Shown one piece after another: positions 1-64,000 of a stretch of 64,000 bases of DNA (its first letter is position 1; every line of letters starts with the position of its first letter). Origin of the DNA: Yuukianura sp. NJ FZ-2021 (Eukaryota). The position numbers were made by a program, and so were the translations under genes. The stretch is taken from positions 62,001 to 126,000 of the forward strand of contig CM102287.1 of the NCBI GenBank assembly GCA_046563655.1, given 5' to 3'. The notes under the pieces are model-generated. The model ran no database searches and was not told the DNA's origin. It was given only the letters and a program-made list of their open reading frames with translations.

Positions 1-3000
1 TCCATTGCCGTCTGAGTCATTGTGATTCATAGTGTCAAAATGAGTACTGGTTGGTATCTGTAGTGAGGACGAGCTTGTCATTTCACCGGCACTTCTACTT
101 TGTGCTCAAAGATGAAGGCTGACAACAAGTGGTTTTACCGTGTGTAATAGTCGTTGATGCACTACGACAAAGTGGACCGGTATTAGATGCGTTCCATGAA
201 GATGGTTAGAAGCGCTAACAAGGCATAAATTCCATTTTTCAGTATGTTTAAAACTTCGTTGTATAGTTCGCACATTAGTTTATACCAAAATGACAGTTAG
301 ATTTATGCACTTGTTGCATAGTGGAGTTGGGCTAAAATATAATTCCAGATTATTGTTGAACACCAGTTATTCAGTTGTGCTTTATTGGAAGTGCAAGGTG
401 GTAGTATGACATAAAAAATTATTTCCTAAAAATTCTAATCAAGATAACAAATAATGCGGAATGTTTCATTTTGATTTAGACAATGTAATAATGGGATTTC
501 CCCTGAAGTTCCATTGCCGTCTGAGTCATTGTGATTCATAGTGTCAAAATGAGTACTGGTTGGTATCTGTAGTGAGGACGAGCTTGTCATTTCACCGGCA
601 CTTTTCCTTTGTGCTCAAAGATGAAGGCTGACAACAAGTGGTTCACCGTGTGTAATAGTCGTTGATGCACTACGACAAAGTGGACCGGTATTAGATGCGT
701 TCCATGAAGATGGTTAGAAGCGTTAACAAGGCATAAATTCCATTTTTCAGTATGTTTAAAACTTCGTTGTATAGTTCGCACATTAGTTTATACCAAAATG
801 ACAGTTAGATTTATGCACTTGTTGCATAGTGGAGTTGGGCTAAAATATAATTCCAGATTATTGTTGAACACCAGTTATTCAGTTGTGCTTTATTGGAAGT
901 GCAAGGTGGTAGTATGACATAAAAAATTATTTCCTAAAAATTCTAATCAAGATAACAAATAATGCGGAATGTTTCATTTTGATTTAGACAATGTAATAAT
1001 GGGATTTCCCTGAAGTTCCATTGCCCTCTGAGTCATTGTGATTCATAGTGTCAAAATGAGTACTGGTTGGTATCTGTAGTGAGGACGAGCTTGTCATTTC
1101 ACCGGCACTTCTCCTTTGTGCTCAAAGATGAAGGCTGACAACAAGTGGTTCACCGTGTGTAATAGTCGTTGATGCACTACGACAAAGTGGACCGGTATTA
1201 GATGCGTTCCATGAAGATGGTTAGAAGCGTTAACAAGGCATAAATTCCATTTTTCAGTATGTTTAAAACTTCGTTGTATAGTTCGCACATTAGTTTATAC
1301 CAAAATGACAGTTAGATTTATGCACTTGTTGCATAGTGGAGTTGGGCTAAAATATAATTCCAGATTATTGTTGAACACCAGTTATTCAGGTGTGCTTTAT
1401 TGGAAGTGCAGGGTGGTTGTACGACATAAAAAATTATTTCCTAAAAATTCTAATCAAGATAACAAATAATGCGGAATGTTTCATTTTGATTTAGACAATG
1501 TAATAATGGGATTTCCCTGAAGTTCCATTGCCGTCTGAGTCATTGTGATTCATAGTGTCAAAATGAGTACTGGTTGGTATCTGTAGTGAGGACGAGCTTG
1601 TCATTTCACCGGCACTTCTCCTTTGTGCTCAAAGATGAAGGCTGACAACAAGTGGTTCACCGTGTGTAATAGTCGTTGATGCACTACGACAAAGTGGACC
1701 GGTATTAGATGCGTTCCATGAAGATGGTTAGAAGCGATAACAAGGCATAAATTCCATTTTTCAGTATGTTTAAAACTTCGTTGTATAGTTCGCACATTAG
1801 TTTATACCAAAATGACAGTTAGATTTATGCACTTGTTGCATAGTGGAGTTGGGCTAAAATATAATTCCAGATTATTGTTGAACACCAGTTATTCAGGTGT
1901 GCTTTATTGGAAGTGCAGGGTGGTTGTACGACATAAAAAATTATTTCCTAAAAATTCTAATCAAGATAACAAATAATGCGGAATGTTTCATTTTGATTTA
2001 GACAATGTAATAATGGGATTTCCCCTGAAGTTCCATTGCCGTCTGAGTCATTGTGATTCATAGTGTCAAAATGAGTACTGGTTGGTATCTGTAGTGAGGA
2101 CGAGCTTGTCATTTCACCGGCACTTCTACTTTGTGCTCAAAGATGAAGGCTGACAACAAGTGGTTTACCGTGTGTAATAGTCGTTGATGCACTACGACAA
2201 AGTGGACCGGTATTAGATGCGTTCCATGAAGATGGTTAGAAGCGCTAACAAGGCATAAATTCCATTTTTCAGTATGTTTAAAACTTCGTTGTATAGTTCC
2301 CACATTAGTTTATACCAAAATGACAGTTAGATTTATGCACTTGTTGCATAGTGGAGTTGGGCTAAAATATAATTCCAGATTATTGTTGAACACCAGTTAT
2401 TCAGTTGTGCTTTATTGGAAGTGCAAGGTGGTAGTATGACATAAAAAATTATTTCCTAAAAATTCTAATCAAGATAACAAATAATGCGGAATGTTTCATT
2501 TTGATTTAGACAATGTAATAATGGGATTTCCCCTGAAGTTCCATTGCCGTCTGAGTCATTGTGATTCATAGTGTCAAAATGAGTACTGGTTGGTATCTGT
2601 AGTGAGGACGAGCTTGTCATTTCACCGGCACTTCTCCTTTGTGCTCAAAGATGAAGGCTGACAACAAGTGGTTTACCGTGTGTAATAGTCGTTGATGCAC
2701 TACGACAAAGTGGACCGGTATTAGATGCGTTCCATGAAGATGGTTAGAAGCGTTAACAAGGCATAAATTCCATTTTTCAGTATGTTTAAAACTTCGTTGT
2801 ATAGTTCGCACATTAGTTTATACCAAAATGACAGTTAGATTTATGCACTTGTTGCATAGTGGAGTTGGGCTAAAATATAATTCCAGATTATTGTTGAACA
2901 CCAGTTATTCAGGTGTGCTTTATTGGAAGTGCAAGGGTGGTTGTACGACATAAAAAATTATTTCCTAAAAATTCTAATCAAGATAACAAATAATGCGGAA

Positions 3001-6000
3001 TGTTTCATTTTGATTTAGACAATGTAATAATGGGATTTCCCCTGAAGTTCCATTGCCGTCTGAGTCATTGTGATTCATAGTGTCAAAATGAGTACTGGTT
3101 GGTATCTGTAGTGAGGACGAGCTTGTCATTTCACCGGCACTTCTACTTTGTGCTCAAAGATGAAGGCTGACAACAAGTGGTTTACCGTGTGTAATAGTCG
3201 TTGATGCACTACGACAAAGTGGACCGGTATTAGATGCGTTCCATGAAGATGGTTAGAAGCGCTAACAAGGCATAAATTCCATTTTTCAGTATGTTTAAAA
3301 CTTCGTTGTATAGTTCGCACATTAGTTTATACCAAAATGACAGTTAGATTTATGCACTTGTTGCATAGTGGAGTTGGGCTAAAATATAATTCCAGATTAT
3401 TGTTGAACACCAGTTATTCAGGTGTGCTTTATTGGAAGTGCAGGGTGGTTGTACGACATAAAAAATTATTTCCTAAAAATTCTAATCAAGATAACAAATA
3501 ATGCGGAATGTTTCATTTTGATTTAGACAATGTAATAATGGGATTTCCCCTGAAGTTCCATTGCCGTCTGAGTCATTGTGATTCATAGTGTCAAAATGAG
3601 TACTGGTTGGTATCTGTAGTGAGGACGAGCTTGTCATTTCACCGGCACTTCTCCTTTGTGCTCAAAGATGAAGGCGGACAACAAGTGGTTCACTGTGTGT
3701 AATAGTCGTTGATGCACTACGACAAAGTGGACCGGTATTAGATCCGTTCCATGAAGATGGTTAGAAGCAATAACAAGGCATAAATTCCAATTTTCAGTAT
3801 GTTTAAAACTTCGTTGTATAGTTCGCACATTAGTTTATACCAAAATGACAGTTAGATTTATGCACTTGTTGCATAGTGGAGTTGGGCTAAAATATAATTC
3901 CAGATTATTGTTGAACACCAGTTATTCAGGTGTGCTTTATTGGAAGTGCAGGGTGGTTGTACGACATAAAAAATTATTTCCTAAAAATTCTAATCAAGAT
4001 AACAAATAATGCGGAATGTTTCATTTTGATTTAGACAATGTAATAATGGGATTTCCCCTGAAGTTCCATTGCCGTCTGAGTCATTGTGATTCATAGTGTC
4101 AAAATGAGTACTGGTTGGTATCTGTAGTGAGGACGAGCTTGTCATTTCACCGGCACTTCTCCTTTGTGCTCAAAGATGAAGGCTGACAACAAGTGGTTTA
4201 CCGTGTGTAATAGTCGTTGATGCACTACGACAAAGTGGACCGGTATTAGATGCGTTCCATGAAGATGGTTAGAAGCGTTAACAAGGCAAGGCATAAATTC
4301 CATTTTTCAGTATGTTTAAAACTTCGTTGTATAGTTCGCACATTAGTTTATACCAAAATGACAGTTAGATTTATGCACTTGTTGCATAGTGGAGTTGGGC
4401 TAAAATATAATTCCAGATTATTGTTGAACACCAGTTATTCAGGTGTGCTTTATTGGAAGTGCAGGGTGGTTGTACGACATAAAAAATTATTTCCTAAAAA
4501 TTCTAATCAAGATAACAAATAATGCGGAATGTTTCATTTTGATTTAGACAATGTAATAATGGGATTTCCCTGAAGTTCCATTGCCGTCTGAGTCATTGTG
4601 ATTCATAGTGTCAAAATGAGTACTGGTTGGTATCTGTAGTGAGGACGAGCTTGTCATTTCACCGGCACTTCTACTTTGTGCTCAAAGATGAAGGCTGACA
4701 ACAAGTGGTTTACCGTGTGTAATAGTCGTTGATGCACTACGACAAAGTGGACCGGTATTAGATGCGTTCCATGAAGATGGTTAGAAGCGCTAACAAGGCA
4801 TAAATTCCATTTTTCAGTATGTTTAAAACTTCGTTGTATAGTTCGCACATTAGTTTATACCAAAATGACAGTTAGATTTATGCACTTGTTGCATAGTGGA
4901 GTTGGGCTAAAATATAATTCCAGATTATTGTTGAACACCAGTTATTCAGTTGTGCTTTATTGGAAGTGCAAGGTGGTAGTATGACATAAAAAATTATTTC
5001 CTAAAAATTCTAATCAAGATAACAAATAATGCGGAATGTTTCATTTTGATTTAGACAATGTAATAATGGGATTTCCCTGAAGTTCCATTGCCGTCTGAGT
5101 CATTGTGATTCATATTGTCAAAATGAGTACTGGTTGGTATCTGTAGTGAGGACGAGCTTGTCATTTCACGGCACTTCTCCTTTGTGCTCAAAGATGAAGG
5201 CGGACAACAAGTGGTTCACTGTGTGTAATAGTCGTTGATGCACTACGACAAAGTGGACCGGTATTAGATGCGTTCCATGAAGATGGTTAGAAGCAATAAC
5301 AAGGCATAAATTCCAATTTTCAGTATGTTTAAAACTTCGTTGTATAGTTCGCACATTAGTTTATACCAAAATGACAGTTAGATTTATGCACTTGTTGCAT
5401 AGTGGAGTTGGGCTAAAATATAATTCCAGATTATTGTTGAACACCAGTTATTCAGGTGTGCTTTATTGGAAGTGCAGGGTGGTTGTACGACATAAAAAAT
5501 TATTTCCTAAAAATTCTAATCAAGATAACAAATAATGCGGAATGTTTCATTTTGATTTAGACAATGTAATAATGGGATTTCCCTGAAGTTCCATTGCCGT
5601 CTGAGTCATTGTGATTCATAGTGTCAAAATGAGTATTGGTTGGTATCTGTAGTGAGGACGAGCTTGTCATTTCACCGGCACTTCTACCTTTGTGCTCAAA
5701 GATGAAGGCTGACAACAAGTGGTTTACCGTGTGTAATAGTCGTTGATGCACTACGACAAAGTGGACCGGTATTAGATGCGTTCCATGAAGATGGTTAGAA
5801 GCGATAACAAGGCATAAATTCCATTTTTCAGTATGTTTAAAACTTCGTTGTATAGTTCGCACATTAGTTTATACCAAAATGACAGTTAGATTTATGCACT
5901 TGTTGCATAGTGGAGTTGGGCTAAAATATAATTCCAGATTATTGTTGAACACCAGTTATTCAGTTGTGCTTTATTGGAAGTGCAAGGTGGTAGTATGACA

Positions 6001-9000
6001 TAAAAAATTATTTCCTAAAAATTCTAATCAAGATAACAAATAATGCGGAATGTTTCATTTTGATTTAGACAATGTAATAATGGGATTTCCCCTGAAGTTC
6101 CATTGCCGTCTGAGTCATTGTGATTCATAGTGTCAAAATGAGTATTGGTTGGTATCTGTAGTGAGGACGAGCTTGTCATTTCACCGGCACTTCTCCTTTG
6201 TGCTCAAAGATGAAGGCTGACAACAAGTGGTTCACTGTGTGTAATAGTCGTTGATGCACTACGACAAAGTGGACCGGTATTAGATGCGTTCCATGAAGAT
6301 GGTTAGAAGCAATAACAAGGCATAAATTCCAATTTTCAGTATGTTTAAAACTTCGTTGTATAGTTCCCACATTAGTTTATACCAAAATGACAGTTAGATT
6401 TATGCACTTGTTGCATAGTGGAGTTGGGCTAAAATATAATTCCAGATTATTGTTGAACACCAGTTATTCAGGTGTGCTTTATTGGAAGTGCAGGGTGGTT
6501 GTACGACATAAAAAATTATTTCCTAAAAATTCTAATCAAGATAACAAATAATGCGGAATGTTTCATTTTGATTTAGACAATGTAATAATGGGATTTCCCC
6601 TGAAGTTCCATTGCCGTCTGAGTCATTGTGATTCATAGTGTCAAAATGAGTACTGGTTGGTATCTGTAGTGAGGACGAGCTTGTCATTTCACCGGCACTT
6701 CTCCTTTGTGCTCAAAGATGAATGCTGACAACAAGTGGTTTACCGTGTGTAATAGTCGTTGATGCACTACGACAAAGTGGACCGGTATTAGATGCGTTCC
6801 ATGAAGATGGTTAGAACGCAATAACAAGGCATAAATTCCAATTTTCAGTATGTTTAAAACTTCGTTGTATAGTTCCCACATTAGTTTATACCAAAATGAC
6901 AGTTAGATTTATGCACTTGTTGCATAGTCGAGTTGGGGTAAAATATAATTCCAGATTATTGTTGAACACCAGTTATTCAGTTGTGCTTTATTGGAAGTGC
7001 AAGGTGGTAGTATGACATAAAAATTATTTCCTAAAAATTCTAATCAAGATAACAAATAATGCGGAATGTTTCATTTTGATTTAGACAATGTAATAATGGG
7101 ATTTCCCCTGAAGTTCCATTGCCGTCTGAGTCATTGTGATTCATAGTGTCAAAATGAGTACTGGTTGGTATCTGTAGTGAGGACGAGCTTGTCATTTCAC
7201 CGGCACTTCTCCTTTGTGCTCAAAGATGAATGCTGACAACAAGTGGTTTACCGTGTGTAATAGTCGTTGATGCACTACGACAAAGTGGACCGGTATTAGA
7301 TGCGTTCCATGAAGATGGTTAGAAGCAATAACAAGGCATAAATTCCAATTTTCAGTATGTTTAAAACTTCGTTGTATAGTTCCCACATTAGTTTATACCA
7401 AAATGACAGTTAGATTTATGCACTTGTTGCATAGTGGAGTTGGGCTAAAATATAATTCCAGATTATTGTTGAACACCAGTTATTCAGGTGTGCTTTATTG
7501 GAAGTGCAGGGTGGTTGTACGACATAAAAAATTATTTCCTAAAAATTCTAATCAAGATAACAAATAATGCGGAATGTTTCATTTTGATTTAGACAATGTA
7601 ATAATGGGATTTCCCCTGAAGTTCCATTGCCGTCTGAGTCATTGTGATTCATAGTGTCAAAATGAGTACTGGTTGGTATCTGTACTGAGGACGAGCTTGT
7701 CATTTCACCGGCACTTCTCCTTTGTGCTCAAAGATGAAGGCTGACAACAAGTGGTTTACCGTGTGTAATAGTCGTTGATGCACTACGACAAAGTGGACCG
7801 GTATTAGATGCGTTCCATGAAGATGGTTAGAAGCGTTAACAAGGCATAAATTCCATTTTTCAGTATGTTTAAAACTTCGTTGTATAGTTCGCACATTAGT
7901 TTATACCAAAATGACAGTTAGATTTATGCACTTGTTGCATAGTGGAGTTGGGCTAAAATATAATTCCAGATTATTGTTGAACACCAGTTATTCAGGTGTG
8001 CTTTATTGGAAGTGCAGGGTGGTTGTACGACATAAAAAATTATTTCCTAAAAATTCTAATCAAGATAACAAATAATGCGGAATGTTTCATTTTGATTTAG
8101 ACAATGTAATAATGGGATTTCCCCTGAAGTTCCATTGCCGTCTGAGTCATTGTGATTCATAGTGTCAAAATGAGTACTGGTTGGTATCTGTAGTGAGGAC
8201 GAGCTTGTCATTTCACCGGCACTTCTCCTTTGTGCTCAAAGATGAAGGCTGACAACAAGTGGTTTACCGTGTGTAATAGTCGTTGATGCACTACGACAAA
8301 GTGGACCGGTATTAGATGCGTTCCATGAAGATGGTTAGAAGCGTTAACACAAGGCATAAATTCCATTTTTCAGTATGTTTAAAACTTCGTTGTATAGTTC
8401 CCACATTAGTTTATACCAAAATGACAGTTAGATTTATGCACTTGTTGCATAGTGGAGTTGGGCTAAAATATAATTCCAGATTATTGTTGAACACCAGTTA
8501 TTCAGGTGTGCTTTATTGGAAGTGCAGGGTGGTTGTACGACATAAAAAATTATTTCCTAAAAATTCTAATCAAGATAACAAATAATGCGGAATGTTTCAT
8601 TTTGATTTAGACAATGTAATAATGGGATTTCCCCTGAAGTTCCATTGCCGTCTGAGTCATTGTGATTCATAGTGTCAAAATGAGTACTGGTTGGTATCTG
8701 TAGTGAGGACGAGCTTGTCATTTCACCGGCACTTCTCCTTTGTGCTCAAAGATGAAGGCTGACAACAAGTGGTTTACCGTGTGTAATAGTCGTTGATGCA
8801 CTACGACAAAGTGGACCGGTATTAGATGCGTTCCATGAAGATGGTTAGAAGCGTTAACAAGGCATAAATTCCATTTTTCAGTATGTTTAAAACTTCGTTG
8901 TATAGTTCCCACATTAGTTTATACCAAAATGACAGTTAGATTTATGCACTTGTTGCATAGTGGAGTTGGGCTAAAATATAATTCCAGATTATTGTTGAAC

Positions 9001-10702
9001 ACCAGTTATTCAGGTGTGCTTTATTGGAAGTGCAGGGTGGTTGTACGACATAAAAAATTATTTCCTAAAAATTCTAATCAAGATAACAAATAATGCGGAA
9101 TGTTTCATTTTGATTTAGACAATGTAATAATGGGATTTCCCCTGAAGTTCCATTGCCGTCTGAGTCATTGTGATTCATAGTGTCAAAATGAGTACTGGTT
9201 GGTATCTGTAGTGAGGACGAGCTTGTCATTTCACCGGCACTTCTACTTTGTGCTCAAAGATGAAGGCTGACAACAAGTGGTTTACCGTGTGTAATAGTCG
9301 TTGATGCACTACGACAAAGTGGACCGGTATTAGATGCGTTCCATGAAGATGGTTAGAAGCGCTAACAAGGCATAAATTCCATTTTTCAGTATGTTTAAAA
9401 CTTCGTTGTATAGTTCGCACATTAGTTTATACCAAAATGACAGTTAGATTTATGCACTTGTTGCATAGTGGAGTTGGGCTAAAATATAATTCCAGATTAT
9501 TGTTGAACACCAGTTATTCAGTTGTGCTTTATTGGAAGTGCAAGGTGGTAGTATGACATAAAAAATTATTTCCTAAAAATTCTAATCAAGATAACAAATA
9601 ATGCGGAATGTTTCATTTTGATTTAGACAATGTAATAATGGGATTTCCTCCTGAAGTTCCATTGCCGTCTGAGTCATTGTGATTCATAGTGTCAAAATGA
9701 GTATTGGTTGGTATCTGTAGTGAGGACGAGCTTGTCATTTCACCGGCACTTCTCCTTTGTGCTCAAAGATGAAGGCTGACAACAAGTGGTTCACTGTGTG
9801 TAATAGTCGTTGATGCACTACGACAAAGTGGACCGGTATTAGATGCGTTCCATGAAGATGGTTAGAAGCAATAACAAGGCATAAATTCCAATTTTCAGTA
9901 TGTTTAAAACTTCGTTGTATAGTTCCCACATTAGTTTATACCAAAATGACAGTTAGATTTATGCACTTGTTGCATAGTGGAGTTGGGCTAAAATATAATT
10001 CCAGATTATTGTTGAACACCAGTTATTCAGGTGTGCTTTATTGGAAGTGCAGGGTGGTTGTACGACATAAAAAATTATTTCCTAAAAATTCTAATCAAGA
10101 TAACAAATAATGCGGAATGTTTCATTTTGATTTAGACAATGTAATAATGGGATTTCCCCTGAAGTTCCATTGCCGTCTGAGTCATTGTGATTCATAGTGT
10201 CAAAATGAGTACTGGTTGGTATCTGTAGTGAGGACGAGCTTGTCATTTCACCGGCACTTCTCCTTTGTGCTCAAAGATGAATGCTGACAACAAGTGGTTT
10301 ACCGTGTGTAATAGTCGTTGATGCACTACGACAAAGTGGACCGGTATTAGATGCGTTCCATGAAGATGGTTAGACGCAATAACAAGGCATAAATTCCAAT
10401 TTTCAGTATGTTTAAAACTTCGTTGTATAGTTCCCACATTAGTTTATACCAAAATGACAGTTAGATTTATGCACTTGTTGCATAGTCGAGTTGGGGTAAA
10501 ATATAATTCCAGATTATTGTTGAACACCAGTTTTTCAGTTGTGCTTTATTGGAAGTGCAAGGTGGTAGTATGACATAAAAAATTATTTCCTAAAAATTCT
10601 AATCAAGATAACAAATAATGCGGAATGTTTCATTTTGATTTAGACAATGTAATAATGGGATTTCCCCTGAAGTTCCATTGCCGTCTGAGTCATTGTGATT
10701 CA
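1..10702. repeat. Satellite array, ~508-bp monomer, ~21 near-identical copies, continuing off the left edge
   Basis: The same sequence (TCCATTGCCGTCTGAGTCATTGTGATTCATAG...) recurs every 507-509 nt and stops abruptly at ...GTGATTCA (10702). Confidence 0.98.
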
Positions 10703-11108
10703 AGTAGAGGCTAGGATCGGATGTTTACCTCATTTATTTTTAGAACACCCACGGGGGCTAGTCGGGCGCAATATTGGGGAGGGAAAACCCCTCAAAAAAT
10801 ACATAATGACAAAATCTCAACATCTAAAATGACAAAATGTCAAAAATGTCAACAACAAAAAGGCCGACATCAAAAAGGTCGACAACAAAAAAGTCAAAAC
10901 ACAAGTATTGGAATTTTTCATAGAAAATTCGAAAAGTTCTTTTCAAAACAACTTTTCACAAGAAAAAACGTTTTTTGAAAATTTTTTAAAAATTCATTCA
11001 AGCATTGTTTCGAGGGCTACTTAAACTGAACTCTGAATCTAGAAATCATCAGTTCTGAACTTAGTAGTGGAAATTACAATATTCCTACTCCATAGCCATT
11101 CTCAAAAG

Positions 11109-11678
11109 ATGGAAGAGGTAAAGCATGAAATTGCTCTCCGAGTAAGAGGTATTCCATGGGAAAGGCGTCCAGAAAAGTGTCCTGGATTTTATATAACTCC
11201 AATTTGTTCGCAAAACTCGTCAGCGTTTAAAACTCACGAAGAGTACAAAGCGCTTCCAGTTACTCGTGTTTGTGATCACAGCCGATGCAACTACAGTGGC
11301 GAATACGATTACATGATTGAAAAACTGTTTGGAGACGGAGTGTTTAAATCAGCTGATTTGCAAGAAATTATGGACGAAGTTTCACGGCTCCGAAAATTTA
11401 AAAAGTATTATTGCAAATACATGCAATGTTCTGGATTCATTTTACGAAAGGGGAAGAAAGCAACAGCCGACCCACATTCCCTAGTTCCTGGTTATGACTT
11501 TTCCAGAAGCAAAGAAGCTCCTTATACCTTACCATGCAACGGCTGGAACTGTGATACAACGGCGTTTGCAAAGTACATTATCATTGCGGCTTTAGCCCGT
11601 GGATATTTGCTCCAACTTATTCTCTGCGAAACAATCCACTCATCATCCTGGAAAAAGTGGGGTGGACGGCAATGCTGA
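11109..11678 (+). CDS. Polinton accessory protein, unknown function (Cys-containing)
   Basis: ~189-aa ORF from ATG 11109, with a TATA-like TACTTAAA and TCAGT initiator upstream; no family recognised. Confidence 0.5.
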   Translation: MEEVKHEIALRVRGIPWERRPEKCPGFYITPICSQNSSAFKTHEEYKALPVTRVCDHSRCNYSGEYDYMIEKLFGDGVFKSADLQEIMDEVSRLRKFKKYYCKYMQCSGFILRKGKKATADPHSLVPGYDFSRSKEAPYTLPCNGWNCDTTAFAKYIIIAALARGYLLQLILCETIHSSSWKKWGGRQC

Positions 11679-11875
11679 ATGCAACTCCTCATGAAGCACA
11701 TAAAGAATTTATTCAAAATTCAGAAAACTGGCTTGCAAAACAATGGGAGTTTCTGTGGAGCCCTGACGTTCTCTACACTGCGCGTCAACAACGAATATCT
11801 CATTTTGCTTGAAGTTTATTTCGAGAATGTCGTTTTGAAGTCGGGTGAACTTTTAACCCTTTTTCTATAATTTGG

Positions 11876-12067
11876 AAAAGGATCGTTTCTGATGAAAATC
11901 GTTTCGAGTTGTTCGTTTAATCCTTTTTTCCAAGGAACTTTAAGTCGTTGGAATTGTTAAAAATAGAAAAAAGGGGCGTTTCTGTTGAAAAACGTTTCGA
12001 GTTGTTCGTTTAATCCTTTTTCCAAGAAATTTAAGTTGTCGGAATTGCTAAAAATAGAAAAAAGGGT
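11876..12067. repeat. Two-copy ~95-bp imperfect tandem duplication
   Basis: CGTTTCTG.TGAAAA.CGTTTCGAGTTGTTCGTTTAATCCTTTTT...AAAATAGAAAAAAGGG occurs twice. Confidence 0.8.
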
Positions 12068-12183
12068 CAAACTTCTACCTGAAAATTTGAGATAAAAAGG
12101 CCGTTCGACTGCTCAACAAACCATCAGTCTCATCACAGCTTCAGTCGGAACTTCTTCTCAAAAACTACTCCTCAAACACTACA

Positions 12184-12606
12184 ATGGTTGAAGCATACGC
12201 TGCAGGATTCGTAAGCAAGACTCTTGAAGATCGGGTCAAATGCTGGTGGAAGCTGGAAGATGGAGAATACAAAGTCATTATCAAGAAGGATCGCTACTAC
12301 ACTACAATTGAGATGAAGGAAATTCCATTTCTCGTCTCAAAGCTGATTCTCTTCTTTCTGTCTACGGGCCATCCAATGAGTGAGCTGCCAAACTTTGAAC
12401 TATTGCTGCTAGATTGCAAGGAGCGTTACGAGGATAAGCGTCAACCAGAAAAGAAACCGAAGATGGACATTGTGGCTGAAGCGATGAGCAAAGCTGTCTG
12501 GAACCGAAAATCTCCGTCACTGAAACCTCGTCTGAATACTATCCCCGAAGAAGACTATGACGAAGTTGATACACAAAAATACTGGATTGAAGACACAAAA
12601 TTTTAA
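12184..12606 (+). CDS. Polinton accessory protein, unknown function
   Basis: 140-aa ORF with GATAAAA and TCAGT upstream and AATAAA downstream (~12696). Confidence 0.6.
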   Translation: MVEAYAAGFVSKTLEDRVKCWWKLEDGEYKVIIKKDRYYTTIEMKEIPFLVSKLILFFLSTGHPMSELPNFELLLLDCKERYEDKRQPEKKPKMDIVAEAMSKAVWNRKSPSLKPRLNTIPEEDYDEVDTQKYWIEDTKF

Positions 12607-12750
12607 GCCATTTTAGAAAGACATTTTGAAAGCTATTTATACTTTAGAAATATTTAAAAATTTTTACAAATTTTGTTAGTTTTAAGAATTGTGAAATAAA
12701 ATTTTTGACTCGAATCGAAATGGTATTTAAACGCTCGTCCTTCATTCTGA

Positions 12751-13479
12751 ATGTTCAGTCTAAAACTAGCAGCCATGGGAGACTTTTACGTGACTCTCCA
12801 GAGTGATTCTTCCTCAAATCATTATCCAGAAAACACAATTACAAATTTCAGAAATCATTTTGCCGAACCAATTCGATTAGATGGTGTAAAATACGAGGTG
12901 GCGTTAGTAGAGTGTACATATGTTCATCACGAGTATATGCTGCACAAGGAAGGGTGGCTTCGACAAGTTGGTAGCGGGTCAATCTTTGATTTGCTCAGCA
13001 TTTCCTCAGAAGACGCTGCATTGGTTCGGACAGCAGACGATCTTGCTAAACGTGTATCAGATAATTTCGTACAAATTGAAATTAGAAATTCGAGAGCCAG
13101 ATTTGTCAAGAAACCTGCCAAATCCTTTGTAAGGTTTAATGAAGAGGCTACTAAAATTCTTGGATATGATGAAGGAAAACAGAGTTTCGAGTATGAAGTT
13201 TTTGAGCCGAGTGGTCATACACAACTTTTCATTTACTGCAGTATAATTGAAAACCAACGTGTTGGAGGCGACCTTGCTCCACTGCTGAGAAAAATTTCAA
13301 ATACGGGAGATCACAAAAAGGTCGTGACACGCTCATTTCAACATCTCCAATACATAGACGTTGTATTTGACGATATTGACCATATATGGATGTACATCAT
13401 GACTGAATCTGGTGATCCACCAGCATTTACAGTCGGAACTTTTTCGGCAACTCTCCACTTTCGACGTAAGCGATACTGA
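12751..13479 (+). CDS. Minor capsid protein (penton, PX); start probably Met at 12775
   Basis: FYVTLQSDSS..YPENTITNF, YEVALVE and LFIYCSIIE..VG...APLLR motifs typical of Polinton mCP. Confidence 0.88.
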   Translation: MFSLKLAAMGDFYVTLQSDSSSNHYPENTITNFRNHFAEPIRLDGVKYEVALVECTYVHHEYMLHKEGWLRQVGSGSIFDLLSISSEDAALVRTADDLAKRVSDNFVQIEIRNSRARFVKKPAKSFVRFNEEATKILGYDEGKQSFEYEVFEPSGHTQLFIYCSIIENQRVGGDLAPLLRKISNTGDHKKVVTRSFQHLQYIDVVFDDIDHIWMYIMTESGDPPAFTVGTFSATLHFRRKRY

Positions 13480-13545
13480 GGGGTATAAAACCAGCACCAA
13501 CAAAAAATTTGCAATCATTAACTCTTCAAACGTCCAACTGTCAAC

Positions 13546-14001
13546 ATGTACAAGTGCAACTTGAGCGAGGAAGATTTTTTCAGAATTTACAATCCCCAGC
13601 GAGGAGGGGCTGTTGGATCAGACGGAGCTGTATTTTTTAAAGCCAATCAGTTTCGTCAGCGTGGTCATGGAATTGGCGGAATCTTTGGCTCAATTTTTCG
13701 AAAAGTTTTGCCATACGTAGCCAAATTTTTAATGCCTCATGCTAAAACTGCCGTCGCTGGTATAGCTTCTGATGTGATTGGAGGAAAAAAGTCTGTCAAG
13801 GAAGCTATTTCTGAACACGGCTCGACCGCCTTGAAAGGAGTACTTAAAGGCGTCACAGACGGTATTCTTTCTACTCAGTCTGGATCTGGACGTTCAAGGA
13901 AGAGGAAGCTAAACCAAACTATTGTCTCTAAGAAAAGGAAGCTAAACCAAACTATTGTCTCTAAGAAAAAGAAGCCAAGGAATATATTTGAAGAACAATG
14001 A
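13546..14001 (+). CDS. Virion core / membrane-active protein (cupiennin-like)
   Basis: QRGG, QRGHG-IGGIFGSIFRKVLP amphipathic helix, QSGSG followed by a basic tail with a 33-nt duplicated KRKLNQTIVSK. Confidence 0.75.
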   Translation: MYKCNLSEEDFFRIYNPQRGGAVGSDGAVFFKANQFRQRGHGIGGIFGSIFRKVLPYVAKFLMPHAKTAVAGIASDVIGGKKSVKEAISEHGSTALKGVLKGVTDGILSTQSGSGRSRKRKLNQTIVSKKRKLNQTIVSKKKKPRNIFEEQ

Positions 14002-15308
14002 GTTCCAAACACGCGCCTCACCCAGAAGTAGTTAGAAGTGAAACCGACATTTTCAGTGAACCAGAAATGGACGTTAGTCTGCAAAGTAGTGGAATGTTTG
14101 AATATCACCCCTTGTCTACCTTGAGCGAAAATGGAGGTCCAATTTCTTTTCAAGTGAAGGGCAATGACGTTCACTATGTGGATCTTAGTGAAACTTTGTT
14201 ATATGTTCGCTGTAAAATTTCAAAAGCCAATGAAGACCCACTCGATGATAGAGCTACCATGCGAATTGCTCCAGTCAACAACTTTTTACATTCCCTATTC
14301 CAGCAGTGCTCTGTGTTTCTAAATGAAACACAAATTACCCCCACAATGTCGCTCTATCCTTATCGAGCATACATTGAGACTGTGCTTGCTTATGGTGGAG
14401 ATTATAAGGATACTCAAGCTGTGACAGCTCTTTACTTGAGAGAAGAAGAGAATTTGAGTGACACGGACGCTTCCCACAAAAAGAGACAAGAATTGGCAAC
14501 CAAGGGGTTGGATATGATTGGACGACCGTTTGCAGACATCTTTGCTCAAACTCGCTACTTGATTCCTGGAATTGACATTAGAGTAACTTTCAACCGTTCA
14601 ACTGAAGAATTTGCACTACACTCTCAGACAGACAATACAAATCGCTACAAAATCAACATTACTGAAGCCAGACTTTTAGTTAAAAAACACACGCTTCTCC
14701 CGAATATTTTGAATTGTCATTTGAAGATGTGGGCTAGTGGACAGCCAGCATGCTACCCAATGCGACGAATTGAGATGAAAACGTACAGTCTACCCCTTGG
14801 AACTCTGTCAAATGTCAATGAAAACTTGATTAGTGGACTTACTCCCCGACAGAATTATACTTTGTCTAGTTCAAAGTGAGAAAATGAACGGAACGCTGAC
14901 TACAAATCCCATTTGACTTTAAGCCACCAGAGTTGAGACAAATTTCTGTGACAGCAAATGGAGAACAACTTTATACCATCAAGCCTACCAATACAACAGC
15001 AGTGATGGAGATGTTCGCGTTTCCTGAAGCATACTATGGCATGTTTAATGGACTTGGACTGAGCGCTAGCAATGAAGGACCTGCCATTAGCCTTTCCGAG
15101 TTTACAAATGGAAAAGCTTTTTTCATTTTTAACCTCAGAAACATGAATCAAGGCTACTGTCCTCCAAGACACGGCAGTATAAAAATTGTTGTCCAGTTTG
15201 CAAAAGCCATCACTGAAGCCTGGAACGTCATCTGTCACGCAGACTTTCAATCGACGCTCTATATTGACGAAGGAAAGAACGTGTTCTTCAAGGACTTATT
15301 CTCACTAA
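13998..15308 (+). CDS. Major capsid protein (double jelly-roll, PY), broken by single-base insertions
   Basis: SETDIF..P, EYHPLSTL..GPISF, YVDLSETLLYV, PVNNFLHSLF, YPYRAYIET. Frames rejoin as LPDRIIL..NPFDF after removing +1 insertions at ~14841, ~14910 and ~15297. Confidence 0.9.
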
Positions 15309-15836
15309 TGGACACTACTCAAAATTTACCAATTTCTATCAAATATGACTCGCGGAACAAGAGCATATTTCAATGTAATTCCATGCGACCTGCTGGCAAA
15401 GCTAACAATTGCTCGCTTTCCCAGCCTACTTGGTTGTAAACAACAAGCCTTCAAATCATCCTGGGGAACATTGGGTGGCAATCTACATTGGAGGCAGGAC
15501 TGGACCCAATCATCTTCTTTTGCTCTTATGGACTTGGACTGGACTTTTACCCGCTCGACTTTAGAAATTTTGTAAATAAGTTTTCATGTAAAATTTTGGA
15601 AAACACTAGACCATTGCAAGCTATTGAATTCTGATGTTTGTGGGCAATATGCAATTTACTTTTTGTATAAAATGATGCATGGCTGTTGTATTCTATCTAC
15701 TTATTGTCACTTTTCTCCCAATAGAAATTTAAATGATAAAAAAGTACGCAAATTTGTTACATTGAAAAATCATTTATTGAATTCAAAGTGTATATTTAAA
15801 CACAAAATAATAAATCAATGCTGTATAAAATTGTAA
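15308..15836 (+). CDS. Adenain-type cysteine maturation protease (frameshifted in this assembly)
   Basis: Reconstructed VVNNKPSNHPGEHWVAIY...FFCSYG...LQAINSDVCGQYAIYFL, needing four +1 corrections. ATG overlaps the MCP stop (TAATG). Confidence 0.88.
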
Positions 15837-15857
15837 AATTTTTTGTTGTGTTGAAAT

Positions 15858-16502
15858 TTATTCCCAATTGGCTGGAGTTTTCCACTCTTCCAGAAAGGTG
15901 TAATCTAATCGAGGCCGTTTCCTAGGGGAGCTTTTTCGAGTTTTTCCAGGAGTTGCCGAGTCGTCTTCATCAAAGTGGTGAAGATGTGTTTTTGGCAGAA
16001 GATCCAACGGAAATCCTTTTGAGGTTAAAAAGTTTTTGATTGGCTCGAGCTCAGCCTTTGAAATTTTGCATCTTCCATTTGACAATTTCTTTAGGATTGA
16101 ATCAAATGTTGAAAGTGGTAGTGATCCACCGTCAAATTTTACAACGCCGGAAGCTAGTGTTGCTCCATTGTCAATAAAAAACTGTAAAAGATGAACTCCA
16201 ACTCTAGTTCGGCCGCCAAAGTCAAACTTCTCATCTGGCTCAGGTGGTGTCTCCACTGATGATACGTCTACTGGCGGATCTGGTACAGCTTTAACAAGAA
16301 CATCTGATTTCTCACGTTTTTTCTTTTCTGCTAATCGTCGTAGCACATCTTGAAGTAACATGTTTTGGATTTCTTCCGAATCGTTAAGATTAAGCAAATG
16401 GTTTTTTTCAATTTCAAGTCGTTCAACTTCAGTTGGTTTTGAAGTTTGAGACATTAGACGCTCAAAGTCCTCATTGCTGATGACCTTCAATTTTGTGGGC
16501 AT
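15858..16502 (-). CDS. Polinton protein of unknown function (starts MPTKLKVIS)
   Basis: ~214-aa ORF whose ATG follows directly after the upstream ORF stop; basic C-terminus. Confidence 0.65.
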   Translation of the reverse strand: MPTKLKVISNEDFERLMSQTSKPTEVERLEIEKNHLLNLNDSEEIQNMLLQDVLRRLAEKKKREKSDVLVKAVPDPPVDVSSVETPPEPDEKFDFGGRTRVGVHLLQFFIDNGATLASGVVKFDGGSLPLSTFDSILKKLSNGRCKISKAELEPIKNFLTSKGFPLDLLPKTHLHHFDEDDSATPGKTRKSSPRKRPRLDYTFLEEWKTPANWE

Positions 16503-16504
16503 GT

Positions 16505-16840
16505 TTAAAACAGTTCGCCTAGAAGCTCTCCTATAACTGGAATTGCTGCGCCAAGTAACAACGGTAGGAATCCGCCTTGCTGAACAAGAAGACGACGCTT
16601 GTGATCTGCTCTTCCTCTGTGTGATATCAGACGTCTGATGTGCTCCTGGTGAGGAACAAGGCGTTTTATAGCTTTGGCTGGGATCTCCAAGCGGCCATTG
16701 TATACATTGTGAACGCATTCACAAATTGCACCAATTTGCTCAGGGCTTGCACAATTCAAATGAAAACCTCGTTTCTTTTCAGAACGAGAATTCAAGTTTT
16801 TTAGAAAATTGAGATGCTTGTCGATTTTGGTTCTAACCAT
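16505..16840 (-). CDS. Core protein with adenovirus pX-like C-terminus ('GasderminX'-type)
   Basis: EQIGAICECVHNV..G and QQGG/FLPLLLGAAIPVIGELL, an adenain cleavage site followed by a hydrophobic helix. Confidence 0.8.
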   Translation of the reverse strand: MVRTKIDKHLNFLKNLNSRSEKKRGFHLNCASPEQIGAICECVHNVYNGRLEIPAKAIKRLVPHQEHIRRLISHRGRADHKRRLLVQQGGFLPLLLGAAIPVIGELLGELF

Positions 16841-16859
16841 TTTGATTGCTGGAAAGCGA

Positions 16860-16899
16860 ATGATATAAATTGCGCTGTACAGTGCCCTTTTATATCATT
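16860..16899. promoter_or_regulatory. Candidate bidirectional core promoter
   Basis: ATGATATAAA-N20-TTTATATCAT inverted repeat in the 65-bp gap between divergent ATGs (16840 and 16906). Confidence 0.6.
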
Positions 16900-16905
16900 T
16901 ACACA

Positions 16906-17829
16906 ATGGATCTGAAACAGCAATGGCTAGACACCTCGTTGCCTGGAGGCTTCTCTGGAGCGGCTGGGTTTCAAAAAGATTCAAAAACTAAGGCATCTCT
17001 ACACCGTGTCAAGAAAATTTTGAAACAAATTCCAAGCTATCAACTCCATCATCCAGTACGATATAAGTTTCCTCGTCGTCGGGTTTATGTGGGAGGTATG
17101 CATGAACAGTACTGTGCAGACTTGAAGGACATTCAAAGCGTATCAGGAAGTAACAATAAGAAGAGGTACTTGCTGGTGGTTGATTGATGCATTTTCAAAA
17201 CAAGCCTGGATCGAAGCAATTCCAAACAAGACGGGGCCAGTAACTCTTGCCAGCATTCGAAAAAATTTTACAAGCGAAGTGGTGGAAAACCTAGATGTTT
17301 GCAAGTAGATGAAGGTTCTGAATTTTTAAATAGACACATGAAAGCTTATTTGAAGCGTGAAGATATCAAACTCTTCTGGACACATTCGCCACTAAAATGT
17401 GTCATTGTGGAACGTTTTATTCGAACACTATTTATGAAAATTCAGCGCTACTTGACACACTACAAAACAAAAAAGTTTGTTGATAAATTGTCCGATTTTG
17501 AAAATCTGTACAATCATGCTTATCATCGAAGCATCAAGATGGCGCCATGTGAAGTGACTAAAAGAAATGAGGATAAAGTACGCCAAAACTTGTACCCAGA
17601 AGTAGCAGTAGACTATAAAAAGCCAAAACTCAAAGCAAACGATCTTGTGCTTGTTGCCAGAATTAAAAAAACTTTTGAAAAGGGCTACTCGACAAACTAT
17701 ATTGACGAACTTTATCGCATTGTAAGGATTAAAGCGACTAAACCATACGTTTACAAGTTAGAAGATCTCGAGGGCACCCCTATTCTGGGTAGTTTTTATG
17801 ACAAGCAACTACTGAAATTGGACCAGTAA
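16906..17829 (+). CDS. Retroviral-like (rve) integrase, frameshifted near 17180-17280
   Basis: PGGFSG, YQLHHPVR..FPRRRV, YCADLKD, QVDEGSEF, IVERFIRT, YNHAYHRSIKMAP, FEKGY, GSFY. Confidence 0.92.
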
Positions 17830-18101
17830 CTCTATAGAACTCGATCAGAAAACATGTGTTTTTTCAAAGTTTGTGAGTACTTTTTGACCAAGATGTTTGG
17901 AAGCAAGGAAGATCCCACCATTTCCGTTTGCGACGAGAACAAGATTAGCTGCATGTGCTGCTCAACCACTGCAAGACGAGGATCAACCAAGAAACAACAT
18001 ACTAAAACTATTTTAGTTACTGAATTGTAAAAATACATTTAATTCAAAAATTTCTGAATAAATCAATTCAAAATGCACAAAATTTTTGTTTTAAATTTTA
18101 T

Positions 18102-19025
18102 TTAGTCGTTGACATAAACATAACAATTTTCGGGAAAAATGCTACTTCTAATTCGATAGTCGTCCTTTTGTGATTGAGTCAGATCAATTAAAAGATATCC
18201 ATAGGGTTTCGCCATGCTTTCCTTGTATGCCAGATCCATTGTCGCGTTCTTCTTTCCTCCATTCATTTGTCTTCCAAGACAGGAAACAAAAGCCGAGTCT
18301 CGTGGATTCTTCATCAGTACCAAGTACTGGCAATTGAGTGTAATTTCTCTCAAGTTTTTATGGAAAAAGTTTTGAACCAAGATGATCAGCGACACATTTC
18401 GGTGATGAGAAGTTCTCGTAAATGCTGCTCCGACTTCTCCCTTCTTTCCAGCCTCGTGCATCAAATCGTCTAGAACCATGATCGAAGGTCGATCTGATCC
18501 ATCGTGCCATTTCTCGGGCAGCCCTTGAACAAACTGAATGCCAGGGATTTTAGCTTTAAGTTCTCCAAAGAGCCCACTCTGCCACTCCGTGTAACAATAA
18601 GTTACATTTGCAATTCCACTTGAAGTTTTTACAATTTCATTTCTTCGAATCAAAATTTCCTTGACGAGTGTGCTTTTTCCCGTGTTTGTCATTCCGCTCA
18701 CACACATTGTAAAAGGAGCCACAAGTTGCAAGTCAATCTCATCACCAGAGCGTGGATGCTGAAGTAGAGCGCGGCTCCCCCAACCCGTCACCATGGCGGC
18801 GGCGGTGGTGGAGCCCCAGGGCTTTGCGGCGGCGGCGGCGGCGGCGGTGGAGTCCCAGGGCATTGCGGTGGCGGCGGCGGCGGCGGCGGCGGTGGGGGCG
18901 GCGGCGGCGGCGGTGGGAGAACCCAACAGTAATGCTACCGAGAGACATTTTGAACAAGTTTTTTCATGACGTTTAGCAACGTCTAAACGAGAAAATAAGT
19001 TTCCACAGCGAGAGTATGCACTCAT
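18102..19025 (-). CDS. A32/FtsK-like genome packaging ATPase with an N-terminal Zn-finger-like segment and poly-Ala linker
   Basis: Walker A GMTNTGKS, Walker B IMVLDDLM, SHHRNVSLIILVQNFF, KNPRD, PYGYLLIDL. Confidence 0.93.
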   Translation of the reverse strand: MSAYSRCGNLFSRLDVAKRHEKTCSKCLSVALLLGSPTAAAAAPTAAAAAAATAMPWDSTAAAAAAAKPWGSTTAAAMVTGWGSRALLQHPRSGDEIDLQLVAPFTMCVSGMTNTGKSTLVKEILIRRNEIVKTSSGIANVTYCYTEWQSGLFGELKAKIPGIQFVQGLPEKWHDGSDRPSIMVLDDLMHEAGKKGEVGAAFTRTSHHRNVSLIILVQNFFHKNLREITLNCQYLVLMKNPRDSAFVSCLGRQMNGGKKNATMDLAYKESMAKPYGYLLIDLTQSQKDDYRIRSSIFPENCYVYVND

Positions 19026-19155
19026 AGTTCAAAGAGCAAATGACAAATAAACTTCAACTTCAGGAATGCTTTGTTTTTTTATATACAAAAATTTTTTATT
19101 ATACAAGTATTTTAAAACTTTTTTTTAAATTTATTGTAACTTAAAATAAAAAATT

Positions 19156-22100
19156 TTATTTTGGAATGTCTTTATGACCAAAAGCTAAAGTGTTTACATT
19201 ATCTACAGCGTATCTCTTGGTGTCCAATCCGTTGAGAGCTTTCTTCATGGTGACCTCTGTGAAAATTCGATGTTCGACGCTTCTGAAACCGCGCATGGTG
19301 ACCATAGTCTGAACATTCTCCTTGAGGACTCGCTCATAGTCTTCAAACTTGACTTGGCCGTTAACAGCTGTTTTTGTGATTCCCTTTGCCTTCTTGGTAT
19401 ACTCATCTTTCAGGAGCCATTTACCATCCGGCGTCTTTTGGAATTCTCCTCCGACTTGCGCTACCTTTAGGGCTCGAATTGTGTACATCTTTGGCCGCGG
19501 GCAGTAGACATGAGTGATCACCGATCCGGCAGTCTCGTCCTTGAATTTTCCCAGAACTTTCTTATTTGTCGGATCGTGAAATCTTCCAAACTGCGGATGA
19601 TTTTCTGGGTATTCACTCATATCGTAGTGCTCCCTTTGCTGCAGCATGTCTTCATAAACGTCATTGGTCTGGATGTGATAGATGAATGAATCTGAAACAA
19701 AATATTATTGAAATATAATCAAAAACTGAAAAGCTAAGACTTGAGAGTTAATAAAGTACCTGTGTCAGTGTAAATCAGACGGCACTTGTCGCCATATCGA
19801 TTCTGCATCACCGCTCTGTGATGCCGATACATAATACTTTTAGCAAAGTCCAAAATGCTGACTCCTGTGAAGATTGGCTTGTTGAGGGTGACTTGAAGCC
19901 GTTTCATCATGAAAATACATGTTGTTTCGTTAATGGGGATCACATTTTGAACAGTAGGCTTCTTGTTGTAGTACAGCGCCTTCTCCATTGTTGTGACTAC
20001 CCGAACGTTTTGTCGTTTTCTAACTTGCTCAATGGTTTTACCGAAAGCAGAGTTGTTGAGCAACTTCCAAAAGTCCTTGGCGAAATCGCTCGTGGCCTTC
20101 TTCCTCATTTCAGTATTAAAGTCGATGAATCCCTTCATCCATGGGCCTTGAATAAAAGAAATTCCACGGTGGACCTTTGTAACCTTGGCTCCCATTTTGA
20201 GGTATTCTTTAAGCACCTCCTGGTGCAGAATGTAGTTTTTCTTGTTATTTAGATCTGCAACCAGCTTTTTGACTTTGAAAAGTCCAGGGCCTGACTTGAG
20301 ATCCTGTAAGAGTTGATTTTGATGTGCAGAGAGCTCTTCCATTGGAACAGTTCTTGCAACTGGGGCTGGAGGGTAATCATTTAATATGTCGTGTAGACTC
20401 TCATCAATTTCCAAATCAACCTCCAACATGTAGCCAATCGTTTTTGTCGTTTCAGTTTCGGCGACAAAATCGTCGATATTGCTGGAAATTTTCTCGATTT
20501 CTTCTTCGGTGAGCCATTTAAATTGACCAAGAGGGAGCGCAATACTCATCGACTTGCCCTACAAATATCATAATTGTGAAAACTGAAACAATAAATTTAA
20601 CTCTATAGACTTACATATAAGTTGTTGGCATCAATGTAAAGAATGTAAAATAACGCTTTCGTTGGATCGAATTCATCACCCATATATGGATTGTTGGCGA
20701 CGGCTTCCCGCCTAGAGCCAACACTGACATAGCCGCCTATAACAGAAATTTATTAGAAATACTTCAATATAAATTTAACACAATTTTCTTACCTCGAATT
20801 CCGTGTTCTATCCAGCAATGCATCGTAGGATCGGTGATCAAGTCTAAGACGACCCCTGATTTCTTGAGAACACAGTCCATCGCCATCATTGGCAGGGAAA
20901 AATAATGGCCCAGTTCCAGCCCGTAACTGTCCATCATCAGCTTCCGAACACCTTCCATCACGTCAGCTAGAAGGGACACGTCCAGACGAACGTAGAGGTC
21001 ATGCCACTCCCCCATGTTTTGAATGTTAAAACTCTTCCAAACCTCCTTCGCATGATTGTAAACAGCGTCTTGAATTGGTGTTTCGGTCATGTCATTGAAG
21101 AACGCTTCTTTTGGAGGTAAACTTGTCATCTCAAAATCTTGGCATGACGTCATCAGTGAATATGGGTAAGCGCCCTTCTTGAAGAGAAGATCAATGTTAG
21201 CACCTTGATCAACTTCACGCTGAAACTCTTGTCTAGTTATGTCAAATTTGGCATTTGGGTCTTTGCGCATAACTTCAACCAGTTTGTCCAGTGATTTTAG
21301 AGTGAAGCCGAGACTGTCGGTGAAACGGAGCTTGTATTTCTCCCGTCGTCTCACGTTTTCTCGCGTGATCTCCTCCTCTACGTTTTCTTCTTCGCCCGAA
21401 CGTTCCGGTGATACGGTGACACACAAATACTTCTCGCTACTCTTTGGGATCACTTCAACGTGACTGATGATTTTATCTTCCGTTAGCTTTCCCATGGCCT
21501 GAATCAAGAAGTGCACGTCGTAAGATGAGAAGTTGTGTAGAAAGACTGGGAACTCTTTTTTAATTTGAGCCTGGAGATTGCAGTCTTGATGAGCCATGCC
21601 GATATAGTTGAATGGAGGGAGATGGGAATGATGACGCACTTTCCAGTCCGTCTTCTCAAAAAGCTTCTCACAGAAACAGCAGAAACGTGCAGTCTTTTTC
21701 TCTTCTCGCTGTCTGGGAGTCATGTTTCTTTCCAGCATATCAGGAGCAATTCGCTCATACTCGTCCACTTCTTCGCCGAGGGTTTTGGAGAAACGAAGGA
21801 TGCTTTCCATGAAATGTGCAGCAATGTCTTCATCGTCTTCTGTGGCATGATAGTACTCGCCATGGCGGCGCTTCCCCTCAAAATCCACACAAACCCATGC
21901 ATAACCACAGGGCTTGTGTGTATGCGTACAACGATGATTTTCTGTTGGCTTACTTTTAATCCCAGTGACTCGTTCTTTAAGTTTTCGACGCTCGTCTTCT
22001 TGTTCGGCTGAGGCATGAAACTTTGCTAGAAAAGCTTCGAAATCAGCGTAGAATCGAAAAGGGACTGGCTGAGTTCTAGCCCACTTGTTAAAGTAAAGCT

Positions 22101-23613
22101 CGTTTTCATTTTCTTTGGGATAAGTCACTTTCTGCAGACCAAGGGCAGCACAAAATGGTTTATGCTCTTCCAGAGTTTTTGGCTGTTGGAAATTGGAAAG
22201 GCAGTTGCGACAAATATGCTTCATTCTGTGGTCGTTTGGTGCTCGCATGAGTGTCTCGAGATTTCGAATTAAAACAAAATGAGCGTTGTTACCTTTCATC
22301 AGACACATTAAATCAACATGAATGTCCTTGTTTTGCTTTGAATTGTATAGGATGGAGATGTTGCTTTGGATATACTTGAAAAGCTCCAAGTCTTCCATTT
22401 TTGACTTCTTTCCTTCTCTTCTCTCTGGAGCTGACGGTACGTCCATGTCATAACCAAGCACAGTCACGGAAATGCCGGGGTTGAGCGCTTCAAATTTCGG
22501 GATTTGCTCGAGAGTCATTGGAAAGTGAAGCCCCGTAGTGTTGACCTTGTGACCGTGTGGCGCGTATGTCTTCACTAGCTTATCAATTCTGTGGCGGTTT
22601 TTGTTGCTTGAGGGTACTCCAGCGATTTTGTCATGTGCAAGCACAGACCAGAGGAAGCACTTGTTATGTGAATTCGTTATTGAGATTTCGCTGTTGTCGA
22701 TATTGAGCAGTGACTTTTTGTGCTCGGACAGCGGAAACGGTGTCTCAATATAAGTTCCCACTTTAGTAAACTGGTACTTGGCAGTTACGAACCTGAATTC
22801 TGATATGTAATCAAGATCCCACCCACTTCCTTCATGGGTAAAGTCTTCAATCTGATCAGACATTTCATGACACATGATTGACCACACACGAGGTAATGAC
22901 GCTGGGGTAAAGACAAGATGGCGATAAGAAGTAAATCCTGCATCCTTGGTGTCAATACTGCCATCTGCATGTGTTTTTGTGAAGCGACATTTCATGGAAA
23001 AGAACACTCTCGCATTCTTCCACTTTTTGAGATCATTTTCAATGTTGTCAAACGATGATTGCTGTACACTGTTGAAAAAGTCACGCTCATCGAATCCGCT
23101 ACCACACTGGAATTTCTCAAACTCTGCCAAGTACTTTGTACACATATTAAGGGAAGTAAGAACAGGCTTCACCAAAATTAGTTCTATAGCCGACGGCTGA
23201 AGTCCTCCAGTTTGCACACTATAAAAGTCTGGATGCACATTGTGGAAATGTTCTTGAAGTTTGTCTCGACAGTTGAACGATAAACCACAAGGTGGACACA
23301 AAAGTTCTCGATATACTTGAAGGATTTCACGGTTTACTGGAAGAGAGGCAGGTTCCTGGAAATCTTGATCATGACGCTCCATGAAGTGGTGGTCCAACTC
23401 TTCTTGAGCGAAGAATCCAGCAAAACAAACTGGACACTCGAAATCCGCCATTTTACCACAAGGTAACTGACGAAAGTCTTCGTCATGGCTGCTAACATGT
23501 TCTGCCAAGTCTTTTTTCTTATAGAACTTTACGCCACAAATGGGGCACTCGTGATTCCTGACACAAATTTGCTTTGACGAGCCAGCTACTGGAGATGCTG
23601 AACGCTTTGACAT
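19156..23613 (-). CDS. Protein-primed family B DNA polymerase, 4 coding exons: 23613-20793, 20736-20615, 20558-19760, 19691-19156
   Basis: ExoI YADFE, ExoII HNFSSYD, ExoIII YVRLDV. Splicing restores IRGG, YIDANNLYGKSM and YTDTDS; KLLNNSAFGK present; N-terminal C2H2 fingers. Confidence 0.93.
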
Positions 23614-23726
23614 CTTTAGAAATAGTGAAAATAAAATAGTTAGTAAAAACATAACCTAACATTTGGTTCTAACCTTTATAAATAGTTAAATACTTTAAAA
23701 TGCTAAAATCGTTCTCGGGCATTTGA

Positions 23727-24508
23727 TAAGTAGCTTCCGCTACTTAATCGCCACGTTTTCACTAGCAAAACGCTTTACGAACAGATGTGCGAACTACAAT
23801 AACAATAGAACATCGTAAAGTAGCTTCCGCTACTTAACAACAACAACCTCGTTTTTGTTGAAATACATGCCTGATGGACAGACGGAGAATCAAGACAATT
23901 AAGCAGCTTCAGCTACTTTATAACCAGTCCTGTGTTGGTTAGTAAAAAGTTAATTAAAAGAACACTTAAATGCTTTATGGACAGATGGACAGACAGACAG
24001 TTATGCCTTGAAGTAGCTTCCGCTACTTTATAACTACGTTCTGTATTGTTTAGTAAAACGTTAATTCAAATAACGCTTAAATGCTTTACGGACAGACGGA
24101 CAGACAGACAGTTAGGTCGTAAAGTAGCTTCCGCTACTTTATAACTACGTTCTGTATTGTTTAGTAAAAAGTTAATTCAAATAACGCTTAAATGCTTTAC
24201 GGACAGACGGACAGACAGACAGTTAGGTCTTAAAGTAGCTTCCGCTACTTTATAACTACGTTCTGTATTGTTTAGTAAAACGTTAATTCAAATAACGCTT
24301 AAATGCTTTACGGACAGACGGACAGACAGACAGTTAGGTCTTAAAGTAGCTTCCGCTACTTTATAACTACGTTCTGTATTGTTCAGTAAAACGTTAATTC
24401 AAATAACGCTTAAATGCTTTACGGACAGACGGACAGACAGACAGTTAGGTCTTAAAGTAGCTTCCGCTACTTTATAACTACGTTCTGTATTGTTTAGTAA
24501 AACGTTAA
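23727..24508. repeat. 111-bp tandem array with an AAGTAGC-TTCC-GCTACTT hairpin and GACA/GACG microsatellite in each unit
   Basis: Hairpin starts at 24011, 24122, 24233, 24344 and 24455; degenerate copies at ~23728, 23818 and 23901. Confidence 0.92.
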
Positions 24509-24608
24509 NNNNNNNNNNNNNNNNNNNNNNNNNNNNNNNNNNNNNNNNNNNNNNNNNNNNNNNNNNNNNNNNNNNNNNNNNNNNNNNNNNNNNNNNNNNN
24601 NNNNNNNN
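24509..24608. other. Assembly gap (100 N)
   Basis: Run of N. Confidence 1.
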
Positions 24609-24762
24609 TCTCTGGAATTGAAATAAAGTGGATGAGGTTTTTCAATTGTTGTAAGGTTGCATGCAACTTGTAACTTATGGACCGCGAGGCGACGGTGACG
24701 TACCTGTTTTGTAATTGATGAATAAAGTAACTTTACGGTCCGTAAGTTACGGAAACCTAATC

Positions 24763-24842
24763 GGGGCGAGTTGGCTCAGTGGTTAAGCCGCCAATGCTTT
24801 TCCACTGGCCGACATGAGTTCGCAACCAGCCAGCGGGGAGGG
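24763..24842 (+). mobile_element. tRNA-derived SINE head or tRNA pseudogene
   Basis: A box TGGCTCAGTGG and B box GAGTTCGCAACC; no proper acceptor stem. Confidence 0.55.
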
Positions 24843-24849
24843 AAAAAAG

Positions 24850-25014
24850 AATTTTTCGTAACGAAAATTAATGAAATTATTACGGATTATATATGGGAAA
24901 GGAAAAGAAACTGGGTTAAAGCTGCATTTCTCTTTTTTCCAGTGAGCATAGGTGGTTTAGGAATAAAGGATTTGCAGACACAACACTTGATTTTTAAAAT
25001 CAGAAATATTTTAA
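24850..25014 (+). pseudogene. LINE (L1/Tx1-like) ORF2 fragment, left part
   Basis: KINEIITDYIW..K.NWV......P...GGLGIKDL, the post-RT motif of L1/Tx1 elements. Confidence 0.75.
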
Positions 25015-25239
25015 GGAGAGACTGGAGGTCAATAAAAATAACGCCAAAAAACGTTTTGTTGACATGGCAACGACTGAAAATTTAGAATTTACACCCTACG
25101 TAATCACGCAAAACCCGAACGGGTGTTCCTTACAATTGAAATTTTGTGCAACAAATGAAAACACACCAATCACAGCGATAATCCCATATTCTAGCTTATG
25201 TAACTTGCATTTTTTACATAAGACATAATACAATAATAT

Positions 25240-25385
25240 AATACAATACATAATACAATACATAATACAATACATTATACAATACATAATACAATACATT
25301 ATACAATACATAATACAATACATAATACAATACATAATACAATACATAATACAATACATAATACAATACATAATACAATACAATT
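25240..25385. repeat. 12-bp minisatellite (AATACAATACAT)n, ~12 copies
   Basis: Read directly. Confidence 0.95.
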
Positions 25386-25435
25386 ACATGAATAAGCAGC
25401 TAAACGAAGGAATTAGTTTTTACAAAGCCCAGTAT

Positions 25436-28125
25436 CTATATGTTTTCAGGAACCTCATCGGTTGACTTGCGCTTCCTTGCGGCACGTGACTTTTGAATTG
25501 CTTCGAGTCTGTAGTTGGGTTGTTTGATGGGCATCGACCGTGCGACTCTTGAGTTGACGATCTCTGGCCCCAAGTCTTCCTGATAGAATTTGAGCAGCTT
25601 GGAGGTCATCTTGTCCCACATGCAGCCAGTTGCATCGTCACGATAAATTCGTTCTATGTAGAGCGGGAAGTCGATTATGCCCTTAGAGGTGTTCCGAAAG
25701 GAGTAGACTATAAAGTCGCACCACTGCCTTCCACTGACATGCAATTGCATTACGATTTGTCTAGAGGAAAATATAAAACAACTCAAGACCGTAGACTTAA
25801 CATAATTCGTAAATACTCTGACATTCGTTAAAGACGTACCGATAGTACTTGTGATTTTTTTTCAATTCCAAAACGTTCACGCTCCCAGAATCTGTTGTGC
25901 TTGAAGCCAGTCCTAAGAACGAAGTCTTTTTCATTACTGACGGCATTTCTTTTGGAGCAAATCCAATCATGGATTGTGGGCATTTCACTTCGATGATGCC
26001 ATCGTCCCCAACCAATCCATCCGGTGAAGCTGCAAAGACCCCATGCTCGAGACTGACAAAAAGACCAGACGGTTTGACAGCGACATTTCGTTCTCTCTCA
26101 TATGCGCGTATTGCCGACGCTTCGAATTTCTTGCCGTGTGTAATCGCTGGAAGGTGTGACAACGACTTTGGGTAGAGTAACTTCGATACGACAGACGAGT
26201 TATTCGTTGAGTCCTTGAGAGAGAATACATCTCCTGCTACTGATGCTGTTATCCTTCCAGATCTCTCTACCGCCCATATTTCGCATTCTGATTGAAGTGT
26301 TGTACATTCAAGAATTCTGATCTGTTGCTCTTTGCTGACATATTTGCTCTTCATTAGCTCCGTAACCTGATCCCGAACAGTATCATCATCAAAGTCTTCA
26401 TCAGCTGCATTTGGACCGTAATCCGCATCGGGTTGATACGAAATCTTGGGTTTGCAAGTCTTCTTCAGCTTGTGTTTGCTTTTCTGCGCGGTTTGTAGCT
26501 TCTTTCCAGCAGTTACTGCGGCTGCTTTCCACATTCTAGAGGGACTCCGATTTTTCAAAGTTTTATATGCCTCAGCATAAAAACAACTTCCTTTATTGAA
26601 GGAAAGGCCAGATGTGGAGGCTTTGACTTTCCATCCGCCCCTCTGGACGACATTCAACCGCTTCCCATGATTAAATTTTGCCACTCTGCTCATAAACGAC
26701 TCACAAATGTTCGATGTTAAGTTTGGCATGAGTCTTGCAGAAATTGAGCCAATCTGTTTGAATCGATGAACAACATCACTCCAGAGGGATTTATCTCGTA
26801 GCTCGGCAAACTGGTTTTCCTCATTGGTTGATCCAGAGCAGAAGTATGAAGCGCAATTGTTGTGTTGTCCAAATGTATGAAGTGGAATGTTTTCAATGTC
26901 CTTCCGCAGGAGGCTATCGTTTCTAGGTGATTCTTGACTCCTATAATTTATTGCAGCTCGAAGTGATTTTCCCATTCTGTGCATCTGCGATTTCAAGATC
27001 TGACGTTCTCTAAGACTGTACATTTTGGTTGCCTTTGTAGCAGCAATGCAAAACTTGTTCAAGTTCTTGACGATGTGATTAATGCATTCAGCCTTTTGTA
27101 TTTGTACTCCTGGGTAGATTTGTGAGTTAACCAAAGTATGATAAACTGAGGAATCACCATCAGCGATGAGAGTCTTGAAAACGAGGCCATGCATTTCAAT
27201 ACTTTCTCTGAAACCTTCCTGTATAATTCGTGATTCCATAACAGTTGCGCTGACAGTTTCGTCCCAGTTCTTGTAGCACACGTGCTCCTTTGCTGTTTGA
27301 CCGGAGGTGCTGGCTCTCTTGCAGACGATGCAGAACATATTTTTAATTCCAATGTAAAGTAGTTTCTTGCTTCTGGCACCAATCAGTACTGCTACACCGC
27401 CCTTGGATTTGAACGAATGGCCATAGGATCTAGTACACCAAGCACCATCAGCATACACTGAAGTACACGGGTATGTCACTCCATTGACAGCGACCTTGTC
27501 GTTAGCAGCTTCAGCTAGTTCCACTTCTATCTTCCCGTTTTCAATGATCTGCTCTGCTAGTACTTCATCCCATTGCTTTGTCAATTTTTCCAAATGCCTG
27601 CTATAGGTTTTGAATGCCGGAAAGGGAATGTCCATGACTGTCATAAGTTGCTTAGAAGCTTCGAAGTTACTTGCTCCAGCGCATGTTCCCCATACAAGAC
27701 TTTCGTTCACCGGTAGAGTTACCCCGTCTTCTTCCTTATCAGACACAATCCAGTTCTTCCATTGACAAGAGGTGCAGCGGACTAACAAACGGCTCCGGAG
27801 ACCCATCCTTGTTTCCTAAAATTAACTTTCATGTATGCGTCATAAAAATCGAACTGTGATGTACTCTTACTTTCTCAAACACAAGTACAGAGCTAGAACA
27901 AACTTTTCCGTGCGAAGAAGCAGTATTCATTGACAAGAGCCATTGCGAAACGGTTACAATTCGCCTCCCACAAATACTTGGCGGATCTGGGACACCAGGA
28001 GTCACGATTGTTGAAGACGGATCATCAACTTTTTCAAGGTTTTCATTGTCTCTCCATTTCTTGTAACCGAGTTTGAGTGAATTTGCGGACTTCCTCGAAT
28101 GAAAACGCTTGCGTTGTCTCCCCAT
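25436..28125 (-). CDS. DDE transposase (Mutator-like/Kolobok domain) fused to a YqaJ lambda-exonuclease-like domain; introns 27816-27870 and 25761-25839
   Basis: ADGAWCTRSYGH, C..C..H.C.KNW, ADGDSS, ECINH, CESF; then W...RSGRITAS, HG..FE, ASPDG, IEVKCP. Splicing gives HKYYRQIVMQLHVSGRQWCDF. Confidence 0.88.
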
Positions 28126-28617
28126 TCTGCAAAGATACAAAGCTTAAAGTAAAGTTTGAAAACAGTGGATACCTGACACTTTCTGCCTGAGTTCCAAACC
28201 CCGTCATTCGTCGTTGTGTTGCAGATGTCGCTTGAACAAGATGCGCAGATGACTGCGAATAGATAAGATGTGATGGCGAAAGTTTTCTATAGGTTGGTTA
28301 TCAACACCCTAAAACATCTGGCCAGCATTCGAGGAAACCAAGGGGTTACGCAAAATGAATGACACGTAAACAAGTGCTACATAGCTACAAAGTCGGGCCG
28401 TTGCAGAGGACTGCATATGCCAAAAAAAGAAAATTTGGACAGCGTAACCCCAAGGCCTGGCCAAATGTGAGTTTTAGACCAGACTCTAGGCACGCTCAGA
28501 CTTAGGCCATCATAGAAATTCTGGTCCCCTCCCTCCGGAGTATGTGAGAATGTCAAATGATGAGGAAGCGAGGACAAACGCAGACCAGGGAAATGCAGCA
28601 GCGACTGTAGTAATGAT

Positions 28618-29402
28618 GGTACTGTATTTGTAAATAAGTTAAAAATTTTCAACATGAACTATAATTATACTGATTTACTGGTTAGTGTATCAAGATACCG
28701 TTTCATTTCGACAAAACGGTACTGTATTTGTAAATAAGTTAAACTTTAAACATGAACTATAATTATACTGATTTACTGGTTAGTGTATCAAGATACCGTT
28801 TCATTTCGACAAAACGGTACTGTATTTGTAAATAAGTTAAATTTTCAACAGGAACTATAATTATACTGATTTACTGGTTAGTGTATCAAGATACCGTTTC
28901 ATTTCGACAAAACGGTACTGTATTTGTAAATAAGTTAAAAATTTTCAACATGAACTATAATTATACTGATTTACTGGTTAGTGTATCAAGATACCGTTTC
29001 ATTTCGACAAAACGGTACGGTATTTGTAAATAAGTTAAATTTTCAACATGAACTATAATTATACTGATTTACTGGTTAGTGTATCAAGATACCGTTTCAT
29101 TTCGACAAAACGGTACGGTATTTGTAAATAAGTTAAATTTTCAACATGAACTATAATTATACTGATTTACTGGTTAGTGTATCAAGATACCGTTTCATTT
29201 CGACAAAACGGTACGGTATTTGTAAATAAGTTAAATTTTCAACATAAAATATAATTATACTGATTTACTGGTTAGTGTATCAAGATACCGTTTCATTTCG
29301 ACGAAATCGTACGGTATTTGTAAATAAGTTAAATTTTCAACTCAAACTTTAATTACAATGACTTATTTGTTAGTGTACCGTTTCATTTCGGCGAACCGGT
29401 AT
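28618..29402. repeat. 98-100-bp tandem array, 8 copies, inside the transposon
   Basis: Unit starts at 28618, 28718, 28816, 28914, 29014, 29112, 29210 and 29308; each has a TACCGTTT...AAACGGTA hairpin. Confidence 0.95.
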
Positions 29403-30273
29403 GCGTCTCATGATTAATTATTATGTCCCAATGATTACTTATTATGTTTTATTATAATTCTGCTGATTATCGATTGCCTCCATGTTCTCAGAAAAGGGGA
29501 AACTAGTTATACACAAAACCTCCACCAGATACCAGTATCCATCTAACTGTCAATTAGCTCCGAACTGTAGAGGCATCCGTGTCACAAGGGATGCTCACCT
29601 CTATTCTATGTTTTGCCTGGACTCCGAATCCATCCCTTGTCCAATGTCCAGTCCAATCCTAGGCTCATTTACATTCCACATGGTATAGTCGAGGTCAAGT
29701 GGTATGTCACTCTCCAGTGCAGTGTCAGCTATCGATACTGCAGCAGCACCTTATACTTTTAGTACTCAACATGCATGGTATGACGTCCCAGGGACAGAGA
29801 GCAGAGGTACAATATCATATCATGAGTCTAACATGGGCAATGACAGAGATCTGAAGGGTCCTGAGGGCCCTTCGTGATCATTTGGTGTGTTAGTATTTGC
29901 TCTATTCTGCTCAAATTACTCAATGTGACCTTCGAAACCGTCTATCAGAATCTAACCATGGGAGCAAACACAAAGAAAGAGTACCTGAAGTAACGATGAC
30001 CGACCGGCTGGAAACGAAGGTGACGACGGTGACACTTGACCTTTGGAAATGATGACTGGAATGATGACAAGAGATTGATGACGGGACACAAACTGACAAC
30101 TGACAGACGACGACGAGAGAGTGAATGAAAGAACAAAGAACGAAACTGACTTCTTTTGAATTTTCAAAATCAAAATTCCCACTATATTCTCAACTCGCCC
30201 CAGCTTACAGTTACGCAGTCTGTAAACAGTAAACTGTAAACAACAAAATCATGAACTTTGACCCATTCTTCTA

Positions 30274-30577
30274 GTGCACTTCCTGCGTGATTGGTACGAC
30301 GCTCAGAAAACTACGACCACACTTTTCGCATTAGCATACGCTGCTAATCAATGCAGCAGGCAGTTTTTTTACGAATTTTCAGATGCTTTGCCGTAGGAGG
30401 CACAGTAAGGCAAAATTTCATGATTTCTCAAATATCTTCCAGAAATCCTTTGATTTCTGGAGGAAAGGTTAAGTTTTCATGAAAAAGCTGTCCGCTGTGT
30501 TAGTTAGCAGCGTCTGCTACTACAAAAAGTGTGGTCGTAGTTTTCTGAGCGTCGTACCAATCCTGCAGGAAGTGCAC
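30274..30577. repeat. ~90-bp imperfect inverted repeat (nested MITE or subterminal fold-back)
   Basis: GTGCACTTCCTGC.TGATTGGTACGACGCTCAGAAAACTACGACCACACTTTT and its reverse complement ending at 30577. Confidence 0.85.
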
Positions 30578-30626
30578 GAAAAGCACTACAGAAAATCGTA
30601 TCTAAGCGAATTCCTCCAACCAAGTC

Positions 30627-31718
30627 TTAAAGTTCATCCAAATTGAAGAAAACCACTATTTTCTAAAAGAGGCTAGACTAGAACGGAAGCAAATGAAATT
30701 ATATTTCAAACTAGAAGTTCAAATACTTTAAACTCTAACGTTGTTGCAAACATTATAAGGATGGGGTTAACCTTTCAAGAGATTCCCCAAATTTTAATTG
30801 ATAAAATATGCATTCAAAACAAGGTTATTTTTCCAAAACCCTTACGTATTCTCGAATCACTTCAAATTAAGTCGATTAACGATGTTGCAAACTTGCGAAC
30901 AAATGTTGCTCAATTGCCAATTAATAAACAACGAATTGTCAACAAAGAATTGGAACTCTTTGAAAAACAACTCGACGATTTTAAGAAAACTCTGAAACTA
31001 GACGCAGAACATGTCTCTTTTAAAATTAAACACCCAACAAGTGAAAATGACGTTTCATTTACTGACAATAATCAGTATCTTGGAGCCATTTTCACCAAGT
31101 TTCGCATAGAGAAATTTTCTCCAAATTGACTTGCAGAAATTAAACTCAAAGAAATGGGAGAGACTTAAGAATGACCTCTTACCTTTCAACTTTAAGTCAA
31201 ACGTGTGGAAACTTTGGCATAATGCTCTCATTTCGTTTGACATTGCTCAAAGAATGGGTTTGTGTAGTAATGGACGATGTCCTTACTGCAACGAAAGGGT
31301 CACGAATTGTACTCACATAATCCACTGTAAGTCAACGGATAGTTTATGGATATATGTACAAAAATTAGTAAGCAAAGTAAACTTAAAGCTTTCTTCCTTT
31401 GATAAGGTTTTCGGGACTAACGATAATCTAGCAAATTTTCTAATTTTTTGTTGCTCTAATATATTATATAATAGATTTATTTATAATATAAATTCAGGCA
31501 AAACAAATTACGATCTGTTAGTTAAATATAAACAGTTTTTGTATCAAACAATTTATATTAACTACATAAGTGCTAGAAGTAAGAATCAAGTGGAAAAATT
31601 TGAAAACACATGGTGCAAAAATAACTTAATCTCTGTGAATCCAATTTTGAAAATTAGCTTGTAGTTTAAAGTTTTCGACAAATAAATAAATCATTCTCTT
31701 CAAAAAACAAAAAAAAAA
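30627..31718 (+). pseudogene. LINE ORF2 3' end with zf-RVT domain, polyadenylation signal and poly(A) tail
   Basis: WKLWHNAL...CPYCNE..TNCTHIIHC...LW; in-frame stops; AATAAATAAA then an A-rich tail at 31702-31718. Confidence 0.85.
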
Positions 31719-31996
31719 GTCGAAGAAAAGACTGAACACTACTTTGAGTTTCGGCAGTATTTATTTATATTGGAAGTATTCGAGAAAGAAGAATACCGCA
31801 ATTACCCAAACAAAATCGGTGACTTGTTTATTTTTGCAAAGAACCCATTAACATAAGTTAAAAAAGTTACTTTTTATTCTAAACTGAGAAACAAAGATGT
31901 TTAAAGAGACTTAAAGACATCTCTGTTTAATGCTGTTTCCTTGCAAAGTGATATTTAATAGAGGAATCTGAATACACAAGTACCAGGAGTCTGCAA

Positions 31997-34900
31997 TTAC
32001 TGTCGTGTGCGTTGACCTCTACTCATTTCCTGGTTGTAAGTTCCTCCTTTGCGTTGATCCTGATTGTATCCTCCTCGGCCTTCGTAACCTCCTGACCGCT
32101 GCTCTCCGCGGTTGTAGCCTTGACCTCCACCGCGGGATTGGCGGTTCTTCCAGTCGGGGCGGTTGAAACGTTGGCCACCTTTTCCTCCCTGGCCCATCAT
32201 TCCTCCCGGGCCACTCTGGATCTTGGTCTCTAAGCTACGGTCACTGGTTTCACGGAGGATGTTAACCTATATCAAAAAGAATTACATCGATAAGCACAAT
32301 GTTCAGTTATATATGTTTAGAATCTTCATTATAATCAAAATACAAAATACAAACTCACCTTGTCCGAGAGTTGGAGCAGCATGGACTGGAGACGTGTTGG
32401 TTCCGTACGATGGAGAACAATGGACTTGGTGGGTTCGTCCATGGAAGCCTGAAATACAAAAAGCAGTTCATGTCAACAGAATCCTCATAAAAACATAAAG
32501 TAACCCAGTTTCAAAAAATTTGAATTTACCATTAGCTCTTGGTTGATGATCATTTTGGCGACGATTGAGTGTACCTGAGCATCGTCCAGTTCATACATGG
32601 AACCCAAACGCGGGAGGCTGATGGAGTCGTAAACATGGGAGTAGGTAAATAAATAAGTGCGAAGACACTCCTCCTTGATCTTCCGTTGAACCATTTGCTT
32701 CACTCCAATTCTAAAAATGAAAATAAAACTTGTCATCGCTCAATTCTCAAAATCCAAAACAGTGGCTTTCTTTCATGATTTAAAAACACAAGGAAATGGA
32801 ACTTACAGTTTCTCGCCTACAGTATGCTCATAAATTCCAAAGTAGTTCCAGACTTTCTTTTCCATTTTCTCGTTGACAAGTGAGTTGAAACATTTCCTCC
32901 AATCTCCTTTCTTCATCGCTCGTGCGGCTGCTACAACATGCTCTCTCATAGATTCCGGAGGACCAGTCAAGCTCTGCTTCTCCATTGTACGCAATTGATG
33001 ATAGAATGTTTTAGAAATTGGGCGTCTCTTGGCATCAAATTCATGTTCAGCAATATAGGGTACTTCCAGAAGCATCGCTGACACCAAGTAGACACACTCA
33101 ATAACATCCAGGTTCAATTGCATATGAAAAGGGACTTGGCGACTGCGTTCAACTTTCTCTTGCTCGGCTGTTCGATCATGACGATGTTGCGGCATGAGTC
33201 CCTGAGCCAGCAGTTCTTTGACTCTGGCGCTCATGAGTAAATCGGCAAGACAGTTATGGGAATCTTGAATGGACTCATGGCGGAAGGCACAAATTCCCAG
33301 TTGAACCATGGCGCGATTGTACATGATCTGAAACCAAAACATTAAAATTTCAAATTGCCCAACACAGTTCTATCCGTCTCCCACTGTACGTTTGCTAACG
33401 TTTGCCTCACCTGAGTTTGTGGATCTGAGTGATGGATTACTTCCTGAAGGTGAGACATGAGCAGCAAATCTCGTGCCTCAAACCAATTATCATGTAGTGC
33501 ATGATGGTAGATGTGACAGAGAATGGCACGGGTACGCAAGCGGTCAGTGGTGTCCTTAGCATAGATGTATGCTGCCAAGCGATGCATGGTGTCCACGCTT
33601 GTTTCTCCTTTATATTCACCCTAAGAAATCAAAAAATACAAGATACAGGTCTGATCACATCTTCACACGAAGAGTTTTTTTTAAGCTAAGTTTTAAATTT
33701 TATAAATCGGGTATCGTTGTGGTCACTCTGAAGTAGCAGAAAAAAGTATTTCAAACGAAACTCTGGGATCTGAATGACCTTGCCTTTCTTTACGCTCACA
33801 ATTCTTATGCTAACTCTCTGAAAGAGAAACCATATTTCCTTGAGCGCAATTTCAACTTCTAGTAAGTTCACGAGTTCAACACTAACTAACCAACATAAAA
33901 AAAATCATTTCATTTCACATGTTAGATTTGTTGAACTTACCCGCTTCTTCTTCAGCACACGGGCGTCAAACTTGTAGTAAATGTGCTCAATCTTCTTGAA
34001 GTAAGCCCTGCACATAAGTCCACGGTCGTTTACGGATGCTGTTGATTCCAAATAGGCAATGAGGCTTTCCAACATGTCGCAGATTTTTCGTTCATCTTGA
34101 ACTCGTTCCATGTATTCAAACGAATGCGAGTCCAACTCCTTCAGAACTTTGAGGAACTCCTCGTCCAAGCGTTCGAAAACAGTCAAAATGCATCCTCTGA
34201 CTTTGAACGGAGCTTTCTCCAACTCTTCTCCATCTTCAGGGATGTTTTCTTCAATCTGGAAAAATAAAGGAACGGTGAAAATTTCAGATCAGAAACATTT
34301 AGGAACATCAGAAACATTTTACTAACCTTGATAGAATCCTTGTGCTCTTTGGCCAAGTTTAACATCTCAGTAGTTTTGTTAAGTAGGCGCAACCAGTACT
34401 GGACCTTCTGTACTTCGTGAATTTTCATGCTGTAATCAAACAGGGCTGCCACAATACAAAATGAAATCTTCAGCTGAAGTGCTGGTCCTAGTTTATGTTG
34501 AGTCGCAATGGATTCCAGCTCAACCAAGAGGTCAATCTGCTCACGCCGATCAGTACCCTGCAGGTCAAAAGTCAAAGTAAGAATTCAAGATGAAATATGG
34601 ATATGGAAAGTGTTACTGATCTGTTCCTGTTTGTAAGAGTATTTCCATACCTTCTTTCCACGAACAGCAGTGATTTCATTAAGTTTCTTGATGACAACCG
34701 GTGTTGTGATCTCTTGGTCTTTTTGAAACATCACAGGACGCTCAGCAATCGCTCCGCGGTTGACAACCTCCCATTCTGGCCCATCTTCTTCCTCTTCATC
34801 TTTGCGCGGAGCCTTCTGAACAACCTTTCTTGGTTTCTTCTCTTCCTTCTTATCCTTTTTAGTTTCAGTTTTTCCGGGTTTCTTCAAAAACTTTTCACGA

Positions 34901-35813
34901 ATGGAGGCATACTGAGTTTCGTCATCTTCCGAACTGGAGGATTCGGATCCACTGGACGCCCAGTAAGAATCGTCTGAGTCGTCATCCCCATCGTCCTGGA
35001 CAAGAAAGTTATTAAATTACGTTCCTATTGAAAACGTCTAGTAATCTCAGCCTTCTTACCTTCACTTTCGCCGGCTTCTTTGTCTTAGATTTCACTTCAG
35101 GTTCATCTTCACTCTCGCTGGATACGTCTGGTTCAACTTCTTTTTCTTCTTCAAAGTCATCTTCCTCCAGTAGTTCCGGATTCTCACGGAATTTAGCAAG
35201 AGCTTCCTCGTAGTCCTTGTTATATTTTCGAAGCTTCTGGCGCAGAGTACCCAGACTCTTAGCCTTGTCCTTTGGCATCTTTGCATTGTTTTTCTTGTTC
35301 TCCCATTGTTGGTCTACGTAAACTTGAAGCTGGGCGAGAGTACGCAAGATAAAAGTTGGCGTAACCCCCTTCTCTTCCTTGGCAATCACAGGTAGTGCCT
35401 TCTGATGAGCTTTTACCAGATCTTCAAAACCTATAGACCATTCAAAAAAATTATTAAGCGTGCTAAGTTAAGTAATCTGCTGCACTAAAGAAACAAAGGC
35501 TTACAGTCAAGTAAATTGGGAACGTCGTTGATCTTCCGGTAGTTCCGTATCTTTTTGACAATTCCCATGATTTCTTCATATCGCTTCTCCTTAGCAGACC
35601 GGACAATTCGCTTTCCACTTTCTTCTTCTTCATCACTCAACTGCCAAACCCAAATAATTAGAATACATTTAGATTGTCTTAAGGCTAGACAGAGCTTCTT
35701 ACATCATCGTATGCTGTGGTTATAGCCGGCGCCTTCTGGATCTGGGGTTCCTCATCTGATGAAGATTCCGATTCAGAATCAGATCCCCTCGCATAAAAAC
35801 GAGAATGGCTCAT
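31997..35813 (-). CDS. eIF3c: Eukaryotic translation initiation factor 3 subunit C, multi-exon host gene
   Basis: [74 protein letters not shown]...[21 protein letters not shown]-domain C-terminus; many GT-AG introns. Confidence 0.96.
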
Positions 35814-36206
35814 GGTGTAGGTGATATCCGAATATCGATAGATTCAAGCAAACAATTAATCGCACTAAGAATCACTTTTACCGGTTGACTCTTCTCTTCC
35901 CCTCTATTTTTTTTTCAAAACACGGGTCACTTTTCTAATTTTGAAACCACACAAGTATCCCTTCCTCGGAAGTTAAAACAAAGAAAGTGTCCCTTGAAGG
36001 GCCCCTTTCTTTCCCTGATGCTAAAAGTGGAAGCGATGTTCACACTTTGGTAATTAACCCTCAACACCTTCCGTGTCACTTCCAAAATTCAGTTTCAATC
36101 TCACCTCCAAACGACAAGGACACACTTGGCCATTACTTCGAATTTCAAAAACCATAAACACTTTAAAAACTTCTTTGAGTTTTCAAATTTTGAAAAACTA
36201 ACAACT

Positions 36207-36449
36207 TTAATTATGTTCCTCCGTAGGCTTGAGCAAGCGCTGATGGGTTCCCAATTCGAACCCGATGTCGGCCCAGTGGAAACTCAACTGACAGTGGGTT
36301 TCTGTTAGGTCCTTGGCAGCTGCCTGAGATGGAGAGACGGTCGGCGGCTTGTCACCATCCGCGTTGTCTTCACAGACGCAAGGACTCTGACCACACTTTG
36401 GACAGACGTCCTTCTTCTTTCCGCTACACTTTCCAAGACAGGAACCCAT
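36207..36449 (-). CDS. Small Cys-rich protein with MGSC (myristoylation/palmitoylation-like) N-terminus
   Basis: MGSCLGKCSGKKK..CPKCGQSPCVC; acceptor at ~36518 and donor at ~36747 suggest a spliced 5' UTR. 3' end uncertain. Confidence 0.5.
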   Translation of the reverse strand: MGSCLGKCSGKKKDVCPKCGQSPCVCEDNADGDKPPTVSPSQAAAKDLTETHCQLSFHWADIGFELGTHQRLLKPTEEHN

Positions 36450-38786
36450 TGTTCCAGTAGTCAAGGGCTCTGACGGCTGGTCACCACGGCACGAACGAGA
36501 GCAGGAACCAAACTCTCCTGAAACAGAAACAGGGACAGAATTAACGTTGAACTAAGTAGTTTGATTACGGAAGACTCTGCCTAATGAGTTCGAAATGACA
36601 AAATGAGGGAAAGAGTGTCAAGGTCCAGTCCAATTTTCTATTAATTAGCCCCAAAACTGGTCTCTGTGGTTGTTGCGGGTGGATCCGTGGTCCGGAGACT
36701 AGTGATACACTGTTAGTCCATTATCAATTACGTTTGTAATTAACTTACCCAACTGTGAGAGGTATGGTCTGGGCGTCAGCTGATGTGGATTGACCTGGAG
36801 GTGACGATTAGTTGACCTAGTAGGAGTAGAGAGAGACAGACGTCCGTCTTCTTGAGAGGCAAAAAAGCGACTGACAAAGAAATGGGAGAGAGAATGACGT
36901 GGCGAGTTCAATAACCTCCGCGCGCCTCTTTTCCCTGTTTTTAAATTTTCAAACAGTACCGCGCATGGTGTCGTTGCCTTGACAATAGTTTCTATTCAAT
37001 TCAATAATTGAATGGCTTCGTGGAAAAACCACCAAACAGAATTTCAAAAAAAGTTGTGCATGTACAAATCGACACAAACCGTAAAGTGCCTACTCGTCGC
37101 TTTGGGAACGAACTTTTTCAGTAATATTTTCAAAGGTAAATCGGAAACAGTATTATAAGGAGCGAAAGGGTGTTCTCGTTGATTGAGATTTCACAAATTA
37201 ATTTGATTTCTATTGCTGAAGGAATGCGCAGACATAGTTTCAGATAAAAAAAATTTCGCTTAAATTAACGTCCGAGACAACTGAGTTTAAGAGTTTTCAC
37301 TGCTTAAATGTAGGGGAAGCCATTTTGCTATATTTTAACCCTTACTGAGGGTTCATCCGCATATTTCATCCACCCGAAACTGGATTTCACTCGCATAAAA
37401 CCATTTATCCAATGAATATAACGTGGACAAAATGCTGAAACAGAGCATAGCCAGTAAAACTGGGTTTAGAACGGGATAGCACGATATTTTCAAGTTTTGA
37501 AGAGATAAGAGATAAATCATTTTTCATAGGTGTTGATGGATGCCTACGTCAACACTTCGACTTATCCACTGGTGGATCTGGATATCCAGTGGATGAAACT
37601 GGCAAAGTAGACGAATTCAAAGAACCGAACATTGTCCGACAAACAATAAAACCTAAATAAACTACAGAAACAAATGCAATATCGTTTGCAACTAATTCGT
37701 TTTTGCAAGGAAAAAGGAAAACTTTTCGTATCATCCTATGGTTTCAAATTAAAATTGGTTGCATTTTTGCGGTATATTGAAGTTAATTTGAATTTCGAGC
37801 TGAATTTTTTAGTTGTTTTCCTTCACTTAAAATTTCTGCCACTAGGGACTCAATTCTCGAAATTGGTATCCAATGAAAGCTGCAACTAATCCCCTGCACA
37901 TTTAATCGTACAGAAAATTGGTCTCATCGGAAGTATTTTGTACCAAAATATTCGAAGTAATGCAAATGTGGTTATCAGTGCTAGTGGATATCCACTTTTT
38001 CGGCATTTCATCTATGGCTGGATATCCAGTGGAAGAAATGGCCGAAATGGATGAATCTACAACCACAACCTATGAATCCAAAGGGGCGGAACTTTAGCCT
38101 CCGGATTTAAATTAATTGAATGCAAAAAGCTAAAAAAAAATTAAAATACAATATAAAAACGAAGAAAATATTTAAATAAGGTTTTTTAAATAAGTTCTAA
38201 TTCATTAATTTTAACAACGAAAGAAAAGCTTTATGCTATATTTTGCAATTTAAAATCTGAATTTTTTTTCAATTTCGCGCAAACTTTTTTTTTCTTTCAT
38301 CCACTTATAGTTTCTTCCATTTAGGTCAAATTTCTTCCAGTGGATATTAAGTGGAAGCGGTAATTAAGCTACTGGACGTTACAGCATCCATCAACACTGG
38401 TGGTCTTAAACGTAGTGGGCATGCCAAGACATGTGTTATATATTCGTGTTTTGTACTGGCAATCTTTTAGCGGGTGACCGACGGACAGACTGACAGAGAG
38501 ACTTTCAATCAATAAAGCAGTATACATGCGAATTATCTCACACTTCCACATTCGTTTGTAATTTTGTTTACAAACAATTTTTGTGCAACTTAAGTTAAAC
38601 CAAAAATCTGTTTGGTTGTTTTTCCACGAAGCCATTCAATTGTGTAGTCCCAACGAAGAAGGGCGTACCTCGGATTTTGAATTTTTTTTCCCTTGGAGAC
38701 GAGAAAAGTAAATAAATTTCCCAAAACTCGGAATCAAAAATGTCTGCAGATTTCGATTTCAAAAATGTAATTAGAAATCGCATTAA

Positions 38787-39642
38787 CCTTTTGAGGCCTG
38801 TTTACGCCAGCGATTGTTTATTTAGTAGACGACCATAAATTATTTTGGTTTCCACGGTTGAAGCAAAATAATTTTTTGATTCGGTTGCGCAGGATTAATT
38901 AAAAATTTAGAAATAAGTGACAGGAGCCTGAATTTTGACAAACATAATTCCGAACATTTTATTTTCCGAAAAGCCTAGTCATATAACTAAGAAGTTATAA
39001 ATCATAATTGCGTGACGATTGACAATACTTAAAACACTTTTCGACGCATCATTTTTTACCTGCAGGTAGCCTTCGCATTGTGTGGTAAAACTATTGAAGA
39101 ATTTTGAGGAATTGGAATTTTGAAAAATTCAGCTGAAATTCAACTTTTGGATATATTTGCCTTGCCGAGGATTCACGCGTACTCTACCGTCTTGAAATGT
39201 TGGTCTCGTGAAAAATTGACCTGTTCTCTAACTTTTTGACGTGACCAAATTTTTAAAAATTCACTTGTACACTTACTTTTTGAGGATTTGGAATTTTGAA
39301 AAATTCAGCTGAAATTCAACTTTTGGATAAAACTTTGAATCCTAACTTTTTGACATGACAAAATTTCGACAAATTCACTTGTACACTTTTTGGAATTTGG
39401 AAAAATCCAAATTCCAAATAGACTAAAATAAGAAAAATTCTGACGACTATAGTCGTCAACCGTCCCCAACGTCTTGCAAAAAAAAACGACAAAAGATGTC
39501 TTCAGGCCCTAAGCAACAAACAAACTTTCGACAAAAGTCGTCTGCCGGTTGTCAAGGTTGTAAAATTTTGCAACTGAAGTCGACAACCGGCTCTCAGGCA
39601 ACCAAAGTTTTGCGACAAAAGTTGCCAACAGGCCTCAAAAGG
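38787..39642. mobile_element. Non-autonomous piggyBac-like element (MITE)
   Basis: TTAA on both sides; perfect 16-bp TIR CCTTTTGAGGCCTGTT / AACAGGCCTCAAAAGG; internal ~170-bp duplication. Confidence 0.9.
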
Positions 39643-41499
39643 TTAACAAAGTATCGATGGCGCAAGTAACTTTTTTCCCTTAAAAACTTTGTATTTAGCA
39701 AAGTAGCGAAAGTGTAGAGTATTTCTTCATTGTATTTGTATTCACAAAAACTTTGGAAATTACTGAAATAGTTTGCGCACCCTCATTAAACTGTTGCAAC
39801 TGCTTTGAAAATTTTCAGTTGACATTGACGAAAAGAACTGAAAATTATTTAATATAAACCAATTAGTCAAAGTACACATCCAGCCTCACTAAACCTAGAG
39901 AAGGGCCAAAGAGGGGAAGGGGCAGGGGGCCCTTTCAGAATTCAATGTCAACTTGATTCAGAGAACCTGTTGGGTATTGCGGGCTAACCAAGTATGTGTT
40001 GAATTGATGATGGTTTTGATTTCTTAATTGATTTGTTTATTTCTCAAATTATTAATTAAAACTAATACTTAAACAAGGTAGGGCAATGCTCAAGGGTTGA
40101 GCATAGGTCTTCTGGAGGAGTAGACAATTGATATGACTCAACCCGGTCGGCTCAAAACCGTTCAACAATTACCATAAGAAACCGTTTTAAGGTGTGCGAA
40201 CACCCTGGAAACGGGGGGTCAAAATGCGGCTGTAACTCATCAAATGGAAAATGGTCTGGATCAGCGTAGGAAGGTCGTACAATGACCAACAATATATCAA
40301 ACTTTAGGAAAAGACTTGATCTAGTACCCTGCCCGAGCAAATTACAAAATTTTAGTTCTATCTATGTAAATATGGAGGTGGAATGTTTGGGTCAATTTTT
40401 TTCACAGTTAGAACTAAGAAAGGGCCCACTTTTTTAAGCCACTCTGCACTGAACGTTTTTCGCTACTTTCGAGAGTGTTTCTTTTTGTCGATGTCTGCAA
40501 CTTTTACTAACTGCACAAGCTCGGTTATCGTGGTTACTAAATTTAACGACAATTGTTTATTAGACGCATAACACACGTCCTTAATGACATTCTTCTAAAC
40601 AGCGCTAATAATTTTCAGCGCGGATATGAAGGTCTATTTTGTGCATGAGTTGCCTGCATCATAACTACGTTGATAATTTTACTGTTTAATTGCACCAAAA
40701 TCATTTTCCAGTTGTAAGTTCCAAAACATCTGCACTGAAATGATGTTCATATTTTTTTATTTAACACTTTTTATGAAAACACAAAAAAAAATCTGTGATG
40801 AATTTTACAACTTACACCTGCCATTATTGGCAGGTTGAGAGATTTAAGAAATGTCGTTAATTTTTATATTTTAACCTTAATATTTTTTGTTGAGTAAAAT
40901 GCACAAATGTCAATGTTGTCATGACAATATAGCAAACACAGTGTTAACATAGCTGCACTAAAATTATGGGTGTTAAACAAGTTGCACAACTGTTCCGCAA
41001 CTTGCTACGTAAAATGGTTTGCTTATAATGCACATTGTTTATGATAAATGTGCAATTGTTCTCAAATATGCACAAATTGCTAATATTAACGTCCACAACC
41101 CAACGTTAAAATAACTGCCCAATTCGACATTTGTGCATCTTACTTAAGTGTGCACAAAATTAAACGTTGAGTGGCAGGCGCCGAATATAGCTTTTTTAAA
41201 ATCAAAATTATAAAAATTTCTCAAGAAGGCAAATGAGAACCCTGCCAAGCACCGTTTACGTATTACGAACTTCAAGCCGTAATTTCTACCCTCTAACTAG
41301 GCTTAATTTAACAACGTAATTAAACTAACTGTCAGAAAATGACCAGATCAAAACTTCGTTGTTTAAATATATTTTGAGTACAATCGAGACCAAAACTGTT
41401 TTGCGGAGCCACGATACTGCGGGTACGTAAAGTAGCCGCCAACTTTTACGTTGTTAATTTAACACTTTGAGTGCAATGTAGACCTACTGAAAACTCTTG

Positions 41500-41643
41500 A
41501 GCCATACATAACCCCCCGACTGCGATGGGGCTAATGTTTCAGTGCAATGAGTCCTAAAAAACGTGACAGACAGACAGACGGACAAAGTCGTATCAATAGT
41601 CTTCTTCAGCACGTCGTAGACGTGCGTCTCCAGAAGACTAAAA
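41500..41643 (+). mobile_element. 3' end of a Helentron/HINE (DINE-1-like) element
   Basis: (GACA)nGACGGAC followed by terminal hairpin TAGTCTTC..GCACGTC-GTA-GACGTGC..GAAGACTA. A similar GACA tract lies at ~38475. Confidence 0.5.
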
Positions 41644-42059
41644 CAAATAAAAAAAAAATTTAAAAAAAATTTAAAAATAAAATCTGGGTTTCGAACTCGC
41701 GTCTTTTTCTTTCTGTCTATTTTCTGAACTGTATCTCTGTACCACTTCACAAATAAGGCAGTGTTGTAAATCTTCAAAAAAAAAGAACTCATGAACTTCA
41801 CACTGTAAGTTGAGTTTACATTTTTGCTTGTTGTAAGATTTCAACAAAAAGAATGGGATGGCGCTTGAGTTGGATTTTACAAAGAACGGGTGACTTCTTC
41901 ATCTCTGTTTCTTTTCGTCTTTTGTTTCTCAACAATTCAAAAACATTACCACAGCTGTTGCGAACAAAACAAAAGCAAATCAGTGTTAAAAACATTAAGT
42001 TGTTTTTCAAAAAAAAAATCAAGACTTCATCGTCCAAAAAAAAAATACAACGCATCAAA

Positions 42060-43205
42060 ATGCTGGTAAGTCCTGATCGCTTATAATTTCATTCGTTCAC
42101 TCGTACGGAAAGCATTACAAATAACTGTCGGACTTTCAGAATGTATTCGATGACCCTATTCGTGACCCGGATTTTGACGGAGAAGGAGTCGCGGTCGAAT
42201 CGGTAAGTTTTTTTTGTCTCATTTTTTTTTCAATTTTAAATTAAACAGAAAATTTTGAAAATTTAGCCAAGTGATTATACTTTGCGCCCGGCTCCTGCGG
42301 AAGAGACGCCTGGTCCAAGTGGTCGGACAAACGAGTACTGGGCCCTTCTGAAACAACAACGCCATACACTTGACAAGTATCACCTTCTCAACATTACCGC
42401 CGTGTTTGCCACCCGCCGGCACTACGAATGCGGGTATCGTGAAGAAGTAGACGAACAAAATGAAAAAAAAATGAAAAAACAACACGACGAAGAGATGTTC
42501 GTAGGTTATGGGGACAAAGAACGTCGACTACTATCCGTGAGTGATTAATTTAAAATTATTTTCAGTTTTCAGAATTCCAATTTTGGCTTTCGTTTTCTGT
42601 AGATTCAGATGGATTAAAATTCCATCGGACATGCCACCGGAACTGAAGAGCAAAGTTTAACATGCTACGTCGGAGAGAGTATGGAACAACTCTTGCGCAG
42701 TCGGCCGTTGAAGTGCCAGGGAAACAATTTCAATATATGCAACTTGGGTTCAAAAAGAGAATTGTGGTAATATAAGCCAAAGTTTTTTTTTTTGGAAATC
42801 CTGATTTGAATTTTATGTTTTTTTTAGCCTCAATTCAGCAACACTTACGTGTGCTCCTCTTGTCGCTGCTGCTTTGCAACTAAGGACTTATACCGATCGC
42901 ATCGTTGTTGTTTTACGCAAAGTGTAGCCATCCAAACGGATGCACAAGACGTGCTGGATTCTCAACCCCCACCTATTGACTACTCATCTCTGTTCTGCGA
43001 GGGATGTCGGATGTCGTTTAAGCGGAAATTTACGTTCAAGCGACATTGTGAAAACATACACCCCAGGCGGTCTAATCCCGCCAAAGAGTACAAGTTTCAA
43101 TGCCGCTGTCGTGATTACCAAACTGACCGCAATGACAATTATCTCCGCCATGTCAGAAGATGTAAAGTAGTGTTGGGGGTTCAGTGCCACATTATACTTT
43201 ACTAA
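42060..43205 (+). CDS. Multi-exon C2H2 zinc-finger protein (exon structure only partly resolved)
   Basis: ATGCTG|GTAAGT start and several GT-AG introns; last exon FCEGCRMSFKRKFTFKRHCENIH and FQCRC.DYQT.R.DNYLRH.RRC. Confidence 0.55.
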
Positions 43206-43430
43206 CTTCAATAAAATTTTGGAATTAAATATAATTACTATTTTAAGCTTTTTATTCAATGACATAAAAATTCCATTATTGTAAAAATTGTTGTAAAATA
43301 CAATCTTGAAAAGTAAAAGCACTTTTAAAGCAAAGGAAAGGCTTTAGGGTGTTTTGAATATGAGCTAAAGTGGTTCTTAGTTGAATTGAAATGAAAGAGG
43401 ATAATAAGATGAGAAGGAGATGGGGAGTTG

Positions 43431-43535
43431 TGTGAGGTGCAAGTTGCACCTCACAGAAGCTTATGGGAGATTTTTAAAGGCTACTAAAGAATGCATCAAA
43501 TTGGTTTTTGTGTGAGGTGCAAGTTGCACCTCACA
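43431..43535. repeat. Two perfect 25-nt palindromes TGTGAGGTGCAA-G-TTGCACCTCACA, 80 nt apart
   Basis: 43431-43455 and 43511-43535. Confidence 0.95.
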
Positions 43536-43583
43536 GTGACTTATGGGAAATTTGGACTCTAATTTCTGTATGTTGGTCAAGTC

Positions 43584-44220
43584 CTAAAGTGAGCTTTCAT
43601 GTGTAGTGAAAGCCTGCATTTGAAGAGCAGCTTCGCCCCTCTGGAGTTGGTCACTAAGGGGCCTTGGTCGTCGACGGCGCCTCACGATACGAGTGACCAT
43701 ATAGGCTGCAATGGCCAGGAGCAAGCCCACTTAATAACAGATTTATTAAATTAGAATTCCGATACAATATTCATAATTTACGAGTTATAGCTTACCGGTA
43801 ATGATAGTCAAGACAATGTTCAATTCCGTTGCAGCTTGAATTGAAGGTTCAGGGACATCCGGGGTCAGCGTGGCCGGTGGGTCCGTCACTGGTGGCTCCG
43901 TGGTTGGTGGTTCCGTCGTTGGTAGTTCCGTCGTTGGTGGTTCCGTCGTTGGTGGCTCAGTGGTCGTCGTCGTCGGGATATTACGACAAGCTTCCCAGTT
44001 GGGAGGGTTTACATTAAAGGTGTATCCCCTTGCAGTTCCTTCCAATCCACAAAATGTCCTCTCCTGTCCAGTCCGATTAAATTCGAAGAACGCACATCCC
44101 ATCATGACACATTGGACGCACCTCCATAATGCATGACAAGCGGCTGAGAAAAAAAATAGAAATCAAGATTTAAATTCAAATTGACTAAAGGTTAAAAAGT
44201 TTTTGTAAAAACTTACGCAT
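43584..44220 (-). CDS. Small single-pass membrane protein: Cys-containing head, (EPPTT)n mucin-like stalk, TM, poly-Arg; 2 introns
   Basis: Spliced reading MPACHALWRCVQC...PTTEPPTTE...IVLTIIT|VGLLLAIAAYMVTRIVRRRRRP. Confidence 0.7.
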
Positions 44221-44451
44221 GATTGTTTGATTCTTTTGTTGAGCGCTGTTGGAGACTGGAAGCTAAACTGACAATGTTTGCAGAGATCTGTTTGTGAGAA
44301 GTTCAGTAGAGCTAAACTTTTGAAAGCTATTGATGATTTCGCAATTGATCTTTTGGAACTTTTAAGACACTCGAATTACAAAGACATAAAATCATGAGCG
44401 TCTAGACATTCTTTAAAGATGAGTTTATTTGTAGCTCCCAATTCTAAAAGT

Positions 44452-47400
44452 CTAATTATTTTTCAAATCATAATCAACTATAGTGTCAATACGCTTGTCT
44501 CCAAAGGGAAGGGAAATTGTGTTTGACACAAAAAATCTTGATGCGTTGATGCTGGAGGTGAGGGATGAGCGGTTACTTGTGACAACTAACATTTGGTCTT
44601 GTAAAATTTTCACCGTAGAAATTTTTACTTTCTTCAAAGCCTCTCCATGCTCAACTACGCGCTTAAAATCAGCGTGCCTCAGATCCTTGGCCTCTGTTTT
44701 CGGAATTCCGCCCGCTTTCAGAATGTTGGATTGTCCATGTGCTGAATCAATTTCCATGGAATATTGGGAACAGGAAGTAGAGTAAAATTCTTTGATTCCT
44801 TCAGCTTGAATCTTCAAGAGTCCAGGTATTCCTGCCCGAGAAGCATCATAGAGTTCGGATGACGGCAGTAGATTAGAAAAGTCGAAGCGATTCGAAAGTC
44901 GTTTCAGACCAGCCACGTATTCGGCTCTGCTGCAGTGGATTTCAGCAACTATGCTGTCAGTATGAGTCATCACATGATGGCACCTGTCCCCAAACTCACG
45001 TTTTAGTCCGTCATAGTAGTGTGAGTAGAGCATAATTTTTGCATTTGAAAGTATTGCAAGTCCAATCATGCGCAGATTGTAATCGGTGATTTCTCCTTTT
45101 GAAAAGTCAAAAAGCGCAGTGTCTTCGTCCAAAATCTCGAACGACTTGAAAGTTGCTTTCGCAAGTTCTGCTTTCGCTTCCACCGAAGATCTGATGGTCT
45201 TTGAACGTACGTAATCTGCATTGTTTTTCAGCATCTGCCCATAAAGCGAGTTGTTTAAAAGCTTCCGAAGTTGTTTTTGAAGAGGAAACTTTGCTTGGTT
45301 TCTTGCTATAACATTGCTAGCTGCAAAATTTGCAAAAATCGGAGACTCCCGAAATCGAACTACTGAATAGTACTTTGTTTTACTTTTGTACTTTTGCGCC
45401 ATGGTCAATCATGAATTTGAGGTACTTTCCGTAGTAGACTTGTCGTATTTTTTTGTAGAGAGTCAGAAGCACTCGCTCTTGTTCAATGTTTGTTTTTTCT
45501 CCCAAACTCTCCCGCTGGAATGGAGAAAGCTCTTGAGCAGAAACCTTGAGTCTCTGTTGCGGGAAGGGAAAGTCTGAAAGGAACTCTTTCACTGCTTCAC
45601 TTTGATATTCAAGGTCGACTTCAAAGAGGTAACCCCAGCCTTCGTCAAAATCTGGTTTGTTGAAATCAAACTTCATGATCTCTTCTGCTCTCAATTTTTT
45701 GTTGTCTCCGCACGGTAAATTACCCAAGAAGCACTTGCTGTAGCAGGAGTTAATGCCCGCATATAAAATTATTTTTTGTGGAAGGGTATGGTCATAGTTG
45801 GACAGCTCCTCATTGTTGGCAATAGACTTCAACTTTGTAACTTGAATCACAGGGCCAATAATTCCTCGTGTAATTAGTTTTGAAATTTCTTCGTCCGTGA
45901 CGGCTTGAATTACACACTTTTCCATTAGGAATGCGGCTTCTCTTGAAAATGAAGAAATGCTCCAAAAGGAAGCCAGATCCAAATGAAACTCTTTCCAATA
46001 TTCGTTTCGAATCGCTACGAAAACGTCTGCCGTTAGAGCAGCGACACTGTTAAGTTTGTGCCGAACTATGGCTTCCAAGGAGAGTTGTTTCCAAGAGTCA
46101 GGAAGTTGGAATTTACTCGAACCTTCTAGACTCACGAACGGCACGGATTGGTTTTCGAAAAAATTATCAACCGATGAAAATTCGGGGAGAATGTCGTCTG
46201 CGGCACTTAGTGTAGCGTCGGGAGAAAGTTGTTGGCCAAAAATTTGTTGAAAGATTGGGAATCCAATGCCTGACATCTTCAGCTCCTGTACAAGTTCTGA
46301 GAGATTAGAGTCTGGACGAAAATTTTGAAAATCCACAAATTTGACCCCAAAGTAAAGGTCATACTTTTGTTTACAAATGGTTTTTCTCAAGTCCATGCCT
46401 ATTGTATTGCCTTCCTTTCTACGAATTGGCGTGGCAATTCCATGTTCATCTTTTACGCATTTTAGCAAAAGATTAAACTCATTCTTTTCACAAAATGCAA
46501 TCGCTGTAATACGGTTCTTTGGTTTGATTTCCAAGTTGCAGTTTGTGCAACAGGTTTGCATCTTCTCTCCTGTGAAATGGTTATGGTGGTAAGCTTTAAG
46601 CACGGAATCGTCGTTAAATTGCTTTCCACAAATTTCGCAATGTGTGGCTTGTAGAAAAAGCCTTTCCTGTTCTTCTGTCATCGGAAGCATCTTGTTTGTA
46701 AATTTAATTTCGTCTAGCTTCATCTTGGCCATTTCCATTGCAGTTTTAAAGAAAATATCCACACAATCTCTTCCAATGTAAGAGTGGCGGTCTACGTGGC
46801 CTGTTTCACATACACTCAGTAGACTGAATCCAACTGGAACCTTTTCTGTAACACTGATACATTCTTGTCCAATGGTCATCGGAGTTTGTACAGAAATGTA
46901 GAAAAATTTGTAGAAAAAAATGTAAGGAGCTTTTAGGAGGGCATCAAACTTTCGAAATTTCACAATGTCATTCGTAGGAGCTTTTACTTTTACAGAGTTT
47001 TCACCACACGTATGGTTTAAGGAAGACCAAGTCCTAGAATCAAAACGTTTTTGACAAACGGGACAAAACTGATGCCTGAAATGACCATGCTTTCCGAGTG
47101 CCGAAATGTCCCGAATGCAAACATAGTGATGTTCTTCTCGTTCTGGGTGCTTGATAAGGAGGAGATTGACGTGATATGCCCTCTCAGTTTGAGGTGCCCT
47201 CCATAGAACAATTTCAGATCCCTGGTTTCCGTACACGGTTATGCTGAGGTCTGAGAATTTCTCTTCTACCAAGTCAATGTCCAAAAGAGAAACGTCAGGG
47301 CGAGGGAGAAAGCTCAAATCCATTCTCTCCAAGAAAGGTTCATAGCTTGCCGTTTTCTCCAAAATTGCTCTCTCAACTTTTGACTTTTGGTGATCCTTGA

Positions 47401-48316
47401 GCCCAAGGCAGTGACGCTTCATTGTTCCCAACTCCAAAATTTCATCTTCGTATAGTGCACATAGTACGCTCAATTGAAAGCAGTTGGAATTGGTATTTAT
47501 CGACAGCAGTCCGCGCCTGCGAGCCAATTCCTTTGGAATCGGAATGTAGCCCCGCCCCCGAACAACTGGATTCCACTGACCAATACCAATGTGGAGAGAA
47601 CGTAGCCGCAGAATCTGCCAATTGCTTCCGTTTTCTAGGTATAAGTTGAGGGCGTTGATGATGTATACACAAGAGTTTGTAACCACCCTTGAAATGAAGT
47701 CTGGATGAGAGAGGGGCATGAAGGGTGCTCCGATGGCGTCTCCGAGGTGAATGACATTGTGTGTGACCTCAATCATGTCAGCAATTAAAGTAAAGTTGAC
47801 TTTGACTCCGCTGAACTGCCCAATCACTGACTTCAGCAGCTTCCTGATGGGAAAGTCGAGGTTTTCAAAAACCGAGAGTACTTGACATTCGGTGGGTGGC
47901 TCAACGGGTGCAGAAAACAACTTCAGAGTCCCCTTCAGAGCATGCCGGATTTCTTTAAAAGGACGAATGTCCACCGTAGCGAGGTCATTGTTCGCTGTAC
48001 GGCCCATGCCTCTCTGAGGACAGGTTGGACGGTGAAGACTAGCCTCATCAAAGTACCCTCCACAAGAATTACAGCTATGTACCTGCATCAAAAGTGAAAC
48101 TTTCACATCTTTCCGCATGCCAGTACTAAGAGTAATGTCTTACAGTCTCCACATGGATGGCCATGGCCTTGTAGGTCGTGCATTTGAAAGTGCAGTGCAA
48201 CGTAGCACTTTGATAACCGCAACTAAACTACAAATAAAATTTTTTGTGAAACAACAATACTAAGATGACTTAGAATTTTTTTTTACCTCAGCTGCCCGTT
48301 TATTTGGAAAACTCAT
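44452..48316 (-). CDS. Divergent, catalytically degenerate pPolB-like protein; introns 48228-48286 and 48083-48143; one frameshift near 45385
   Basis: Collinear with Polinton pPolB (NGSNW, YIPIP, NCF..SVL, GIIG, GYLFEVDLEY, KLLNNSLYG, KAGGI, SLPFGD), but motif A reads YAGINSCY and motif C reads MTHTDS. Confidence 0.85.
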
Positions 48317-48524
48317 TTTATTCAAACACTAGTGCTTTAAAAAAAACGAAACTGAAAAGTTTGCAATTTTCTAAATAACAATTTTCTGGCTCAAACTTCG
48401 GACTGACGGGGGGATCGACGGAGGGCGACGTTAAATACGCTGCCGAATGTCCCGCGGGATTGGCTACCATGGCACTGACCTCCCAAACTCCACCCCAAGA
48501 CGTTTGCGACGGCGGCGGCAAAAG

Positions 48525-49059
48525 TCACGCAGGACAAGGCTGTGGATGAATAAAACAATTAATGTATATAGGCGACCAAACTATAAGGTGTAGCGTCATA
48601 CCCAGAATAGCTTGTAATACTGGAAGTTGGGAGGCGGGTTCGTATTTTTGTTGCTTCTTGCAGCCGGTCATTGCTCTCAATAAATTCGAAATGTCTTTTA
48701 GCGCCGTCCCATTGCTGATATTATCAGCAAACAACGTTCCATACACGATTCCATCCGTATCTTGCTTGTGCGAATCGCAATTGGCCGTGACATTAGTTGC
48801 GCCCATTATGAGTGTTCCCGGGAGGTTCCGGGTCAAGTCATTTGTGCAAAAAAAGTTTTGAATCGAATTGAAATGCCATCCTTTGATAAATACATGACCG
48901 CCAGAGATGCAGTTCCTACAGCGTTCTTGGAGAGTTTTTTGCTCTCCTGCTTCCAAAAAGAAAAGAATCACAAAAAATGACCCTGGAGAAGGAAATTGGT
49001 TACTTGCCTGATGACGCTGAGATTAGTAAACACAACACGAGGAAACTACAGAGAGCCAT
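48525..49059 (-). CDS. Putative secreted Cys-containing protein with hydrophobic C-terminus; probable GC-AG intron
   Basis: Signal-like MALCSFLVLCLLISASS; CAG|GCAAGT donor joined in frame to ...GCAG|GAGAG of the 48525-48971 ORF. Confidence 0.55.
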
Positions 49060-49209
49060 TACACTACTTGTTGACTCAAAATGAGTGAAATTGAAACAGG
49101 GTGATTTTTGATGCTCTTATTTCGCTAATCTAACCTTAACGTTCTCATTTGATTGCTCTCTGAAAACAATCAAATGGCGGGTCTAACACCCGCCCCACCC
49201 CACTTGACC

Positions 49210-50086
49210 TGAAACTTGACCCTTCTGGGTCCCTGGGACTCATATGACCTCAAAATGAACCAATGCCGCAGTTTTACTCTCTACCTTGCCTTCTACCTAG
49301 GTGGGGCCGGTCCCACCGGACCCACCTTAAATGACGCTTGAAAAATGAATGTCTAACTAACCGTCAAACCAATATAAGAAGGGAAGATTCCCTTACCTCT
49401 GTCAGCTACAGTCGGATCGGTGAAAGTGGCAGTGGCAGATGCGTGAGCTGTGGAGATGAAGCCGTGGAGATGCGTTTAGCTGTGAGACGTGGAGTTGAAG
49501 AATGACGAAAGATCTTCCCAAGAACAGTGTTTATTTGCAAAAGACTTAGTGTTTCGACCTTAGACCTTAAGTTGGAGAGAGAGAGTACTTGGCCAGAAGC
49601 TAATCTAGAAATGACTTAACGCTAACAAGTTGTTACTTATATTTATAACCTTACTCTTGACCCAGCTTGTCCTTCAACTGAGGGACGCTTAGCGACCTGA
49701 GTTCAAAGTTGGACGTTAATGACCAGGATCTATGATCCTGTTCTGTCATTAAAGTCCAAGATTGAACTAAGTTGTGGGACTATGCAAGTTGATTATCTGG
49801 GCACTTTGTATGAATGTCAACTTTTGATGAGTTGACATTCACATGTCTAACAAGTGTAAAACTTGTTAAACAAGCAACTTTGTTGCTTGCCCTCCCACTG
49901 ATCCGTCATGTCAAAGATCAATTGTCGTAAATCTTTGACATTTGATCCTCTTGAGAAAGAGGAAAAGAAGCTGAGTCTTTGCTTTCCTACTTGTTCTATT
50001 AAAACTAATGTTTATTTTACAATCGTCCGGTTTCGGCCCACCGGGAGATTTTAAAATCTCCGGGTGGCTCGAAATCCGGCGTTACA
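49210..50086 (-). repeat. 3' LTR (start exact, end approximate)
   Basis: Begins TGTAAC right after the PPT; TATAAATATAA at 49647-49637, TCATT initiator ~49614, AATAAA at 49535-49530. Candidate end ...GTTTCA at 49210 (alternative 49092). Confidence 0.7.
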
Positions 50087-50100
50087 TTATTCCCCAACTT
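50087..50100 (-). promoter_or_regulatory. Polypurine tract
   Basis: AAGTTGGGGAATAA abutting TGTAAC. Confidence 0.75.
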
Positions 50101-50307
50101 GACCTAAATCTACGTCCTCGTAGATTTTTAACCAGCTTATTTGAATAACAAACTTTACAACTCAACCTAAACATTGATTGTAGACCTGACCTATATCTTT
50201 GATGACATGAACTTGAAGCCTGAACTGGTAAAAGGAAATCATGATATTACCCTATTCAAGTATTTAAGTAAATCCATTTAGTAAGTATAGCGCACAAATG
50301 GAAAATT

Positions 50308-51735
50308 TTAAAAGAAGTTAAAAATGTCGTCAGGGTATGGCTTGTTCGGCTGACCATGGGGGTTTGTGTTGTTGGTGGCTGGCCAGCGGGGTTGATTGTC
50401 CGAGAGTCGTTGGACTGTTTCCTGGAGACCTTTGACCTGGGTTTGAAGTGTTTGGACCTGATGTTCCAGTGCAGAGATGCGAGCTCGGGAATCATCCTGG
50501 GTCCTCTGATAAGGGGTGACATGGTTCCGATTTCTTTCTCGGTATTGAGAATGTCCTGGCCAGCGATGTCCCTGGTGGTTACTGGGCTTCCTCGACATCA
50601 GTTCATTGTGTTCTGATTCTGCTTCCTTGCTGAGTTCCTCTAATGATGTCCATGTAATGATTGATTGGGCAGACAGATTGGCGTAAATGGGTTCCCCTGG
50701 CCGACGTGACAGATCGTGATCCAACATGCGGGTTACTGTTTCCATTATTTTTGCTTTGTCAAATTTGGCTCCGGGCGGTATTACAAGTTCATCCACCTTC
50801 CACTGAAACTGTTTACGTAATTTGTCATTGTTCTCGAGGCCACAATTTTCATAGAATTCCTCAAAGTTCCGCAGCGAGAGGTCGAACTGTTGTGCTAGGA
50901 AGTTGATGACTTCATAAAGCAATTCTTCATGTTGGGAACGGATAGTGATGTGTTGCCGGAATTTCGGAGTTGGAATTGGCAGTACCAACGTTTCGTTAGC
51001 GTCCTGAATCAGCTTTCGCAAAATTACTCCGCGAGTAGCCTGGAAGTTTGCTCGGATCTCGCTGGCAACTCCGTTCCATAACTGCATAATGGCAACAACG
51101 TGGTCCTGAAGATTCTTGACATGCGCATGTTCGGTGGGATGATAGCATGCGGAGTTCGGCAACTCGTAGTTGAATGTTTTTCGCAATCTTGTGGCAATGA
51201 ATTTTTGGCAAAGTCCCGAGAAGGTATCCTCAGTCGTGACGCCTGTACGAAAGAGTTTTGCTAAATCCAGAAAGCCAACGGGAAAAATATTCAAGTCTCT
51301 TCTCAGCATGATGGATTGTGATGCGCAGTCGTAGGCCACCTTTGGAATGGTTGGGCTCTCGAGCAATGTTCGAAGCACGAGGATGGATTTGTCGGTTAGA
51401 TGTCGCACGTTGAGAACAAAGCCGGTGATGCATGTTAGAATGAGTATAGTCACGGTTTCTCCCAAATACGTATTCGGATTTTCTCGGCAGCTCACAAAAA
51501 CGAGGTCCTGGGACATGGCTTGACGAATCAACCAAGCGGCTGCTCCATCGTCACTGACAGTGGTGTGTCTCCAGCCAGATTCTTTTTCCGGAGCTCGGAA
51601 CTGAAGTAGTCTCTGTGTCAGCTTTCCCTCATTTACTGCAGCAAGGCGTTCTGCATGGTCGCTCTTTTCGGGAAAATTTTCGGTGACATTCAAGGCTTGT
51701 CGTTTTTCGTAATAGATACTGCTGGATGTCGCCAT
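50308..51735 (-). CDS. DEDDy/RNase D-like 3'-5' exonuclease-fold protein, apparently inactive, with C-terminal coiled coil
   Basis: LRTLLESPTIPKVAYDC....MLRRDLNI..VGFLDLAKL...SGLCQKF....L.K matches the WRN/EXD/Mut-7/Egalitarian family; ExoI region reads VFVSCRE. Confidence 0.75.
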   Translation of the reverse strand: MATSSSIYYEKRQALNVTENFPEKSDHAERLAAVNEGKLTQRLLQFRAPEKESGWRHTTVSDDGAAAWLIRQAMSQDLVFVSCRENPNTYLGETVTILILTCITGFVLNVRHLTDKSILVLRTLLESPTIPKVAYDCASQSIMLRRDLNIFPVGFLDLAKLFRTGVTTEDTFSGLCQKFIATRLRKTFNYELPNSACYHPTEHAHVKNLQDHVVAIMQLWNGVASEIRANFQATRGVILRKLIQDANETLVLPIPTPKFRQHITIRSQHEELLYEVINFLAQQFDLSLRNFEEFYENCGLENNDKLRKQFQWKVDELVIPPGAKFDKAKIMETVTRMLDHDLSRRPGEPIYANLSAQSIITWTSLEELSKEAESEHNELMSRKPSNHQGHRWPGHSQYRERNRNHVTPYQRTQDDSRARISALEHQVQTLQTQVKGLQETVQRLSDNQPRWPATNNTNPHGQPNKPYPDDIFNFF

Positions 51736-51882
51736 TTTTCTTATGGTGAAAATAAATGAGTCAATCAAAAATTAAACATTAATAGTTTTCATTTTAACCC
51801 CATTCTAAAATTACTGACTACCTATGAATCTATGATTAGTCCCTTTTTAATATACATTATAGTTTTCTGGGAAAGAAAGTTA

Positions 51883-52794
51883 TTAATAATCTACCCATCC
51901 TTCACGGTCCTCAGGAGCCGAATCTGCCAGTTTAATAACTCTTTTTATAAGTTCTTTGGGAACTTTTTCTTTAGGAATTCTGCTCAATTGTCCTAATAGA
52001 AAGGCGAAGCCTTTTCGCGGAAAGAACCCATTTAAATCCACGCAAATATTTCCAGGGTACATGTCGGAAAAGTACGGTGGACAATATTGAAACCTTGTTC
52101 CTACGCGCCGTATATCTTCAACATCGAGTTGAATGAAGAAAGAAGCTTTTATCGCGACTTGAATGGGTCTTGTACTCCCGCAATCACTGATCTCTTCTAA
52201 AAGGTCATGAAGGTCTTTCTTAGGACCTGGATTTGCCCACATTTCTAACTTTTGAAATCCGATTCGATCTCGAACCTCCTTTGAAGAAGGGATGATTCGG
52301 ATAAAGCGACTTAAGTCGTCCCGATTCCCTAACATGTTACTAAGACCCTCATTTGCTTGATAGTTAATATGCCATTTGTCATCGTCCTCAGCGTGGTAGT
52401 AAAACCCTAAGGGTTTGTCCTTGATCTCCGGTTTGTAGAATTTTTCACACGTGACCTGCGCAATTGCATCACCTTTTCTTAGGTGGAAAGATTTCCTGCC
52501 ATGATTAAAAATCGTCATTTTGCAAATGCCTGATATTGTACCCCCTTCCATGACCTCTGGGGCAACGGTTATTCCATGGCTAAGCGTATGTCTGTAAATA
52601 GAAGTTATTCTTCCGAAAAGTCCTAACGGAATACGCAAGGCGATTCCGGTGGAAACAACACAACGGTCTCCTGGCGAAATGTCATAATCCGCGGAAGTGT
52701 AAATAGTAAGGCCAGCCTCATGGGCTTCTCCCCAGTGAGGTGCCTTGGCGTCTGGAGAGTGTAAAGTGAACTCTATGGGCTCAAAGTAAGCCAT
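51883..52794 (-). CDS. Degenerate trimeric dUTPase domain fused to an unknown ~180-aa domain
   Basis: DAKAP.....AGL.IY.......PGDRCVVSTGIALRIP.G.FGRI...FNHG...F.L.KGD.IAQ; catalytic motifs altered. Confidence 0.85.
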   Translation of the reverse strand: MAYFEPIEFTLHSPDAKAPHWGEAHEAGLTIYTSADYDISPGDRCVVSTGIALRIPLGLFGRITSIYRHTLSHGITVAPEVMEGGTISGICKMTIFNHGRKSFHLRKGDAIAQVTCEKFYKPEIKDKPLGFYYHAEDDDKWHINYQANEGLSNMLGNRDDLSRFIRIIPSSKEVRDRIGFQKLEMWANPGPKKDLHDLLEEISDCGSTRPIQVAIKASFFIQLDVEDIRRVGTRFQYCPPYFSDMYPGNICVDLNGFFPRKGFAFLLGQLSRIPKEKVPKELIKRVIKLADSAPEDREGWVDY

Positions 52795-52826
52795 TTTGAA
52801 AGGAAAATGAAATGAACGAAATGAAA

Positions 52827-53630
52827 CTAGTTTTCCTTATCTGACTCCAAGTAGTCGTCACAAGTCTCGGCGTAAGCGTCGCCTGCGATACAAATTTCGT
52901 CGATGAGCTGGTCGTCTGTACTCAACCCTCTGCGTTCCTGAGTCTCCTTTGTCTTCTCTCGGCGTTGGACTTGGCGTTCGGACAGTGTGCTCCAGTAGAT
53001 GATTTTCTCTGTTTCGTAAAGACTGAAGAAGTACTTTACTTCTTCCCTCCGTCCTCCGTTGCAGTGAAGGATGTCGGCCAAGTCTCGGAAGCAGTATGGT
53101 CGGTAGGGTCGTCGAGTTACAGCTAATATCAGACTGTCGGTCCGGAAATCGGTTAGTGGAGCTCCTGGCTGACGAGTGATGTGTATGGTGGTGAAGTGAG
53201 TTAGTTCTAGCTTTTCCTGTAAGCCAAGTCGCAGGAACTCATCTGTCTTGATCCCAAGATCAAGTATTCCTTCACAGTGTCGGACGAATGACACGAGAGT
53301 TAGCGGGAATCGATCGATTCTAATCTGGGCGAATCTGTAGATTAGCTCGTGTCTGCAGTGAGTCAGCTGGTACCTATAAGTAGAGCGTGGATCTTCCCAA
53401 ATCCAGATTTCTAGCTTGTTGATCAGTGGTTTCCAGGCGAGTTTAGTAGTCTTGACTAAACTGTCTATCAGTTCCTTTAGTTCGGGAAAACAGTCTTTGA
53501 GGAGACTCAGCTCGATTACACTCCTCGAGGCGAGAAATCTCGCTCTCTCGTACCGCTGATTTGGTTGGTTTCTTTCTCGAACTGCGTCTATGAATCCAGC
53601 TGGCAGGTTGTGAAGTCCGTTCACTGACAT
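52827..53630 (-). CDS. Retroelement accessory ORF, unknown function
   Basis: 267-aa intact ORF, co-oriented, preceded by a TTTTCAG acceptor. Confidence 0.75.
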   Translation of the reverse strand: MSVNGLHNLPAGFIDAVRERNQPNQRYERARFLASRSVIELSLLKDCFPELKELIDSLVKTTKLAWKPLINKLEIWIWEDPRSTYRYQLTHCRHELIYRFAQIRIDRFPLTLVSFVRHCEGILDLGIKTDEFLRLGLQEKLELTHFTTIHITRQPGAPLTDFRTDSLILAVTRRPYRPYCFRDLADILHCNGGRREEVKYFFSLYETEKIIYWSTLSERQVQRREKTKETQERRGLSTDDQLIDEICIAGDAYAETCDDYLESDKEN

Positions 53631-53769
53631 GAGTTTTTAGAATTCTGAATTCTGAAAATGACGTGTTTTTAGTCTATTGTTTTACAAAGTTCTATTTATT
53701 TTACTATTCTAGCCTGCTACTCCTGAGTACTATCTACTAATCTTCAAAATAGATGCCCTGCCTGTATGC

Positions 53770-54039
53770 TTATTTCTTTGGGTTATATTTTAAAGGTTTG
53801 TCTTTGTAAAACGCGGAAAGTGCGCAACTTGGGTTGACGCGATAGTCCATGTAAAATCGAAGGGTGTCTCCTTCCTCAAGTTCGCACATTGCCTTCTTCT
53901 GGCATCCTCCGCAGAACTCCATCCAGAAGTGTTCCATTGGAATACGGAGTTCCTGGTTTAACGAGTCGGGTTTTAACAAACGCGTTCTTGGTTTTCCACC
54001 GGAATTCGGCCGGCCACACCAAGTACAGCTACGCGGCAT
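53770..54039 (-). CDS. Small accessory ORF with CxxC...CxxC (Zn-binding?)
   Basis: CTWC...FCGGC; TTTAG directly before the ATG. Confidence 0.6.
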   Translation of the reverse strand: MPRSCTWCGRPNSGGKPRTRLLKPDSLNQELRIPMEHFWMEFCGGCQKKAMCELEEGDTLRFYMDYRVNPSCALSAFYKDKPLKYNPKK

Positions 54040-54428
54040 CTAAACGTAATAGAGTTCCTAACTCATTTACTAAAGTTTTTGATTCTTCTTACTAATTGCT
54101 AATTAGGCTAACTTCCTTGTGAGCTAGGGATTAAGATAGTTATTTCCAGTTAAACTACAGCGGCATGTAAAACATTCCTATCCAGAATACTACCACATCT
54201 TCTTGCGCATGGCTTAAAACACCTAGTTATATTTCTGGTAGGTATAATTATTATTTTTCGAAAATTTATAGGTTGAATATCTATCATTGTAGCTCCCGCA
54301 TTTGGTGAAATTCAGTGTACTTATGAACTAGTGTTGAACTTTTTATCAGGTTTTAGTAATTAAGTATTGTTAATTTTAACAGCTTAACTAATGCTAATCA
54401 CTATTACTATCTTTTCTTGTGAGGTAAA

Positions 54429-56585
54429 TTACAATTCCTCCTGTTCTTCCGAAGCGCTGTCACTGTCGGAAGTAACTCTTTCCTCTTCTTCCTCCTGAAT
54501 GGTGTCCATCGTCTGGACGACCTGGATTTTGAGTGGTGAATGGAATGAGGTTCGTCCTCCTTTCTCAAATTTGTCGAGGTCAGTTCCATCTGCCCTGATC
54601 TCACCGCTTGGCCAATTTCTGCCGCTCTTGCGTCGCATATAGATCGCGTATGCGTATCCAAACATAAAAAATACCACGAAGACCAAAATTAGTAGTAGAG
54701 TGATTCCTAAGTTCCAGGCATGGTGTTCGTGGACTTCGGCAGTTGCTTGGGCCTGGCCGAACTGTCCTCCTAACATAGGAAAACCTAGCATGTAACCTCC
54801 ATGCCGGCTGATTTCACGATAGAAGAGAAAAGCTAACACTAGGCTCATCAGAACGTTCCATATTATTAGTGCAGTGTTGCTTGATGGGGCCATTTTGGCT
54901 ACCAATTGGGGAACAATCAGTGTCTTTAGCTGCGTGACCTCCGTGAGGTTTAGTTTTGGAGAGTCTAACTCCCATGTCTCGTTGAAGACGGACTCGATGC
55001 TAGGAAAAATGGTGGATTCCTTTGAGTCTCGAGATTCTGTTGCCTTTAGTAATAAATCGACCTTTGACATCATCGCTGGTATGACTATATTAACCTTAGG
55101 GTAGGTGATAGGTCCTGTTGGACAAGGATAAGGTGGTCGGACTGGCATTCTTCCTGGGATGACTAGTTGACAATCGCATGGCAACTGTACTTCGATACTT
55201 CCGATACCGTCAGCGGGGACCCTCAATGGATAGATTCGGTCGGCATCTTCTGTTCCACAATGCACGGCCATCCCTTCGGGAGCACCGGTCAGAATGAATG
55301 TATGGTAATCCAACTGTGTTATCGCGAATTCGTTTTGATCTGAGAGACACTCGAACAGACAGACCTGGTTGAGCTCTTGAACGCTAGCTCCTCGCAATAA
55401 CCTTTGTGCGCAAAGGTACCCGGATAACGGATCGGAGTTGAAGTTCGGGATTTTACAGAGTCCTGTGTCCGGTTGACATTGGTGGAGTTGGGTTCCTTGG
55501 ATTGTTACCAGATTATTCTTACTTGTAGCCAGGTAAGTTGGAGCGTGTTGGATGATACATGTGCTTCCCCGGTAGCTGAAGGGAATATTGACCATCTCAT
55601 GTAGTTGCCAATCATCTTCAGTTTTTCTGATTGGAATGCGTAGTTGGAAGATAATTCTCCCTTCAGTAGTTGTGACGCAATCTGCGATCTTCAGCTTGTA
55701 GTATTTCGAGATTTCGGTCTCTGGAACGACAAGGTCGTAACCATCCTTGTTGATGAGCCTCCTGATACTTCTCAAGTCTCTTTGCAGCTTCTTGGGTTGG
55801 ATTGCTAACAAAGGGATTGTCTGGGACCTACAGTGGTCTTGGAGATCTTTGAATCGGATGATCTCGGTGATGGCGTTGATGTGGTTGTAGATTTGAACAA
55901 ATCCTCTTCGTTGGAAGTCCAATTCTTCGAATGCTTCTTCAACGCGTTGTTCCAGCTGCGTTTCAAGAACAGTGACGTTCAGCTGCTCGGCGTACAACGT
56001 ATGGATGTTGTCATGAATACGATTCATGAACCTGGAGATGTTACTTCGAAACAACTCGAAACTATCTTTTACTGTGATTATGTTTTGGTCTGAAGTGACC
56101 ACAGCTCTCTTGATGGATTCCATGAATTGTTGTACCTTCTGAGAATCGACTTGATATTCCTTCAGATCTCGTTTAGAAGCTACGCCACAGCATATGGAGT
56201 AAAGGTCACCAATCCATGTCAACGGGTTGTAGTCGTCTATGCTGAAACGTTTCTGCCGGGTCGTGGTTTTGGATGGACTCATCATTAAGTCCTCGATTAT
56301 CTTTTGCATCACATCGGTGACATGTTCAACATAAGGTCGCATCGCGAGCGGAAACACGCAGTTTTGTCCTGATTGGCAACGTTTGGGGGTTAGGATGCCC
56401 TTTGGTAATTCCGAGAAGTTTGCCATGACATCATAGATCAAGGGGACGCTTGATGAGTACAACTCTACGTTCTTGACCTCTCGGATTAAGGCTCCAGTGG
56501 TCACTCGTACTTGTTTTGGTATTATTTCGTATGCAGCGACAGGGGTGAGTAGAAGAAGAGTTATTGAGGCGTAGATCGCCGCCAT
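54429..56585 (-). CDS. env: Envelope glycoprotein, baculovirus F / errantivirus-like class I fusion protein
   Basis: Signal peptide, furin site RQKR followed by FSID..PLTWIG.L...C.GVA, heptad region, Cys-rich ectodomain, C-terminal TM segments. Confidence 0.85.
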   Translation of the reverse strand: MAAIYASITLLLLTPVAAYEIIPKQVRVTTGALIREVKNVELYSSSVPLIYDVMANFSELPKGILTPKRCQSGQNCVFPLAMRPYVEHVTDVMQKIIEDLMMSPSKTTTRQKRFSIDDYNPLTWIGDLYSICCGVASKRDLKEYQVDSQKVQQFMESIKRAVVTSDQNIITVKDSFELFRSNISRFMNRIHDNIHTLYAEQLNVTVLETQLEQRVEEAFEELDFQRRGFVQIYNHINAITEIIRFKDLQDHCRSQTIPLLAIQPKKLQRDLRSIRRLINKDGYDLVVPETEISKYYKLKIADCVTTTEGRIIFQLRIPIRKTEDDWQLHEMVNIPFSYRGSTCIIQHAPTYLATSKNNLVTIQGTQLHQCQPDTGLCKIPNFNSDPLSGYLCAQRLLRGASVQELNQVCLFECLSDQNEFAITQLDYHTFILTGAPEGMAVHCGTEDADRIYPLRVPADGIGSIEVQLPCDCQLVIPGRMPVRPPYPCPTGPITYPKVNIVIPAMMSKVDLLLKATESRDSKESTIFPSIESVFNETWELDSPKLNLTEVTQLKTLIVPQLVAKMAPSSNTALIIWNVLMSLVLAFLFYREISRHGGYMLGFPMLGGQFGQAQATAEVHEHHAWNLGITLLLILVFVVFFMFGYAYAIYMRRKSGRNWPSGEIRADGTDLDKFEKGGRTSFHSPLKIQVVQTMDTIQEEEEERVTSDSDSASEEQEEL

Positions 56586-56708
56586 TTTTCTTTTCTAGGG
56601 GAATGAAAAGTTCCTAAATATTCTGAAGCTGTCCTACCACTTAACTACCTTAACTACCTAATTTCCCGCCTCCGTAATTCTATATGAGTAGTTAATTAGT
56701 GGTGCGTT

Positions 56709-59700
56709 TTATGACAAGAACCTCGCAGGTTTCCTGACGACTCTTCCTGAGCGAGTTACTATCTCGGGTTCTTTTGCCTTTTCGTCGGCCACGTTGGCCT
56801 TACTAATTTCTTCATCTTCTGAGGAAATGTCCTCATCTGTTGATACTTGACCTACGTCACTGTCGACTTCGGCGTCGACCTCGGCGTTATCGTTGACGGG
56901 TTCCCTAATCTCTCTATCCGCGACCGGAAGGTCAAAAAAAATTTCGGGTGTGGGCTTATCGTGTCCTTCCCCAACTTGATCTGCTGCTACTCCCGAAGCA
57001 GCCGTCGTTACGTACGACATGTCGGATTCATGAAACGCTTTCATGTTTTCAATGTGGACTCGAGTGAGCTTAGAGTCGGGATCTGCGTCCCGCAACCGAC
57101 AATAATAAGAGAGAGAGGACTTCCTCCCAATCACGATGTAGGGGCCTTTAAACCGCATGGCGAGTTTGCGGCTTATCCCTGGTTTTGTCTTATGTACTTT
57201 AAGGAGTACTAGGTCACCGACCTTAAATTCGAAGGGTTGGCGACCCGGGTCGAACAACCTCGCCTGCCTTGCCTGGGCTTTCCGAAGTCCAGCTTGTGCA
57301 GCTTTCCGTGCTGCTTCCATGCGTTGGATACGCGTCGGAATTTCAACGGCGTCCTTGACGGTGTCCAAAGCGACGTCCATAGGATGTAGTGGATTCCGTC
57401 CATGGAGAATGTAGTAACTGCTAAGTCCTGAGCTGTCCTTATGGACGGCTGTATTTAGGCTGTAAACAGCAGACCCTAAATATTTGTCCCAATCACGCTG
57501 GGTGCTGGAGACATAATTAGTAAGTACCTCCTCGAGGCTTCGGTTAGTTCGCTCGACTAAACCGTTGGTCCTGCTGTGATACGGAGTAGAGTACAGATTG
57601 GTGATACCGATCAATTTGTTAAACTCTTTAAAGAATGAGGATTGAAAAGTACTAGCATTGTCAGAAAGAAGAGTTTTGAAAACTCCGTGGGTTTGAATTA
57701 TCTCAGTCAGAAATGAGATCATCTCTTTGGTGGTATTTTCGGGTATTGCTTTAGCAAAAATGTATCTCGATACGAATTCAACTAGGACAACAATATAGCG
57801 ATTCCCTCGCTTGGTTCTGTTTAGCGGGCCTATGACATCAATACTGCACTTGTCAAACAGAGCAAGAGAGCTGATGTCAATCGGCGTCAAGAGTCCGTAA
57901 GGCTTCACATTTTTAGACTTTCTTAGTTGACACGTCGGACAATGTCTAATGTATGACGTTACACGTTTTTCCATTTTGAAAAAGAAAATACTTTGTCGAA
58001 TTCTGGCGATAGTCCTGGCGATACCAAGGTGTCCAGCCAAGGTATCATCATGGAAACGTGGAATGGCACAGTCTACCAAGTGAGCTGGTATGACTGGCAA
58101 ATATTGTTTCGTCTGTTTGCAAATGGATTTTAAAAGATCCTCGGAATAGTCAAAAGATGTACAGTATTTAGTTTTCCCTGCTTGGAGAGATTGAATGATA
58201 GTCTCTAATTTCCTGTCTTTCATTTGCTCCTGAGCCAGATTCTCCGTATAGTCTACTGGAGTTACTAACTGCATACTATACCATGTAGTTGGAAAATCAT
58301 CGATAAATTTCTTTTCACCTTCTGATTCGGATATAGGAAATCTGCTTAAGCAGTCTGCCTGGACATGGCTTTTACCATTGATGTGTTTAATTTCATAAAC
58401 GACATCCTGAAGTCGCAAGGCCCAACGAGCAAGACGACTGTTTCTAAGATTTTTACATGTTTTTAAATAGCATAGGGCATGATGATCTACGACAATAGTA
58501 ATGCCCTTGAAACCAATAAATTCTCTAAACTTGTCCAGACCCCAAACAACAGCTAGAGCCTCCTGCTCGCTAGTGTTGTAGCGTTCCTCGGCGCCACGAT
58601 ACGTTCGACTGGCGTAAGCTACTACCCGCAGGACGCCATCTGGGTCCCGTTGGTTGAGTACTGCTCCTATACCCTTGTTAGAAGCATCAGTATGAAGTTC
58701 TAAGTCTGCATTCTCGTTGAAGAACGTAAGAATTGGAGCTGAAGTTAGTTTTTCTCGTAGCGTGTCAAATGCTTGTTGTTGTTCTAAATCCCATTTGAAA
58801 GCTGCATTCTTCTTGGTTAAAGAAGTCAGTGGAGCTGCTATAAGACTGTAGTTCAAAATGAATCTCCTATAGTATCCTGCCATTCCTAAGAAAGTTCGGA
58901 TCTCCCCGATGTTGGTAGGAGGAGGCATCTTGGAAATGGCACTAACTTTATTTGGATTAACTGAAACTCCTTCCCCTGAAATGATGTGACCTAGGAGTTC
59001 AATTTTAGTCTGTCCGAAATGACATTTTGGTGGTTGGAGAGTCAAATTATATGTACGAAATTGTTCAAAAACTTTTCTCAGATTGCTCAAATGACTCGGA
59101 AAGTCTTTACTGTAACAACATACATCGTCTAGGTATGCAGTGGCAATGGAATGCAGCAGATTACCCAGTACTGTTTTGAGAAAGGCAGAAAATGCTGCTG
59201 GGGCGTTTGTTAGGCCGAAACCTACAAAGAGATATTCATACGCTCCTGTGTGTGTTACAAAGCTGGTTTTCTCAACGTCATCAGGATGGATGGGTAATTG
59301 AAAGTAACCTGACATCAAATCCATCACGCTAAAATATTTGGCTCCATTGAAAGATGCTAAGAGCTCACTGATGATGGCCATTGGCCATACAACAGTTTTC
59401 GTTAAGAAATTTAGGCGTCTCCAATCAACGCACATTCTAAACTTGTCACTATTTTGTTTTCGTACTAAAGAGACTCCTGCGGACCAAGGTGATTGACTCT
59501 CCCGAATAATGCCTGCGTTTAACAATGTTTCGACTTCCTTTTCTATAATTTTCTTTTCAACTGGGGATTTCTTGTATGGAGGGCAACTTACAGGAAGTGC
59601 ATCTCCAGTGTCAATCCGGAAACTAACATCCTTAGCTTTCCCTAGCTGGTCCAAATTGAAAGCAAAGACATCTCCGTACTCTAAGATGAGTTCTCTCAAT

Positions 59701-60668
59701 TGTTGTCTCTGCCCAGGATCTAATTCTGGATTGATATCGATGGAGTCTATATTTTCCCGAGTTGATTTAAAACGAGCTGCTCGAATTTCTTCTTCCGGTT
59801 GCGAATCTCTAACTATAACTCGGCTAATCCATCCGACATTTACACCTCTGTAAAGTGTCACAGGAACTGGTCTTGGATTATCGTCTGGAATAAGGAATTC
59901 CCCTTCTGGAATATGGGCTAAATGAGGAATGCAAATGCCTAATTTGTCTAATCCTGTTCCATTAGGTTCAAAAGCTAAAGTTCCACTAATCGTATTGACA
60001 GGAGATACTTTCACCTGAGTGGTGGCGAACGGTGGAAGAACTACCTCTTCCACTGTCAAGACTTTAGGTGTGGATGGATGATTCTTTTTGGACAAATTAC
60101 TTTCTTCCACCCTGACTGAATTCAGAATTGTTTTAGTCCCTGTGGAAGGGAAAACGTTAAGACGTTTAGGGTGACACATTCCCTGAAATTGGAATTCCGC
60201 TAAACCGTTGGGATTAAGCAGCCGATACTGCATTAAATTGGCCGCTTGAAAATCTAACCCAATAATAAAATCCACAAAACTTTTATCTATGACAAAGAAA
60301 TCCCAATCAAAGAATTCGTCCTTGGTGCGGGTGAACTGAACCCTAATTCTGGAAGTGCCTAAAATTTTGACATGGCTGTCATTAGCTAATTTTATTTTGA
60401 AAGGTTGGCTTAATTTGTCAAATGTTTCAGCGTTATGTTTTGTAACGATGCTAACAGAAGCTCCGTTGTCAATTAAACAAGTTTTTCGAAAAAGTGTGCC
60501 AGATTCGTTAATAAAAATTGGGGTAATGAAATTTCCTCGGAGTTTGGAATCATTAACATCGAGTTGCATGGAATTGATAGTTGGTTCATTTAACGTTTCA
60601 TTTTGGTAAAAAGGGGGACATGAAAGAATGACGTCAGCTCCCCCTACTGACGTGCAGTGGAGTTTTCC
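56709..60668 (-). CDS. pol: Pol polyprotein (PR, RT, RNase H, integrase), entered by -1 frameshift
   Basis: LIDNGASVS, FRMCVDWRRLN, DLMSGYFQ, FGLTNAP, YLDD, TDAS, H..GHLG..CPTC, DVIGP/SDNA/GLVER, GPY. Confidence 0.97.
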   Translation of the reverse strand, partial: GKLHCTSVGGADVILSCPPFYQNETLNEPTINSMQLDVNDSKLRGNFITPIFINESGTLFRKTCLIDNGASVSIVTKHNAETFDKLSQPFKIKLANDSHVKILGTSRIRVQFTRTKDEFFDWDFFVIDKSFVDFIIGLDFQAANLMQYRLLNPNGLAEFQFQGMCHPKRLNVFPSTGTKTILNSVRVEESNLSKKNHPSTPKVLTVEEVVLPPFATTQVKVSPVNTISGTLAFEPNGTGLDKLGICIPHLAHIPEGEFLIPDDNPRPVPVTLYRGVNVGWISRVIVRDSQPEEEIRAARFKSTRENIDSIDINPELDPGQRQQLRELILEYGDVFAFNLDQLGKAKDVSFRIDTGDALPVSCPPYKKSPVEKKIIEKEVETLLNAGIIRESQSPWSAGVSLVRKQNSDKFRMCVDWRRLNFLTKTVVWPMAIISELLASFNGAKYFSVMDLMSGYFQLPIHPDDVEKTSFVTHTGAYEYLFVGFGLTNAPAAFSAFLKTVLGNLLHSIATAYLDDVCCYSKDFPSHLSNLRKVFEQFRTYNLTLQPPKCHFGQTKIELLGHIISGEGVSVNPNKVSAISKMPPPTNIGEIRTFLGMAGYYRRFILNYSLIAAPLTSLTKKNAAFKWDLEQQQAFDTLREKLTSAPILTFFNENADLELHTDASNKGIGAVLNQRDPDGVLRVVAYASRTYRGAEERYNTSEQEALAVVWGLDKFREFIGFKGITIVVDHHALCYLKTCKNLRNSRLARWALRLQDVVYEIKHINGKSHVQADCLSRFPISESEGEKKFIDDFPTTWYSMQLVTPVDYTENLAQEQMKDRKLETIIQSLQAGKTKYCTSFDYSEDLLKSICKQTKQYLPVIPAHLVDCAIPRFHDDTLAGHLGIARTIARIRQSIFFFKMEKRVTSYIRHCPTCQLRKSKNVKPYGLLTPIDISSLALFDKCSIDVIGPLNRTKRGNRYIVVLVEFVSRYIFAKAIPENTTKEMISFLTEIIQTHGVFKTLLSDNASTFQSSFFKEFNKLIGITNLYSTPYHSRTNGLVERTNRSLEEVLTNYVSSTQRDWDKYLGSAVYSLNTAVHKDSSGLSSYYILHGRNPLHPMDVALDTVKDAVEIPTRIQRMEAARKAAQAGLRKAQARQARLFDPGRQPFEFKVGDLVLLKVHKTKPGISRKLAMRFKGPYIVIGRKSSLSYYCRLRDADPDSKLTRVHIENMKAFHESDMSYVTTAASGVAADQVGEGHDKPTPEIFFDLPVADREIREPVNDNAEVDAEVDSDVGQVSTDEDISSEDEEISKANVADEKAKEPEIVTRSGRVVRKPARFLS

Positions 60669-62161
60669 GGAACAGTAGGCGGAGTAGCGTTTGCCGATGG
60701 TCGTTTGTTGTGTTTTGGACAGTCAACTCGGCGGTGATTCTCTCCACATGTCCAGCATTCTATGGGAGTACCGTCAACAAGATGAGTTTTTCTATCAGCT
60801 TCACGGGGTCGCCCTGATCCACGACCACCGCGGTTGTTCCAACGTCCTCGGGATGAACCTTGTGTATTCCGAGAACCACTACCCCGGTTACCGTTGGAAT
60901 CGTCCCTCTTGGACCCCCCTCCACCACGGGAGTATCCATGTCCGGCTTTACCGTATCCACGGTTGTTTCCCCTGTTCCAGCTACCGCGGTAACCCCCACG
61001 AGGACGTGAGTCCTTTCCGCTGGTATTGGAATCTTCTTGACCTTCCTCAATCCCCATAGCGTTGAACCTAGCTACCATCCTTTTCTGGCTACTAGAATCT
61101 TTCTTTCTGTCCATCATAAATTCGTAGTCTTCTTTTTGGATCAAGAAATCAATAACATCTTTAGGAGTCTTAGGCTGTCGGAGAAAGACCTCATGACTTT
61201 CCTCCTGACCAAGACCCTTCAACAAGTATTTTACCCGTTTTTCGTCCTTCATGACGGTTCCCTGACTTTTGTCTAACTGATCGCACAACCGCATAATGTT
61301 ACTACAGTACTCCTCGATACGGACGTTCTTTCCACGCCGCATTTGAGCAAGTTTATGCTCAAGGGCGTCTTCGGTAAGCCTGGACTTGAAGTCCAACTTA
61401 AAAGCTGCCTCAATTTTAGGCCACGACAAAGGCAACACTTCGCCATCGTCATCAATGTTGGCTGGATCCCTTTTCCAGTCTGTACAGTAGTTCAGCCACC
61501 AAGTCTTAGCGTACTTGGTGAGATAGAGAGGAAAATGGGTGACCTTCGCAGCGTCATCCCAGTGTTGCGTAGCAGCAACTGCTTTGAAAGTTTGCATGAA
61601 ATTCGTGGCTTGGGTTCCACGTTTCCCTTCGAAGATGGGATCACCAGGCGGGTTCCACACCGAAACAAACACGTTCCCGGTTCCACCTGGTGCCACTAAT
61701 GCCACAGGACCAGGGGTACTCCCACCCGGAGCCCCTGCACCAGTATTATTTGGATCACTCATGTCGCCTTGGATAGTGCCGGATAAATCAAGACTTAAGT
61801 CCCTACGGAGACTACCTCTTTCCTGAGTAGGATTTGGAATAAGAATAGGACGATCTGACCTGTCAGCCTTCGCGGCCTTAGCTGTGTGCTGGCTTTTCCT
61901 TGCCACACGCTCGTCCTTCACTATGATCGTTGGGTTGGATGGAGGTTGGACAACCACTACCTCTGGTATGGCCCTGATCTCTGGATTCGTTGGAGTGGTG
62001 CTGGACCCTGCTTGCGTACCTGAAGCAATTTCCTCCTCTCGATTCTTAGGCGACTTCGACTTGGACCGATTGTCCTTTAACACCGAATCCAATGCAGTGA
62101 ATGAAAATTGTGGTGTTCCTCGATCCCTCTTTTTCCCCGATCCGGAATCACCAGTACTCAT
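60644..62161 (-). CDS. gag: Gag with capsid domain, RG-rich region and CCHC knuckle
   Basis: FEG....ATNF...F...A....W......F..YL...A..WW, CWTCGENHRRVDC; first ATG at 62161. Confidence 0.93.
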   Translation of the reverse strand: MSTGDSGSGKKRDRGTPQFSFTALDSVLKDNRSKSKSPKNREEEIASGTQAGSSTTPTNPEIRAIPEVVVVQPPSNPTIIVKDERVARKSQHTAKAAKADRSDRPILIPNPTQERGSLRRDLSLDLSGTIQGDMSDPNNTGAGAPGGSTPGPVALVAPGGTGNVFVSVWNPPGDPIFEGKRGTQATNFMQTFKAVAATQHWDDAAKVTHFPLYLTKYAKTWWLNYCTDWKRDPANIDDDGEVLPLSWPKIEAAFKLDFKSRLTEDALEHKLAQMRRGKNVRIEEYCSNIMRLCDQLDKSQGTVMKDEKRVKYLLKGLGQEESHEVFLRQPKTPKDVIDFLIQKEDYEFMMDRKKDSSSQKRMVARFNAMGIEEGQEDSNTSGKDSRPRGGYRGSWNRGNNRGYGKAGHGYSRGGGGSKRDDSNGNRGSGSRNTQGSSRGRWNNRGGRGSGRPREADRKTHLVDGTPIECWTCGENHRRVDCPKHNKRPSANATPPTVPENSTARQ

Positions 62162-62251
62162 ACCCTTTTGAAACGGGCGTAATACCTTAAGCAAATCATA
62201 TACATACAACTTTAAGTATAGATCCAAAACCAGAAAATAAATTCTTGGATT

Positions 62252-64000: not shown

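Follow-up and report, generated by a model that had tools for sequence, protein, structure and literature searches.

The window analysed here (the whole stretch of DNA of 64,000 nt, numbered from its first letter) contains, from 23613 to 19156 on the minus strand, a gene for a protein-primed family B DNA polymerase that is cut at three places by GT-AG segments (56, 56 and 68 nt). Once the three segments are taken out, the remaining 4278 nt form a single stop-free frame of 1425 codons plus the stop codon, with no frameshift. We identify the product as the protein-primed family B DNA polymerase of an element of the Polinton/Maverick type (adintovirus-like), other genes of which can be followed along the window back to about 11 kb. 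The polymerase gene was examined as one copy only. The features of the locus are listed below.

20793..23613, minus strand: polymerase exon 1, with the start codon; it codes for C2H2 zinc fingers at the N terminus, for the exonuclease motifs and for the N-terminal portion of the polymerase
20737..20792, minus strand: predicted intron 1, 56 nt, phase 1, GTAAGA...CTAAT...TTATAG, 17.9% G+C
20615..20736, minus strand: polymerase exon 2, 122 nt, ..GYVSV...YIDANNLY, the first half of motif A
20559..20614, minus strand: predicted intron 2, 56 nt, phase 0, GTAAGT...TTTGTAG, 23.2% G+C
19760..20558, minus strand: polymerase exon 3, 799 nt, from GKSM... via motif B (KLLNNSAFGK) to ..LIYTDT and the first base of an Asp codon
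19692..19759, minus strand: predicted intron 3, 68 nt, phase 1, GTACTT...GTTTCAG, 23.5% G+C, cutting the codon of the catalytic Asp of motif C
19156..19691, minus strand: polymerase exon 4, which completes the Asp codon (two bases), continues with SFIYHIQ... and ends in the stop codon at 19158-19156
19130..19135, minus strand: AATAAA polyadenylation-type hexamer, ~20 nt 3' of the polymerase stop codon, identified by reading
18105..19028, minus strand: packaging-ATPase-like ORF with a Walker A motif and an open frame, its N-terminal part crossing a GCC-type repeat
16909..17826, plus strand: rve-type integrase, with 10 homologues of 36-47% identity over about 300 residues
about 15340..15840, plus strand: adenain-type cysteine protease, spread across three frames
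13998..15300, plus strand: probable double-jelly-roll major capsid gene, in two frames (13992-14876 and 14900-15436)
beside the polymerase, in the element: two small ORFs on the minus strand
back to about 11 kb: further ORFs of the element, of which 12751-13476 and 13522-13998 are open

All three interruptions fall in the catalytic core of the polymerase. Exon 1 ends with ..HGIR and the first base of a Gly codon, which the first segment divides (..HGIR-G|GYVS..) before motif A; the second segment lies inside motif A, between two codons (..DANNLY|GKSM..), and the third lies inside motif C, where it divides the Asp codon of YTDT-D-S. Each segment starts with GT and ends with AG, placed exactly where frame and motif are restored, and when the query is aligned with 11 homologues, the joined exons are seen to rebuild the motifs GIRGG, DANNLYG and YTDTDS of the family. 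The Exo and Pol motifs were identified by reading, and the catalytic motifs of the spliced polymerase are all intact. A Pfam search with exon 1 alone returned zf-C2H2 matches and DNA_pol_B_2 (PF03175) with 22.3 bits, under the cut-off of 25.8. None of the three segment lengths is divisible by three, the segments contain stops, and a reading that continues unspliced from exon 1 into the first segment terminates at 20766; an intein or another in-frame protein insert was rejected on the same grounds (lengths that are not multiples of three, stops inside). The coordinates 20737-20792, 20559-20614 and 19692-19759, with their lengths and GT-AG ends, agree with those proposed in a previous sequence-only reading of this DNA.

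The donors are GTAAGA (intron 1), GTAAGT (intron 2) and GTACTT (intron 3). By reading, the 3' ends of all three segments (3/3) are T-rich and terminate in TAG or CAG, and intron 1 has a branch-point-like CTAAT at a distance of 16 nt from its 3' end. The G+C content of the segments is 17.9, 23.2 and 23.5%, versus 42.7-44.5% in the four exons. When the gene span was scanned with 56-nt windows, those with G+C of at most 25% formed three islands only, which coincide with the three segments; among the exon-only windows of this size none of 4058 reached this threshold, the lowest value being 28.6%. Computed folding energies of the segments are no better than those of shuffled sequences (z-scores 0.56, 0.60 and -0.09), indicating no stable structure, and Rfam produced no match at E <= 1 across 19000-24000. 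Self-splicing introns, mirtrons and structured RNAs were therefore discarded as candidates, there being no fold beyond shuffles and no Rfam match. Pairwise local scores between the segments, compared with shuffles, are not significant (p 0.04, 0.14 and 0.08, uncorrected), and no second copy of any of them longer than 17 nt occurs within the window; these p values and the lack of copies in the window led us to reject a common origin of the segments, or their membership in an introner family, as unsupported. By every sequence criterion tested, the three segments look very much like canonical spliceosomal GT-AG introns of the U2 type, and we regard this classification as likely to be correct.

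A reference for introns of the host is provided by the eIF3c gene at about 32.0-35.7 kb, for which the best named matches are from insects (66-68%) and a transcript-derived protein reaches 86%. Judged by sequence, the window is animal DNA and the element is integrated in the genome of a pancrustacean arthropod. Seven eIF3c introns of 93, 71, 320, 83, 96, 81 and 92 nt were placed with the 86% protein as a guide; all have 24-41% G+C, donors of the GTAAGT/GTGAG type and T-rich YAG acceptors (n=7). The polymerase introns are of the same style, yet shorter (56-68 vs 71-320 nt) and more AT-rich. The donors of introns 1 and 2 fit those of the host, while GTACTT of intron 3 is unlike all seven sampled and weaker.

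A protein search with exon 1 identified 227 homologues at E <= 0.001, the best of them with 49-50% identity. The named homologues of the polymerase come from spiders, a beetle, corals and a sponge, and homologues carry PF03175. The junctions were examined by comparing the exon peptides with the best 120 of the 227 homologous proteins; in tblastn each of these 120 aligns to the window in four collinear pieces, which break at the intron borders. At junction 1 there are 0 residues between the flanking exons in 111 and one residue in 5 of 116 measurable homologues (in three the HSPs were short, and one had no HSP pair). At junction 2, exons 2 and 3 are exactly adjacent in all 115 measurable cases (five homologues had no HSP pair). 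Exactly one residue, corresponding to the split Asp, separates exons 3 and 4 in 86/86 measurable cases at junction 3; for the others either no pair was obtained (28) or the HSPs stopped short of the exon end (6). This bears out the earlier suggestion that intron 3 splits the catalytic Asp codon of YTDTD. The closest proteins, P0007 (746 aa, from a 2454-nt contig) and P0008 (1339 aa, from a 5077-nt contig), are single ORFs through the junctions, and their genes can be taken as uninterrupted because the contigs are barely longer than the ORFs.

A comparable picture was obtained from related DNA. A scan for viral loci with a single protein retrieved none, and an alignment-based scan retrieved 30 from IMG/VR contigs (33-41% identity); together with one metagenome contig (36% identity) they make up 31 related loci with 33-41% identity overall. 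The equivalents of exons 2 and 3 directly adjoin each other, with 0 nt in between, in 26 of 27 measurable loci; the remaining one, L023, has an in-frame difference of 213 nt within a variable region. Exactly one codon lies between the equivalents of exons 3 and 4 in 27 of 28. A single stop-free frame covers the whole span in 29 of the 31 loci, all 29 of which lack introns at the positions concerned; in the remaining two, L030 and L031, the frame changes by 1-2 nt, with no insert of intron size. The sequence-only reading had named the intron positions in related Polintons as a check on its interpretation, and the outcome, with these sites uninterrupted and one open frame in 29/31 loci, speaks in its favour. 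None of the three introns was found in any relative examined (120 proteins and 31 DNA loci), and the splice sites thus have no comparative conservation. Since the coding sequence of the relatives continues unbroken across these sites, the segments are insertions peculiar to this lineage, placed and signalled as introns, as far as alignment and splice signals can indicate; at 33-41% identity the related loci are too distant to date the gains. Taken together, signals, composition, homology and the DNA of relatives support the previous proposal of spliceosomal-type introns within the catalytic core of a Polinton polymerase. The window also contains a second polymerase gene, at 44455-48139, which is ~25% identical, has no introns and shows a single change of frame near 45375.

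The other genes of the element are in a variable state. The ATPase-like ORF scored 16.7 bits with Pox_A32, below the cut-off of 22.8, and gave weak tblastn matches in five related loci; those in L036, L048 and L040 fall on ORFs that themselves score with Pox_A32. The integrase homologues align in one frame from 16909 to 17811, apart from a stretch of ~80 nt (about 17183-17265) that is out of frame and has a main-frame stop inside it, i.e. two compensating frameshifts. The protease was analysed with a profile built from 10 related protease ORFs of related viral contigs, whose matches are collinear but distributed over three frames: the segment with the catalytic His in frame 1 (profile positions 55-72, E-value 0.0018), the middle in frame 2 (positions 68-113, E-value 0.0025) and the segment with the catalytic Cys in frame 0 (positions 113-131, E-value 0.00016), among 14 pieces searched. 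For the probable capsid gene, a profile of six related ORFs from the viral loci matched weakly at positions 22-166 in frame 0 (E-value 1.5e-4) and at positions 351-407 in frame 2 (E-value 0.076), and Atlas reported double-jelly-roll-like hits for both halves, to be taken as leads only. Pfam gave no match to the ORFs of the capsid gene, tblastn of the capsid-module ORFs against the 30 viral loci gave none at 1e-3, and a homologue search in the band of 518 aa and up gave none either, a band that probably excluded a capsid protein of ~440-480 aa. An intron linking the two capsid frames was looked for by reading and rejected, as the sole GT-AG candidate that would keep the frame is neither AT-rich nor preceded at its 3' end by a pyrimidine tract, and it corresponds to no island of low G+C.

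No AT-rich GT-AG island interrupts any of the other element genes. The statement of the sequence-only reading that these genes look intronless can hence be retained, with the correction that several of them are frame-broken, which that reading omitted. None of the confirmed lesions is an AT-rich insertion and none is a nonsense substitution. All frame breaks are confined to a stretch of 2.4 kb (14.85-17.27 kb), and they might conceivably stem from a local assembly problem; this is countered by the clean state of the long ORFs in other parts of the window (Ty3/gypsy gag, pol and env-like, a Mutator-like ORF and the eIF3c exons). No terminal inverted repeats were found around the element, which is flanked by a 508-nt satellite on one side and by a 111-nt tandem repeat followed by a 100-N assembly gap on the other, so that one end of the element may be missing from the assembly. 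Because integrase and protease are frame-broken and terminal repeats were not found, the copy in the window is predicted to be probably no longer autonomous.

The simplest reading would be that a germline-resident Polinton lineage acquired introns, of which the copy in the window is a now-defective member. We infer splicing, expression and the timing of the gains, and they may, quite probably, be pictured as follows. RNA polymerase II would transcribe the polymerase gene in the nucleus and the host spliceosome would excise the introns of 56, 56 and 68 nt; the complete enzyme of 1425 residues would be encoded by the spliced mRNA only, because translation of each unspliced form would end ahead of the palm domain or within it. 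As the element copies as DNA, introns gained in a germline-resident copy would reach its daughter copies. The three introns were most likely gained within the element lineage, or in the polymerase gene, while the polymerase was under selection, since three gains with full signals would imply a gene that was functional and selected at the time. We consider this the probable course of events, with several observations that weigh against it, namely the donor of intron 3, the shortness of the introns, the absence of shared introns, the single copy and the defective element around the gene. As the element is defective, expression of this particular copy is not assured.

The contrast between an open polymerase and broken neighbours could also be taken as a sign of domestication, in which the host would have kept the polymerase gene for its own use, host-type introns would have been gained in place, and the capsid, protease and integrase genes would have decayed. 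Across its 4278 coding nt the polymerase is free of disabling lesions, versus at least five frame breaks in its neighbours (two in the integrase, at least two in the protease and at least one in the capsid gene), a split expected with a probability of roughly 0.02-0.07 if lesions fell uniformly on ~10 kb of coding sequence (hand arithmetic); moreover, its catalytic motifs are all intact and its introns are absent from every relative examined. The lesions are not spread, however, but cluster in one 2.4-kb stretch (about 14.85-17.27 kb), and the polymerase is not uniquely spared, since the ATPase-like ORF likewise has an open frame, as do those at 12751-13476 and 13522-13998. The gene also remains within its element, beside the ATPase, no orthologue is known in another species, and the best proteins are just 49-50% identical. 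We therefore regard domestication as unlikely; if true, it would mean that an animal employs a protein-primed polymerase for cellular purposes. Decay offers another account of a defective element, with an out-of-frame stretch and a stop in its integrase, a protease over three frames and no terminal inverted repeats found: the three segments would be junk insertions in a dead pseudogene that resemble introns by chance. There is a precedent in vertebrate Mavericks, where short 'introns' reported by Genewise were taken as insertions by Barreat & Katzourakis 2021 (PMC8097293). It is nonetheless hard to reconcile with GT and AG at exactly the frame- and motif-restoring positions, with T-rich 3' tracts, a broadly host-like size and composition, and with a frame of 1425 codons otherwise devoid of stops and frameshifts; furthermore, no confirmed lesion of the other genes is an AT-rich insertion. 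Chance resemblance thus appears very improbable.

The sequence-only reading had gone further and proposed that replication of the element is gated by host splicing. As a regulatory device this would amount to controlled intron retention (e.g. by tissue) that switches the output of polymerase, and hence replication of the element. Retention of any one intron would indeed cut the protein short, ahead of the palm domain or inside it, and the weak donor of intron 3 is a property that often goes with regulated splicing. The introns, on the other hand, have no stable structure and no Rfam match, and with integrase and protease broken this copy is probably unable to replicate alone. In our analysis such regulation is highly doubtful, and the claim reduces to the trivial dependence that any gene with introns would have on splicing. 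The acquisition of introns by a germline-resident Polinton lineage, with a defective member of it in the window, accordingly remains the reading that we prefer.

Splicing in genes of DNA viruses and of DNA transposons is already known, and the surprise is moderate. The practical consequence concerns surveys. A lineage with a splicing-dependent polymerase would be scored as broken or truncated in ORF-based surveys, so intact or potentially active elements of arthropods could be undercounted, because such surveys use prokaryotic gene callers or take uninterrupted ORFs as 'intact'; polymerase trees could miss such lineages as well. Intact Mavericks were defined through intronless ORFs, with the 'introns' of Genewise treated as insertions (PMC8097293), and the large protist survey of Bellas et al. 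2023 used a prokaryotic gene caller, since endogenous viruses 'do not contain introns' (PMC10120064). As far as these texts describe their procedures, the previous claim that ORF-based surveys would misjudge this gene is well founded. Three independent gains in catalytic motifs would also imply that a functional polymerase gene has long resided in the nucleus and germline, a setting for studying adaptation to the rules of host gene expression, or domestication.

The polymerase belongs to the same family as the PolB of animal Polintons/Mavericks (adintovirus-like) and has the same domain order (N-terminal zinc fingers, Exo I-III, Pol A-C). As in Polintons, genes for an rve integrase and an adenain-type protease lie nearby, together with a putative A32-like ATPase gene and a probable one for a double-jelly-roll capsid protein; unlike the 29 related loci with an intact frame, the polymerase gene has three introns, and no terminal inverted repeats were found in this copy. 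The literature searches brought up no account of a spliceosomal intron in any core gene of an animal Polinton, and the founding papers may hold exceptions. The P element of Drosophila is a DNA transposon whose enzyme gene contains spliceosomal introns and whose enzyme output depends on host splicing, with tissue-specific retention of its third intron as an established control. The enzyme in that case is a transposase, not a polymerase, and tissue-specific retention, established for the P element, would be conjecture here.

Intact Mavericks of vertebrates are reported to be intronless, matching the original description (Barreat & Katzourakis 2021, PMC8097293), and in nematodes the Maverick core genes are described as intronless and the cargo genes contain introns (bioRxiv 10.1101/2022.07.12.499685). 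Introners have been described inside maverick/polinton-like proviruses of dinoflagellates (Mob DNA 2025, PMC12166617), a situation similar to the present one in that intron sequences lie inside integrated polinton-like elements; in that description they form repeated families in protists, while the three introns here show no significant mutual similarity and no copies in the window. A closer parallel is offered by chloroviruses, for which a spliceosomal intron (101 or 86 nt) in the viral family B DNA polymerase gene has long been known (PMC7019647). According to this source it is, as here, short, of the nuclear-spliceosome type, located in a family B polymerase, and present in some lineages and absent in others; there, however, the intron is the only one, it belongs to a giant virus of algae, and its splicing was demonstrated experimentally. 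The introns described here, known from sequence alone, belong to a virus-like transposon integrated in an arthropod genome, and there are three of them, two within catalytic motifs of the polymerase.

The second protein-primed polymerase gene of the window is very divergent, being only about 25% identical to the first polymerase (the family B gene of the Polinton/Maverick-type element), so that the same 64 kb contain two unrelated polymerase lineages. The gene, which includes C2H2 and Endonuclease VII-like matches and a single frame change near 45375, lacks introns at sites matching those of the first polymerase.

Features of the window

1-10700: satellite array, 508-nt unit, at least 21 copies head-to-tail
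23901-24608: 111-nt tandem repeat, 5.5 copies, running into the assembly gap
24509-24608: assembly gap of 100 N
25223-25382: 12-nt microsatellite
25800-27815, minus strand: one open ORF of 672 residues
28618-29377: 98-nt tandem repeat, 7.7 copies
30268-30583: one pair of inverted arms, 108 nt each, 84% complementary, spaced by 100 nt
32072-35650, minus strand: host gene for eIF3c, at least 7 short introns
44455-48139, minus strand: second protein-primed polymerase gene
51886-52836: ORF with a dUTPase domain, downstream of the Ty3/gypsy-type element
54432-62251, minus strand: Ty3/gypsy-type retroelement
62556-63686, minus strand: host ORF for a matrixin-type metalloprotease

The Polinton-derived region starts where the satellite array, most copies of which are 95-100% alike, ends. 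All frame breaks seen in the Polinton genes (capsid, protease and integrase) fall within 2.4 kb (14850-17270), and none of them is a nonsense substitution; they represent either a patch of genuine decay or a stretch of poor assembly. Towards its N-terminus, the ATPase-like ORF passes through a long GCC/GGC-type repeat (18780-18930, minus strand), which translates as poly-Ala in the open frame, while the other frames give poly-Pro or poly-Arg.

The eIF3c matches, among which no close named relative was found in the protein collection, place the host among pancrustacean arthropods.

In the Ty3/gypsy-type element both gag (535 aa) and pol (1337 aa, with RT, RNase H and integrase) are open, and the downstream 721-aa ORF, which starts with a signal-peptide-like segment, is possibly an env. 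The pair of inverted arms, adjoined by an ORF with a zf-RVT match (31110-31661), could be a small foldback element.

The 672-residue ORF contains a Mutator-like transposase domain (E-value 3e-70) and, at its C-terminal side, a domain similar to the YqaJ viral recombinase/exonuclease (E-value 1.8e-12). The combination of these two domains in one ORF is unusual for a MULE.

Follow-up and report, generated by a model that had tools for sequence, protein, structure and literature searches.

As documented by Krupovic et al. (2024, PMC11161782), the protein-primed family B DNA polymerases (pPolB) of Polinton/Maverick elements consist, in order, of terminal-protein (TP), vOTU protease, exonuclease (Exo) and polymerase (Pol) domains, with a body that resembles phi29 polymerase. 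The TP domain (D1) matches the little-finger/PAD domain of family Y polymerases, D2 matches OTU proteases and has a Cys/His pair, a homing-endonuclease-type insert is present, and these features recur in the gene described below. Proofreading has been given up, with the TP, vOTU and palm regions kept, as in this gene, in the pPolB of mavirus and in pPolB-S1H, the Tlr1-like form found in polinton-like viruses and transpovirons, in which the exonuclease domain is physically lost or reduced to a remnant and a helicase has been gained (PMC11161782, PMC5499653). Animal Polinton pPolBs, designated pPolB1 and pPolB2, some with an HNH insert, were surveyed in nematodes and others by Jeong et al. (2023, PMC10748475); only integrase-linked genes were included and all of their Exo and Pol motifs were reported to be conserved. 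An exonuclease fold that lacks catalytic residues is also a familiar feature of Pol alpha, Pol zeta and the C-terminal half of Pol epsilon, and such inactivated family B modules are generally supposed to have structural roles (see also PMC5499653). These are cellular enzymes, primed by RNA/DNA and held in fixed complexes, whereas the protein described here would be primed by protein, derived from a virus and, apparently, present in several copies. The literature searched contained no account of full-length Polinton pPolBs that form a clade with their exonuclease residues replaced; the supplements of PMC10748475 and PMC11161782 could hold cases.

The gene described here extends from 48316 to 44452 on the minus strand of the window (the entire 64,000-nt stretch of Yuukianura sp. 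NJ FZ-2021 DNA that was analysed), the strand on which all features given below are located. It encodes a homologue of the Polinton-type pPolBs of ~1,244 codons, interrupted by two introns of ~60 nt, and so is full-length and intron-containing, as proposed in an earlier, sequence-only reading of this DNA. In the window, it is read as two overlapping ORFs in different frames, ORF A (45380-48139; 919 aa) and ORF B (44452-45408; 318 aa); at 40% GC, with the stop frequency estimated as ~0.06 per codon, an ORF of 919 codons is far longer than expected by chance. Sequence reading and a splice model predict a 10-codon exon 1 (48287..48316) with an ATG at 48316, an intron 1 of 59 nt (48228..48286; GT..AG) and an intron 2 of 61 nt (48083..48143; GTAAG..CAG), with exon 2 (48144..48227; 28 codons, including a C2H2-like finger) between the two introns. 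Intron 2 is similar in size to the introns of the canonical Polinton pPolB encoded in the same window. The exon 1/2 junction has weak homology to the library proteins P0150, P0020 and P0016, and the peptide spliced from exons 2 and 3 aligns with the unbroken N-termini of P0009 (score 97), P0016 (79), P0150 (77) and P0003 (68). The main coding body, exon 3 (44455..48082), is in two frames in the window owing to a break within an A-rich repeated stretch (45373..45391), the only break in the gene. The stop codon (44452-44454) is followed, after ~30 nt, by a putative AATAAA-type signal (44410..44430). Introns as a sign of domestication were considered and rejected; the canonical Polinton pPolB in the window is also spliced, with at least three introns, and their presence is therefore uninformative in this regard. 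The exon ORFs of eIF3c, also in the window, are likewise closely spaced.

Both ORFs are homologous to protein-primed family B polymerases, with 2707 matches at E<=1e-3 in a search of representative proteins, and ORF B has 24% identity (E 2e-13) to the other pPolB in the window. Pfam DNA_pol_B_2 was matched only at E 0.011, under the cut-off, searches of PDB sequences returned only Zn-finger noise, the ESM Atlas returned only generic pPolB clusters and Foldseek identified no PDB match at E<=0.001 with either model; the fold matches given here are from VIA-align. These cover modelled residues 20-919 of ORF A, and the domain order is N-terminal Zn fingers, TP, vOTU protease fold, exonuclease fold with an HNH-like insert, and polymerase. 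The body matches phi29 polymerase (Z 14.1, rmsd 3.6, 321 residues aligned) and, unlike the situation in mavirus pPolB and pPolB-S1H, an exonuclease fold is retained that matches the exonuclease domains of other family B polymerases (Z 10-12), with no helicase among the fold matches and no helicase family in the Pfam scan of both ORFs.

The TP domain (47564..47938; AF2 model, pLDDT 85.4) has a little-finger/PAD-like fold. Its little-finger/PAD matches, also reported for Polinton D1 (PMC11161782), have Z scores of 8.7-7.0, including pol eta (2r8j_A; Z 8.7, rmsd 2.9, 107 residues aligned, model residues 49-173). Within this domain, Ser172 (47624-47626), between alpha2 and beta4, is invariant (49/49 rows) and is the candidate TP linking residue. 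The QRGMG sequence (48002..48016) noted previously, which may be a cleavage site of adenain type, is N-terminal to the TP domain and conforms to the Q-x-G-x-G family motif; Q.G.G is present in 19 of 42 aligned rows, and a different G.G in 8. The protease Cys/His pair, reported earlier as kept, is located within a vOTU-like cysteine protease fold recognized by structure matches (47093..47539), with Cys220 (47480-47482) and His338 (47126-47128) conserved in 49/49 and 48/48 rows, respectively. The matches include the OTU proteases of Kupe virus (6oar_A; Z 7.4, rmsd 3.4, 106 residues aligned) and CCHFV (Z 7.3), and OTUD1 (Z 7.1); these Z scores are middling, and the weight of the assignment comes from the repetition, with many OTU entries among the best 50 rows aligned to one common stretch (Z 7.4-6.1). 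Between the vOTU and exonuclease folds, there is a C2H2-type finger (47006..47065; Pfam B129_C2H2-zf, E 1.8e-4, under the cut-off) in which residues C359, C362, H376 and C378 are invariant, or almost so, in the family. The HNH-like Zn insert (46535..46639; CxxC...HHNH...CxxCN), also recognized in the sequence-only reading, lies within the exonuclease fold; the motif is near-invariant in the family, and Pfam Endonuclease_7 is matched at E 9e-4 with 19.5 bits, relative to a cut-off of 23.6.

Catalytic motifs were read from a MAFFT alignment of the candidate with the canonical pPolB from the window and 74 library proteins, and the earlier readings of ExoI, ExoII, ExoIII and motifs A and C were each reproduced. 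ExoI (46898..46915) is FYKFFY, relative to FYADFE in the canonical protein (Asp->Lys, Glu->Phe), ExoII (46475..46495) is FCEKNEF relative to HNFSSYD (Asn->Cys, Asp->Glu), and ExoIII (46043..46060) is HKLNSV relative to YVRLDV (Tyr->Lys, Asp->Val). In contrast to Polinton/Maverick pPolBs, all six ExoI-III catalytic residues (D, E, N, D, Y, D) have therefore been replaced, by K, F, C, E, K and V, with the fold kept. The polymerase motifs also differ from the Polinton/Maverick pattern. In motif A (45740..45763), YAGINSCY replaces YIDANNLY, with Gly795 (45755-45757) in the place of the catalytic Asp, no adjacent acidic residue and the Tyr kept. Motif B (45235..45264; KLLNNSLYGQ) is intact (Lys...Asn..Tyr-Gly). 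Motif C (44953..44970) is MTHTDS, with His replacing the first Asp and Thr-Asp-Ser retained, whereas motif C in the canonical pPolB is YTDT|DS, interrupted by an intron. The KxY position (44758..44769) is SQYS, with the Tyr kept and the Lys gone, as it is also in P0004, P0005 and P0152. The previous statement that both proofreading and polymerase residues are lost holds for the exonuclease and only in part for the polymerase, in which motif B and the second Asp of motif C are intact. Of the two metal-ligand Asp residues of an active family B polymerase, that in motif C is present and that in motif A is Gly. To our knowledge, every family B polymerase uses the motif A Asp to bind metal and, given the Gly at this site, the window copy is probably unable to polymerise, as is the outcome in mutant studies of phi29 and family B polymerases.

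A census of 153 aligned rows contained 25 with a dead exonuclease centre (exo-dead), 108 with an intact centre (exo-intact) and 20 that were unclassified. The motif A Asp is present in 18 of the 19 exo-dead rows that cover this position and in 106 of 106 exo-intact rows, with the window copy the single exception. The exo-dead rows also retain the second Asp of motif C (18/18), the motif B Lys and Gly (19/19 for each) and the vOTU Cys (22/22) and His (24/24). It is very improbable that the window copy continues to act as a protein-primed, error-prone polymerase. The phi29-like fold is kept, as are motif B, the motif A Tyr and Thr-Asp-Ser in motif C, and altered catalytic motifs might be offset by changes at other sites (an idea put forward in PMC5499653), but an Asp conserved in every other covered row has been lost, and there is no acidic residue beside the Gly that replaces it. 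The metal-ligand role of this Asp, noted above, also argues against activity.

In a tree constructed from 119 rows and 1118 columns, one clade (support 0.994) contains 19 exo-dead and 3 exo-intact tips, and proofreading residues have been lost at least three separate times. The candidate falls together with P0004 and P0005 (support 1.0), with the exo-intact P0003 and P0025 as the sister group (0.916), and its branch (1.2) is no longer than those of P0004 and P0005 (~1.2). P0152 is 46% identical to the candidate and is unbroken over the site of the frame break. Exonuclease losses are common to uninterrupted relatives of 1,200-1,300 aa and so must be old, rather than the result of decay of the window copy. 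Loss of proofreading is therefore not, as first proposed, a trait of this gene alone but belongs to a clade that keeps the polymerase centre, and for this reason the term pseudo-polymerase is not warranted for the family, although the gene is indeed a pPolB derivative with dead proofreading. In comparisons of pairs of exo-dead proteins, conservation is lowest in the ExoII-III region (20-28% identity in 6 of 8 pairs), and identity over the TP and vOTU domains is equal to or higher than that in exo-intact pairs. Relative to the genes in PMC10748475, this clade lacks the Exo motifs and the window copy is not integrase-linked, differences on which the supplementary figures and tables of that paper may bear. 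A metagenome scan for further relatives identified seven loci. L001 has 55% identity but extends over just 1,075 nt and lacks genomic context, L002-L004 and L007 have intact polymerase or exonuclease motifs, and L005 and L006 cover N-terminal parts that stop short of any motif. Viral contigs scanned with P0009 and P0004 contained no relative, and word-index protein searches gave few matches (one, none, and one, P0152).

There are no paralogues of the Polinton capsid, ATPase, protease or integrase in the 28-64 kb region of the window, as the sequence-only reading had stated for capsid and integrase, and the only integrase in this region is part of a Ty3/gypsy element. A search around the gene, within the window, gave neither terminal inverted repeats (TIR) nor a unit boundary, so that, at this locus, the surroundings differ from those of a Polinton/Maverick pPolB. 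A canonical, active-looking Polinton is, however, present in the same window. A solo gene without partners is in keeping with a plain decaying pseudogene, a fragment of a dead, old Polinton in which stop codons have yet to accumulate. Isolation from Polinton genes and TIRs is also consistent with domestication, in which the host would have kept a pseudo-polymerase, incapable of polymerisation or proofreading, that was selected for another role. Possible roles would be as a TP/vOTU/DNA-binding decoy that hinders Polinton replication, for which the canonical Polinton would be an available target, or as a deubiquitinase. We consider domestication possible but rather unlikely. It is supported by the loss of the motif A Asp, the first Asp of motif C and the KxY Lys with the TP Ser, vOTU Cys/His and HNH motif kept, and by the relatively better conservation of the TP and vOTU domains in exo-dead pairs. 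Against this, the other covered exo-dead relatives keep the catalytic Asp pair, so that the family overall looks catalytic, and the nearest relative that covers motif A, P0007, has the Asp.

Read data bear on both of these alternatives. Ten letters at place 45379 are absent, at full depth, from the contigs of all four DNA runs (X1-X4, from two studies). The frame break therefore exists only in the sequence of the window, and close copies in two organisms read through. The single frameshift described previously is correct for the window but does not extend to the read contigs. An 8-base direct repeat was considered as the sole cause of the frame shift and, as we read the sequence, is insufficient; the read contigs differ by ten letters. 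The selection count is based on 40 listed of 310 read differences, with alleles and paralogues mixed, and 39 of these are coding differences, 27 synonymous and 12 non-synonymous (omega ~0.12; p 3e-10 versus neutrality). The same 27 versus 12 listed differences reject a model with one neutral branch (p 6e-6), differences seen in X4 are 13 synonymous versus 6 non-synonymous, and omega is ~0.12-0.13, whether close copies are compared or organism A with organism B. The dN/dS check proposed with the sequence-only reading thus gave purifying selection among close copies. As the close copies read through and differ mainly at synonymous sites, the coding sequence was under selection until recently. 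A decaying pseudogene would account for the frame break and unique motif A Gly in the window, and for one disrupted-looking read contig described below, but it is an improbable explanation given the open frames of 919 and 318 codons, the absence of the break from all four runs, the rejection of neutrality and the age of the exonuclease losses. For domestication, the purifying selection and the intact frame in all four read sets are favourable, whereas the haplotype in the window is itself broken.

The numbers of contig pieces placed on the gene were 176, 176, 84 and 16 for the four runs, in identity classes of >=99%, 95-99% and 90-95%, with numerous loose ends within the gene. Depth in X4 is 77-87 over both gene ends, ~9 mid-gene and 12.9 for the contig that runs past 48563. 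Together, the relative contig depths and the loose ends suggest that there are several diverged copies, and they are the basis for a putative repeated unit in organism B. The X3 and X4 contigs end at 45755 and there is, therefore, a read branch beside the motif A Gly codon; among the 40 listed of the 310 read differences, none is at 45756. The deep contig in X4 diverges from the window within the gene, at 45758, and contains a gap of one base at 46935; it too may therefore be a disrupted form. Several diverged copies and a repeated unit in the reads are not expected of a single domesticated gene. The presence of both gene flanks in organism B is in accord with domestication, as this could alternatively be an orthologous host locus, and a repeated unit has against it that there is no other Polinton gene, TIR or boundary around the gene in the window.

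Taken with the conservation of the polymerase centre in the clade, these data are best explained, with a probability of roughly 0.45, by a repeated Polinton-derived unit whose replication gene is present here as a copy that is trans-dependent or was recently disabled, rather than as a neutral relic. The clade appears to have lost its proofreading centre several times, with the metal-binding Asp pair, motif B Lys and Gly, TP Ser and vOTU Cys/His remaining fixed, and we infer that its members are self-priming, self-cleaving polymerases without proofreading that would serve a repeated, presumably mobile, Polinton-derived unit. The window copy and its nearest relatives are further along this path, with the first Asp of motif C and the KxY Lys gone, and the window copy alone has the motif A Asp->Gly change, and so would probably be unable to polymerise. 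This Gly could be a recent disabling change. That chance alone should recently have altered the catalytic Asp itself is a priori unlikely, and the proposal of a disabled copy fails if sister copies also have Gly in motif A.

Polinton replicases have been treated as complete proofreading polymerases, with mavirus and the helicase fusions of polinton-like viruses, in which the exonuclease domain is lost outright, as the published exceptions. Described here is a clade of full-length proteins in which the exonuclease fold is kept and its catalytic residues have been lost repeatedly, with the polymerase centre, priming Ser and protease dyad retained. Surveys restricted to integrase-linked pPolBs would miss such genes. 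In the window copy, the motif A Asp is missing yet there are signs of selection and, if this is true across the copies, a viral replicase would have been recruited for a non-catalytic role. It is doubtful, but conceivable from the sequence, that an animal genome keeps a catalytically dead Polinton replicase under purifying selection, with the TP Ser, vOTU dyad and HNH motif intact, as a decoy, dominant negative or deubiquitinase, which would then be the first domesticated Polinton polymerase. As a clade without proofreading, these proteins parallel Pol alpha and Pol zeta, and their sequences point to virus-like elements in animals that may replicate without proofreading, a possible source of high mutation rates.

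The candidate gene holds two long minus-strand ORFs, of 919 aa (45380-48139) and 318 aa (44452-45408), that overlap in different frames. Pfam returned only weak matches for them, to Endonuclease_7 (E 9e-4) and a C2H2 finger (E 1.8e-4) in the first and to DNA_pol_B_2 (E 0.011) in the second. HMMER, run in full against 1.84 billion representatives, found 2707 hits at E<=1e-3, of which 1027 reach <=1e-10 and 64 reach <=1e-30; these are Polinton-type protein-primed polymerases. The gene model starts at an ATG at 48316 (minus strand); after introns of 59 nt (GT..AG) and 61 nt (GTAAG..CAG), which enclose an 84-nt exon, comes the main coding exon from 48082, giving ~1,244 codons. The introns are probably genuine, as four relatives (P0009, P0016, P0150 and P0003) have uninterrupted N-termini with which the spliced peptide aligns over the second junction. 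Such introns do not set the candidate apart because the pPolB of the window's canonical Polinton (about 10800-24500) has at least three GT..AG introns of ~55-60 nt, two flanking the motif A exon and one within motif C. This polymerase gene (19156-23655, minus strand) has all motifs intact once spliced, and its ORFs (20764-23655 and 19734-20558) match the 318-aa candidate ORF at 24% identity (E 2e-13). The canonical element also has an A32/FtsK-like ATPase ORF (18102-19028) and an rve-like ORF (17188-17829), and a 111-bp tandem array lies at 23901-24508.

The window is ordinary animal chromosome, as shown by a host gene, eIF3c, whose seven or more exon ORFs lie close together (32488-35467, minus strand); it also contains a matrixin gene, a 672-aa ORF that joins a Mutator-like transposase to a YqaJ-type recombinase/exonuclease (25797-27815, minus strand; E 3e-70 and E 1.8e-12) and a Ty3/gypsy element (54429-62251) with an env-like 721-aa ORF ending in a C-terminal hydrophobic stretch. 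Between the candidate and the Ty3/gypsy element are three consecutive minus-strand ORFs (50308-53636; 269, 317 and 487 aa), of which the second encodes a dUTPase domain (E 1.3e-12); the first and third match no family. At 98-10700, 21 units of a 508-bp satellite stand head to tail; most are 95-100% alike, GC (0.37) and GC skew (0.17) are constant, and Tandem Repeats Finder missed the satellite because its period exceeds 500.

All motif replacements named in the sequence-only reading were recovered when the candidate was aligned in MAFFT to the canonical copy and 74 library proteins. All six exonuclease residues are replaced (D, E, N, D, Y and D by K, F, C, E, K and V), the catalytic Asp of motif A (YAGINSCY) is Gly and KxY has Ser in place of its Lys; motif B (KLLNNSLYGQ) is intact, as is the second motif C Asp (THTDS). 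The first motif C Asp and the KxY Lys are also gone from the subgroup of the candidate, P0004, P0005, P0007 and P0152. That the candidate keeps residual activity appears very improbable. In AlphaFold2 models made from family alignments (pLDDT 85.4 for the N-terminal and 88.9 for the exonuclease-polymerase part), predicted residues 49-173 resemble the family Y little-finger/PAD domain (2r8j_A, Z 8.7, rmsd 2.9, 107 aligned) and 182-330 many OTU proteases (6oar_A, Z 7.4; 3phu_B, 7.3; 4bop_B, 7.1), the same two folds to which PMC11161782 matches the TP (D1) and vOTU (D2) domains of Polinton pPolB. Foldseek alone gave nothing at E<=0.001 for either model. For the modelled exonuclease-polymerase part, the matches are phi29 polymerase (Z 14.1, rmsd 3.6, 321 aligned) and, among other family B polymerases, their exonuclease domains (Z 10-12); the proofreading fold is thus kept though its centre is gone. 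In a 49-row family alignment, the TP-domain Ser between helix 2 and strand 4 is invariant (49/49), as are the OTU Cys (49/49) and His (48/48), and a Q-x-G-x-G, a candidate cleavage site, lies N-terminal to the TP domain in 19 of 42 rows.

Four DNA runs, all as Logan contigs, cover the gene: X1-X3 from one sample of organism A and X4 from organism B in another study. At the frame break, each of the four runs lacks, at full depth, ten letters of the window; the contigs therefore read through, and P0152, a 46% identical relative, is uninterrupted there. Of the best-supported 40 of 310 read differences, the long exon holds 39, 27 synonymous and 12 non-synonymous (13 and 6 in X4) over 785 and 2827 sites, and the resulting omega of ~0.12, a rough value from a chosen subset mixing alleles with paralogues, is well below 1 (p 3e-10 against neutrality; p 6e-6 against a one-neutral-branch model). 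Plain decay is thus improbable; the candidate is not a neutral relic, and it keeps its protease and priming residues.

The stretch is represented by 176, 176, 84 and 16 contig pieces in the four runs, in identity classes of >=99%, 95-99% and 90-95%, and many contigs depart from the window inside the gene. In X4, contig depth is 77-87 over 44300-45755 and 46886-48563, ~9 in the window-like middle of the gene and 12.9 in the contig continuing past 48563; the deep 3′ contig extends at least 525 nt beyond 44300. We infer from these sharp steps that organism B probably carries several copies of a unit no shorter than 4.8 kb. A one-base gap interrupts the deep contig at 46935, and at 45758, adjoining the motif A codon, this contig leaves the window; X3 and X4 contigs stop at 45755, so reads branch there. 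Within the window no terminal repeats flank the candidate, and no paralogue of any other Polinton gene was found at 28-64 kb. Just downstream of the stop codon, a Thr/Pro-rich mucin-like ORF with 15-nt repeats (43785-44162, minus strand) lies in an area covered by the deep organism B contig over the 3′ end and may share the repeated unit.

Classified by the six exonuclease residues, 153 aligned rows (the candidate, the canonical N-terminal ORF and P0001-P0151) comprise 25 exo-dead (<=2/6 kept), 108 exo-intact (>=5/6) and 20 fragments or intermediates. In covered exo-dead rows, the motif A Asp is present in 18 of 19, the sole exception being the candidate, as are the motif B Lys and Gly (19/19 each), the second Asp (18/18) and Thr (17/18) of motif C, and the vOTU Cys (22/22) and His (24/24); the first motif C Asp position varies (D 7, E 6, H 2, N 2, Q 1) and the KxY Lys is gone from 5 of 17. 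A FastTree tree under LG, built from the 119 rows that reach 850 aa (1118 columns; without the shorter rows or the canonical N-terminal ORF), places 19 exo-dead and 3 exo-intact tips in one clade (support 0.994), with exo-dead P0145 outside. The candidate, P0004 and P0005 (1.0) are sister to exo-intact P0003 and P0025 (0.916), and exo-intact P0012 to exo-dead P0047 (0.961); if regain did not occur, proofreading residues were therefore lost at least three times. Among eight hand-picked pairs of each class, compared pairwise, ExoII-III is the least conserved part of exo-dead proteins (20-28% identity in 6/8) and is as conserved as the polymerase in exo-intact ones, whereas TP and vOTU are equally or better conserved in exo-dead pairs. 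TP identity in these pairs is 25-45% when exo-dead and 12-27% when exo-intact, the reverse of ExoII-III.

The sequence-only reading was correct in what it observed and is partly supported in proposing a pseudo-polymerase selected for a non-replicative role. The signature of constraint and the retained protease and priming residues fit a selected non-catalytic protein, but the exo-dead clade otherwise looks catalytic, this copy alone lacks the motif A Asp and it seems to be one of a small family of copies, which makes that account rather unlikely. Our tentative preference, at about 45%, is for a repeated Polinton-derived unit that has this as its replication gene, here in a copy that cannot polymerise. 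In the available parts of PMC11161782, PMC5499653, PMC10748475 and PMC13215967, exonuclease loss is described only as loss of the domain, in mavirus and pPolB-S1H fusions, and integrase-linked pPolBs have all motifs; the candidate, in contrast, keeps the exonuclease fold with its catalytic residues replaced, and no account of a full-length pPolB of this kind was found in the literature covered. The dead proofreading centre is an old feature, acquired repeatedly, of a clade that in other respects looks catalytic; its proteins presumably continue to polymerise with their own TP as primer and to self-cleave, but not to proofread.

Follow-up and report, generated by a model that had tools for sequence, protein, structure and literature searches.

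An Rrp6-type exonuclease domain, stripped of its catalytic residues and followed by a coiled coil, in the last gene of an endogenous retrovirus-like element of Yuukianura sp.

Introduction

The gene content of retroelements is usually taken to be gag, pol and sometimes env only. What purpose might be served by an additional gene at the far end of such an element, one whose product has the fold of a 3′-5′ exonuclease and seems to be without the residues that would let it cut? The question is raised by a stretch of 64,000 nucleotides from Yuukianura sp. NJ FZ-2021 (GenBank assembly GCA_046563655.1, contig CM102287.1, positions 62,001 to 126,000 of the forward strand), here called the window, along which all positions below are counted. 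A first description made from the letters alone, the sequence-only reading, had placed there a pseudo-exonuclease of DEDDy fold as the final gene ahead of the polypurine tract (PPT) and proposed it as a silencing antagonist or RNA adaptor.

The last gene of a retrovirus-like element

The coordinates first given for the gene, 50308..51735, are right, and the strand is the minus strand, as it is for every feature described here. The ORF is intact, with 475 codons that begin at an ATG in an AAAATGG context and end in a stop at 50308-50310, and at the local composition the probability that a frame of this length stays open by chance is P ~7e-13. Its place as the last gene before the PPT likewise holds. 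The stop at 50308 is followed by a purine-rich, polypurine-like tract (50087..50100) directly upstream of a 3′ LTR (49540..50086), whose start, the TG at 50086-50085, is firm and whose lower end is approximate. Contigs from public runs diverge exactly at 50086, with loose ends in runs X1 and X4, and a break at this base matches the expectation for an LTR edge.

Read from its 5′ side, the element comprises gag (Retrotrans_gag / Ty3 capsid; 60644..62251), a Ty3/gypsy-type pol with RT, RNase H and integrase (56709..60722), an env-like ORF (54429..56594), ORF-X (52827..53636), a dUTPase-like ORF (51883..52836) and the pseudo-exonuclease, and then the PPT and LTR. In the env-like ORF, which matched no Pfam family, a signal peptide is combined with an RQKR site and with hydrophobic segments at the C-terminal end. 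ORF-X, an accessory ORF with no Pfam match, is the first gene of a conserved three-gene module and shares 26% identity with positions 41-910 of a distantly related locus, L001 (E 5e-16). The upstream neighbour of the pseudo-exonuclease is the dUTPase-like ORF, which stands alone and carries a C-terminal extension (PF00692, 1.3e-12); it also appears degenerate. A pair of LTRs was sought inside the 64-kb window and none was found, the 5′ LTR being either beyond base 64000 or absent. The element is an endogenous, retrovirus-like one of Ty3/gypsy type that bears an env, and the pseudo-exonuclease ORF is its 3′-most accessory gene.

Ancestry of the exonuclease-like domain

Taken alone, the protein falls short of recognition: it scores 14.8 bits (E 0.025) against PF01612, under the Pfam gathering threshold of 23.6 bits, and its best Rrp6 match in a phmmer search of the PDB has an E-value of 0.09. 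Its relatives are more telling. An exhaustive phmmer search of 1.84 billion representatives returned three matches at E<=1e-3, namely P0005 (1.9e-12), P0006 (4.1e-6) and P0007 (5.6e-4), the last a typical intact Rrp6-like exonuclease (PF01612 at 3.3e-27, plus HRDC); P0005 itself lies above the PF01612 cut-off (32.9 bits, E 7e-8). A family profile built from three sequences, the window protein, P0005 and P0006, matched 20 PDB sequences at E<=1, 13 of which are Rrp6/EXOSC10 (1.2e-7 to 2.5e-6), with T. brucei RNase D (7e-5), Egl (3e-3) and EXD1 (0.2) next and with WRN, EXD2 and Nibbler absent at that threshold. Comparison by hhalign with an Rrp6/RNase D alignment gave a probability of 95.8% (E 8e-9) over columns 55-233. 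Because P0005, the family profile and hhalign are each significant, homology to the PF01612 superfamily is supported transitively.

Two structure models lead to the same fold, the RNase H-like alpha/beta fold of the exonuclease superfamily. The first, from a four-row alignment, is confident only over residues 57-160 (pLDDT ~70-80), and Foldseek ranks Rrp6, EXD2, Egl, Nibbler, RNase D, EXD1 and WRN at its top, with Rrp6 best (E 5.4e-8). The second, from an 87-row alignment, reaches a pLDDT of 75.9 overall and more than 90 within the core of the exonuclease; VIA matches it to human RRP6 (3saf_A) with Z 21.0 and an rmsd of 2.5 over 213 residues, followed by E. coli RNase D (Z 20.5), EXD1 (5fiq_A; 18.5), WRN (17.2) and Egl (17.1). 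As 78 of those 87 rows are bacterial RNase D, the fold of the second model is partly imposed, and the evidence independent of the RNase D-rich alignment consists of the first model and the sequence statistics only. An Atlas feature search with residues 40-240 found PF01612 clusters in 26 of 30 matches, which serves as a lead only, and with the whole protein it gave no usable match.

Judged by these profiles and models, residues ~57-235 (51031..51567) descend from the DEDDy 3′-5′ exonuclease domain of an Rrp6/EXOSC10-type RNase D, with the predicted fold kept. The fold named in the sequence-only reading is thereby borne out through relatives, family profile, hhalign and both models. Its placement among RNase D, WRN and EXD proteins stands as to fold and has to be amended as to kinship, the nearest by sequence being Rrp6/EXOSC10 and not EXD1, WRN or Egl.

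An active site taken apart

The catalytic columns are defined by the 83 typical sequences of the 87-row MAFFT alignment, which there carry D (83/83), E (83/83), D (82/83, with one E), Y (83/83) and D (83/83). At the same five columns S, a gap, Q, N and H are found in the window protein. In the ExoI remnant VFVSCRE (residues 79-85; 51481..51501) Ser82 occupies the Asp position and the Glu column holds a gap, Arg84 being the residue at i+2, so that no D-x-E is present; across the three family members this triplet is S-C-R, S-C-Y and S-C-F. Glu85 is displaced by one residue from the ExoI Glu position. In the ExoII remnant YDCASQS (residues 135-141; 51313..51333) the Asp has become Gln140, and Gln is found in all three members. 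Serine, gap and glutamine are thus identical at the ExoI and ExoII columns of the window protein, P0005 and P0006.

The ExoIII region (residues 198-212; 51100..51144) aligns ambiguously, and its candidates differ by alignment: N208/H212 by MAFFT with 87 rows and by hhalign, and H199/H203 by HMMER against human EXOSC10. The path through P0005, which has F-x3-D, leads to Y198-x3-E202, a conservative version of Y-x3-D. Y-x3-D itself is given by none of the alignments. In view of the Y198-x3-E202 path and of Glu85 near the ExoI Glu, some residual metal binding may be possible.

The first description had quoted VFVSCRE and YDCASQS, both of which are present, as sites where the acidic residues look replaced, and against the 83 typical rows this is confirmed for ExoI and ExoII. 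The structure prediction and active-site alignment that it had called for return a DEDD fold whose acidic tetrad is not intact. From the alignments we infer that the protein is a pseudo-enzyme that has lost two-metal exonucleolysis.

Flanking regions and a predicted dimer

P0005 and P0006 conserve the N-terminal extension (residues 1-56; 51568..51735), which aligns in T. brucei RRP6 to the stretch ahead of the EXO domain (family profile 31-193 against 4nlb 40-212). The exonuclease-like domain carries a net charge of +1 over residues 57-235 and is not notably basic. Behind it comes a helical middle region (residues 236-380; 50596..51030), for which no family was detected. The motifs LP.P.P and LAQ/R..D of this region are kept in P0005 and in a further related locus, L002, and the second model places a helical bundle there (pLDDT 62-74). 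Searched as residues 236-400, this part of the protein found nothing better in the PDB by phmmer than an unrelated kinase (E 0.78), and in Pfam only HGAL at E 0.021, under its cut-off. A basic, His-rich linker (residues 381-407; 50515..50595), with 6 K/R, 1 D/E and 4 H, leads to the coiled coil (residues 408-446; 50398..50514), and the protein ends in a Pro/Asn-rich tail (residues 447-475; 50311..50397) closed by the acidic-aromatic motif DDIFNFF.

Within the coiled coil, residues 420-444 (ISALEHQVQTLQTQVKGLQETVQRL) form four perfect heptads, with I420, L423, V427, L430, V434, L437, V441 and L444 at the a/d positions. This is the very string on which a coiled coil behind the exonuclease domain had first been proposed, and modelling turns it into a parallel dimer. 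When residues 396-456 were modelled as a pair, complex prediction gave a score of 0.35, the best of three controls reaching 0.00. A mark of 0.32 was reached by 21 of 30 one-chain pairs solved as such and by none of 23 solved single chains; among eukaryotes the same mark was reached by 17 of 29 pairs and none of 30 single chains. At 0.35 the dimer exceeds the mark of 0.32 only slightly. Between runs at least 89% of the contacts coincide, the partner has a pLDDT of at least 67, and the contacts are in register (430-430, 423-423, 437-437). Since short zippers resemble many solved structures, the pass may reflect the memory of the model. The coiled coil is kept in L002 and missing from P0005, and dimerization through it is therefore not universal in the family.

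Relatives and persistence of the gene

How old is this gene, and has it been maintained? The succession of ORF-X, dUTPase gene and pseudo-exonuclease gene recurs in L001, where all three are open and 26-28% identical to their counterparts; the dUTPase-like ORF of the window is 28% identical to L001:911-1981, and the homologue of the pseudo-exonuclease is open over 341 codons. That so distant a relative keeps the three-gene order argues that the gene is old and maintained. Across the three family members, themselves 26-28% identical, about 29 positions are invariant, and the residues conserved in the family include S82, Q140, R146, D147 and D157, which sit in the old active-site motifs. In a FastTree phylogeny of 86 rows the three pseudo-exonucleases form one split (support 0.985) adjoining P0007 (support 0.911).

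Not every copy is maintained, as L002 has four in-frame stops in its ExoIII region. The other ORFs of L002 contain no retroelement domain except a dUTPase, and neither a PPT nor the start of an LTR can be recognised downstream of its pseudo-exonuclease copy. Over residues 28-283, contigs that match the window at 92-96% identity show no gaps. Among the ORF variants listed from public contigs, V237V, L242L, I243F and R382T, two of the four are synonymous; with at least four variants in the ORF, beside 1032 further variant places across 8 kb, the number is too small for a selection test.

Wider searches kept the family small. A word-indexed protein search returned nothing with the single protein, only P0006 with the family alignment and five proteins with P0007. 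A scan of viral contigs matched 80 pattern stretches, none of which encodes a relative. Among the best 50 matches in the BFVD viral fold library, about a third of which are nameless, those with names are all generic phage PolA or giant-virus DEDD exonucleases and none is from a named retro-transcribing virus.

What the protein may do

The reading we favour, with a probability of roughly 0.45, is that the gene encodes a dimeric, non-catalytic RNA-binding accessory protein of the element. With the fold kept, the catalytic residues lost and a pairing helix gained, the protein probably binds RNA rather than cuts it. Probably translated from a spliced subgenomic message, as retroviral 3′ accessory proteins are, with a candidate acceptor at the pyrimidine tract and AG finishing 4 nt upstream of the ATG (about 51740, minus strand), it would be made a parallel dimer by its coiled coil and would hold RNA in the old substrate cleft together with the basic linker. 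Its ligand would be the RNA of the element itself, bound at the 3′ end or at a structured signal, and the outcome would be stabilisation, routing or packaging of that RNA. An analogy is provided by EXD1, Exuperantia and Egalitarian, in which an exonuclease fold acts as an RNA adaptor.

A different use of the same scaffold is conceivable, at a low though appreciable probability: as a decoy or antagonist, a dead Rrp6 look-alike would compete with the Rrp6/EXOSC10 of the host, or with a further DEDDy enzyme from a small-RNA pathway, for RNA 3′ ends or partner proteins and so shield the transcripts of the element from 3′-5′ decay or silencing. The nearest proteins by sequence and fold are indeed Rrp6/EXOSC10, down to the Rrp6-type segment before the EXO domain, the scaffold is conserved while the catalytic residues are lost, and the carrier is a parasite that host RNA surveillance would presumably target. 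Yet PMC2NT, a detectable HRDC domain and a recognisable exosome-binding tail were all not found, so that the known handles for Rrp6 partners are missing, and in the available text of the bdelloid rotifer work a mut-7-like silencing role is treated as hard to sustain (PMC5408684, PMC6431247). The boldest form of this idea, also unlikely, has a dead copy of the host's own Rrp6, dimerised by its zipper, act as a dominant-negative shield of element transcripts and form a counter-defence module with the dUTPase-like gene and ORF-X; by occupying transcript 3′ ends or sequestering an Rrp6 cofactor it would block exosome-coupled or small-RNA-coupled decay. Somewhat less probable is a part in protein-protein contacts alone, in which the fold, with no RNA role, would be a stable platform that bridges gag, ORF-X, the dUTPase-like protein or host factors in the course of assembly or trafficking. 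That the three genes are conserved as a module points to a joint function, the coiled coil and the Pro/Asn-rich tail with its C-terminal acidic-aromatic motif would suit such a platform, and the dUTPase-like ORF next to it in the window also looks degenerate; however, the family-conserved residues S82, Q140, R146, D147 and D157 lie in the old active-site motifs and not on a new surface.

Might the ORF simply be a decaying relic, a once-active exonuclease of the kind still intact in the bdelloid ORF3s, adrift under neutrality, its frame still open only through the youth of this copy? The four stops in L002, the even split of the four listed variants into two nonsynonymous and two synonymous, and the bdelloid extra ORFs, reported in the available text without clear departure from neutrality (PMC5408684, PMC6431247), would be in keeping with this. 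We nevertheless hold it improbable, given serine, gap and glutamine plus about 29 invariant positions common to three such divergent sequences, an intact, syntenic 341-codon homologue in L001 at 26% identity, 475 codons hardly to be left open by chance, and the lack of gaps over residues 28-283 in the contigs of 92-96% identity. A nuclease of different chemistry, with Ser82, Gln140 and His212 (or the nearby Cys83, His203 and His205) as a new active or metal site of the sort proposed for Maelstrom-type domains, seems a shade more improbable still. The Ser, Cys and Gln do not vary among the three members, His212 is common to the window protein and P0005, and a Cys-His-Cys zinc motif is described for Maelstrom in a DEDD-derived fold (PMC5408684, PMC6431247), but the assignment of the histidine hangs on the ambiguous ExoIII alignment, and Cys83, which follows Ser82 on a strand, should face away from the cleft.

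If the favoured reading of an RNA-binding dimer is true, the gene adds another enzyme turned RNA adaptor to EXD1, Exu and Egl, this time on the side of the parasite. Should the protein protect or route the RNA of the element, it would offer a concrete, clonable handle on how host RNA surveillance is evaded or handled, and if the shield reading is true, it would be a transposon-encoded anti-surveillance pseudo-enzyme.

Comparison with known systems

Retroelements with an intact DEDDy exonuclease gene have been reported once, in bdelloid rotifers, where the LTR retrotransposons Juno and Vesta and the Athena/Terminon elements carry a DEDDy-type ORF3 (PMC5408684, PMC6431247). Both the bdelloid ORF3 and the ORF of the window are RNase D-like, and both are extra ORFs downstream of pol in dUTPase-carrying lineages. 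They differ in what has become of the domain: in the available text the bdelloid ORFs keep their invariant residues intact (DEDD to DEED) and have no coiled-coil or TM domains, whereas the ORF of the window has lost the acidic residues and has a coiled coil. The dUTPase, too, is placed differently, inside pol between PR and RT in bdelloids and as a separate ORF after env in the window. No sequence link to the bdelloid ORFs appeared among the three matches in 1.84 billion representatives, a set that may not include them. A mut-7-like part in silencing is raised for them in the available text only as a possibility, and a decoy role is not discussed there (PMC5408684, PMC6431247). Intact DEDDy ORFs in bdelloid retroelements are thus already known, and the loss of the catalytic residues and the gain of a coiled coil are new here. 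With the window there is a second, independent lineage, and in it the same fold has persisted long after the loss of its catalytic centre, which argues that the useful property is binding and not cutting.

Among host proteins the closest by sequence and fold is Rrp6/EXOSC10, a likeness that extends to the segment before the EXO core. All five DEDDy positions nonetheless differ in the 87-row alignment. PMC2NT (PF08066), which the fungal Rrp6 P0008 possesses, has no match in the window protein even at E<=10, HRDC (PF00570) has no Pfam match in the whole protein or in residues 236-400, and hhalign ends at residue 233. Behind the domain the window protein has a helical region, a basic linker and a coiled coil of its own, and it is the product of a retroelement gene, not of a host gene.

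The sequence-only reading had named EXD1 and Egalitarian as precedents for inactive or non-catalytic domains of this fold. Exu and Exd1 bind RNA through inactive exonuclease-like domains, and EXD1 recruits small RNAs in this manner, according to the available part of a recent report (10.1101/2025.08.03.668247). EXD1 and the window protein have in common a DEDDy fold without catalytic residues (fold Z 18.5) and differ in their flanking domains; with similarity in sequence not significant (profile E 0.2), the two lost their activity independently. Egalitarian is not an inactive domain, as it keeps all five DEDDy residues, on which its role in RNA localisation does not depend, and for RNA it employs additional, positively charged helical elements behind the EXO domain, as far as that part of the report goes (10.1101/2025.08.03.668247). 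It is, moreover, a host protein of 1004 residues with BicD- and Dlc-binding regions, and its catalytic residues are retained, unlike those of the window protein. What the two would share (fold Z 17.1, profile E 3e-3) is a DEDDy fold put to RNA recognition independently of catalysis, as in Egl and as proposed here for the last gene of a retrovirus-like element.

The protein and its element

The 3'-most gene of this Ty3/gypsy-type element encodes a retroelement accessory protein that combines a fold derived from Rrp6 with a zipper and a metal site that has been dismantled. Its minus-strand frame (50308-51735) is intact, with 475 codons and a stop (50308-50310), and the chance of a frame this long remaining open at the local base composition is about 7e-13. 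All strings quoted in the sequence-only reading are found in it, namely VFVSCRE (residues 79-85), YDCASQS (135-141) and the heptad stretch (420-444). The genes before it, all on the minus strand, begin with a matrixin-type ORF (62553-63686) and continue with gag (60644-62251), a pol of Ty3/gypsy type containing RT, RNase H and integrase (56709-60722), an env-like ORF whose product has a signal peptide, an RQKR site and hydrophobic segments near its C-terminus (54429-56594), the unnamed accessory frame ORF-X (52827-53636) and, directly preceding the pseudo-exonuclease, a stand-alone dUTPase-like ORF (51883-52836). About 210 nt past the pseudo-exonuclease stop, on the same strand, a purine-rich tract (50087-50100) leads into TG at 50086. 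Public-run contigs that match the left side diverge exactly at 50086 into varied continuations, the pattern that an outer LTR edge would give; the gene had correctly been called the last one before the PPT. No LTR pair is present within the 64-kb window, so the 5' LTR is either beyond base 64000 or missing. The pseudo-exonuclease ATG has an AAAATGG context 4 nt past a pyrimidine tract and AG, an arrangement that would fit the use of a subgenomic message made by splicing. This tract and AG, located in an AT-rich spacer (51736-51800, minus strand), may act as the splice acceptor of such an mRNA.

Homology and fold

Searched alone, the window protein scores below threshold against PF01612 (E 0.025; 14.8 bits, cut-off 23.6), and phmmer against the PDB places four Rrp6 chains on top at E 0.09-0.31. 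A word-indexed search of 5.8 billion proteins gave no match to it. Exhaustive phmmer over 1.84 billion representatives returned three proteins at E<=1e-3: the relatives P0005 (1.9e-12) and P0006 (4.1e-6), which form a family with the window protein, and P0007 (5.6e-4), a typical exonuclease that carries both PF01612 (3.3e-27) and HRDC. P0005 passes the PF01612 cut-off with 32.9 bits, and P0006 scores 19.3 bits. A profile of the three family members matched 20 PDB sequences at E<=1, comprising 13 Rrp6/EXOSC10 chains (1.2e-7 to 2.5e-6), two T. brucei RNase D chains (7e-5 and 9e-5), two Egalitarian chains (3e-3 and 0.027), two EXD1 chains (both 0.2) and one unrelated chain; E. coli RNase D, WRN, EXD2 and Nibbler are absent at that level. 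Aligned by hhalign with five Rrp6/RNase D proteins, the family reaches 95.8% probability (E 8e-9) over residues 55-233. The identity of the window protein as a pseudo-exonuclease is well supported.

The DEDDy fold proposed from the sequence is borne out by this profile and by two structure models that agree. The first, from a 4-row alignment, is poor overall (pLDDT 46) with residues 57-160 at about 70-80, and Foldseek ranks Rrp6, EXD2, Egl, Nibbler, RNase D, EXD1 and WRN at the top (best E 5.4e-8). The second covers residues 40-350 at pLDDT 75.9, with the exonuclease core above 90, and VIA-align superposes it on human RRP6 with Z 21.0 and an rmsd of 2.5 over 213 residues, followed by E. coli RNase D (Z 20.5), EXD1 (18.5), WRN (17.2) and Egl (17.1). 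Its 87-row alignment holds the query, P0005, P0006, one piece of the metagenome contig L002, proteins P0007-P0011 and 78 of 80 bacterial RNase D loci, the other two being left out for their stops; as RNase D dominates these rows, the model is consistent with the fold and is not independent proof of it. As a lead only, an Atlas feature search with residues 40-240 placed 26 of 30 matches in PF01612 clusters.

P0007, the closest catalytically intact relative, is a 521-aa metagenome protein on a 2188-bp contig. It has an Rrp6/RNase D EXO domain, HRDC, and, within a very basic tail, a C-terminal Cys-x2-Cys...His...Cys knuckle-like motif, recalling the CCHC-type T. brucei RNase D of entry 7c42.

The metal site

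Among the 83 typical rows of the 87-row alignment, the ExoI Asp and Glu are each kept in 83/83, the ExoII Asp in 82/83 (Glu in the remaining one) and the ExoIII Tyr and Asp in 83/83 each. The window protein, P0005 and P0006 alike have Ser at the ExoI Asp, a gap at the ExoI Glu and Gln at the ExoII Asp, an assignment on which MAFFT, HMMER and hhalign concur; the replacement of these acids had been suspected from the sequence and holds. The ExoI i+2 residue in the three proteins is R, Y or F. Glu85 of the window protein lies one residue off the ExoI Glu register, at a position occupied by E, E and Q in the family. Placement of ExoIII varies by alignment: the Tyr and Asp columns hold Asn208 and His212 by MAFFT (87 rows) and hhalign, His199 and His203 by HMMER against human EXOSC10, and Tyr198-x3-Glu202 when the window protein is aligned pairwise through the F-x3-D of P0005 (MAFFT). 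None of these alignments contains a Y-x3-D in the window protein. Because neither acid of ExoI nor the Asp of ExoII remains, two-metal exonucleolysis is very unlikely. Indeed, DEDDy active-site mutants such as D313N of human RRP6 (entry 3SAF) serve as dead enzymes.

Regions outside the core

Conservation within the family extends to residues 1-56, which the profile alignment pairs with the pre-EXO segment of T. brucei RRP6. Residues 236-380, predicted as helical with low to middling confidence and with no sequence match in Pfam or the PDB, are a possible degenerate HRDC. A basic, His-rich stretch (381-407) precedes four perfect a/d heptads at residues 420-444 (I420, L423, V427, L430, V434, L437, V441, L444). 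Modeled in two copies, residues 396-456 score 0.35, with the best of three controls at 0.00, contact agreement of at least 89% and partner pLDDT of at least 67. That mark is reached by 21/30 solved one-chain pairs versus 0/23 solved single chains, and by 17/29 pairs versus 0/30 single chains in a eukaryote benchmark; the pass may reflect model memory, as short zippers resemble many solved structures. The predicted contacts are in register and so indicate a parallel dimer. P0005 ends without a coiled coil.

Copies and maintenance

Both relatives lie on contigs from one metagenome. L001 (3041 bp) carries ORF-X, dUTPase and pseudo-exonuclease in the window's order, all open and at 26%, 28% and 26% identity, respectively, and its dUTPase has a C-terminal extension like that of the window's. 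L002 (9075 bp) has a dUTPase followed by a collinear pseudo-exonuclease copy with four in-frame stops in the ExoIII region, the coiled-coil word being kept past a further stop. Across the three family proteins 29 positions are invariant, including S82, C83, G92, K132, Q140, R146, D147 and D157. FastTree (86 rows, 175 columns), with thin sampling and long branches, unites the three in one split (support 0.985) that joins P0007 (0.911). Identity to the region ranges from 80 to >99% among public contigs drawn from two studies and two organisms (59-311 per run), which shows that there are several diverged copies. Those 92-96% identical over residues 28-283 are gap-free, with indels just downstream of the stop. 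At least four variants fall inside the ORF; the four listed divide into two synonymous and two nonsynonymous.

Neighboring genes and repeats

ORF-X (269 aa) belongs to no Pfam family; its counterpart at L001:41-910 (E 5e-16) likewise adjoins the dUTPase. The window dUTPase-like ORF scores 48 bits over profile positions 3-110 of 129, its L001 homologue 129 bits, and in pairwise alignment it departs from two motif-like stretches kept in L001, the G-x-I-D-x-x-Y-x-G-E-like and C-terminal G-F-G-S-S-G-like ones. Its product may thus also be a pseudo-enzyme, which would be the module's second. In the env-like ORF (721 aa), RQKR is followed by a hydrophobic stretch; the ORF also has many Cys and an acidic tail, and it matches no Pfam family, the paramyxovirus F type included; excerpts of the bdelloid work report an env of that type in TelKA (PMC5408684). 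The matrixin-type ORF, just upstream of gag, has PF00413 at 2e-44, a signal peptide and a weak hemopexin match. Since its C-terminal part (residues 279-333) matches L002:211-375, which lies upstream of the dUTPase on that contig (44% identity, E 3e-10), and no LTR or PBS repeat lies between it and gag, this MMP-like gene may belong to the retroelement lineage.

Elsewhere, a satellite array with strongly positive GC skew fills positions 1-10700 (unit about 508 bp, at least 21 copies, most of them 95-100% identical), and shorter arrays occupy 23816-24508 (111-nt unit), 25202-25417 (12 nt) and 28520-29405 (98 nt). Further mobile-element ORFs include a weak type-B DNA polymerase match of organellar/viral type (20764-23655, minus), a Mutator-like transposase (3e-70) fused to a YqaJ-like recombinase domain (25797-27815, minus), a zf-RVT fragment (31110-31664, plus) and a 919-aa ORF with weak C2H2 and endonuclease VII matches (45380-48139, minus). 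A host-gene fragment, probably one exon, encodes the end of the eIF-3c N-terminal domain (32803-33369, minus; PF05470 at 1.5e-48).

Proposed function

It is plausible that the pseudo-exonuclease binds RNA without cutting, as a dimer, and that it would serve the element's own RNA by stabilizing, routing or packaging it. As precedents, Exd1 and Exuperantia are described, in excerpts of a recent preprint, as binding RNA through inactive exonuclease-like domains (10.1101/2025.08.03.668247).

With the Rrp6-like fold and the altered site in view, the protein could instead be a decoy of host Rrp6 or of small-RNA enzymes, which we regard as unlikely while granting it some weight. The zipper bears on a pure protein scaffold, a somewhat less probable role. 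The open L001 frame and the interrupted L002 copy are to be set beside the idea of a decaying relic, which appears improbable, and the ExoI and ExoII replacements beside that of a nuclease with new chemistry, which is slightly more improbable still.

Comparison with known retroelement exonucleases

Within CC-licensed PMC and bioRxiv full text, among the matches listed, retrotransposon-borne DEDDy exonucleases are the subject of one laboratory only. Further work from the laboratory of the bdelloid study reportedly also concerns them. The same CC-licensed texts yielded no catalytically dismantled, coiled-coil version in an env-carrying element. As described in excerpts of the bdelloid work, RNase D-like ORF3s occur in the Juno and Vesta LTR elements and in Athena/Terminon elements, with their invariant residues intact (DEDD changed to DEED), without a coiled coil or TM segment and with dUTPase inside pol; its authors regard Maelstrom and EXD1 as inactive derivatives (PMC5408684, PMC6431247). 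The window protein falls outside Rrp6, EXD1 and Egl. Set beside the bdelloid ORF3s by their descriptions, it lacks the catalytic acids and has a coiled coil, and the dUTPase, located inside pol in the bdelloid elements, is in contrast a stand-alone ORF in the window element.
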